DNA of 64,000 nucleotides from Chara braunii (Eukaryota; Plantae; Charophyceae). Of this stretch, positions 1 to 64,000 are shown piece after piece. The notes below the pieces were generated by a model, which was given only the letters and a program-made list of their open reading frames with translations, had not been told where the DNA came from and did not search any database. The position numbers were made by a program, and so were the translations under genes. The DNA lies in contig BFEA01000006.1 of NCBI GenBank assembly GCA_003427395.1, positions 8,111,551 to 8,175,550 on the forward strand, in the 5' to 3' direction. Every line of letters begins with the position of its first letter. Positions within the stretch are counted from its first letter, which is position 1.

Positions 1-17
1 ATTCAAACTATCAGGAA

Positions 18-1511
18 GTGGCGTCCTATTTCCGTGCCTGGGATGGCGACTTCAACGGGATGGGAGCATGTAAAACATCTGACATGCTCATTCTGGCAGG
101 TAACGCAGAGTTCCGCGTAGTGCAGGTAGTGAAAAAAAGAGAAGAAAAAGTCTTAGAACAGAAAGAAAAAGAAGTTCAACCGAACCACCGGCAGTCTCTC
201 ACAAAAGACCGAGAGAATCCAGTACTAGCCACTCCGTCGTTAGAGTCTGACTACAGGATCAGGCAAGAGGGGCCAAGGGTTGAGCCGGGCTGCAAGAAAG
301 TCGTGGACGAAATGAGTGCAGATCATCGAGCAGTGGAGAGAATGCTTACCCAAAAGATTGAGAAGATGGAGGTGGACATGCAAGCAGCAGTAGTAAGGCT
401 TGAGACAAAATTGGCAGAAGCGATGTCAATGCACAAAAGCCTCGAAGGGTGTAAGAGTAGGATCTCTCAGCTGGAGTCCGAGAGGGACAAACTGACAGAG
501 AGAGTTAATGAACTGGAACATAAATTCAAAAAAGAGATCACTACTAAACGCGAGAGGACTGCTTTGCTCCGAGAGTTTTCGGGAAAGGAACTCCTGGATG
601 CAACAAATAATTTTGAAGTGAACCTCAGGAGTCGAGACGGTAATTGGCATGAACATGTATACTCGGGGAAACTACGTGATGGCACTCTTATCGCAGTAAA
701 GAGGATGAGGGATCATGCTAGTGCACAGATCATTCATGATCGCAACGAGATGAAGACAGAGGTAGTCGATCGGTTGAGATTGCTCCAGCATCCCCATCTT
801 CTAACGCTGCTAGGAGTCTGCTATGAAGAGAGCTGTCTGGTTTATGAGCACATGGAACGTGGAAGTTTGAAGAATTGGATCGTGCAAGGCGAAAACCACA
901 CCGGAGGGTCTCTTCCATGGTATGCTCGCTTTCGGGTAATGGCGGAGGTTGCCAGAGGCCTGGACTTTCTCCACTCTGATCTATCCGCTTCTCGTGGTGG
1001 TCCCGTCATCCATTGTGCCATTAAGCCAACAAACATCCTGTTGGACCAGAATTTTGTGGCCAAGATAGGAGGTGTTGATCAGGCATTGCTTGTCCCAACG
1101 ACTCCAGACGCTGAAGGGAAAACCTCAGTGGCACCAGAGTTTGCGGCACACAACTCTCAGTACATTGCCCCCGAGTATTGGCAGTCCAGAGTTTTTGATG
1201 AGAAGACAGATGTCTATGCATTTGGAATCACTCTTTTGGAAATGTTGACCGGATATTTCTCAAACGCATTCAAAGTCATCGAAGACTCTATAGAGGATCT
1301 GCCGGCTTTCGAGAGAGCTCTGGACGCCAATGCAGGCATTTGGGATGTTGATCTGGCTCGTAAAGTAGCAAACTTGGGGTTGCGCTGCGCCAGCCCGAAT
1401 GCTCGTGAACGGCCTGGCATGACGACACCTGGTGTAGGCATCCTACCCGTATTGGAGGGAGTTGCAAGGAAGGTGGATCTTGCGCAGTCAATTAGCGATC
1501 ATCAGAGATAA
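18..1511 (+). CDS. Receptor-like cytoplasmic kinase-like protein (RLCK-IX / U-box-kinase-type domain) with coiled coil; probable pseudokinase; 5'-partial
   Basis: Coiled-coil region followed by REFSGKELLDATNNF, IAVK, LRLLQHPHLLTLLGVCYEESCLVYEHMERGSL, LPWYARFRVMAEVARGLDFLH, YIAPEY, KTDVYAFGITLLEMLTG and ERP. HRD reads HCA. The frame is open back to the window start. Confidence 0.85.
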   Translation: MASYFRAWDGDFNGMGACKTSDMLILAGNAEFRVVQVVKKREEKVLEQKEKEVQPNHRQSLTKDRENPVLATPSLESDYRIRQEGPRVEPGCKKVVDEMSADHRAVERMLTQKIEKMEVDMQAAVVRLETKLAEAMSMHKSLEGCKSRISQLESERDKLTERVNELEHKFKKEITTKRERTALLREFSGKELLDATNNFEVNLRSRDGNWHEHVYSGKLRDGTLIAVKRMRDHASAQIIHDRNEMKTEVVDRLRLLQHPHLLTLLGVCYEESCLVYEHMERGSLKNWIVQGENHTGGSLPWYARFRVMAEVARGLDFLHSDLSASRGGPVIHCAIKPTNILLDQNFVAKIGGVDQALLVPTTPDAEGKTSVAPEFAAHNSQYIAPEYWQSRVFDEKTDVYAFGITLLEMLTGYFSNAFKVIEDSIEDLPAFERALDANAGIWDVDLARKVANLGLRCASPNARERPGMTTPGVGILPVLEGVARKVDLAQSISDHQR

Positions 1512-1900
1512 GGAAGTGGGACAACTGCATCCTATGAGGGCCACAAGATCAAGCGTCGAGCTTACCCATGTTGAGGACCTGGTGGTCACATGACTTGGTG
1601 CGACCGATCTTAAAAAATGTTCAAGAACCTCAAGGGTGTTAAGTCGGCATTACATGACATGTGGAAAGTAGAGAATTAGGATATGCTGTGTTTTTTCATG
1701 CTGCTGAAGAGGACTGCTGATGGGATGGAGAAGAGGCATGAGATAGGTGGCAGGCCTGATAGAAGTACAGGTCTGGTATGGCTTGTGGGTCCTCGATGCT
1801 TTTCCGGATTCTTATATTTGTTCGTATAATTCGGTCATCGATAATGGTCTCAAACTAGGTCTGGTCCGATGCATATTAGGCAATGTAAATTTCATTTCTC

Positions 1901-2067
1901 TTGAACCGCCAGGTCACCCAAAGCGGCCAAAGCGAAGCACTGCTCTTACCGGTATGCGCCGGAAGCTTAAGAGGACTTTCATTAGGGCGTGGGTCAGTAG
2001 TGAAAGTGGCTTTATGTAAAGGTTTGATTGCAGGCTCGCGAGGATTGACTGGACTAGGTGGCTTAAG
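1901..2067. mobile_element. Degenerate MITE of the TTAA-ACCRCCAGTAC TIR family
   Basis: Left end ttgaaccgccag and right end ctaggtggcttaa resemble the intact copies such as 2904-3058. Confidence 0.4.
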
Positions 2068-2193
2068 CTTTAAACAGGATCTCTTTGGAATTACCAATGA
2101 AAACCACCAGAAACTCACCTTTTCCTCAACGAGCTGCTGTTGCAAGTTGTTATGAGGAGCTGAGACTGAGCAAAATGTGGCAAGTAAGATCGA

Positions 2194-2236
<43 letters not shown>

Positions 2237-2455
2237 NGAGAGAGAGAGAGAGAGAGAGAGAGAGAGCAAAGAACATTCAGAGGACAATGTGTTTGAGGCC
2301 TCGTGAAAATGAACTTAGAAAATGAATTTCAATGTCGTGCAATTAAACGGATATCTCGATTTTAACGAAATTGCTGTTGAAGTTTACTGCCCTCGCCATA
2401 AAAAGAAAAAGGTTTCCTGTCCTCCCCATGTTCCTTTTTTTTTTTTTTTTTTTTC

Positions 2456-2557
2456 AATTTGGACCGTTTTTCGATTTATGCGTGGCATCCTTGCGCAGGG
2501 GGCATGCTAATCTTCCTTCTCTGTATCGTTCCAATTTTAACGGATGTCCCGAAGGAC
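2456..2557 (-). pseudogene. U6: Full-length U6 snRNA retrocopy with poly(A) tail
   Basis: Reverse complement GTCCTTCGGGACATCCGTTAAAATTGGAACGATACAGAGAAG(GAAG)ATTAGCATGCCCCCTGCGCAAGGATGCCACGCATAAATCGAAAAACGGTCCAAATT, with a 4-nt duplication after the ACAGAGA box and A20 at 2435-2454. Confidence 0.92.
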
Positions 2558-2903
2558 AGATTCCATTTTTTTTCCCCTTTTTTTTTCTTTTTTTTTTTAT
2601 AGAAAAAAGATCAATCTTTATTGATATGAAAGCTGGGAACCGGGCCCAGCGTCCCTTATAAGAGTCGCCGCAGATTTTGTTTTTCCCTTTTGCATCTCCC
2701 TTGTTCTGTTTTGTTTTTCCTTTTCTGATATCTCCGTCGGAGTCCGTCCCCTTATTTTTCCTCTCTCTTTTTTGTTTTCGGGGTTGAACTTTCCTCTCTT
2801 CTCGGTGCATAAAGACCATAATCCGGTCTGAGTGCATTCAGTTCTCTAGCTTTGTCAGTCCAAATTCTGAAAATTTCAAGATGTCAAATTTTTACTTTCG
2901 GTC

Positions 2904-3058
2904 TTAAACCGCCAGTACACAGCCCCAGCCTTGCTGAAAAGAAAACTCGTCGCCTACGGAAATTTTGGACGCCCGGCGCCGTAGATAAATTGAATCGGCG
3001 GCGGGCGGCCTCCGAAAAGGTCCCACGGGGCCGATAGCTGGATGTACTGGTGGTTTAA
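2904..3058. mobile_element. MITE with ACCRCCAGTAC TIRs flanked by TTAA
   Basis: ttaa-accgccagtac ... gtactggtggt-ttaa. Confidence 0.75.
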
Positions 3059-3631
3059 GCTGTCAAATGACAGCTTCTCTCACTATGATCATAATCCGGT
3101 CTATTTCTGCATTCACTGAGGGCGTACTTACACTAGCACTTTCCTTAATGTATCTGACCCCAATTACAGTAGTATGGATTCCGTACGTCTGGGCCTAAGT
3201 CCTCCTCCGTGCAAGCACAGATTCGGACTGGCGACTTCGGCCTCAAGAGCCAAGTCTCTTAACCACTACAGCCAGGACACGGTGTTCAAAAGTGGAATCG
3301 TACCGGTCGTGATATCCACCCCACACCTGCAAGGCTGTAGTGTCCAACTCAACACACACCACACACAACACCCATGGACACGACAATTCTCGTACACTTT
3401 GCTCTGTAGTCAGCACGTAACCCCCGCTGGTACTCTTACCCACTCAGCCACACCTGGATGCATCTGGCCACAAGCAAGTCTAGAGGTCAGTCCTTACTGG
3501 CAGATTGACAGATCGAGAGCTCTTTCTCGATGCTATGGGTGGTGATCCATGGCAGCTCTTTAAGAGGGGGAGGGGGGGGGGGGGGGGGGGGGGGAAAAAA
3601 AAAAAAAAAAGAGTATACTCGTTCAACTTCT

Positions 3632-3665
<34 letters not shown>

Positions 3666-3844
3666 TAGAGCTCGTGTTACAATTATGACTTATTGCAGAG
3701 GAAATTTTCGGCTGGGTTTATTATTAGCTCACGGAATTCCTTGAATCTTCGGCAGGTGTTTTTGTTTTGTTTTGTTTGGTTTTGTTGGGTAACTTGGGTT
3801 GTTTGGTTGTTTTTTTTCTTTAAGATTATTATTATTTTCTTAAC

Positions 3845-3995
3845 GGGTGACGGCCTTGATATACCATTATTGAGCTGACTGGCCCTGGCCCCTAGGTAAT
3901 TCAGAATTATTTTATTCTGTGCATCTGATTGCAGCTGGATATGAACTTGGGTCTGTATTTCAGCAGTGCATTCGGTGTACCAACTGAGCTAGGCC
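3845..3995 (-). mobile_element. tRNA-derived SINE
   Basis: Minus strand GGCCTAGCTCAGTTGGTACACC (A box) ... AGTTCATATCC (B-box-like). Head and body align with the copy at 53391. Confidence 0.65.
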
Positions 3996-4221
3996 CATTG
4001 GTTGGGCAGATGTTTTCAGATGGGCGCAACAAGTAATGCACTCTTCTGCAAGGAGCGTCAGACAAAACCTGCAACTGACCTCATCTCCTACAGTTTTTTT
4101 TTTTAAACAACAAGGCACCTCATCTCCTACAGAACCACACACAGTGGGTCGGTTTCGGGTTTGCAATTGGATTGCTGAATGTTCACAATGCGAGTGGGAT
4201 GCTCTCTATTCTACTATCATA

Positions 4222-4225
<4 letters not shown>

Positions 4226-4262
<37 letters not shown>

Positions 4263-4383
4263 NNNNNNNNNNNNNNNNNNNNNNNNNNNNNNNNNNNNNN
4301 NNNNNNNNNNNNNNNNNNNNNNNNNNNNNNNNNNNNNNNNNNNNNNNNNNNNNNNNNNNNNNNNNNNNNNNNNNNNNNNNNNN

Positions 4384-4456
<73 letters not shown>
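4226..4456. repeat. (CT)n / N-gap / (GT)n compound microsatellite
   Basis: Seen directly. Similar tracts at 17677-17822, 36207-36404, 44718-44887 and 48054-48130. Confidence 0.95.
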
Positions 4457-4459
<3 letters not shown>

Positions 4460-6110
4460 CGTGCGCACATGATTCCAATTGGATTTTGCCTGTGTTAGCG
4501 ACAGCAAGGTATTGGACGAGAAAATGACTTGCCTACCCTTGTTATGCGTTTCCAGTCCTTCTGCCCTTTTGTCATTCCATTGTGATAGAATATCAGGACC
4601 TAATCATCGTTCTGTAAATAGGGAGTTGTCACCGTGGCCTACATTCTGCAGTGCAAAATAGTGCCTGCCAGCGACCTGTACTCTTACCATCCAGAATTGC
4701 CCTCACAGTGACACTGGCCTATGCACACAGCTTGACTATTGTTTGGGCAAGTGGACTTCAACCTTTTTCTCAGGTACAATTTCAATGTGCGTTTATGCCA
4801 TTTCCTGGTTCACATATTATTGTTTTCTCCCTTTCGAATGGGGAAGTCCCTCACATGATTGCAATCATTACATCTCCGTCCATTACGATTCAAATCTGTG
4901 ATCTATGTGTTAAAAGTCACAGTCTATGCAACCTTTTCAGCGCGCTTAAGCGCAGAGTGTCTGGGCAGCGGTAGAACGGGGGGTCCTCGCTCTAAACTTA
5001 GAGCGGCGTCCTAACACCGCCCTACCCCCGTCCAATCCCCATTGTCCCCCAGTTCAACGGGGTAGACCCCCCCCCGCCAAAGAGCGCCGCGGCCAGCGGG
5101 GAGGGGGCAACCTCATTTCGGTGGCATGGGGGCCTGGCCCCGGCAGTCACGGACCTGCCCGCGCTGCCATTTCTTTTTTGAATTTAAAAACATAATTGAA
5201 AAAAAAGGAAAAACCCCGGGGGTACGAACTGGCAGGCCAGCCGTCAGACCCTTGCAGGGGACCAATGGCTAGAGAGAACCGCCCGGACGCCGCAGCCTGC
5301 ACAATAAGTTGGGCACTCCCAACGGGAGCACTTCCTCACTGCTGGAGGGCAGGCAATCTGTGTGTGTGCGCGTGTGTGTGCGTGTGTGTGTGTGTGAGAG
5401 AGAGAGAGAGGGAGAGAGAGAGACAGTGGGGCGTTGAGGAGTGTTGGGGGGTGTAGGGAGGGGCTACGTGGCACCCTCAGTCTCAGATCCCACGGCCTAG
5501 GAGAAGGCCAAGGAGGCTGCGGCCTAGGCCACTTGGCCGTGCACCTGAGGTCAGGGCGCACGTGCCGCCTGCGCAGGTCGGCCCCCAGCTCCCCCGCCAA
5601 AAAGAAAAAAAAGAAAACTGCAATAAGGTGGGGGGAGGGGGGGTTGATATTCAATTTTTAGAGGGGTGGTAGAAAAATTATGAACCCCCTCAAATCGCAA
5701 ATTTGAAGTTGTGGGGGGGTGGTACGTGTTGCAGACCCCCAATTTGGCAAAAAAATAAAATAAAATTGGCGAGGCAGGTCGGCCATAGGGGGCGGGTGTG
5801 GTTGGGGGGGGGGGGGGGGGGGGTCGCGGGTGGAAGGGTGGGAGGATTTTTCAGGGCCGTGGTGCCTGGTAAGGGTACTAAGGAGAAAGGCAGCGGGGTG
5901 GGGTGGGGGTGGATGGTGCAACTTTGAAGGGCACGGGGTGTTAATGGGGATGTGTAGAGGTGGGGGGGGTGCGGAAATGTAAGATAAAGAAAAGAAAAAA
6001 AGGGCGGCAACGAAGAAGAACAACAAGATGAAAAAAAAAAAAACAGCAAAGAAGAAGAACAACAAGAAGAAGAACAAGAAAAGAAGAAGAAGAAGAAGAA
6101 GACGAAGAAG

Positions 6111-6148
<38 letters not shown>

Positions 6149-6534
6149 GTCATGAACATAAGAAGCACAATTTGTGTTGCCATGTCACAGACGTCACTCA
6201 TTATGTGATACGGCAATGTTGCTCATGCTCCCTGTGGGTGGTAGTCGCCCACCACCCAGACCACACCCACCCCAGCTTGGCCCTTTTTTCTTTGCAATTT
6301 TTTTTTTTAACATCTTTGTTTTATTATAATACCAAATGTCCCAAAAAATATGGCAAAAAAAAGATGAAAAATATAGGAGGGCTCTTACTCCATATCACTC
6401 ATGAAAAAAATTCCTGCTTTTTTTTCTTGTTTTTTTCTTTTCTTTTTTACCAATTTTAGGTTTTCATTTTTTTTAAATTGTAAATCAAGTCAGAATCGTG
6501 TCAGATTCAAAAATACAAATCATAGGGTTGCAAG

Positions 6535-8160
6535 TTTTTTTTTTTTTTTTTTTGAACAAGTTGCAGCTTATATTATAAACGTAATCGAATGAGGCCGGGA
6601 ATCCCTCAACATCTCAACCCGGGAGTGACGCTCGTGCTGGAAACCGGGTCCAGCGTCCCATGGTCTGCAACTCCAAAAAAAGTATGCAACTGGACCAAAA
6701 AGGAAACTCCAACAGCAGAAGTAAAGGGAACAAAACAGCCAAGAAACTATTGACTAATTCACCTCCAAAGTCCTGCTAATCTATCTGGGAGCCTCACCCA
6801 GCTTGGCTTCAAGATCTTACAGAAAAGAGAGCAAGTACCTATATGTAAACTCAAGGAAGCCTGAACCGCCTAGACGGGTTTCCCACCACGCACCCTTAGA
6901 TCTTCAATAGTAACAGCTTCCAGTGTACCAAGATCAGCATGGATACAGTTCAAGTTTGCTTCCATCCCTACTGACACTAACTACAGGCGACTAGCGTTCC
7001 CACCACTAACGGTAGCACTCCCACTGCATCCGTAGTGCCGCTACCCATATTAGAGATATTACCTGATGAGAATGAATGTATTTCCCAAAAATCCCTAAAA
7101 AAACGGAAACTAAGGTGTAAGGAAGAAGGTAGGTCTAACCTATATGAGTGGCTTAGCCCCAAACGAACACACCAATCCAATCTAAGATTAAAGGAAGACA
7201 GAAATACAACCAATAGACAGGCAGAACACCACACTCGTTTCCGTATTATGTCTCTAAAGCGTAGACCAGCTTCAAGTCGCCTGGATTGCCGAGACGGATT
7301 TCCCACCACGCGCCCTTGGATTTCTTTTGAATACCGTGTCATTCCCAATGGGCACAACCCAGTTTTCCCCCTGCATAGCCAGTGCTACCCCCGCTTATGC
7401 TCACTACGGGCTAAAAGCGCTCCCACCACCACTGGAAGCCCTCTCACTGCTGCCAATGGTAACGCTGCTCGTAGTTACGTTGAGTGAGTCCAATATTCCA
7501 AAGAAGGATACAAAGAGTGAACAGCCTTACGCCAACTTTATTATCTCGCTGAGTAACGTGATGATAAGGGGGGACATCCTCAATCTGGTTCACAACAAGC
7601 TAATCTACTAGACAGTCGATTACAGCATACACATGTTCGAAATATTGATCCAACCCCCTTTTTGCTTTCAAAACCAAGATCATGAGAACCAGGGATCGAA
7701 CGTCCAATACAATATGGACTAAAAATAATTCGTGCACAAATAAACGTCAAGACCCAGGTTTCACAGTAGGCCAGAGAACTCCCGCAGGTCCGTTGGTGTC
7801 ACTGCTTGTGAAGGCTGTATTTCATGGAACTGAAGTCTCCAAAACGCAACCTCCAGTGCACACTAATCATTGCATCCTTACCATTGAAGTTACAAGGAGC
7901 TATACGCAGCATTAGTAACCAGATGCACCAGGCCACTGTAGTTTCGACCTCTTCCAGCCCCGCTCCTAACTTCGGAACAGGATGGACAGTGAATTTGGCC
8001 CAAAAAACGGCCTATAATCATGAACAATCTGTTCTCCTATCATGGCCAGGCACACAACTGTAGTTTTGAATGTCTACATAACCCCCGACTTGAAAAGTAA
8101 ATCTAATAACTCTAGCGGCCAACGGGATGGACGAAGAAACTCTACAAGCACATCGGAAGT
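6535..8160 (-). mobile_element. Decayed non-LTR (LINE-like) 3' remnant
   Basis: T-run at 6535-6553 (poly(A) on minus) and the shared 3' motif at 6636-6659. Broken minus-strand coding-like sequence with a duplicated KGAWWE(I/T)RLG segment near 6890 and 7305. Left boundary is plausible; right boundary is approximate. Confidence 0.4.
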
Positions 8161-8180
8161 CAACCAATTAGACTAAACAT

Positions 8181-8181
<1 letters not shown>

Positions 8182-8225
<44 letters not shown>

Positions 8226-8353
8226 NTTTTTTTTTTTGAACTCGCCCTTGGATGTGTTAGAGATGCTGATAAGAGCAGACACCTCTATCACCCGGGGGGA
8301 GCTCCATCTATTGGTGGGGAGCGTCACCTGCTGGAAAGCGGGTCCAGCGCCCC
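8182..8353 (-). mobile_element. Poly(A) retroposon 3' end carrying the tandem-pseudoknot motif
   Basis: T-run at 8182-8237 and a complete motif at 8301-8353. Confidence 0.65.
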
Positions 8354-9726
8354 ATTTTACAAGAACCATCCAAAAAGGTGAAAAGTAGGGCGGGAGTGGG
8401 GAGCCTCTTCACCCTGGCCCAGGGTGCCAGATTCGTACATGTAACTACCTAGCCCCTCTCTCCCCCCAATTATGTCTCTTGTCCTGCTGCCACTGTCAGA
8501 CTTCTGTCTCACCCAACGTTATGTCCATCATCCCACTCTCTGACTACTAGCACTGCCAAAGCCACTCTGGCCTACAGACTTCAGTGACCTACAGACTTCT
8601 GACCTACAGACTTCAGTTGGGGGCCGGCAGTAAGCCCCTGTCATCCTCTGAGTGGGGCTGGCGCTTTTCCTTCCGTTGCTCGCCAATAACCTGCTGTCTC
8701 ACTCTCCCCCATACCACGAGGCTGGTACCAAACAATTGGCCGGGGGGGGGAACAAGTCCGGAAGTTCTTCGCATGGCCTCATTGGAATGGAGTCATCCAG
8801 CTTTGTCCAGTCATTGAAGAGGAGCTTGTAGTCTCGGACGATCGTCATTTCCTCTTCCTTTCCCTCCTGTTCCCTGTTGCCCCCCTCCCAGTCCACTTTT
8901 CCTATCTAAACATGCATGTATTACGTCACTGCAGAATCGTCCACACATTACCGGGATTAAAAAACTCAATTAATCCGTCCTTCATCGCGGCCACATACCA
9001 TCATAATCAGCAGAAATGAGGTGGGTTTGCATGAAGTTATTATGAAGATGAGATGAATCTGACTCGAAGTACAGCAAGATGCAGTGCCATATACTCAAGG
9101 TACTCCTGGCAGCACTCCCACCACCACCGCAAGCTCTCCCACTGCTCTTGGTAGCGCCGCAACCAGTAGTTGCCGTGCCTGTACACTTGTCCTGACTGCA
9201 TCTCTCGTCAAAGAAGAACCGTAGTCAGCCATCCCAAAGTTGTCATGTCCCTCGGAGTCTTGAGACGGCACGTGAAGTTTCCTTCTGAAGCCCGGCGCTG
9301 TATAGCAGCCAGGCTTAAACAACTGGATATGCCGGAGGAGCATGAAATATCTTCAACGTTACTGGACATCCTCACGGTAGCAAGGTGCTAAGAAGGCCGC
9401 AGGGGACGGGACACCCATCCACCGGTTACTCACCAATGGAAACACCATCTAGGCTATGGTGCGGATGTAACCAGCCTGACGAAAGCGTGTCTCCACCGCC
9501 TCCATTGCAAGGTTTTTGGAACCCTACAAACCCATTTATTTTTCTTTTCCACTTATTTTTTGACCCAAAAAAAAGTTCCAAAAAAAAAAAAAAAGGGCCG
9601 CAAGGTGGGCCTAGTTGGCTGTGGCCGCAGCCAAATTTCTAGGGCGGGCCTGAGCACCCTCAAACAGATCTACAACCCTGAGATCTACAGCCCCTTATTT
9701 CGTTTTTTTAACTTATTTTTTGCCCG

Positions 9727-9763
<37 letters not shown>

Positions 9764-9895
9764 GCCGAGCCCACCGTGGAGTTATTTCCCCAGTTCCCAC
9801 GAGCTCAAATTTAATTGAATTGTCTCCTGAAGGTTTAGGTCCTTGCCTGAGTACCTTCTCAGGCGATCCAGTGCCACGTGAATTGTCAAGTCTCA

Positions 9896-10110
9896 GGAGG
9901 CAGCAATGGGGAATCTTGGACAATGGGAGAAAGCCTGATCCAGCAATATCGCGTGAGTGACGAAGGGGATTATCTTGTAAAGCTCTTTCATCGGTAGTGA
10001 GATTATGACAAAAACCGAAGAAGAAGCCCCAGCCCCAGTGCCAGCAGCCACGGTAAGCAGGGGGGGGGGGCAAGTGCTATTCGGAATGACCAGGCGTAAT
10101 GGGCACGAAG
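9896..10110 (+). pseudogene. rrn18: Mitochondrial SSU rRNA fragment (NUMT), V3 region to the 530 loop
   Basis: GGAGGCAGCAATGGGGAATCTTGGACAATGGG...CCAGCAATATCGCGTGAGTGA...GTGCCAGCAGCC(A)CGGTAAG...GGCGTAATGGGCACG. CCAGCAATATCGCGTG and GGGGGGGCAAGTG are green-plant mitochondrial signatures, and the universal motifs are mutated. Confidence 0.85.
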
Positions 10111-10139
10111 TGCTGGCATCAATGGTTTTTTGGTGATGC

Positions 10140-10330
10140 CTTTCTCGCGTGGGAAAATAAGGAAAACTGGCATTTTTCCCAAACTCCTAAAGTTTTGGAG
10201 GTCGGGCCCGACGACGACTGCCATTGATAAATCTGATCGGCGGCCGTCGTTTCGTTTCGGCCTCTGAAAAGGTCGGACGCCTACCCAAGGCCTGCTATTT
10301 TCCCAAGCGGCAAAGGTACTTGTGGTTTAA
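10140..10330. mobile_element. TTAA-family MITE (right part)
   Basis: Body aligns with 27165-27331 and ends ggtacttgtggt-ttaa. More termini at 10770-10820. Confidence 0.6.
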
Positions 10331-12104
10331 GCGGCTTCCTGGAAGCGGGAATCCTTTGTATTGGCCATCAAACCCACGATCAAGGGCACTGTGAACGCTC
10401 TTTTGAGCGACACTCAAATCCTTGAGCGCCCACCACTCGCTCAGCGCGTGATTTCACAGGTCACAGTCGGCTCTAAGCTGTAAATCTGTGAGGAGCCTGA
10501 GGGAAGACCACATTGGTGCTTCGTTCTTGCATAAGATGGTTATCATAAGACTGGTCGACTTTTACCACTGAAGTAAGGGTACTATCTTCAGAAGTTTGTG
10601 CTTTCTCTTTTTTTCCCCACCAGCAAGAGAGAGGCCTAACCCAACAGCACCTTTCCCAGCTATTTTTTCAGAAGTGCGCCGGATAACGCGCTGGCCTGAA
10701 ATGGAAGGGGGCCGCCCGTAAATCGGATCGGCGGCCAGTCTTGATTTTCGTGCCGACATAAGGGAAAGGTACTCAGTGGCTTAAACTTTAAACCACCAGT
10801 ACACAGCCCCAGCCTTGCAGAAAGAGCAACTCACCGCCACCGCACCGTAGCAATGGCTCAGCCTACCGGATCACTCTGGCTGGCACCGCCAGGCAAAAAG
10901 TGAAAAAAGGACACTGATAGGGTTGGGAAAATCTTGGGCCAAAGTAAGGCACCTCCAGGTGTGAATGTACTGGTGGAATAATGCACATCCGTGCTCATGG
11001 ATTCTGCTGCAGTAATTTGACATTTGCCTGGCCTATCTAAGTTGGCCATATGGGTACCCTTGTCCTGCACAGAACCCCCAAGGTCGGGCTGAGGCCGGCA
11101 GGCCTTGACAAGTGAGGCCCAGGGACAAGTGGAACCAGGTGCCGTTGCAGTCGGGAACCGAAACTCGCCCTCAGCAGTTCGGTGCCTGCCTGAGTTTCAA
11201 CAGCAAACAGAACTCCCGCTGGGAAAAAGGTTTTCTGAGGGGAGTTCAGCAAGATAAAGAGTTTGGGCAACGGCTCCTGGGTCACTCGGACTCACACCTA
11301 CAGTTTCGTCACTCGGACTCACACCTACAGTTTCGAATAGTCGACTTTAGCCTTTCTCGAAACGAGGCAAAAAACGAAAAGGGCCCAATGCCAGGTTATG
11401 TACAAGATCCAGAATAAGGAAGGGAAGAAAAAGGTCCAGTGCCATTAAGAGAGCAAAGCTTGTGTACAACATGCACTGGGTACCGCGCAAGCGTGGAAGC
11501 GCAGCCACTCGGGAGCAAGACCGGCCGGCGGCCAGGGCTTGAAGCGTTCGACTTGCTTGCTTGCCCGCTACTGCTCCACCCCACCATGGTCGCTGCCCCG
11601 GCCTGCCAACTGATCTATGATGGCGGAAAAACAACGACTGCATCTTCCCATAGAGAAGGGCAAGATGCATCGGTTACTATGAATACCAACTGATGCATCT
11701 TACCACTTTCTGCTGAAGATGCATTCATTCTCTTTCCTTTCGACAAAGGTGTGGCGAAGCCCTAACTCCTCCTGGGAAAAACAACGAGTGCATCTTCCCA
11801 CACAGAAGGGAAACATGCATCCGTTACTACGACAGCACATCATGACGCGTGAATTCGAATAGAATACTAATTCGAACACCCCGACTGCCACCAGCATTCT
11901 GCTGTGCACACCTGCAAACCCACTTCGGCCCGGCCTTCCCGATCCGAATCCGAAAATCGCACCCTCGCGATATCGCCCGAAATGAAAAACCGGCCGCCGT
12001 CCATGAAAACGGCCCGCCTACCGCTTTTCCTGACCGCTGATCTGACCTTCTCCAACCGCACTCGCGACCACCCGGCCTACCGGTCTCTTCCCCAACAGCG
12101 ACCG

Positions 12105-14801
12105 TGTGATGCGCAACCTCACGCCCAGTGTTGTCTTCCGTTCGGAGTGTTAGGCATGCGAAAGGAGGTCCAGAAAAACAGCAAGATGGGGTGTGCCAAG
12201 GATTTTTGGGAAATTGAGTGTGGGGACTCAGACGGAACTGAAATCCCCCGTGTTGGTCCGATGGAGCAAGTCGATCGTTTTCGCCCGTCGCGGAATGCAC
12301 GCGCGGGCAAGGCGCGAAGAGGGAAAAATCCAAATTCAATCTAAAAAGTATTGCCAGGCTTCCCACTGTGCTACGGCCCGTCGTTTAGAACGGAAGGGCT
12401 CGGGCACACTCCGTGTGTCTCGTTTTCGTATCAAATCCCGTCGTCGTTCGCTGGTCAGTTCTGAGTCTGACGTGGAGGGTCTCAGCCGCGTGGCTCGTTC
12501 TTTATGCTCGTCTTAACTCCGCACACGGTAGTGGAAACCCCTGGATTCGTAGCGCTCAAAGCGCTGACACTCGGTACATAGAGTGCGCGGCCAGTGGGGT
12601 TCTACTGCCGTCCACGGGATGACGATCAACTCGTTGAATGGCAACAATATCGAATAAGGTGGGAAGTTCGTATCGATAATGATAAACTCGGCTTCTACGA
12701 ATCCTGCACAACGGTCGGCCAGAGGGAAGTAGTATTGTTCGTCGATTTGTGCGACGGCTTCTCGTACGTCCCACTCACATACACGTGTCCTTTCCTTGCT
12801 GTAGGGAAAAGGTCGCGTTGGGATGGGAGATACGGGAGGCTGGTGCCCAATCGAAGGGTACGTGTCAGTCCACATGTCAATCAATCGCAAATATCCCGAG
12901 ACGTCATTAAGGACTGAAGCATTCGCGCGACCCCCAATCAATCATTTTGACACAAGAGAGGGAGCAAACACGCATGAGCTTGATCATGCATATGGTTAAG
13001 GGACCGATCAGCTCAACACAACGTTGGTCCCTGGCGCCTTGTTTCACAAGGCGGCCCGGTGGTTCGGTCGCTGATGTCGTGCAACATAAGGCAAATGGCA
13101 TGCGCAATGCTCTCGAGACAACAAATCTAAACACTCTTGCATTCTCGAGCAAAATCCCGACGACAATCGTCTAATCAACACGAAAAGAGTCACACGTTTC
13201 CAAACATGCATTCACTGTGGAAGGTGCGAAAATGAGACATGCACAGGAAAAGATAGGTCGCATTGCACATTACACACGCATCCACCGTTCACAAGACAAG
13301 AAGACGGGGTCCTTGTATAGGAGGATTGCCCAGGAAACTAATGGAAGAGTTCCGGAAGAAGTTCTTTCACACAGACACAGGATGCCGACTCATTCTCATT
13401 CAAGGGAGGGACAATCATTCAGACGTATCGTCATTCAAAAAGAGAAAGAGAGAGAGAGAGAGAAAGAGAGTCGAGGAATGTTAGAATAGAAGATGACAAG
13501 GTCCAGAAAGAGAAAAGTTTGGCATCACCGCCGTACACTCACGCCAAGGATAACAATCCGCAACACGGGCGCATTCGCCTTTAATTCCAATATGGCCCCG
13601 GGCCAATCACTCACTCAACTCCAATCATCGATCCTCATACCCGCACCGACGATCCTGGCTGTCGCGTGCTAACTCCCACCACTGCGATCGTCACCCCGCT
13701 GTCGTAAACTTGACACGGTTTGCCCGGATCCCACAGTTCGTCGTGGCGATCAAGCGCGCAACCGGCCAGCCTATCGTCAACCGGACAGGACTTTCCGACT
13801 CGCATCAACCGACTTTGCCTAGCCACTGCTTCCCCGAAGATGGCTTAGGAGTCGAGAACGTAAGAGAGATTTGTAGGCGCGCTTGCGGGTTTTATAGTTG
13901 CGAGAAAGGAGATAGAAGGGGGAGAGAACGATGGGAAGGCGGGGGTGTAGGAGGCGAAGGAGGAGAAGATTCTGAGAAGAGTGCTCTACGAGCGTCATTG
14001 TGATTCCTCGGAACTCAGGGTTCAACCAATCAGATTCGTCGCGTGATAGGAAGGTTCGATCGATCCACGCACCTGATTGGCGAGTGGGAGTTATTGGGGG
14101 ATCGACCGGGCGTCGTACGTCAGACTTAGAGGGTGAGAAGAGAAAAGGCACGAGAGGTGGCGCAAGATGGGTCCAAGATTCAGATGATCAAGAAAGGGAA
14201 ATGGGCGCGCGAAAGCAAGGCGGGAGAGAGAGAGAGGGAGAAGGAAAAACAATTACGGGGAGAGAGAAAAAGGAGGGAGAAGGGAAGGAAGGTGCGGGAG
14301 GGGGCGATGCGGGGAACAGAGAGGAGGAAGCTTTTGCATGCACGGCGCTATCGACAAAAAAAAAAAAAGGCACCGAAAAAGTTACAGCTTGCTTCTTTCC
14401 TAATTCAAAATTGAAATCACCATATCCGCGCGCGAAAAAGCAACGCGGGAAAATAAAATCCTACGCTTATTCGTATTCACGCAAAATTCCGAGAGTTTTC
14501 CCCGACGCGCCCAAGAACATTCACACACCCAAAGAAGACACGTCGAAGTTCCGCTTATCCCGGAATCCCCAACTACCGAGCCCAATTCCCAGCGCGCTCG
14601 CTAAGGCGCGCGCAAATTCTCATGTATTTCCCGACTTTACAAAAAGAAAACCAGAACTCGGCAGTCGAAAAAGCTCTCAGAAAAAGGAAAATGCGGCATC
14701 CGAAAACAAGAAATCGAAACGAGGTCTTTCTGGGGTTGGTATGATACAGGCAAAAGAAAGGGTACGAAAGATGTCATGGGTTCGAAAAGTGGTTCGTCCC
14801 A
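12105..14801 (-). repeat. 3' LTR
   Basis: Co-linear with 24098-26787 and 35358-38230. Confidence 0.95.
12350..12941 (-). pseudogene. LTR-encoded ORF, copy in the 3' LTR with a premature TAA at 12513
   Basis: Homologous to 24318-24920 and 35591-36139. GAA>TAA relative to the other copies. Confidence 0.65.
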
Positions 14802-15267
14802 TATGTGACGCGCAGGGGGTTCCAAAATTATGTGATCTCCTGATTGGATGTTATGGCGGACGAGGAGAGAGGAAGGGGCAGAACAGAGTGATGCATGAGG
14901 AACCAATCATATCAACAAAGTTTGAGAAAGAAGCACAAGGAGCGATAACCGAGCCGCGGATGAGATGGCGACAACATCCATGGCAAGATCTCCGCAGCCC
15001 TGTCATATGCAACCCTCTGCCTTGTGGAGATCATCCAGGTGGCGCCATCATGGTCCACCTGATATCAGTGTGCTCTGCACCCCAGCTCGTTGCTGTCCGT
15101 CGAATCAGAGTGTAGGTTGACGTCATCATCGATGGCGTGATCTTCGCGAAGCTTACTGATTCGTGCTGATGAAGAGAGGAGAGAGGGGGGTGGGGCACGC
15201 GGGTGGGATCTACCGCCTAGTTGGAATAGGCCAAAGATAGAGAGAGGAGCGAGAAGATTGGCGTGGT

Positions 15268-15750
15268 TCATTGAGGAAGGGGGAAGGGGACGAGGGTTGG
15301 GATCACAACTGGAGCCTTGCGTGGTGATCGGTGAATACCGTCAAGATCCGATGCAAAGATCAGGATGATGTTATACCCTTCCCGGACGAGGACGTGCTGC
15401 CATACGTTGGACAGTTGCTCCGTCCACTCGCGCAGCGAGGCCAAGATCGCGGTATGCCTCAGCGGGTTGACCGAGCTGATGTCGTCGGTGAATCATGCCC
15501 CAGTGGTGACGTGGCTCGTTCTGGGACCCGCTCGCCGATGAACTGCAGTAACCTCCGCGAACACTATCACGTGAGGGTTTCCTTCTATCTGAAACGCGGC
15601 GGCGGCACAGATACCTTCGTCGCAGAAGAATCGCATCAAACGACGAAGATCCGTATTGAGCCGAGGGTGACAAACTTGCCGAATCTCTGAGATGTGGCCA
15701 CGTGGTTGCCGCAGCTGTTCCTCAAGAACCCGCTCCGTGATAAAACTCAT
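15268..15750 (-). pseudogene. ~160-aa unknown ORF immediately after the integrase (one internal TGA at 15493)
   Basis: Manual translation MSFITERVLEEQLRQ...TTGA*FTDDISSVNPLRHTAILASLREW...VPFPLPQ*. ATGA overlaps at both ends. Confidence 0.55.
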
Positions 15751-17071
15751 GGCGAGGTTGGAGAGGAGGACGAGGGACAAGAGGGAGAAAGAGGAGAGAG
15801 GGTTAGATCATCGTCGTTTTCCTCGCTTTCCGAAGAAGAAGAGGGAGGAGGATCGGAAGGAGGAAGGAGACGGAGGTAGGAGGTATGTCGGACGATGGGG
15901 ACGGAGCTATGGCTGGTCCTAGCCTCAGGCGCGATGCGCACCGTCTTAGCGCCGTTGGGTCCGAGTTCGACAACGGGAAAACAGCCAGAGAACTTGGGAG
16001 CGAGTTTCCGGTCGCGTGCACATTTACGTACCTGCACTAGGTCCCCCAATTTAAACTGGTACAAGGGCCCAGCATTTCCGTTCCGGGCCTCGTAGCTACG
16101 GACCTGTCTACCGCGGGCCAGCTCGGTCATCCTTTGTCTTTTGCGGGGTAGCTTCAGAACGGCCTGTTCCATCAAATCGGTGTACCTTTTGGCTTTGGCC
16201 TTGAGGGCCGCACGCGTGTCTCTACCCTCTGCTTTGGCAATTTCCAAGTTACCCCGGTAATCGACACAGGGGAGGCTATTAATTCGAAGCTGAAATGGGG
16301 TGAACCCCATAGACTCGTGAGGGGTGGCCCGGTGGATGCCGACGATCTGATATACGATCTCGGGTCAAGGACGCGTGTCGTGTGCCGCTAAGTTCCTGCG
16401 AAGGGCGATTTTAATCATACGGTTGGCATTCTCGGCCAACCCGTTCGATTGGGACACGTGGGGTGCCGTATGTCGGAGCGTGATGCCCCTTCGCGCAAGT
16501 AGTTTTTCTACCTCACCTTAAAATTGAGATCCATTGTCGGTTAGAATTTCTTCTGTATTTAAATGGGTATAGAGGAACCGTTCGATGTACGTGGCTCTTT
16601 CTGCGGCCTTTCGGGTCTTACAGGGATAGACTTCGATATACTTGGAAAAGTGGTCAATTAATACTAATAGAATAGAATATTCACAGCGGTTTGGGCCAGG
16701 TGGCACGTCAATATCTGTCGTGTCCATACTGACTCGCTGGAAAGGACGCTCTACTTCCGTTGGTACGATCGTGTTTGGTCCCCGTATAGCGGCGCGATCA
16801 GCGGCACAGACCAGACAGTTAGCGACAATGTATTTCACATCATCTCGTATTGGACCAAAACCATCGGTTCTGGTCTACAGTTGCCTCCGTGACACGTATC
16901 GCGAAATGAACGGCTTGTTCTTCTTGAGCAGATCTTATCCAATCGTATCTCTGGAAGGGATGGGGAACTGTCAGCCATGAACCCGATCAGTCGGTTTTGC
17001 GCTTTTCCAAATGACCATTGATCCATCGATAGTTCCGAGATCTCTCGGTCGCCCTACGTGTGTCGTGTTTG
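15747..17071 (-). pseudogene. Retroviral-type (rve, DDE) integrase, disrupted
   Basis: YRWINGHLEKRK..WLTVPHPFQRYDWIRSAQEEQAVHFAIRVTEATV..RWFWSN / DDVKYIVANCLVC (zinc-binding region); PFQRVSMD, LIDHFSKY, ILTDNGSQF, SNGLAENANR, GFTPFQL, FKLGDLV, KLAPKFSGCF. Stops at 16987, 16518 and ~16365, and a frameshift at ~16843. Confidence 0.9.
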
Positions 17072-17377
17072 CTGAGGTGGCCCAATAACAGCGATTTTGT
17101 CAAAACGGACATTTTATATTTTTCGAACGAAATTGGAATTGTGATTTTCATGCTGATTTTTTGCGTTTTGAGCACACCATTTTGAGTAGGTTCCCCGCAT
17201 TGTTTATAGTTTGTGCTCATGTTTGCCACAAGTTTTACATTGCTTTCTCACACATTTTGGGTGGTGTTACAGTTTCATTCGCATTATGTGAAGCTATAGG
17301 CGTCTTCATTATGGGTTTCTATTGTACTTTTCTACCATATCGATTAACATTTACTATGTTTCGCAATATAATATCAT

Positions 17378-17673
17378 TTATTTTTTGTTTTTTACTGACA
17401 AATGCATTAAGACAACAGGCACATATTGAATATCATACTCAAAAACACATATGGCAGGTTCAGTCAATGACAAAAAAACTTCATGGACATCTATAAATGT
17501 TTGAGACTTTTCGTGCAACCCAAGAATTACGAATAACGTTATGTGAATCTTTTCGAAGTTCATGTAAAAAAAATTGACTTCTTTAGATAAATACAAAGCA
17601 ACATTGATGCGGATTTTGGCTCATGCGACATATGATACATGTGCGCGGAAATATATGTACATAGAGAGACTCC

Positions 17674-17717
<44 letters not shown>

Positions 17718-17767
17718 NNNNNNNNNNNNNNNNNNNNNNNNNNNNNNNNNNNNNNNNNNNNNNNNNN

Positions 17768-17825
<58 letters not shown>

Positions 17826-18201
17826 ACTAAGACAATGTCTATGAAAGTTGGTGCCGTAGAGTTCATACACTCCTCCACACTACTGCTGATGTGCAGTCGT
17901 ACATGATCGTACAAAAGGTGGAAATCCAATTCGACATAATTTTGAAAAAAAAAACCCCTAAAATCCGGCACATGACGATAAAAAATGATATGAGCACTCG
18001 TACGAGCGCATGATCTACTCTATTGCCATCTCCGTCAACAGTGCTAAGCTACAACTTTTGTACAACAAAATGTCCGGAAGTGCTACAGCGGCGCAAGTCA
18101 ACAAGGTCGTTGCTCAGACCGTTGGCTCGACGGAGTACACTCTTCGCAATGTTGAAGTTGGTGGTTAACTTGATTTTTTTGAATTTGCGGTTGACCCCCA
18201 T
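17378..18201 (-). pseudogene. Decayed unknown ORF(s) inside the RH-IN interval
   Basis: ATG at 18201 lies 3 nt after the 18205 stop (TAA-aca-ATGG; MGVNRKFKKIKL...). Continues as broken frames 17621-17971 and 17378-17596, interrupted by a microsatellite and gap. Confidence 0.35.
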
Positions 18202-18204
18202 TGT

Positions 18205-18753
18205 TTATTCGTTCTCTACGATGACTGTTGAGATAGAAGCAGTGATGGCAGTCCTCCGAGCAACAAATTCTAACATTGCATCCCGAGCGTGAATACAATA
18301 TTGTTTAACGTGCTGCTTGTACGCTCGCACCATCGAGTCTCCTGCATCACTCCTCGGGATCTTTTGTCTCCATGTCTTCGTTGCACATATTGTAAGCCCT
18401 TCATGGTATTGAACAGCAACACATGCAATGGTGGCGCTGCATTTCTCTGTCACCAGGGCAGCCACAAGGCCGTAATCGTAGAATACCTCCTTGCATCTTG
18501 CGTTCCCGTCCTTCTTGTAATTATTATTATTATGACGGTCGCACACCCCCACGAGGTTGTAAATCTTTCTTCTTGCGCTTAGAGGATACAAGTGCAGTGA
18601 GTCCAGTGACGGTTCGTAATATGCAAAATCCCAGGTGACAAATCCGATGGCGTTACGTTGTCTCCTCAGCCGGTCTGATATCAGTTCCCCCCATTTGATT
18701 GGCGTTCCCCACCAATCTTGTCTTAACTGCCTCTGCATCCATTCCGAATCCAT
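18205..18753 (-). CDS. Unknown protein B (domain X paralog)
   Basis: MDSEWMQRQLRQDWWG...KEVFYDYGLV...IACVAV..EGLTICATKTWRQKIP...RDAMLEFV...ENE. Preceded by a polypyrimidine tract and TGCAG. Confidence 0.65.
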   Translation of the reverse strand: MDSEWMQRQLRQDWWGTPIKWGELISDRLRRQRNAIGFVTWDFAYYEPSLDSLHLYPLSARRKIYNLVGVCDRHNNNNYKKDGNARCKEVFYDYGLVAALVTEKCSATIACVAVQYHEGLTICATKTWRQKIPRSDAGDSMVRAYKQHVKQYCIHARDAMLEFVARRTAITASISTVIVENE

Positions 18754-18833
18754 ACTGCACAGACCAATACGAAAAAGATAAAGAGAGAAAAAAAAAAAGA
18801 AACACATACATCAAAAGCACAGATGAACGTCGG

Positions 18834-19599
18834 TTAATGCGGATAAGCACGCAAGACGGATTGAAGGTTGTTCCGTTTGCCACTTTCGCGCCGATGAATA
18901 TGATCGACGATATAAAACTTTGTAACGGTGTTAGTTTTTTTCAGTTTTTTCATTTTACCCTCTTCGTTGTGGCATGTTATCATGGTCATCGCCACGTGAA
19001 TGGCGACCCTCGACCTTTCGTTGATGACACGCAACATTGCATCTTTGATTTCGTTGAATAGACGTCTGACAAGCTTCAGCGTCGCCCTCCTGTAGTTGTT
19101 GTTTTTGAACGTCGACGGCACCTTCATTCGTTCAATCCGTGTTGCGCACCGTGTCAGACCACCGTCAGAGCAGAACGCCACGCACGTTACCGATCCATGA
19201 TGCTCACCCCCCGTACCCCACATGTGAACAAACCCCAATCCGTAGAACACTTCGGTCCATTTGCCGGAGTCGTGGCTTCCGAAGTTCGCCAATAAAATTT
19301 TATCTGTCCAGACTTCCGCCCGTCGTTATTTTTCGTCATATTGAGGACCATCTGTACGGGCGGCCTCGAATCGAACCTCCGTGGGGAGTTTGTTCGTTCT
19401 ACACAGGGGGCACCTCCATTCCTTGCTACTCGTCCGATATTGAACACAGGCCCCGTACGCACGATTGACACACGTGGCACATTCTACCCAATCGACAAAC
19501 CCGGTCTCGAAAGGAGGACAGTCGACCCCATAAACCCATGCAATACACGTGCAAAAATAATAGAACTTATCGGGGAGGGTGGCGAAGAAAGCTGAGGAA
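18834..19599 (-). pseudogene. Unknown protein A: PHD finger plus domain X (no ATG; one internal TAA at 19326)
   Basis: Manual translation YFCTC...DWVECATCVNRAYGACVQYRTSSKEWRCPLCR (19553-19401), in the same frame as ORF 18834-19292. Confidence 0.7.
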
Positions 19600-19714
19600 C
19601 TAAGATGGGTCGAATTAGCAGGAGAAGAAGGGTTACGGAAGCAAGCGGGGCAGCCATGACGACAAAGGGGGAGAGATGGGGCTGAATAATGGAGAGAATT
19701 AGTCGGCGTGTCAC

Positions 19715-22700
19715 TTACTGCTTCGACAGGATCTCAACTTGGCCGTACCGAGGTCCGATCTCCTGTTCGGGTTCGTTCCACGGAATCACCTCCTCACTCT
19801 TCAGAACTTTCTCAGCCCGGTGCAATCGTGTCAGTCCGTCTGTGTTCCCGTGTCTCTCGTGCTTCCGATGACGGATATCAAAGTCCATGCTCTGCAGCAC
19901 CGTTGCCCATCGCCCGATCATGCCCGAGTAATCCTTTGACTTCTTCAGAGCCAACATGGCTCATGATCAGTCACCAGGGTGAATTTTCATCCGTACAGGT
20001 AAGCACGAAAGTGACTGATTCCTCAAAGGGCCGCGTAACATTCTCCCGTTGGAGCGGCGTAGTTGCGCTTGCAGGCGGGCACTGATTTGGATGCATACTC
20101 CACCACATTCTCGAGTCCGCTTGGTCCCACCGGGGCAAGGATCGCCGAAATCGCCTCTGGCTGCCAGTCAATGATGAGAACAAAAGGTTTTTCGGGATCC
20201 GGTCTTATAAGGACCGGAGCCGAAATGAGAGCAGCCTTGAGTTTGGAAAACGCTTGATCGCACTCCGGCGTCCAGATCAACGACTGATCCTTGCGCAGGA
20301 GATTTGTGAGGGGTCCCGCAGTCGCCGCGAAGCCCTTGATAAATCTTCGGTAATACGAGGCTAGGCCCAGAAAGGCGCGAACTTGCGTGATGGTGGTAGG
20401 CACCGGCGCGTCCCTGACAGCTGCCACCTTCTGCGGCTCCGGTTGGAGTCCCTTGTCTATCACCACGTGCCCCAGGAAAGAAATGATGGTGAGGAAAAAC
20501 TGGCACTTCTCAAGCGCCACCTTGAAACCTGCATCTCGTAACGCATGTAGTGCCCATTTGATGCGCTGCACGTGTCCCTCGTAGGAACTCGAATACACTA
20601 TGATGTCATCCATGTACACGATCACGCAGTAGTTGATGATGTTTTGCGTCAAACGAGTCTTCTGCACGAAATTCTGAAAAGCCATGTTCATGGCCCGCTG
20701 GAAGGTCGTTGGGGCGTTGCAGATACCCATCGGACATCGAATCCATTGCCACGTGCCTTCGAAAAGCACAAACGCTGTTTTCGGTCGATCTTCCTCTCGG
20801 ACAAGAAGATGATGGAACTCATGACGAACATCAAACTTGCTGAAAAATCGAGCACTTTCAATCGCATCCAATAACTCATCAATCCGGGGGAGGGGATACA
20901 CATCTTTAATCGTGATATCATTCTGTTTTCGATAACCAATGCAAATGTGAATCCCTCCAGCCTTCTTGGGTACTATCACTACAGACCATGGTCCTATAGC
21001 GGGTTCAATCCATCCATTAGCTTCGAACTCTTTAATCCGCTGAAAAGTGGTCGCTCGTTGAGCTGGCGAGTATCGGTAGGGAGCGCAGCTAATGGGCGGA
21101 TGATCTTCTGTGGGAATGGCATGTTCAATTACATTAGTTAACCCAATATCATTGTCATGCACGCTCAACACTTCTGCGTAACCATTCAATACATAGATTA
21201 ACGATTTTCGCAGTTCCGCGGGAACGTGACTTGGGAGGGGGATCGTCGATTCCCCGGATATATTAAGGGGTATATCGATCCAATCAACCGGTCGTTCCCA
21301 CCGCTCATGGACACTAGAGAAAACGGAACTACTGGTGCGAACAGAAAAGACAGTTGCTATCATCTGGGACTCAGCGTGGCTGATCATCTCCGTTTCTTTA
21401 GTTTCAGCGTCAGTCTCTAAACCAACCGAAGTCGGTTCCACCGTTAGCCCTGTTAGATCCGTCATTTCTTGCATTAGATTCGACACGTAACTTACGGGTG
21501 CTTCCGCTTCTTGTTTAATTAAGGCGATGGAGACTCCCGTCCTTAGTAATGATCGGGGTGGAAAAACAGAAACGTCCAAATACTGTTTCGTTTGCTGATA
21601 ACGCGTTCGTAAGGAAAGAGCTCCCTCGTACAGGGTGCGAGGGGGTTCCAAATCATCAGCCAGATCAGAAACTTGTAATATGGGTTCCCCGAGGAGGACT
21701 GAAGGACTAACCTGGGTTGCTAGAGGCGTGAATGCACTGTCTTCAGAATCCACGTGGAAGCTTCGAGCGGTGTCGGGACACACTCGAAATTCTTCGGGGG
21801 TTTCATGTTCGAAAAGTTCAACCAGATGCTTCCATTCCTCTTTACTGGGCATCTCTTCTTCATATTCTTGCTCCCTGATTCCATCCCCGAGGCGCGAGAG
21901 GGAGCATTCCTTGAGATTAATGCCTCGGATCATCCCTATTAGGGCTGAGTTAGAGACCCGTTTTATCGTTCGGGTGGAGACTCGCAAAGGAACAGTTTGA
22001 GGTTTTCCCCCATTTTGTGTGAGCACCAGCTGCTTCGAATCGAAATGCAGACGTGCACCCACTGCCATTGCCCAAGGTAATCCCAACAACACAGAGTAGG
22101 AGCGTACATCTATTACAAGTGCATTAACAAGGATGTGTACTCGCCCGACCTTTACCGCCACGTTCTCGATAATGCCTACAATGTTCATTGCTTCCTCGTC
22201 GGCAGAGACATAGTTGTCTTTGCCAGATTGAGGAAGAATGGATTTGAGTCGTCCCGTCTTTTTTATAGTCTCCAATGATATGGCCACTGCAGAAGACCCT
22301 GTGTCGATTAGGGCATTAAACGGCTTACCCCAAACTTCACAGTCACATTCCGCACTTTTCCATAGTATTGGTCGAGCTCGTACGAAGTGATCCTTTTCCG
22401 CTAAAGAGATGGCGGCTATGCGTGCGGCTTCAGGTTCTTTAGTGTCCGGCTCAGGGGATACCACTTTCTCACCTTCTTCCTTCTTCTTCAACATCCGTTG
22501 TATGCGTTGATTGGTGAAACGCTTTTGATTTTTCTGGCAGTGTTGTAAAAGTTTATTGTTCGCCGCTTCAGATATGGTGAGCAGATGCCCTACGGGGATA
22601 GGAACGCGGATGTCTAATTGCTTGAGCGTTTTCAGTACATCAATATGCCCTGTCCGAAATTGTGGTCCAGGATTGGATTCGCGATCGACCGACTCGAGAT

Positions 22701-22875
22701 CATCCGGAACCGATCGGATCGCTGCGATCATGCCTGCGAGATGGAGATACTCGAGAGGATTGACCACGTCAGCAACGTCGGGGGAAGAAGCTCCTGATGT
22801 CGACGCCGTTGCTATCGAAGGGGAAGACTGTTCTGGAGTATACGCTACGAGCTCTCTTCCCTGGTCCGTATCCAT
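19715..22875 (-). pseudogene. pol: Pol: aspartic protease, reverse transcriptase, RNase H (no integrase; disrupted in RH)
   Basis: ALIDTGSS, YPLPRIDELLD, MGICNAPTTFQ, YMDD, RAFLGLASYYRRFI, IDWQPEAISA, GECYAAL, TDHEP, GRWATVLQ, HGNTDGLTR. Ends GQVEILSKQ* at 19715. Confidence 0.93.
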
Positions 22876-22887
22876 CAGAGCGGCTAC

Positions 22888-24003
22888 TCATCCTTGATTA
22901 AGGGCGACAGGGGCCGCAGCAGGGGGAGGCTGATTACGTTTCGGCTCCGGACAGTCTCGGGCGAAATGCCTGGGCTGTTTGCAGTTAAAACACTCAATCT
23001 TTCCTGTTGGATTAGCTGGATGAGAGAACTGCAGTGCGTACCCTGGTGCAGGCGGAGTAGGCAAGAGTGGAAATGGTGCGGGGGCAGGCCGAGTAGGGGC
23101 CAGGTTAGGCTTAACTAGCCGGTTCATTATCTGTTCCATACGTTCCATGTGAGCCGCCTGCATCTCGATCAAGTTGCTCATCCACTCGGACTGCTTGGTA
23201 GTGGCCGTATGGATCATCTGGGCGAGACGTAAATTGGTTATGGCTGGCGAGGGGGGTTCAGGTGAGACTCTGTTTTTTACTGTCGCGATCGATTGGTTCA
23301 CGGGGGGAGAGGAGGAAGAAGCAGGCAGGGTATCGAAGACGATTCCGCCTAAGAGGTCATGGTCGGGGCGGGGATAAAACCGTTCGACCGCCTGCAACCA
23401 CGATCGCCTTTTAGCCGTTACATCCCGTATAGTATCCGTGATGTCTTCGTCTCCCTGGCTGATATACTTTTTTGTATCAGCCAGATCTAATTCCAAAGCT
23501 TTAGTTATGATAGCCGATAACGGGTGTGTTTTCGGCGGAACCTTCTTCTGTAACTTCCCTTTCAGTGTCGAACTTCGTAGGTGATCGATAAACAGATCTC
23601 GAGCGGATTTCTCATCTCGCCTGGATTTGTCCAACGTGGTTTGAAACCGATCGACAAAATCGGGCAACAGTTCCCCTGGTCCTTGAAGTCGACTTTTGAG
23701 TACATACCAGGCAGCATCTTCACTAACCGTATCGAATCGAGCCAAGAAAGTTCGCTTGAAAGTATCCCAATCTACCCACGTATGTTTTCTAAACCAGTCA
23801 TGCGACGTATTACGAAGTAGCAATGTCAGAACTCGGGGAAGATCGGTTGCACTGTAGTTTTGAGCTTCGACAGCTTCTAGCCAAGCGTCAGGATGGGTAT
23901 GGTTAGGGAAGAAGGGGAAGGGGGCAGGGATGCTAACAATCACCCTAGTATCGTCCACCATTGGTATTGCGGGTGCTACCGCTCCAGCCTGAGACTTGGT
24001 CAC
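22888..24003 (-). CDS. gag: Gag with CCHC zinc knuckle, same frame as pol
   Basis: WDTFKRTFLARF, QGPGELLPDFVDRF, CFNCKQPRHFARDC. True start uncertain. Confidence 0.9.
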   Translation of the reverse strand: MTKSQAGAVAPAIPMVDDTRVIVSIPAPFPFFPNHTHPDAWLEAVEAQNYSATDLPRVLTLLLRNTSHDWFRKHTWVDWDTFKRTFLARFDTVSEDAAWYVLKSRLQGPGELLPDFVDRFQTTLDKSRRDEKSARDLFIDHLRSSTLKGKLQKKVPPKTHPLSAIITKALELDLADTKKYISQGDEDITDTIRDVTAKRRSWLQAVERFYPRPDHDLLGGIVFDTLPASSSSPPVNQSIATVKNRVSPEPPSPAITNLRLAQMIHTATTKQSEWMSNLIEMQAAHMERMEQIMNRLVKPNLAPTRPAPAPFPLLPTPPAPGYALQFSHPANPTGKIECFNCKQPRHFARDCPEPKRNQPPPAAAPVALNQG

Positions 24004-24084
24004 TCGGCGATCCCGACGAGCTAGTTGAGGGTCTTTCCTAACTATCGCCAGTTCGACTCACTATCATCAGAACCGACACGTGTC

Positions 24085-24097
24085 GGCTCCGATACCA
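24085..24097 (-). promoter_or_regulatory. Primer-binding site for initiator tRNA-Met
   Basis: TGGTATCGGAGCC against the canonical TGGTATCAGAGCC, directly adjacent to the 5' LTR. Confidence 0.9.
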
Positions 24098-26787
24098 ACC
24101 TCACGCCCTGTGTTGTCTTCCGTTCGGAGTGTTAGGCATGCGAAAGGAGGCCCAGAAAAACAGCAAGATGGGGTGTGCCAAGGATTTTTGGGAAATTGAG
24201 TGTGGGGACTAAGACGAAACTTAAATCCCCCGTGTTGGTTCGATGGAGCAAGTCGATCGTTTTCGCACGTCGCGGAATGCACACGCGGGCAAGGCGCAAA
24301 GAGGGAAAAATTCAAATTCAATCTAAAAAGTATTGTCGGGCTTCCCACTGTGCTACGGCCCGTCGTTTAGAACGGAAGGGCTCAGGCACGCTTCGTGTGT
24401 CTCGTTTTCGTATCAAATCCCGTCGTCGTTCGTTGATCAGTTCCGAGTCTGACGTGGAGGGTCTCAGCTGCATGGCTCGTTCTTTATGCTCGTCTTCACT
24501 CCGCACACGGTAGTGGAAACCCCTAGATTCGTAGCGCTCAAAGCGCTGACACTCGGTACATAGAGTGCGCAGCCAGTGGGGCTCTACTGCCGTCCACGGG
24601 ATGACGATCAACTCGTTGAATGGCAACAATATCGAATAAGGTGGGAAGTGCGTATCGATAATGACAAACCCGACTTCTACGAATCCTGCACAACGGTCAG
24701 CCAGAGGGAAGTAGTATTGCCCGCCGATTTGTGCGACGGCTTCTCGTACGTCCCACTCACATACACGTGTCATTTCCTCGCTGTAGGGAAAATGTCGCGT
24801 TGGGATGGGAGATACGGGAGGCTGGCGCCCAATCGAAGGGTACTTGTCAGTCCACATGTCAATCAATCGCAAATATCCCGAGACGTCATTAAATACAGAA
24901 GCGATTCGCGCGACCTCCAATCAATCATTTTGACACAAGAGAGGGAGCAAACACGCATGAGCTTGATCATGCATATGGCTAAGGGACCGATCAGTTCAGC
25001 ACAACGTTGGTCCCTGGCGCCTTGTTTCGCAAGGCGGCCCGGTGGTTCGGCTGCTGATGTCGTGCAACATAAGGCAAATGGCATGCGCAATGCTCTCGAG
25101 ACTACAGATCTAAACACTCTTGCATTCTCGAACAAAATCCCGATGACAATCGTCTAATCAACAGGAAAAGAGTCACACGTTTCCATACATGCATTCACTG
25201 TGGAAGGTGCGAAAATGAGACATGCACAGGAAAAGATAGGTCGCATTGCANAGTACACACGCATCCACCGTTCACAAGACAAGAAGACGGGGTCCTTGTA
25301 TAGGAGGATTGCCCAGGAAACTAATGGAAGAGTTTCGGAAGAAGTTCTTTCACAGAGACACAGGATGCCGACTCATTTTCATTCAAGGAAGGGACAATCA
25401 TTCAGACGTATCGTCATTCAAAAAGAGAAAGAGAGAGAGAGAGAGAGAAAGAGAGCCGAGGAAAGTCAGAATAGAAGATGACAAGGTCCAGAAAGAGAAA
25501 AGTTCGGCGTCACCGCCGTACACTCATGCCAAGGATAACAATCCGCAACACGGGCGCATTCGCCGTTAATTCCAATATGGCCCCGGGCCAATCAATCACT
25601 CAACTCCAATCATCAATCCTCATACCCGCACCGACGATCCCGGCCGTCGCGTGCTAACTCCCACCACTGCGATCGTCACCCCGCTGTCGTAAACTCGACA
25701 CTGTTTGCCCAGATCCCACAGTTCGTCGTGGCGATCAAGCGCGCAACCGGCCAGCCTATCGTCAGCCGGACAGGACTTTCCGACTCGCATCAACCGACTC
25801 TACCTAGCCACTGTGTCCCGGAAGATGGCTTAGGAGTCGAGAACGTAAGAGAGATTTGTGGGCGCGCTTGCGGGTTTTATAGTTGCGAGAAAGGAGATAG
25901 AAGGGGGAGAGAACGATGGGAAGGCGGGGGTGTAGGAGGAGAAGGAGGAGAAGATTCTGAGAAGAGTGCTCTACGAGCGCCATGTTGATTCCTCGGAACT
26001 CAAGGTTCAACCAATCAGATTCGTCGCGTGATAGGAAGGTCCGATCGATCCACGCACCTGATTGGCGAGTGGGAGTTATCGGGGGATCGACCGGGCGTCG
26101 TACATCAGACTTAGAGGGTGAGAAGAGAAAAGGAGCGAGAGGTGGCGCAAGACGGGTCCAAGATTCAGATGATCAAGAAAGGGAAATGGGCGCACGGAAG
26201 CAAGGTGGGAGAGAGAGAGAGGGAGAAGGAAAAACAGTTACGGGGATAGAGAAAAAGGAGGGAGAAGGGAGGGGAGGCGCGGGAGGGGGCAATGCGGGGA
26301 ACAGAGAGGAGGAAGCTTTTGCATGCACGGCGCCGTCGACAAAAAAAAAAAAAAGGCACTGAAAAAGTTACAGCTTGCTTCTTTCCTAATTTAAAATTGA
26401 AATCACCATATCCGTGCGCGAAAAAGCGACGCGGGAAAAGAAAATCCTACACTTATTCGTATTCATGCAAAATTCCGAGAGTTTTCCCCGACGCGCGCAA
26501 GAACATTTACACACCCAAAGAGGACACGTCGAAGTTCCGCTTATCCCGGAATCCCCAACTACCGAGCCCAATTCCCAGCGCGCTCGCTAAGGCGCGCGCA
26601 AATTCCCATGTATTTCCCGACTTTGCAAAAAGAAAAACAGAACTCAGCAGTCGAAAAAGCTCTCAGAAAAAGGGAAATGCGGCATCCGAAAATAATAAAT
26701 CGAAACGGGGTCTTCCTGGGGTTGGTATGATACAGGCAAAAGAAAGGGTACGGAAGATGGCATGGGTTCGGAAAGTGGTTCGTCACA
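24098..26787 (-). repeat. 5' LTR (lacks the terminal 11 nt present on the 3' LTR)
   Basis: Co-linear with 12116-14801. Starts TGTGACGAACC on the minus strand. Confidence 0.95.
24318..24920 (-). CDS. LTR-encoded unknown protein (sense to the element)
   Basis: Open frame, conserved in all three LTR copies with many synonymous changes against the solo LTR. Confidence 0.7.
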   Translation of the reverse strand: MEVARIASVFNDVSGYLRLIDMWTDKYPSIGRQPPVSPIPTRHFPYSEEMTRVCEWDVREAVAQIGGQYYFPLADRCAGFVEVGFVIIDTHFPPYSILLPFNELIVIPWTAVEPHWLRTLCTECQRFERYESRGFHYRVRSEDEHKERAMQLRPSTSDSELINERRRDLIRKRDTRSVPEPFRSKRRAVAQWEARQYFLD

Positions 26788-27164
26788 ACCGCACCCTTCA
26801 ATTACCCATGTTACGGCCCTATAAACCCCTTTCGCCATTGTCGGCATTTCCTGAAAAAGACGTCCTCGCTACGCGACAAAATGGAACCGGTATAGCGCAG
26901 CCTCCTGGCTGCGAACAATCAGAAAAAAAAAAAAAAAACCATCAAAAAATGTCTGTATCCTTTGCACAGTCAAAAAGCTGATCCGAAGTTCAGTTCCTGA
27001 ACTGTGCCGTCAACTGTCACCTATGACGGACAGGCCGGCCAATGCTTTCTAAACCATTTGGATTTCCGCAACCAAAGGTGCCACGCCTTTACGTCTCCTC
27101 TGCCAGTGCAAGACGATAACATGCATGGACTCTTATCTTCTCTTTTTTTTCTTTTTTTTGTTCT

Positions 27165-27331
27165 CTAAATCACTAGTACCTCGCCCAGTGTTGGGAAATT
27201 AGGGAAAACTGGCAGTTTTCCCAAACTCCTGAAAATTCGGAGGCCGGGCCCGACGACGGCTGCCTGAAAATTCTGAGGCCTACCCCCGAGGCCCACTATT
27301 TTCCCACGCGGCAAAGGTACTAGTGGTTTAA
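27165..27331. mobile_element. TTAA-family MITE
   Basis: ctaa-atcactagtacc ... ggtactagtggt-ttaa. Confidence 0.65.
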
Positions 27332-27350
27332 AAGAAAAAATCCATTGCAG

Positions 27351-28300
27351 GCTGGGAAACGGGTCCAGCGTCCCGCACATCTGAAGCCGCGGCCTACAGG
27401 GATGAGCAAGGCTCTCTGGTCAGGCTAACCCAAACCACAGCCATTGCGCAAAGCTCAGTTTTTTCTCAACGGCGATACCCAAGGCAGTCATTTCATTTGT
27501 ACATCCTCCAATGAACAATACGACCCCTACCTCGTACGCCCAGTACCCCAACCACCAATGCTCTATATGCCCAGGAGTTACACACCTTCTACAACAGCAA
27601 TACAGAACACAAATTTTGCATTATCAAACCACCTCCACCCCAGGCTACTTCAACCCTTCGCCCTTGGTCACTCCATCAATCTACATTCTTAATATCTACT
27701 GCAACTAGCAGCTAAGTCCTTTCTACCACATTTGTCTCTAAAGTTTTTCACAAAACATTGTCATTCTGGAGCTCAAGGAAGCATTTTTACAGACAAGTTT
27801 CCAAAAAAAAAAACAGCGAATCTCAATTCTGGCGGTCTCCCTTCATTCTGAATTACAGCGACCATTCCTAAAAACATCTCCCAACGACTAACAAACAGTT
27901 TGAGCGACTTCGCAGATAGCTTTGAGCGACTTCGCAGATAGCCTTTCTTTTGGACTATATATTCCCAGTCAGCAAGAATTGCCTGTTTGATACCAAACTT
28001 GACTTCTGGTCTGACCATCGGTGGTGTGAGACGTTACCCTCTTCTCACCGCTGAGTTTCTCAGTGTCCAAAAGGTCCTTAGTATTGCTCCTCTAAGTGTC
28101 TCCTCAGCATACTGAAGTGGATCCCCTCTTGTGTCTAATCTGACACCGGGTGGCCTTGTCAGCCCAGGGTGGCCTTTTATTGCCTTCAGGGAACCCCCAA
28201 TGGCCAGGGGATAGCCTGTAGCAGAGGGACCGAGCATCATCTGAGTGGCCAGCCGCTGTGCCTCCTCCATTACCCCTCCTCATATGAACATCTGCAGAGA
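27351..28300 (-). mobile_element. Decayed LINE ORF2 C-terminus and 3' UTR
   Basis: LRGAILRTFWTLRN...ILADWEY...LFVSRW resembles the C-terminus at 55355-55882. Shared 3' motif at 27351-27374. Confidence 0.5.
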
Positions 28301-28339
28301 CTGTTTTTAAACGCCAACTGGGGGGCACCGATGGGCTAT

Positions 28340-28457
28340 CTCTAGGTGGCGGGCGCCAAGCATGCCCAGGAAGGTACATGAGGCCAAATTGAATGGGGAT
28401 TGAACCCAAGACCTCCTGAATGCCACTTGCATGCCTAACCAACTGAGCTAGGCCGCT
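28340..28457 (-). mobile_element. tRNA-derived SINE
   Basis: GCGGCCTAGCTCAGTTGGTTAGG...GGTCTTGGGTTCAATCCCC (A and B boxes). No intact cloverleaf. Confidence 0.65.
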
Positions 28458-29356
28458 GGATTGTTATTAGTTATCTATTTTTCATGGTAACCTGCCTGTT
28501 CAAAAAGTATATAAAATAAACGTATATGGTGAGTAGCATAAACAAAGATGAACTAGTAAAAGAAAGATACAAGTTTCCTTAGGATATGAAAAGTAATCAC
28601 TGGAATATTAATAGCAAATTGTTTGTTCGAGTGGACTGAAAGCCTCCATATCATGCCAGTTTCAACAGCAGAGCGGGCTCTTCATGCGTTCCGGGAGCTA
28701 TCGTTGCAGGTGACTAGGCTTGTCTTGCTCCTTCAGATCTTCCAAAAATGTGTGAAATCCGCACCTCCCAAGAGAAGGAAAAAAGGCCTCCTGCAAAAGT
28801 TGTCGCTAGAATTGACTTTCGGTACGGAGCTGCCTACCCTTCACCAAATCCAAGCAGTGGAGCAGCACGCACCTACTGCTGGTGGTGGTGAAGTTGCTGC
28901 GAAGAGCGAGGATCCCTCTCCAGGGATGAGTGCCGCTGATGAAGCACACAGCTGCTATGACGGTTGTTGGAAGGGAAAAGTTATAAATCCCCCCCCGAGG
29001 CGACGTAACCTTTGTATGCATTTGCCCCAAATGGCCCCAGCGGCGACGAAACCTATGGGCGCATTTGCCCTCAAAAGGGGCAAAAAGTGCGAGATGCCGT
29101 GAAACAACTTTTTGCGTCATTTTGCACCAGTTACGCCTGCTGTGCAAAAATACCCGTCTGACCCCTAGGCCCTCTGTGAGGCAGTCCCACTGCAGGACAG
29201 AGTAGACACCGCAACAGCTGAGCCCCGTTCTTATCCCTAGTGCGACTGTGTCGTCCAAAGAAAGATCAAGTACTTACGGCCTGGTTCCACTACTCTCCTC
29301 CATACGCCAAGGATTCCTAGTGTGACTGTGTCGTCCAAAGAAAGATCAAGTACTTA

Positions 29357-29828
29357 CGGCCTGGTTGCACTATTCTCCTGCATAAGCCAAGTTTGGCGAG
29401 TAGGCGCCTGGTTGCACTTACTCACCAACCAGGCGCCTACTCGCCAAACTTGGCGAATGAAAAATATGTCAGACTGCTTGCCACACCATCGATACAAGTT
29501 GTGGCGAGTGTTTTCGGTTTCCCCGCCTCTGCACGGCGGTTTGTGGAGGGTGGTTCCCGGACCTCACAAGTTGCGGAGAGTGTGTTCGGTTTCCCCGCCT
29601 GTGCACGGCGGCTTGTGGAGGGTGGTCATCGGACCTAAACAACTTTCTGGAAAGTGCACGGCTTCACAAGTCGAGATAAGGCAGACAATTTTTTTTTACT
29701 TTTCTGTAGAAGAAATATAGTGGCCAGTAAGTGCAACCAGGCCTACAGTTCGACACTATTCTCTGTTTTTTCACTCTCCACCCATCCTCCACGAATTGTG
29801 GCGGATGGCGAGTAGTGCAACTAGGCCC
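29357..29828. mobile_element. PIF/Harbinger (Tourist)-like MITE
   Basis: TIR cggcctggttgcacta / tagtgcaactaggccc with TTA on both sides. Confidence 0.75.
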
Positions 29829-29896
29829 TTAGAAAGATAGCAGTAGGTTTATTGCGAGCCGTTGCAGTTGTTCTGCTTTTTTTTTTTCCCCCTTGA

Positions 29897-31234
29897 GTGC
29901 CTAGTTGCACTACTCTCCATACACCAACTTTGCCAAGTTTGGTGAGTACGCGCCTGGTTGCACTTACTCTCCAAACATGGCGAATGCAAAATGTGTCAGA
30001 CGGCTCACCACACAGTCCACACAAGTTGTGGAGAGTGTTTTCAGTTGCAAATACGGCCTGTCGCAGGAGGGTGGTCATCGGACCTCTCCACAAAACAACT
30101 TTCTGGAAAGTGCAGGGCTTCATATGTTTTTCGAATATTTCCTTCATTCCTCTCTCTCTAGAAATATAATCTAGATCAGGCAGACAATTTTTTTTAGAGA
30201 AAACTAGGGCGCTGTTAGGGTTAGAGTTTGAAAATACGTTTCAAACTGCCGTTTGGAGTCCAGTCCCCTCTCAAGTTCACACTGCAGTCCAAACTCGTAG
30301 GTCGCGTGCCTGTCGCAGGGCAGAGTTTCTAACTGCAGTCTAGTCATCCACGTCGGAGGGCCAGGCCGTTTCCCAAAAAAAAAAAAAAAAAAAACAAGAA
30401 GAAAAAAAGAAAAGCTCGTGGCGCTATATCTTTCCATGTTCTAGCAGAAGATTCACTCTCAGTTTCCACGATAGAAACGTGCAAAAGGAGAGTGAATCTT
30501 GGTTAGAACATGAAAAGATACAGGGCCACAAGCTTTTCTTTTTTTCGGGCAACGGGGATACAGGTGCCCAACGAGATACACGGGCTGACAACAACGCAGA
30601 GGCCCTAAGAGGATACACGTGCTGAAAACAACACAGTTTCTTTTCTTTTTTTTTTCTTTTTTGTTTTTCCTTCTCAGACTTCCCTACCTATGCGTGGCAT
30701 CCTTGGGGCCTCGTGGCGTTGCATCTTTCCATGTTCTAGCGGAGGATTCACTCTCGTTTTTTTTTTGTTTTTTGTTTTTTTTTAATATCTGATCACCGTC
30801 GCGTGGCTGGCCACTGCCGCGATGCCTAGGCCACATCCGAGGTAAAAAAAAAAAGAAAAAAAGAAAAAAAAGAAAGAGAGAGAGCATCTCGTCGCGCCAC
30901 GGCCGCGATGCCTCGGCCACGGCCGAGATATAAAAANNNGGACTGGACTGCAGTTGCAAACTCGGCCTTGCGACTGTTGTGCATGTAGAGAGTTTCGACT
31001 GCAGTTGAAACTTGGGACCGGACTGGACTCCAAAACCGCAGTTCGAAATGCATTTACAAACTGCTTTCGTGACTGCGCCCTAGTTACCCCTTTTTTTAAA
31101 CTTTTCTGTAGAAGAAATATACTGGCGAGTAAGTGCAACACTGAGGCCTCGGGTTCTACACGATTCTCATTTCTTTTCACTCTCCACGCATCCGCCACGA
31201 ATTGTGACCGATGGCGAGTAGTGCAACTAGGCCC
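29897..31234. mobile_element. Second Harbinger-like MITE of the same family, interrupted by a nested element
   Basis: Same TIRs and body as 29357-29828. Confidence 0.7.
30197..31090. mobile_element. Nested TIR element (GGGGTAACTAGGGCGCAGTCA family)
   Basis: Inverted termini and a ttttttta duplication. Related ends at 34338, 34787, 42553 and 44428. Confidence 0.65.
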
Positions 31235-31861
31235 TTAGGCAAACTCAGCAAGGACTCCTGTCTTCACCCGGAGAATAGAATGCTTGGTCATTATCATGCA
31301 TCTGGACTAAAAGATGCCAGCTGTTGTGACCTGACTGTGGGTGAAGACCCTAGTCACCGTACAGACAGCTGCAAGGGGGGGCCTTCATATGTGATAGACA
31401 CCGTTTTATCTTCTTCCTTCCTTCCTTCCTTGCCCACTCTGTGGGCTGTGAGGACTAGGCCCTGTGAAAAAAAGAAGAAGAAGAAGAAAGACCAAGCCCA
31501 AATGAACCACTAGGGGAAAGGGGCAACATTCAAAACTACCTCCCACCCTGAGAGGTAACCTCCCTTCACTGAAGAGAGAGAGAGAGAGAGAGCTATGCTT
31601 GCAGGGTTCCCCTGTATAACCTTATGAGTAGTGGCAGGTAGTTATTGCAAAATGAGAGATGTGTTCCATGACATGGCAGAACGCCAGTGAAAAATTGAGA
31701 GAAGAAATATAGCTTCGTTAAAAAAAAAAAAAAAAAACTTAGTACGGTCTTGCTGTCGAGTCAACGATCTCCTCTACTTTGCGAAAAAAAAAGACCAAAT
31801 TGAACCAAAAAGTCGAAAAACCCCAAAAAAAACGCATCCTCTCTACATATAGGACTCTTCT

Positions 31862-32800
31862 TCACAACAACCACCACGCCCGATGCCGCCGACGAAGAAA
31901 CCGGGCAAGGTGACATCGATCGTCGGCATTTTGATCATTCTCATCCTGTTCACACTCAGGTCTCACAGGGTAACCTCCCCTGCTGCAGAGGAATACGGCG
32001 AAAAGGACGCCCAAGAGGACGATATTGATGATTGACATGGAGCGCCAGCTCCTTGTCAGAGTGGCCACGAACGCAGCCTTACAGGAATGGCAGTCGAAGC
32101 ACTTCTCCTCCTCACCGTTTTGGAACAGCGAGCAATCCCGTTCGGCGAAAGAAGAAGAAGAAGAAGAAGAAGAAGAAGAAGAAGAAGAAGCAGAAGCAAT
32201 GGCAGGGATTTCGTAGAGCGAAGCGGAGGCGTTGATCACGGCAAAGCCGCACGAATCGGGCGGCTCACGGCACCCGGATTGAAGTCCGTTGAACTTCAAG
32301 TTGATGATCCCGGTTATGCGATCAGGCTTCTGCAGGGACAGTTGCTGGCACTCCTCCCTCTGCGTCAGGCACTGCTTGATTTGGCTCCACCCACTCTCGT
32401 CTCTTACTCTCTGCCGCATCCAGCGGGAGTAATCGGCCAACTTGAACTCCCTGTACCCCTTGCCTTCTACCACGTGTCCGCCGTTTCCGCCAGTCGACAC
32501 CGCGAGACCGAAGATTGTGATCGCAAGCGAAGAGTAAAACAGGGGAGGGAGGAGAACGCGGGCAGGGTAGTGCAGAATAACATCCACGTCGGGGCGATTC
32601 TTAAACCAAAGGCTGAGGCACACTGACGACAACGAGATAAACAACAACCCGGCGGCGGTGGAAAGAACGAAGGTGTCGAGGAATAGCTCACAGGAAGCGG
32701 CCTTCTGAGGCCATATCCCTCCCACGCACAACCCGCTGAACAGGAAGGCGGAGCCTAAACAGAAGAAAGGCACAGCTATCGCTCCCGCAAAGGCAACCAT
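31862..32800 (-). CDS. Plant-type tetraspanin (divergent, intron-less)
   Basis: GGIW after TM1, GYREFKLADYSRWMRQRV..W..IKQCL, QSGCREPPDSCGF, DC..F.N...KCFDCHSCKA..V....SW, and TM4. Probable ATG at 32800; the frame is open to 32950. Confidence 0.88.
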   Translation of the reverse strand: MVAFAGAIAVPFFCLGSAFLFSGLCVGGIWPQKAASCELFLDTFVLSTAAGLLFISLSSVCLSLWFKNRPDVDVILHYPARVLLPPLFYSSLAITIFGLAVSTGGNGGHVVEGKGYREFKLADYSRWMRQRVRDESGWSQIKQCLTQREECQQLSLQKPDRITGIINLKFNGLQSGCREPPDSCGFAVINASASLYEIPAIASASSSSSSSSSSSSSFAERDCSLFQNGEEEKCFDCHSCKAAFVATLTRSWRSMSIINIVLLGVLFAVFLCSRGGYPVRPECEQDENDQNADDRCHLARFLRRRHRAWWLL

Positions 32801-58300: not shown

Positions 58301-59899
58301 TAAATCCCCACTTAAGTCAGTCCACATAACTTCCCAGAATTCCTTAGGGAATCCATCAATGCCGGGGTTTTTTTCCTCTTTCATTTGGAGGAGTGCAGAC
58401 CACACTTCGTCCTTGGTCATTGGTTCCTCTAATTTATTTTGTTGATGCGGGGAAACGTGTCTGTCCATTGGCGCCAGAAATTCTTTTAGTGTTTTTTTTG
58501 TCCCTTCCTCTTGTAAGGGTGGAATTTGGGAGGTATACAATTGTTTAAAGAATTTCCTCGTGATAAGTGTGTTGTGGGCGATATCGATGGCTACGATATC
58601 CTCATCGTCTAGGTCAAACAGTTCTTCGATAATAGTCCGTCGTGCTCGTGTTGTGGCGATTGAGAAAAATTGGGTGTCCATCGTGGCCTCCTGGGTGAAT
58701 TAGGCCACTTTTCCTCAGATTCTGATTCCTTGCCATCTGTGTAGTGCGTATTGTAGGAGCTGGTCCTTGATTCTTTGTATTCTTTGTATGGAGGAGGTGA
58801 GATGTTGTGACTCGGCCTGACATTCCAGGGCTATCAATTCTTTGTGTATGGACATTTCCTGTTGTTGTCGCATCACCGCCTTAGCTTTAGAGAATTCCTT
58901 GCACTTCCTGGCTAGAAAAATCAGACCGTTATTAAACCATGCGGACTGTGAGTCGAAAAGATGTTTTTGTTGACGCCAGAAGAGCCATTCATGCCGAATC
59001 ATTTGTTGGAAGGATATGTCATTGAGTAGAGAAGTGTTCAGCTTGTAGAATTCAGGCCCTTGATCAGGTCGTTTCCTCCTTGTCAGTATTATCCCATAAG
59101 ACTTGTGGTCTAGTCCTAGATATGGGCTACATGGGAGGATTATTGACCAGCGCAATGCGCCTTCTAGGTCATTGGAAAGAAAGATCAGGTCGATTCGAGA
59201 TTTGGATAACCGCATCGGGTCACTGTCCCTTACGCATGTGAAAGTCCTGGCTTGAGGGTGCAGTCGGCGGAACGTATCGAAGATTGAGAGGGTCCCATAA
59301 AGTTCAGTTATCATTCTCTCATCTTCAATCGCGGCAAAGGAGGGGGACTCCTGAGAGTTCCACCTATCGAGTCTCCTGTCAGGGGTGGCATTAAAATCTT
59401 CTGCTATGATTAGGGGGATACCTTCAGGGACTTGCCTTCCGAGCCCCCCGAGAAAGTCACGCCTCTCGCCAACCGTATTAGGGGAGTAGATGCAAAGAAT
59501 GCACAGTAATTTTAATTCGAGCATCCCTAAGACGGAGCCCATTGCCCTTCTACTTCGTCGAACGCCCAATGGACTGGTTGGAATCTGGAATCCGGGGAAA
59601 CCCAGATTGCCACCCCGGCTGAGGCCGGCCTAGGGGCGTGGGCTCTTATGGCAGAATGAGGCCAAATCATCCTGTGTGCTCTGTTGTGCTCCGGGTTATC
59701 TTGCAGATGTGTTTACGCAGATTACATCGGGCCAACGCCTTCCCCCAACCCCTCTAACGTGATACCAAATGGCTTGGCATTTTTCTGGTTTGCTAGAGGC
59801 CAAGTTGTTTACATTGATGGAACGGAGGTCCAAGTCTGCCGAATTTACGCACTTCTGCCAGGCCGGGTTTTTGCAATATAATGTTTCTACGTCGTCCAT
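55355..59899 (-). pseudogene. LINE ORF2: AP endonuclease plus reverse transcriptase, multiple frameshifts
   Basis: SINVNNL, IYSPN, AEDFNA, SRIDLIF, LDHK; KNPGIDG, NYRPITLL, QTGFM, NFEKAYD, VRQGDP, FVDD, GRALVIN, GGLGI. Confidence 0.92.
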
Positions 59900-61670
59900 C
59901 TCACAGTGTGTGCCATTGTTTGACGTCCCATCTATCCAGGCTCAGGGTTCTTTTTCGTAACATCTTGCATTGGCATCTGCAAACATCATCTTCTGGTCAA
60001 AAATCGCTAGCTTTAACCTTTGCGCATTGCAGATCTAGCAGAGCGTTATGACTGTACCAGCGTAGATTGGCGGTTTTATTAGATTCAAAGAGTAGGTATA
60101 GATCATTCCCGGCCATCTGCTGGTCGCCCCAGGTTTCGAATCGCATGCCTGCTCTCGCCCCTGGTGCATAGTGCTTGGGGATAAAGTCTCTCATTTGGTT
60201 AATGAAGGCTTTATCTCGTTCCCTACCATCCCCGAATTGGAAGGAGAAGTCCCAACCTTGAAGTGTTACGCCCCCATGCTCCCCTATAGGAGAAAGACCG
60301 ATTTCCCATTTCCCTTCAATCTTCCTCAATGGAATTACCAGCACTCCATCCGATTTGGAGAGTGGATGTTCGAACAAGCCACGTTCTATAAATTGTCGCA
60401 GCTTAAGTCTCTTTGAAATCATGGCTTTCTCTAATTCCCCCATTTCGCCCTTTTTCTCTAATTGTGTTTGTTGACTGTGTTTGTCCCGTCATTGCTAGGT
60501 GCGCGTGCATCACAAGGGGCGGGGGTGGGGGGAGGTCGGAAGCGACCCCGGGCGATGGTCAGGATGCACTGGAAGGCTTCTGCCCACGTCAAATAGGCGG
60601 GAGGACCAGCAGTTAGTGTTGTTCTCAGCGTAGGGCTGTTATTCAGGAGAGTTACCAGTTCTACATAGGATTTATCCCAATACTCCTCCCCACCCTCCTC
60701 ACCCTGTGGGAGATCGGTTTGTAAATGCTTGGTTATCCAATCCGCAACCACTTGGATTTTCTGATCCAGGCTCATTTCCTGAGGGGGGGCATCTGGGTCA
60801 TTCGGGCATTCCTCCATCTCTACATCTAGGGGAGTGGGGTGTTGTATCCACGTCCATTGGTTGTGCCCCGAATGCATCCAAGCAAAAATATGGGGCTAAC
60901 GGTTGTGTCTGCCCTTGTTCGGTCGAACGTGGTAGCGGTGGGGGTTGCTGCTCTTGGTGGGCCGGCCCACCTTGCCCTCCTTGCTGGGGTTGTGTTGGCA
61001 ATGGCTGCTGTGTTTTTTGTGTTTTCTCCCGCGCCTGCTGCTTCAGCCTCACCACCTGTTGGTGGGTCTGCATCCGTTGCTCCCGTGGTGAAGGTAGAGG
61101 TGCCGACGGTATTTTTGGGGTTGTCGCTTCAACCTCCTCCTCGATTGAGCAGTCCCTGATTCCCCCCCCCCCCTTCTTCCCTTACCTCTCCCTTCTAAGT
61201 TTCTACCACCTGCCTTGCTTCCTGTTCTATGTTGGCCTGCCCCCCCCCCTTCTCTTCCCCTATCCCCCCACTCCCAGTTTCTACCATCTGCCTTTGTGCT
61301 TGTTCCGTGGTGCTACTCCTGCTGACTTCTTCACTCGTGCTCTGCTCTGAAACTGTCGGACATGCTTGTTCTCCCAAGTCCCGCATTTGATCTCCCGAGT
61401 TCTGACCGGTTTCACTTGTCTCAACATCTAGAAGGGTAAAGGGGTTTTCCTTATCCCTTCCCTTATCTCTTATCTCCGCTGGAGTTTCCTTTATCTTCTC
61501 CTTCCCTTTTCGCCCAACTACCTCCCAGGATTGCTTCCTCTCGGCCCCTTGGGGGCGGTCCGGTAGTTGATGGTGGCTGGGAGTCTTGTCTGGGGGTCCC
61601 CTGCCCTTCCCACGACCATCCAATCACTTCACCTTCTTTCTCTCCTGGTGTGTCGATGTACACCCATCCC

Positions 61671-62948
61671 TCATAACCCGAGGTCAACTGTACGCCACCA
61701 TGATTCCACAAAAGAGTCCTTCCTCAGTCTCCCTGTGGGTTTTGCTGTGCGTGAAGGGTGGCGGGCGCAGGCAGTGTCTGTGTATAAGCGACCATAGGCC
61801 TGACATTTGAAACACCAGGGTCGATGCTTGTGAGCGGTGTGTATTCGGTACACTTTCCCGCCTATACAAAACGGGATGACATCGTCAATTGTGAAGATTT
61901 GTCCCTCCACCAGGTTAATGGCAAGCATGAGGTAATCGTCGCGTCGTGCAACATAGGGGGGGAGGGGGTCAATAAAGTCCACAACGTCATATTTCTCCGC
62001 AAAGTCTTGTAGAAATGCTGCCTGTACCTCTATCGGGATATGGCGAAACTCAACCCAGAAGTGCTCCCTCATCATTTGTTCCCTTCGTTCCTCAGGCCTC
62101 AGAGTCTGTGGTTTTGGGGGTACCCATGGGTAAATACGGACTTCCGATCTCTCACAACGGAGCGATTTCCATCCATCCATGTTGTTTTTGTCAGAATCAG
62201 CTACACAGAGAACAGTAATGACTGATGACGAGGCAGGTTGTATCAGGAAGAGGTCGCGTGCTCCTTCTGGGGAACCTTTAAAAGCTGCTAGCCAATCCCT
62301 GATCCAACCCACCTTGTCATTCGTTGATTTGAAGGCGGCATCATCGTGGAATGCCCTGTTACTCGCGTGGCGAGTATACAGGGAATCTCTCACCTTGATT
62401 GCTTCCCCGGGGAGTGCTTTGACTATGGTGGATCTGCCGCCTTGGTGTAAAATCTTGTTTTCCGAGGCGGCTAGGAGATGGGTCAGGAAGAAAGCCCCGG
62501 CTGTTGTCAGGTTTCCCAGGGGGATTCTCCATTCCTCTCCTTTTCCATCAACAACTCCTTCCTTGCTCCGTTGGATTGCAATGGTCTCATGGGCAAAAGG
62601 TCTCCCCACCCTTTCTGCCCACGACGCCGAGCTGGTCGGCCTTTCCCTTGTGCCTTCCATTTCTTTACTTCGTTCCCTTGTCCATTCCCCCACGCCCTCT
62701 TGCCCCGGTGTAGATTCTGATTGGCGGTTTTGGGTGTGTTCCCCCGACTCCTGTTCTTTCCCCCCCCCCTTCAGAGTTATCTTCCCTCCCAGAAGCTGGT
62801 GGTGGGCAAGGTTCCTCGCCACCCCTTTATGCATGAGCATAGAATCCAGCTTCTTGTGCAACCTTTGATAACGGTCCTTCCCCCTATGAGCCACCATGAT
62901 GATTGCTTGATGTTGGGTTGTCTGTGTCTGTGCAGCGAGAAGGCTCAA
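61671..62948 (-). CDS. LINE ORF1 (N-terminal part) with degenerate zinc knuckle
   Basis: IYPWVP, FWVEFRHIPIE, WCFKCQAYGR...AC. Continues in broken frames to ~60458. Confidence 0.7.
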   Translation of the reverse strand: MSLLAAQTQTTQHQAIIMVAHRGKDRYQRLHKKLDSMLMHKGVARNLAHHQLLGGKITLKGGGKEQESGEHTQNRQSESTPGQEGVGEWTRERSKEMEGTRERPTSSASWAERVGRPFAHETIAIQRSKEGVVDGKGEEWRIPLGNLTTAGAFFLTHLLAASENKILHQGGRSTIVKALPGEAIKVRDSLYTRHASNRAFHDDAAFKSTNDKVGWIRDWLAAFKGSPEGARDLFLIQPASSSVITVLCVADSDKNNMDGWKSLRCERSEVRIYPWVPPKPQTLRPEERREQMMREHFWVEFRHIPIEVQAAFLQDFAEKYDVVDFIDPLPPYVARRDDYLMLAINLVEGQIFTIDDVIPFCIGGKVYRIHTAHKHRPWCFKCQAYGRLYTDTACARHPSRTAKPTGRLRKDSFVESWWRTVDLGL

Positions 62949-62969
62949 TTATCGGTGTTCACGGATGCA

Positions 62970-63400
62970 AGGTGGGGGGAGGGATGTTCTCACTACGATC
63001 GGAGAAGACCAGTTCCCGAGTCTGGAGATGGAATGGGTCGCAGGTTCGGGTGACGGGTCGGGGTCAGGGTCAGGTGCGAGAGGTCGGGTCGGGATCGGGG
63101 GCAGCCGGGATGAAACAGGCGGGAGGAAGGAGGCGATGAGATGGACGGGATTGGGTTCAGCGGGAAGGACGGGATTGGGTTCAGTGGGAAGGAGAGGTGG
63201 GGGGAGGGATGTTCTCAGTACGATCGGAGAAGACCAGTTCCCGAGTCTGGAGATGGAATGGGTCGCAGGTTCGGGTGACGGGTCGGGGTCAGGGTCATGC
63301 GCGAGAGGTCGGGTCGGGATCGGAGGCAACCGGGATGAAACAGGAGGGAGGAAGGAGGCGATGAGACGGACGGGATTGGGTTCAGCGGGAAGGAGAGGCG
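62970..63400. repeat. ~228-bp tandem duplication in the LINE 5' UTR
   Basis: ggtggggggagggatgttctca(c/g)tacgatcggagaagaccagttcccgagtc... at 62971 and 63196. Further shorter repeats at 63470-63740. Confidence 0.85.
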
Positions 63401-64000
63401 GAAAGAGCGGGATCGAGGTACAGGTCGGGACGGGCGGCGGGCGACGAACAGGGGCGCGATTGGGGTTGGGGTAGGGGGCAGGTTAGGATGGGGTGGGGGA
63501 TGCGCGGGGTCGGGATCGGGGTAGGTAGGGATGATTCAGGTTGTCGGGGGCGGGTCGGGGCAAGGAACAGTTGGGTCGGAGGGCAAAAATAGGAGGGAGA
63601 GGTCGGGGTCGGGATCACAGTCCGGGACAGGTCAGGATGGGGTGAAGGAAGCGCAGGATCGGGACCGGGGTAGGCAGGGATGATTCAGGTCGGCGGGGGC
63701 GGGCCGGGACAAGGAACAACGGGGTCGGAGGGTGGCGGGTTAGGGTCGGGGAAGGAGCGAGAAGACGGGTTGGAGTAGGAGTGGGAGAGACGGGTCGTGA
63801 GTTGGGGTAAGATCTGGAAGGAGGGACAGGGATCGGGATCGCAGTAGGGAGGAATAAGGCTTAGGTCCGGATGGGAGGGGGGTGGGTCTGGACGAGGAAC
63901 AGCAGAGGGTCAGGGGTGACGAGATTGGGGGGAGGAGGACAACCCACCAACCAAGAACCTCAGAAAAATCTCTCATAGCCCAGACCCGACATACAACAAC

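Follow-up and report, generated by a model that had tools for sequence, protein, structure and literature searches.

The 64,000-nucleotide stretch of Chara braunii DNA analysed here (the window) carries on its minus strand a Ty3/gypsy LTR retrotransposon, confirmed to have permuted integration ends. We lean, if only slightly, towards the reading that in this clade the two ends used by integrase are not the two LTR ends, and that the cDNA ends are joined and then cut at CA^TA^TG. The inserted copy has the sequence of the expected linear cDNA in circularly permuted form; U5 plus a single T must therefore be linked with the 5′ end of the plus strand, and integrase must use CA^TA^TG. The material examined amounts to 390 kb, the window together with 12 Chara braunii genomic loci (L001–L012), two of which (L008 and L009) give 5′ junctions only, their 3′ ends lying outside the loci or in gaps.

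The element has the order gag-PR-RT-RH-IN, 2.7-kb LTRs and a 4-bp target site duplication (TSD). Its 5′ LTR (24096..26787, minus strand) starts with TGTGACG at 26787, lacks a terminal CA, its last bases being ...GGGCGTGAGGT at 24096, and shares 95.2% identity with 12114–14798 in a self-BLAST. The primer binding site (PBS) TGGTATCGGAGCCGACAC, of initiator-tRNA-Met type, adjoins U5 directly (24078..24095, minus strand). Pfam domains on the minus strand then follow the Ty3/gypsy order: gag with a CCHC zinc knuckle (22888..24003; zf-CCHC and Retrotrans_gag), one open reading frame for protease, reverse transcriptase and RNase H (20023..22875; aspartyl protease, RVT_1 at 2.6e-27, RT_RNaseH_2) and a DDE integrase (15750..16874; rve at 4.2e-09, rve_3) that is interrupted by stop codons in the window copy. 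The 3′ LTR proper (12116..14801, minus strand) runs from TGGGACG, TGTGACG in the family form, to ...GGGCGTGAGGT. Beyond it, on the same strand, lie a single T (12115) and a 3′ extension, GCGCATCACA (12105..12114), which provides the terminal CA. The TSD, ACCG, is found in element sense upstream at 26788..26791 and downstream at 12101..12104. Two further outer ends of the family lie on the minus strand of the window, a solo LTR (35358..38230) whose 12-nt extension reads TAGCGCGTCACA in sense and which is flanked by the TSD AACC (35354–35357 and 38231–38234), and a diverged LTR end (44495..44517) in which GTGAGGT runs into 16 nt of extension reading TCCCCTGCGCGTCACA in sense.

The preliminary description held that the 5′ LTR ends in GTGAGGT and passes without CA into the PBS, and this is borne out by all 13 5′ LTRs, which share the junction and carry the iMet-type TGGTATCGGAGCC directly 3′ of U5. 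Copies with 5′ LTRs ending in TCACA before the PBS and with a normal polypurine tract were looked for as a refutation and not found. The PBS of L006, TGGTATCAGAGCC, is the classic plant iMet PBS; ARAGORN detected no tRNA genes in the 12 genomic loci. The LTRs are thus not bounded individually by TG...CA, and the 3′ LTR alone has, after U5, a T and 8–15 nt ending in CA. Since U5 lacks a CA end, the expected linear cDNA would not be insertable as it stands. The T separates U5 from the extension in 17/17 outer ends; it is present in the 16-nt and 12-nt classes, where the copied segment supplies no T, and in ends where that segment would give C. It is the same as the first PBS base and is probably templated by the retained 3′ A of the tRNA, the origin that had been suggested for the plus-strand A at this joint.

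The right-hand end of the inserted element is stored once and internally, as segment X (GCGCGTCACA, 14804..14813, minus strand), right before a TA spacer (14802..14803) and the TGTGACG that starts U3. Window positions 14795–14819 (plus strand) read cgtcccaTAtgtgacgcgcaggggg, as first described. In DNA contigs from the same species about 99.8% of the depth at 14799 has A where the window has C, so the family form is the perfect 16-bp palindrome CGTCACATATGTGACG, which upholds the earlier claim that such a palindrome, once the terminus of the other LTRs is restored, occupies the position of the polypurine tract. TA is the centre of this palindrome, CGTCACA-TA-TGTGACG, and the proposed site of a staggered integrase cut, CA^TA^TG. 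At all nine pre-3′-LTR sites the layout is a 12-mer, 10 nt ending in CACA, TA and TGTGACG, the TA itself being present in eight. The terminal 7-nt inverted repeat co-varies, TATCACA being found with TGTGATA.

Every one of the 17 outer 3′ ends consists of GTGAGGT, T and a copy of the internal segment. On the plus strand of the window the extensions read TGTGATGCGCA at 12105, TGTGACGCGCTA at 35358 and TGTGACGCGCAGGGGA at 44495, each running into ACCTCAC; that at 12105 copies X with one CpG change. Extension and internal segment co-vary within the same element in three lineages (TGCGCG, TGGGCG and TGCGTA), the variants being TGCGCGTCACA, TGGGCGTCACA (L007, L010, L012:22183 and L001:747) and TGCGTATCACA (L004, minus strand); the L010 lineage has only about 49% identity in the RT region. 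These comparisons support the view that the template of the extension is the sequence lying directly 5′ of the 3′ LTR in the element itself. An origin in the tRNA primer or the PBS was rejected, as the extension differs from the PBS sequence and co-varies with the internal segment. Inheritance within U5 is impossible under standard reverse transcription and is contradicted by the 13/13 5′ junctions.

Tabulated over the 13 loci, the family thus shows the palindrome layout at 9/9 sites and an extension that tracks its internal segment, as predicted, with a length that is mostly fixed: 11 nt in ten ends, 12 nt in four, 16 nt in two and 9 nt in one. Neither a length peculiar to each insertion nor a generally imprecise plus-strand start, both of which had been proposed, fits a modal extension of 11 nt. 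The joint between U5+T and X is heterogeneous (T, TA or TC, with 8 to 15 nt of X), and includes one-base insertions of A in three ends and of C in one. The 12-nt class (TA+10) comprises three independent insertions that form no clean clade; in a tree of the U5-proximal LTR the three TAGCGCGTCACA copies fall, with weak support, in one broad clade with 11-nt copies. The internal segments of these three copies fall in assembly gaps.

Six insertions have perfect 4-bp TSDs (ACCG, AACC, CTAC, TATA, GGTC and ATCC). The duplications lie outside the extension, which therefore belongs to the inserted element, and the inserted copies are bounded by TG...CA. Short duplications of this kind are expected of staggered DDE insertion, and their presence departs from the pattern of DIRS, Ngaro and PAT, which have none. 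Among 14 minus-strand ORF pieces scanned there was no match to a tyrosine recombinase family, and the rve integrase was found. Clean 4-bp TSDs together with this result fit the use of CA^TA^TG by a DDE integrase. The element nevertheless has the arrangement of a split direct repeat, LTR - internal - X - LTR - X, in which X is 10–15 nt.

No polypurine tract adjoins U3: the 30 nt upstream end in ...TTTTGGAACCCCCTGCGCGTCACATA and hold no purine run. To that extent the earlier statement that the tract is missing stands; what it overlooked is a conserved signal in its place. Directly 5′ of the copied segment lies the 12-mer TTGGAACCCCCT (14814..14825, minus strand), recognisable in nine of nine pre-3′-LTR sites and exact in six. 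It recurs one or two times in pol, in the window at 21640..21651 (minus strand), where it spans the codons L-E-P-P and is a candidate central plus-strand primer site. Of 12 copies of the pol 12-mer, drawn from four lineages, 11 agree throughout and the other (L001) has a single substitution, a non-synonymous one; none of the 12 shows a synonymous change, whereas neighbouring codons vary at synonymous sites. The pol copies encode a conserved LEPP peptide, and part of their conservation is therefore at the protein level. Position and nucleotide-level conservation make the 12-mer a candidate non-purine plus-strand primer, although a pyrimidine-rich RNA would be an unusual choice for RNase H selection. 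In the central polypurine tract of lentiviruses and the second tract of Ty1, the sequence that primes the plus strand at the 3′ end is duplicated exactly within pol; the Chara 12-mer is likewise repeated there, and differs from these tracts in being pyrimidine-rich. Six to seven nt 5′ of the 12-mer lies a small hairpin (14832..14847, minus strand), conserved in the alignment, whose loop reads (A/G)GGA; it is decayed in the window copy, and pair counts give one covarying pair, UA to GC.

We propose that the RNA 12-mer UUGGAACCCCCU primes the plus strand, so that plus-strand DNA would start about 10 nt before TA, and sometimes 8 or 14–15 nt before it. The linear cDNA would then be X-TA-LTR...X-TA-LTR-T, with no usable right end; as in HIV-1, a 3′ A kept from the tRNA would be the template of the final T. 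The right end of this cDNA (U5+T) would be linked to the start of X at the left end, either by host end joining to give a two-LTR circle or by an end-to-end template jump of reverse transcriptase. DDE integrase would cut the resulting junction at CA^TA^TG, yielding two 3′-processed ends with 2-nt overhangs, and these would insert with a 4-bp stagger. The model predicts that integrase does not process the U5 end GTGAGGTT. In our view the junction most likely comes first and the integrase cut second. The integrases of PFV and HIV-1 are known to cleave a palindromic LTR-LTR junction, which in PFV has just two nucleotides between CA and TG, and these are lost (PMC1180852; PMC1905944).

No covalently closed circle was seen. 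Such a circle would hold two identical palindromes, and unbiased cutting would give about half permuted copies of the form LTR-T-X-TA-LTR-PBS-internal-X. None was seen (0/9 5′ LTRs are preceded by X-TA), which argues against a simple two-LTR circle cut without bias. Nor were there tandem LTR junctions among the 17 ends, X sites lacking an LTR among nine, U5-T-X-TA-U3 junctions in the 390 kb of assembled DNA, or a back-joint from 14814 to 12116 among the 15 best-supported joints of short DNA contigs. The model must therefore include some added discrimination, for example a nick in the junction or prior binding of integrase to the ends. Of the original proposal that the ends are circularised and opened by a DDE integrase, the joining and the use of CA^TA^TG are supported and the covalently closed circle is not; that interpretation as a whole is partly supported.

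Sparing of the internal palindrome is also explained if cutting comes first and joining later, a sequence of events that we think unlikely. Integrase bound to the left terminus of the linear cDNA would cut the end-proximal palindrome (10–15 bp of X, TA, U3) on both strands, the U3 end and the freed short X duplex would be inserted in concert, and host end joining would link the free U5+T end to the free X end. The final structure would be the same, with the same heterogeneous joint (T, TA or TC; 8 to 15 nt of X), and the unused internal palindrome 2.7 kb away, and with it the lack of permuted copies, would be accounted for because integrase engages only a palindrome that lies close to a DNA end. 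In vitro, junction palindromes are cut internally by retroviral integrase (PMC1905944). The cost is a chromosomal double-strand break, whose closure requires that a 10-bp duplex be linked with the distal end of a 12-kb cDNA, and the U5 end, without CA, has nothing to hold it in the complex. We know of no precedent for such an insertion.

The joint might also be made by reverse transcriptase with no closed circle at any stage, which we regard as no more probable than cutting first. The 3′ end of the plus strand would jump from the end of the minus-strand template (U5+T) to the minus-strand 3′ end at the other terminus and copy X-TA-U3, so that integrase would be left to cut a junction with a nick or a flap, or else a concatemer. 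An identical product is expected, and if the junction is nicked, the sparing of the internal palindrome, which is fully duplex, would be accounted for. The one-base insertions at the joint (A three times, C once) resemble the non-templated additions of end-to-end template jumping, but the recurrence of the same A in three independent insertions suggests inheritance and not non-templated addition. Entry into a duplex end by strand displacement is moreover inefficient, and the basis for this route is purely inferential. That nothing unusual has happened, the pattern being a nested element starting at 14804, mis-set LTR boundaries, an assembly error or decay after insertion, is very improbable: the assembly does have many N gaps and the window copy is old (LTRs 95% identical), but the layout is found again in 12 other loci, across several lineages, and is flanked by 4-bp TSDs that match and lie beyond the extension, which rules out chance, a nested element (looked for as a refutation) and a boundary artefact. 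The 5′ LTR/PBS junction shows no variation, extension and internal segment vary together, and standard reverse transcription derives the U5 of the 3′ LTR from the 5′ U5, so that a longer 3′ U5 is not heritable.

The family resembles canonical Ty3/gypsy elements (Metaviridae) in its gag-PR-RT-RH-IN order, DDE (rve) integrase, tRNA-type PBS adjoining U5, long direct LTRs, inserted form bounded by TG...CA and short TSD, here 4 bp. It differs in that the LTR itself is not TG...CA, U5 ending in GTGAGGT, in the lack of a polypurine tract, and in a right terminal inverted repeat that lies before the 3′ LTR and is re-copied outside it each cycle, so that in a new insertion T and a further 10–15 nt set the 3′ LTR apart from the 5′ LTR. 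With cleavage of the retroviral two-LTR junction (PFV, PMC1180852; HIV-1, PMC1905944; PMC4372172) it shares a CA-NN-TG palindrome, a DDE integrase and the production of two processed ends, two bases being lost in PFV and Chara alike. The retroviral junction arises only after end joining, linear DNA is itself competent and the circle route is accessory and disputed, whereas the Chara palindrome is genome-encoded and the linear cDNA has no CA at its right-hand terminus, which makes the joined form appear obligatory. Like Ngaro, PAT and some DIRS-like elements (A1-internal-B1-A2-B2), the inserted copy is a permuted joined form, and terminal information missing from the transcript is kept as an internal B1-A2 junction. 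Those elements use a tyrosine recombinase, have no DDE integrase and make no TSD; in the Chara family B is only 10–15 nt, an rve integrase is encoded and the TSDs are 4 bp. Dictyostelium DGLT-A, whose LTR modules may be offset, has no part in the comparison. Our literature search returned no description of such a layout in a DDE-integrase LTR element, and a metagenome pattern scan for U5+extension ends returned 120 loci, all chance matches without LTR context that carry no information on other organisms. Oligo-dT RNA reads on the element are sparse and on both strands; they give no transcript starts or ends that would place R and U5.

In textbook reverse transcription two identical LTRs are made and their outer ends are the integrase substrates. 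We would put at somewhat below even the chance of the full proposition for Chara, namely a clade of DDE-integrase LTR retrotransposons, thousands of copies strong, that needs its cDNA ends joined, in a circle or a comparable junction, and opened at a genome-encoded CA^TA^TG, whose linear cDNA is uninsertable and whose plus strand is primed by the 12-mer. If true, it would be a natural and obligatory form of the circle-junction att-site model, which was proposed and then abandoned for retroviruses, and integrase elements would have converged on the split-repeat logic of tyrosine-recombinase retroelements. Many independent insertions record a product beyond the reach of the linear pathway. In them one can ask, in a natural setting, if an end-joined junction can be the regular substrate of a DDE integrase, an idea argued for retroviruses since the 1980s and still debated for foamy viruses and HIV two-LTR circles. 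Plus-strand priming, too, need not rely on a polypurine tract if the candidate 12-mer serves as primer. LTR-finding software that expects identical LTRs, TG...CA for each LTR and a polypurine tract will misplace the boundaries of this family. By the DNA contigs its copy number is very high, and it is among the most abundant repeats of the Chara braunii genome.

Self-comparison of the window revealed three 2.7-kb repeats. Every coding signal between the first two lies on the minus strand, so the element spans 26787 down to 12105. Read in its own orientation (sense), it has a 5' LTR (24096-26787), gag with a CCHC knuckle (22888-24003), protease, reverse transcriptase (RT) and RNase H (20023-22875), a broken rve integrase (15750-16874) and a 3' LTR (12105-14801, extension included), all on the minus strand. 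The ~2.8 kb from RNase H to integrase (16875-19717) gave no Pfam matches; it contains an N run, bordered by a GA/CT microsatellite near 17600-17850. The window also holds a solo LTR (35358-38230, target site duplication (TSD) AACC, 12-nt extension) and an LTR end at 44495 with a 16-nt extension.

The 5' LTR starts with TGTGACG after flank ...CGGT and terminates in ...GGGCGTGAGGT, followed immediately by TGGTATCGGAGCCGACAC, an initiator-Met-type primer binding site (PBS). The sequence leading into the 3' LTR is TTTTGGAACCCCCTGCGCGTCACA-TA-TGGGACG, and re-reading confirmed the bases previously described at 14795-14819. Position 14799 is A in nearly all contigs from Chara braunii, thus the family form is the perfect palindrome CGTCACATATGTGACG. 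We term X the segment of ~10 nt (10-15) before this TA. The 3' LTR terminates GGGCGTGAGGT-T-GCGCATCACA, then flank CGGT; the T and the copy of X beyond U5 constitute the extension. The 4-bp TSD (ACCG on the plus strand; 12101-12104 and 26788-26791) sits outside the extension, which therefore came in with the element.

Twelve further Chara braunii loci (L001-L012) were retrieved via proteins related to the RT ORF (identity to the window protein 91% down to 47%), giving a survey of 390 kb, window included. The copies come from one species and one gapped assembly, with several internal segments inside N runs; tallies are pattern counts to which three cases outside the pattern were added. All three junctions fit the layout read in the window: the 5' LTR ends GTGAGGT|TGGTATCGGAGCC in 13/13, running straight into the PBS, with none of the 13 ending TCACA; the sites preceding the 3' LTR read (T)TGGAACCCCCT + G(C/G)GCGTCACA + TA + TGTGACG (9/9); and all 17 outer 3' ends carry GTGAGGT, T and a stretch terminating in CACA. 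The further loci rule out an independent nested element starting at 14804. Perfect 4-bp TSDs flank six insertions (ACCG, AACC, CTAC, TATA, GGTC, ATCC). In one otherwise complete copy the 3' LTR (L004:15992-18932) is far more diverged from the 5' LTR (L004:4547-7285) than elsewhere (branch ~0.21 vs 0.01-0.03), which points to LTR conversion, a chimeric LTR or an assembly mis-join.

The internal segment differs among three lineages and the extension differs in parallel, which bears out the earlier observation that the two match. The lineage of the window copy has TGCGCGTCACA; the second has TGGGCGTCACA (L007, L010 and L012:22183, with a decayed form at L001:747), the RT region of L010 being ~49% identical to that of the window; the third, carried by the L004 minus strand, shows TGCGTATCACA at internal site and extension alike. 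This covariation indicates that the extension is templated by the element's own internal segment. Since the 3' U5 and all beyond it are absent from the transcript, the extension must be re-made from the internal copy each cycle. Both palindrome arms are altered together in the L004 lineage (TATCACA with TGTGATA), the pattern predicted for a single integrase recognising the two ends.

Extension length had been described as different in each insertion; instead it is 11 nt in 10/17, 12 nt in 4/17, 16 nt in 2/17 and 9 nt in 1/17. The first base is T in 17/17. This holds even for the 16-nt class, in which C occupies that place internally, and for the 12-nt extensions (TA... or TC...). Most simply, the ends can be read as U5, then T, then n bases copied from the internal segment; n is most often 10, with variants of 8, 11 (one extra base) and 14-15. 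This T is the first PBS base, and would have the tRNA 3' A as its template provided that RNase H spares this nucleotide on the minus strand, for which HIV-1 is an established case. The 12-nt extension TAGCGCGTCACA, with one extra A, occurs in three independent insertions (L002:18409-18420, L012:20288-20299 and window 35358-35369; TSDs TATA, ATCC and AACC respectively), and that of L011, TCGGGCGTCACA, has one extra C. The internal segments of these copies fall in assembly gaps; either the segment has a heritable variant, or a single base is added repeatedly at the joint.

A plus strand starting after the 12-mer TTGGAACCCCCT, directly upstream of X (14814-14825, minus strand), would by standard reverse transcription yield linear X-TA-LTR-PBS...X-TA-LTR-T. 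Inserted copies read LTR-PBS...X-TA-LTR-T-X, the order of this linear form circularly permuted. Given this layout and a linear right end, GTGAGGTT, without CA, U5+T must be linked to the beginning of X. That the 4-bp TSDs are clean and the termini TG...CA implies a DDE integrase then acting on the CA that closes X and the TG that opens U3; its predicted site is the palindrome CA^TA^TG. How and when the joint forms does not follow from the sequences.

The preliminary description had the cDNA ends joined and the circle opened at CA^TA^TG. The joining and the use of this site are supported, but the lack of permuted copies argues against a simple circle. A two-LTR circle has two identical palindromes, and unbiased cutting predicts as many permuted as normal copies. 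X-TA precedes the 5' LTR in 0/9, tandem U5-X-TA-U3 junctions number 0 among 17 ends, no internal X without its LTR was found in the survey, and no circle-type back-joint is among the best-supported joints listed from same-species contigs. Something must therefore set the junction apart from the internal site: it may be nicked, lie close to an end or have integrase bound beforehand. This favours a template jump, a cut on linear DNA or a modified form of the circle route.

We lean towards the junction forming first, which covers joining by the host and part of the template-jump route. Host end joining would give a two-LTR circle whose junction integrase cleaves; PFV and HIV-1 integrases cleave such junctions in vitro (PMC1180852; PMC1905944), the PFV junction having, as here, just two bases to lose (PMC1180852). 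Alternatively, RT could jump end to end between templates, leaving a nicked junction of the distinguishable kind; as the sole route this seems rather unlikely, though it overlaps the others. Equally doubtful, and likewise not exclusive, is cutting before joining, in which the end-proximal palindrome would be cut on linear DNA, the U3 end and a short X duplex inserted in concert, and U5+T finally joined to X by the host.

The earlier statement that a polypurine tract (PPT) is lacking holds for the tract itself, but the site does have a signal, the 12-mer adjoining the copied 10 nt. It recurs within pol, encoding L-E-P-P, as a single copy in the window lineage (21640-21651) and as two copies 156 nt apart in other lineages, the second having 19 nt in common with the 3' site. 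Among 12 copies, representing four lineages, these codons lack any synonymous change, and their sole substitution (L001) replaces the amino acid, whereas synonymous variation does occur at the D, R, L, E and G codons nearby. Position and conservation make the 12-mer a candidate plus-strand primer, with its pol copies in the role of a central PPT; a pyrimidine-rich primer of this kind would be unusual. A conserved hairpin, 6 bp long and closed by an (A/G)GGA loop, stands 6-7 nt upstream of the 12-mer (minus strand 14832-14847; L007:15601-15616; L010:16930-16945). Its stem is ATC/GAT or AGC/GCT depending on lineage, one pair being compensatory, and the window copy has it in decayed form. The sense 18-mer TGGAACCCCCTGCGCGTC (14807-14824, minus strand) takes 11 bases from the 12-mer (all but its first) and the first 7 of X. 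It has exactly the form that a PBS for an RNA ending ...GACGCGCAGGGGGUUCCA-3' would take: it opens with TGG, and the RNA would close with CCA-3'.

Gene content, PBS and TSD place the element in Ty3/gypsy, but it lacks two textbook features of that family, a PPT and identical LTRs each bounded by TG...CA. The order LTR - internal - X - LTR - X is that of the split direct repeats in Ngaro/PAT-type elements. Unlike these, the element encodes an integrase instead of a tyrosine recombinase and makes TSDs, so the likeness is one of logic, not membership. The literature searched yielded no description of such a layout in a DDE-integrase LTR element.

All the best protein matches come from Chara braunii, and word depth across the LTR of 10^4 to 10^5 in same-species contigs makes the family extremely abundant. 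Oligo-dT RNA reads (run X10) over 11900-15300 cover the LTR sparsely on both strands, mostly at 85-95% identity; other family copies are therefore transcribed, sense and antisense. Three soil-metagenome runs (X5, X6, X8) contain 5-10% of sampled LTR words, which may come from Chara or a relative among the charophytes in the soil, or from another organism sharing a conserved part of the element; a pattern scan of metagenomes for U5 + extension ends returned chance matches alone. Elsewhere in the window, tandem arrays of 8-nt period at 4317-4481 and 48011-48151 have a common unit, with weaker matches at 17741, 36296, 44787 and 47125, and two tandem duplications lie near the window end (62970-63394, ~225 bp, 97% identical; 63452-63732, ~149 bp, 80% identical).

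What the first reader, a model, noticed from the sequence alone, without database searches (positions are those of the whole stretch)
24318..24920. The LTR encodes a protein under purifying selection
Seen: a 180-200 codon sense ORF lies in all three LTRs. For PHWPRTLCTE the 3' LTR has CCC CAC TGG CCG CGC ACT CTA TGT ACC GAG (12599-12570) and the solo LTR has CCT CAT TGG CCT CGA ACC TTG TGC ACT GAG (35854-35825): 8 of 10 codons differ and all are synonymous. The protein has a CxxC motif and a basic C-terminus. Candidate splice signals lie upstream in the LTR (GTGAGT near 13542, TTCCACAG near 13216). Inference: an accessory regulator located ahead of gag, which even solo LTRs could express.
Basis: seen in the sequence. 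Interest (0 to 1): 0.75.

Follow-up and report, generated by a model that had tools for sequence, protein, structure and literature searches.

The report
Hidden gene inside an algal LTR
A jumping gene of a stonewort alga carries, inside its own terminal repeat, a conserved 179-amino-acid gene of no known family, likely a small nuclear regulator of the element, and the element's ends are built in a way that suggests an unusual, still untested route of insertion.

Summary
Largely confirmed. The window holds a Ty3/Gypsy element (26787-12105, minus strand, 4-bp TSD) and a solo LTR; its RT is 81-91% identical to Chara braunii proteins. The 2.7-kb LTR contains a 179-codon sense ORF (24857-24318, not 24920). 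Between subfamilies dN/dS is 0.15-0.37; 62 of 98 element-versus-solo changes are at third positions, and none of 5000 neutral simulations reached that. Changes after insertion look neutral (the 3' LTR copy has a stop at codon 121), so selection acts on replicating lineages, not on solo LTRs. Four relatives exist in the searched protein collections (76%, 50%, 38%, and one C. braunii gene model); three Cys are invariant. No family or fold was found; a thymidine-kinase hint failed testing. Best guess: a nuclear accessory regulator (Rev/CERV-like). The proposed splice was not seen in RNA. Unexpected: the 5' LTR abuts the PBS without a terminal CA, and a palindromic att-att junction replaces the PPT (A-coding-B-A-B), suggesting integration from an end-joined intermediate.

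The parts
24318..24857 (-). LTR ORF, 179 codons, 5' LTR copy (open)
12336..12875 (-). LTR ORF, 3' LTR copy, premature TAA at codon 121
35591..36130 (-). LTR ORF, solo LTR copy (open)
24098..26787 (-). 5' LTR (repeat A, 2690 bp): starts TGTGACG, ends GTGAGGT with no terminal CA, directly on the PBS
24085..24097 (-). Primer binding site TGGTATCGGAGCC (initiator tRNA-Met type; the tRNA match is recalled, not tested)
22888..23961 (-). gag (Retrotrans_gag weak, zf-CCHC); one in-frame stop separates it from pol
19715..22875 (-). pol: protease, RT, RNase H; broken in this copy near 20023; reading frame ends at TAA 19717-19715, inside a GTAAGT donor-like motif
18205..19733 (-). Extra sense ORFs between RNase H and integrase (Cys-rich zinc-finger-like 19733-19329; 19325-18834; 18807-18205); not shown to be family-wide
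15747..17220 (-). DDE integrase in a frame separate from RT (rve E 4e-9), broken in this copy; frame open from ATG 17220 into the conserved part
15283..15753 (-). Start of a 3' additional ORF shared with many C. braunii gene models; their acidic continuation has no match in this window
14802..14819 (-). Internal repeat B (CCCCCT-GCGCGTCACA) plus TA, where a PPT should be; with the LTR start it forms the palindrome CGTCACA-TA-TGTGACG (one mismatch in this 3' LTR)
12105..14801 (-). 3' LTR (repeat A) followed by terminal repeat B (12114-12105); 4.7% diverged from the 5' LTR; whole element flanked by a 4-bp TSD (12101-12104, 26788-26791)
35358..38230 (-). Solo LTR (A plus B), 14.6% diverged, 4-bp TSD; contains a CT microsatellite and an N run
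44495..44653 (-). Right-end fragment of a related LTR ending in a 15-nt B identical to the internal B of the element
25876..26066 (-). Candidate promoter: two opposed CCAAT boxes kept in 4 of 4 copies; TATA-like word in only 2 of 4
   Evidence: promoter function inferred

Best explanation
The 179-codon ORF inside the 2.7-kb LTR of this Chara-type Ty3/Gypsy family is a protein-coding gene kept by purifying selection, and it likely encodes a small nuclear accessory regulator that would act in trans on the element's own RNA. Shown: reading frame, selection between subfamilies, neutral decay after insertion, a conserved core of about 95 residues with three invariant Cys, and an Arg/Lys-rich tail. 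Inferred: the core binds zinc, the tail is a nuclear-localisation and RNA-binding motif, and the protein lets the long, intron-like full-length RNA be exported or stabilised, as Rev does for HIV and CERV for Cer1. Also inferred: the ORF lies in the 5' leader (U5) and is read from a spliced or separately started message made by replicating copies.
For: dN/dS 0.15 unweighted, 0.20-0.37 weighted in 5 of 6 pairs, the sixth being the two LTRs of one insertion. 0 of 5000 neutral simulations reached 62 third-position changes; 98% gained a stop. The other five frames have 2-9 stops per copy. No indel in 540 nt in 4 of 4 copies; none of the 12 common indel places shown (of 13) in genomic contigs lies in the ORF. 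Relatives at 76%, 50% and 38% keep C33, W35, G63-F-V, F71-P-P, P87-W, W95, C100, C103; the 50% relative also keeps the basic tail and ends at the same place. The element carries splice-like signals in the LTR and at the end of RNase H, which would make export of unspliced RNA a real need. Low sense RNA depth over the ORF in 2 stranded-looking runs.
Against: No homology to any regulator: Pfam, NCBIfam, PHROGs, PDB, ESM Atlas and 1.84 billion representatives gave nothing outside the family. Both AlphaFold models are unusable (pLDDT 35 and 38), so zinc binding is not shown, and no fourth ligand is invariant. No splice joint into the ORF was listed, sense depth over the ORF is about 5-10 times lower than over the first half of the LTR, and few reads are near-identical to this copy. 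32 ATGs lie upstream of the ORF in the LTR. The 38% relative has a different, low-complexity tail.
Confidence: 0.42

Rival explanations
1. The protein is a real element gene but acts on DNA or chromatin: a transactivator of the LTR promoter or an anti-silencing factor.
For: Same selection evidence; Cys core plus basic tail fits a DNA-binding protein as well; a Klebsormidium Gypsy carries a chromatin enzyme under purifying selection (PMC5890265, section read); plant additional ORFs can be nuclear (PMC7264820).
Against: No match to any DNA-binding or chromatin domain; no data on methylation or promoter activity here.
Confidence: 0.27
2. The protein serves the element's unusual end processing: it helps join the cDNA ends or helps integrase cut the internal att-att palindrome.
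For: The family has both an orphan LTR gene and non-standard ends; a basic tail could bind DNA ends.
Against: Only co-occurrence in one family; no nuclease or ligase motif; the related 44495 fragment shares the end type but shows no ORF match.
Confidence: 0.13
3. The ORF is a degenerate, captured thymidine kinase (TK1) half.
For: Best PDB hit of the 4-sequence profile was a thymidine kinase, E 0.065, colinear over residues 34-125.
Against: A profile of 50 TK1-type proteins scored the 4 ORF sequences at 0.7 bits or less, within the range of 1000 shuffles; hhalign probability 1.4% and 0.4%; the hit vanished when the distant relative was added; no Walker A, no Walker B acids.
Confidence: 0.04
4. 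The pattern is not protein selection: mutation bias, an RNA structure, or the shadow of an antisense gene.
For: Transitions dominate (68 of 98); the mirror antisense frame also shows a low ratio (0.22).
Against: Transition-weighted and simulated nulls fail; the mirror frame has 6-8 stops; amino-acid motifs persist at 38-50% identity.
Confidence: 0.03

Closest known systems
Additional/extra ORFs of plant LTR retrotransposons (Grande gene23, Retand, Ogre, Athila; PMC7264820, PMC6317226)
   Same: Extra gene of no known family, kept across copies, suspected nuclear regulator.
   Different: In the text I read they lie in the internal region, before gag or after pol; this one is inside the LTR. At 179 codons it is also under the 250-codon cut-off used in PMC6317226.
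Retroviral genes in or overlapping the LTR (MMTV sag, HIV nef, foamy bel2; recalled, no call)
   Same: A coding sequence duplicated with the LTR.
   Different: Those lie in U3 of animal retroviruses; here U3 versus U5 is unresolved, and no sequence likeness was found.
CERV of C. elegans Cer1 (PMC10309623, abstract read) and Rev-type exporters
   Same: Small accessory protein of a Ty3/Gypsy element; functional model used here.
   Different: No homology; CERV's role is shown by experiment, this one is inferred.
KnitGypsy-Dnmt3 of Klebsormidium nitens (PMC5890265)
   Same: Charophyte Gypsy whose repeats are described as arranged like a DIRS element (A-coding-B-A-B in that paper's notation), with an extra domain under purifying selection.
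   Different: No Dnmt3 found here; B is only 10-15 nt and forms a palindromic att junction; the paper's text gives no mechanism (figure not seen).
Integration via the LTR-LTR circle junction (Panganiban and Temin model; in vitro palindrome cleavage by HIV-1 and PFV integrase; PMC11054761, PMC2615046)
   Same: A two-fold symmetric CA..TG junction that a DDE integrase could cut internally.
   Different: For retroviruses the linear cDNA is the accepted precursor; here the junction is encoded inside the element and the integrated right end carries the extra B piece.

Membership tests
Ty3/Gypsy LTR retrotransposon | gag, then PR-RT-RH-IN order with a DDE integrase | tested here: met
Ty3/Gypsy LTR retrotransposon | Two long direct repeats, PBS and TSD | tested here: met
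   2.69-kb repeats 95% identical, PBS, 4-bp TSD
Ty3/Gypsy LTR retrotransposon | Both LTRs end in CA; PPT before the 3' LTR | tested here: not met
   5' LTR ends GAGGT on the PBS; best 12-mer in the 99 nt before the 3' LTR has 8 purines. One full-length copy only.
Ty3/Gypsy LTR retrotransposon | Integrase in the same reading frame as RT-RH | tested here: not met
   Stop at 19717, integrase about 2.6 kb further; none of 22 fetched C. braunii models holding this RH-end motif continues as the window does; splicing could join them (untested)
DIRS-order split-direct-repeat elements | A-coding-B-A-B repeat layout | tested here: met
   B is 10-15 nt
DIRS-order split-direct-repeat elements | Tyrosine recombinase and no DDE integrase | tested here: not met
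   No recombinase family among the internal ORFs scanned; rve found; 4-bp TSDs present
Plant additional ORFs (aORF/eORF) | Kept under selection across copies | tested here: met
Plant additional ORFs (aORF/eORF) | Located in the internal region | tested here: not met
   Wholly inside the LTR, ending about 220 nt before the PBS
U3-encoded accessory genes (sag/nef/bel2 type) | ORF lies in U3 | tested here: inconclusive
   No RNA start or end mapped; depth profile leans to U5
Rev/CERV-type RNA exporters | Arg-rich basic motif | tested here: met
   12-13 K/R in the last 40 residues; weak criterion
Rev/CERV-type RNA exporters | Binds the element's RNA and drives export | not testable with these tools
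   needs bench work
Thymidine kinase TK1 | Walker A, Walker B acids, significant profile match | tested here: not met

The most novel reading that the evidence does not exclude
This is a complex, multi-gene Gypsy lineage that integrates by the route retroviruses were shown not to use: its cDNA ends are joined (2-LTR circle or RT end-to-end jump) and integrase cuts an internally encoded palindrome CGTCACA-TA-TGTGACG, giving A-coding-B-A-B with a 4-bp TSD; it joins integrase to pol by splicing and carries a new class of accessory gene inside its LTR.
Probability: 0.35. Interest if true: 0.85.

Novelty: new variant of a known kind. Interest (0 to 1): 0.66.

Why it matters
A conserved gene hidden inside an LTR is missed by repeat masking and by surveys that look only at the internal region, yet this LTR is abundant (18,942 contigs of one genomic run laid on it). 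It adds an orphan protein family to the accessory genes of retroelements in the algal relatives of land plants. If the end structure is family-wide, it gives a natural case of integration from an end-joined intermediate, a route proposed in 1984 and set aside for retroviruses, and a testable mechanism for the DIRS-like repeat layout reported without explanation in a Klebsormidium Gypsy.

Tried and rejected
Whole-genome mining: no genome is held for this window, so only 4 LTR copies and 5 right or internal junctions were examined. Family and fold searches were blank: Pfam, NCBIfam, PHROGs, phage tblastn, ESM Atlas by features (12, 44; structure hits TM at most 0.35 from a pLDDT 0.35 model, ignored), viral contigs 0 of 34 candidates. 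AlphaFold pLDDT 35 and 38: no fold search was run on them. Thymidine kinase: rejected. Glutaredoxin-like hit E 1.1: chance CxxC. Paralogy with the three internal ORFs: none. An upstream LTR ORF from ATG 25983: 59, 59, 122 and 19 codons in the four copies, no codon periodicity: rejected as a gene. A 200-codon version from 24920: rejected. The count of the 10-nt B motif alone is not above chance (4 matches at up to 1 mismatch against 2.4 expected); only its positions count. Genomic contigs did not settle the end model: 15 of 171 joints and 24 of 2582 loose ends were shown, none at the LTR termini. Earlier scan findings: none. The C. braunii genome paper was not held; what it or its supplements say about these elements is unchecked.

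Full report
Setting. Self-comparison shows two 2.69-kb direct repeats, 95% identical, and a third copy about 85% identical. They are the LTRs of a minus-strand element (26787-12105) flanked by a 4-bp duplication, and a solo LTR (38230-35358) with its own 4-bp duplication. Between the LTRs lie gag, protease, RT, RNase H and a DDE integrase. Of the best 120 listed relatives of the RT region, 110 are Chara braunii gene models, up to 91% identical. In a tree of the window RT and the 49 of 124 fetched proteins that covered most of it, the window and 39 Chara rows form one long-branched group (100/99) with two subfamilies; all other organisms are at 40% or less. The host is thus inferred to be C. 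braunii or a close relative. No whole genome was available.

The observation. The quoted codons are correct. The conserved frame is ATG 24857 to TGA 24318, 179 codons; the extension to 24920 starts at TTG and is frameshifted in other copies. The 5' LTR and solo copies are open; the 3' LTR copy has a stop at codon 121, and a fourth copy on a public contig (L001; 1 of 274 candidate stretches) has one at codon 174.

Selection. Element versus solo: 59.5 synonymous and 38.5 non-synonymous changes, dN/dS 0.15, differences by codon position 17/19/62, p 9e-18. With transitions weighted threefold the five between-subfamily pairs give 0.20-0.37 (p at most 1e-5); the sixth pair, the two LTRs of one insertion, gives 0.75 (p 0.51). 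Placing the same 98 substitutions at random gave a mean of 62 amino-acid changes against 35 seen; 0 of 5000 runs reached 62 third-position changes, and 98% gained a stop. Along the LTR, three-base periodicity appears only in windows inside the ORF, from about codon 30 on; the first 45 codons have fewer synonymous changes. The other five frames hold stops. In genomic contigs none of the 12 common indel places shown (of 13) falls in the ORF. Changes private to the 5' or 3' LTR are 1 synonymous, 5 non-synonymous and 1 stop, against 23.5 and 7.5 on the solo's branch. So selection acted while lineages replicated, and inserted copies decay.

The protein. Searches found four relatives: P0001 (76%) and P0002 (50%), 2 of 40 candidates; and, among 1.84 billion representatives, 3 hits: P0001, a C. 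braunii gene model that fuses the ORF to unrelated exons (P0123), and P0124 (E 8e-14, 38% over the core). Invariant positions cluster in residues 31-113 and include C33, W35, G63-F-V, F71-P-P, P87-W, W95, C100, C103. The tail has 12-13 basic residues in 40. No family library, PDB search or language-model search named it, and both structure predictions failed. A thymidine-kinase hit at E 0.065 did not survive tests with a 48-50-sequence TK1-type set or the addition of P0124.

Expression and position. In raw oligo-dT reads (6-13% of three runs), two runs look stranded; taking the first mate as antisense, as the tool says is usual, they show sense RNA. Depth per bin is about 6-19 over 25599-26082, near zero over 24873-25477 and 0-2 over the ORF; the third run covers both strands and likely holds DNA. 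Most reads come from other copies. No canonical splice joint and no common start or end was listed. Sense reads also run over the internal 3' end. Two opposed CCAAT boxes are kept in 4 of 4 copies, a TATA-like word in 2 of 4, and divergence rises after 25550. My inference: promoter near 25880-26066, 3' processing near 25500, the ORF in a long U5 leader (about 60%). The alternative, ORF in U3 with a short R-U5 in the well-conserved last 200 bp, stays open.

Mechanism. I commit to a nuclear accessory regulator acting on the element's RNA (0.42). The reasons are indirect: a Cys core with a basic tail, selection only on replicating copies, and an element with intron-like signals, including a GTAAGT motif that contains the pol stop codon at the end of RNase H, with integrase 2.6 kb further in a compatible phase (5 of 6 nearby AGs are compatible, so the phase proves little, and integrase also has in-frame ATGs). 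CERV of Cer1 is the functional precedent (PMC10309623, abstract only). A DNA or chromatin role (0.27) and a role in end processing (0.13) are the main rivals.

The ends. The 5' LTR ends GTGAGGT directly on the PBS, without CA. All four right ends seen continue GTGAGGTT, then 0, 1, 1 or 5 other letters, then GCGCGTCACA (one with a mismatch): 3' LTR, solo, L001 and the 44495 fragment. The same motif, preceded by CCCCCT and followed by TA, lies just before the 3' LTR where a PPT is expected; the 15-nt end of the 44495 fragment matches it exactly, and no purine tract is there. In RNA run X14, 19 reads leave the 5' LTR at this point with loose letters beginning with the motif. The motif's count alone is not above chance; its four places are all element junctions. 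The layout is A-coding-B-TA-A-B. It follows if plus-strand DNA starts just upstream of B, the two cDNA ends are joined, and integrase cuts the palindrome CA-TA-TG; the extra T would be the residue of the tRNA primer (recalled from retroviruses). This rests on one full-length copy; contig data did not show the termini. A copy-specific deletion at the 5' LTR would not explain the internal B, but cannot be excluded for that junction.

Comparison with what is known. Plant additional ORFs are described in the internal region (PMC7264820, parts 1-2 of 3 read; PMC6317226, passages, with a 250-codon cut-off and 6.2% of elements having 4-bp TSDs). A DIRS-like repeat layout in a charophyte Gypsy is stated in one figure legend (PMC5890265, passages, one section and a search of three supplements; figure not seen). 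Integrase cleavage of LTR-LTR palindromes is known in vitro, and the circle-precursor model was set aside for retroviruses (PMC2615046 and PMC11054761, passages; PMC1180852, search listing only). PMC6431247 (passages) had nothing on this family. LTR-overlapping genes of animal retroviruses are recalled, not checked. Ten literature searches listed no description of this family or of a gene wholly inside a Gypsy LTR; the library lacks most subscription papers, including the C. braunii genome paper, and repeat databases were not searched.

Verdict. The gene is real (about 0.93), its function is unproven, and its place inside the LTR makes it a new variant of retroelement accessory genes. The end structure is the bolder lead. 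Interest 0.66.

Noticed in passing
window 26787-24085, 14819-14802, 12114-12105, 35368-35358, 44509-44495; L001 2546-2557: Non-standard ends: 5' LTR lacks the terminal CA; the terminal 10-15 nt of right ends recur before the 3' LTR as a palindromic junction in place of a PPT.
   Followed up: partly
window 19720-19713 and 17220-17037: pol ends after RNase H in a stop inside a donor-like GTAAGT; integrase is a separate frame 2.6 kb on, reachable by splicing or from its own ATG.
   Followed up: partly
window 19733-18205: Three extra sense ORFs between RNase H and integrase, one Cys-rich (zf-4CXXC_R1 E 0.003, under cut-off); family gene or nested insertion not decided.
   Followed up: partly
window 22890-22885: gag and pol are in one frame, separated by a single stop codon: candidate read-through.
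   Followed up: no
window 15753-15283: Start of a 3' additional ORF; many C. braunii gene models continue it into a long acidic protein that this copy lacks.
   Followed up: partly
L001 1981-2502: About 520-bp AT-rich insertion with short inverted ends in the LTR's last 200 bp, MITE-like.
   Followed up: no
window 25954 (runs X13, X15) and 25611-26783 (run X11): RNA reads join the LTR at 25954 from foreign sequence, and one deep 1164-nt contig covers the LTR's first half: likely a few host loci transcribing or exonising LTR copies.
   Followed up: no
window 48937-50745 (-): Intronless 602-aa ABCG half-transporter (Pfam), with a partial duplicate of its 3' end at 48427-48609; from recall it resembles oomycete ABCG genes, so transfer or contamination is worth a check.
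   Followed up: no
window 60-1511 (+) and 31862-32800 (-): Intronless protein kinase with an N-terminal coiled region, and an intronless tetraspanin.
   Followed up: no
window about 55355-62897 (-): Degenerate element with an RT fragment (RVT_1) and neighbouring ORFs, probably a LINE; GC-rich tandem repeats at 62965-63732.
   Followed up: no
P0123 (C. braunii CBR_g19774): The gene model fuses the LTR ORF to Myb-like and DCP1 exons; probably an annotation artefact from an LTR copy inside the DCP1 locus.
   Followed up: no
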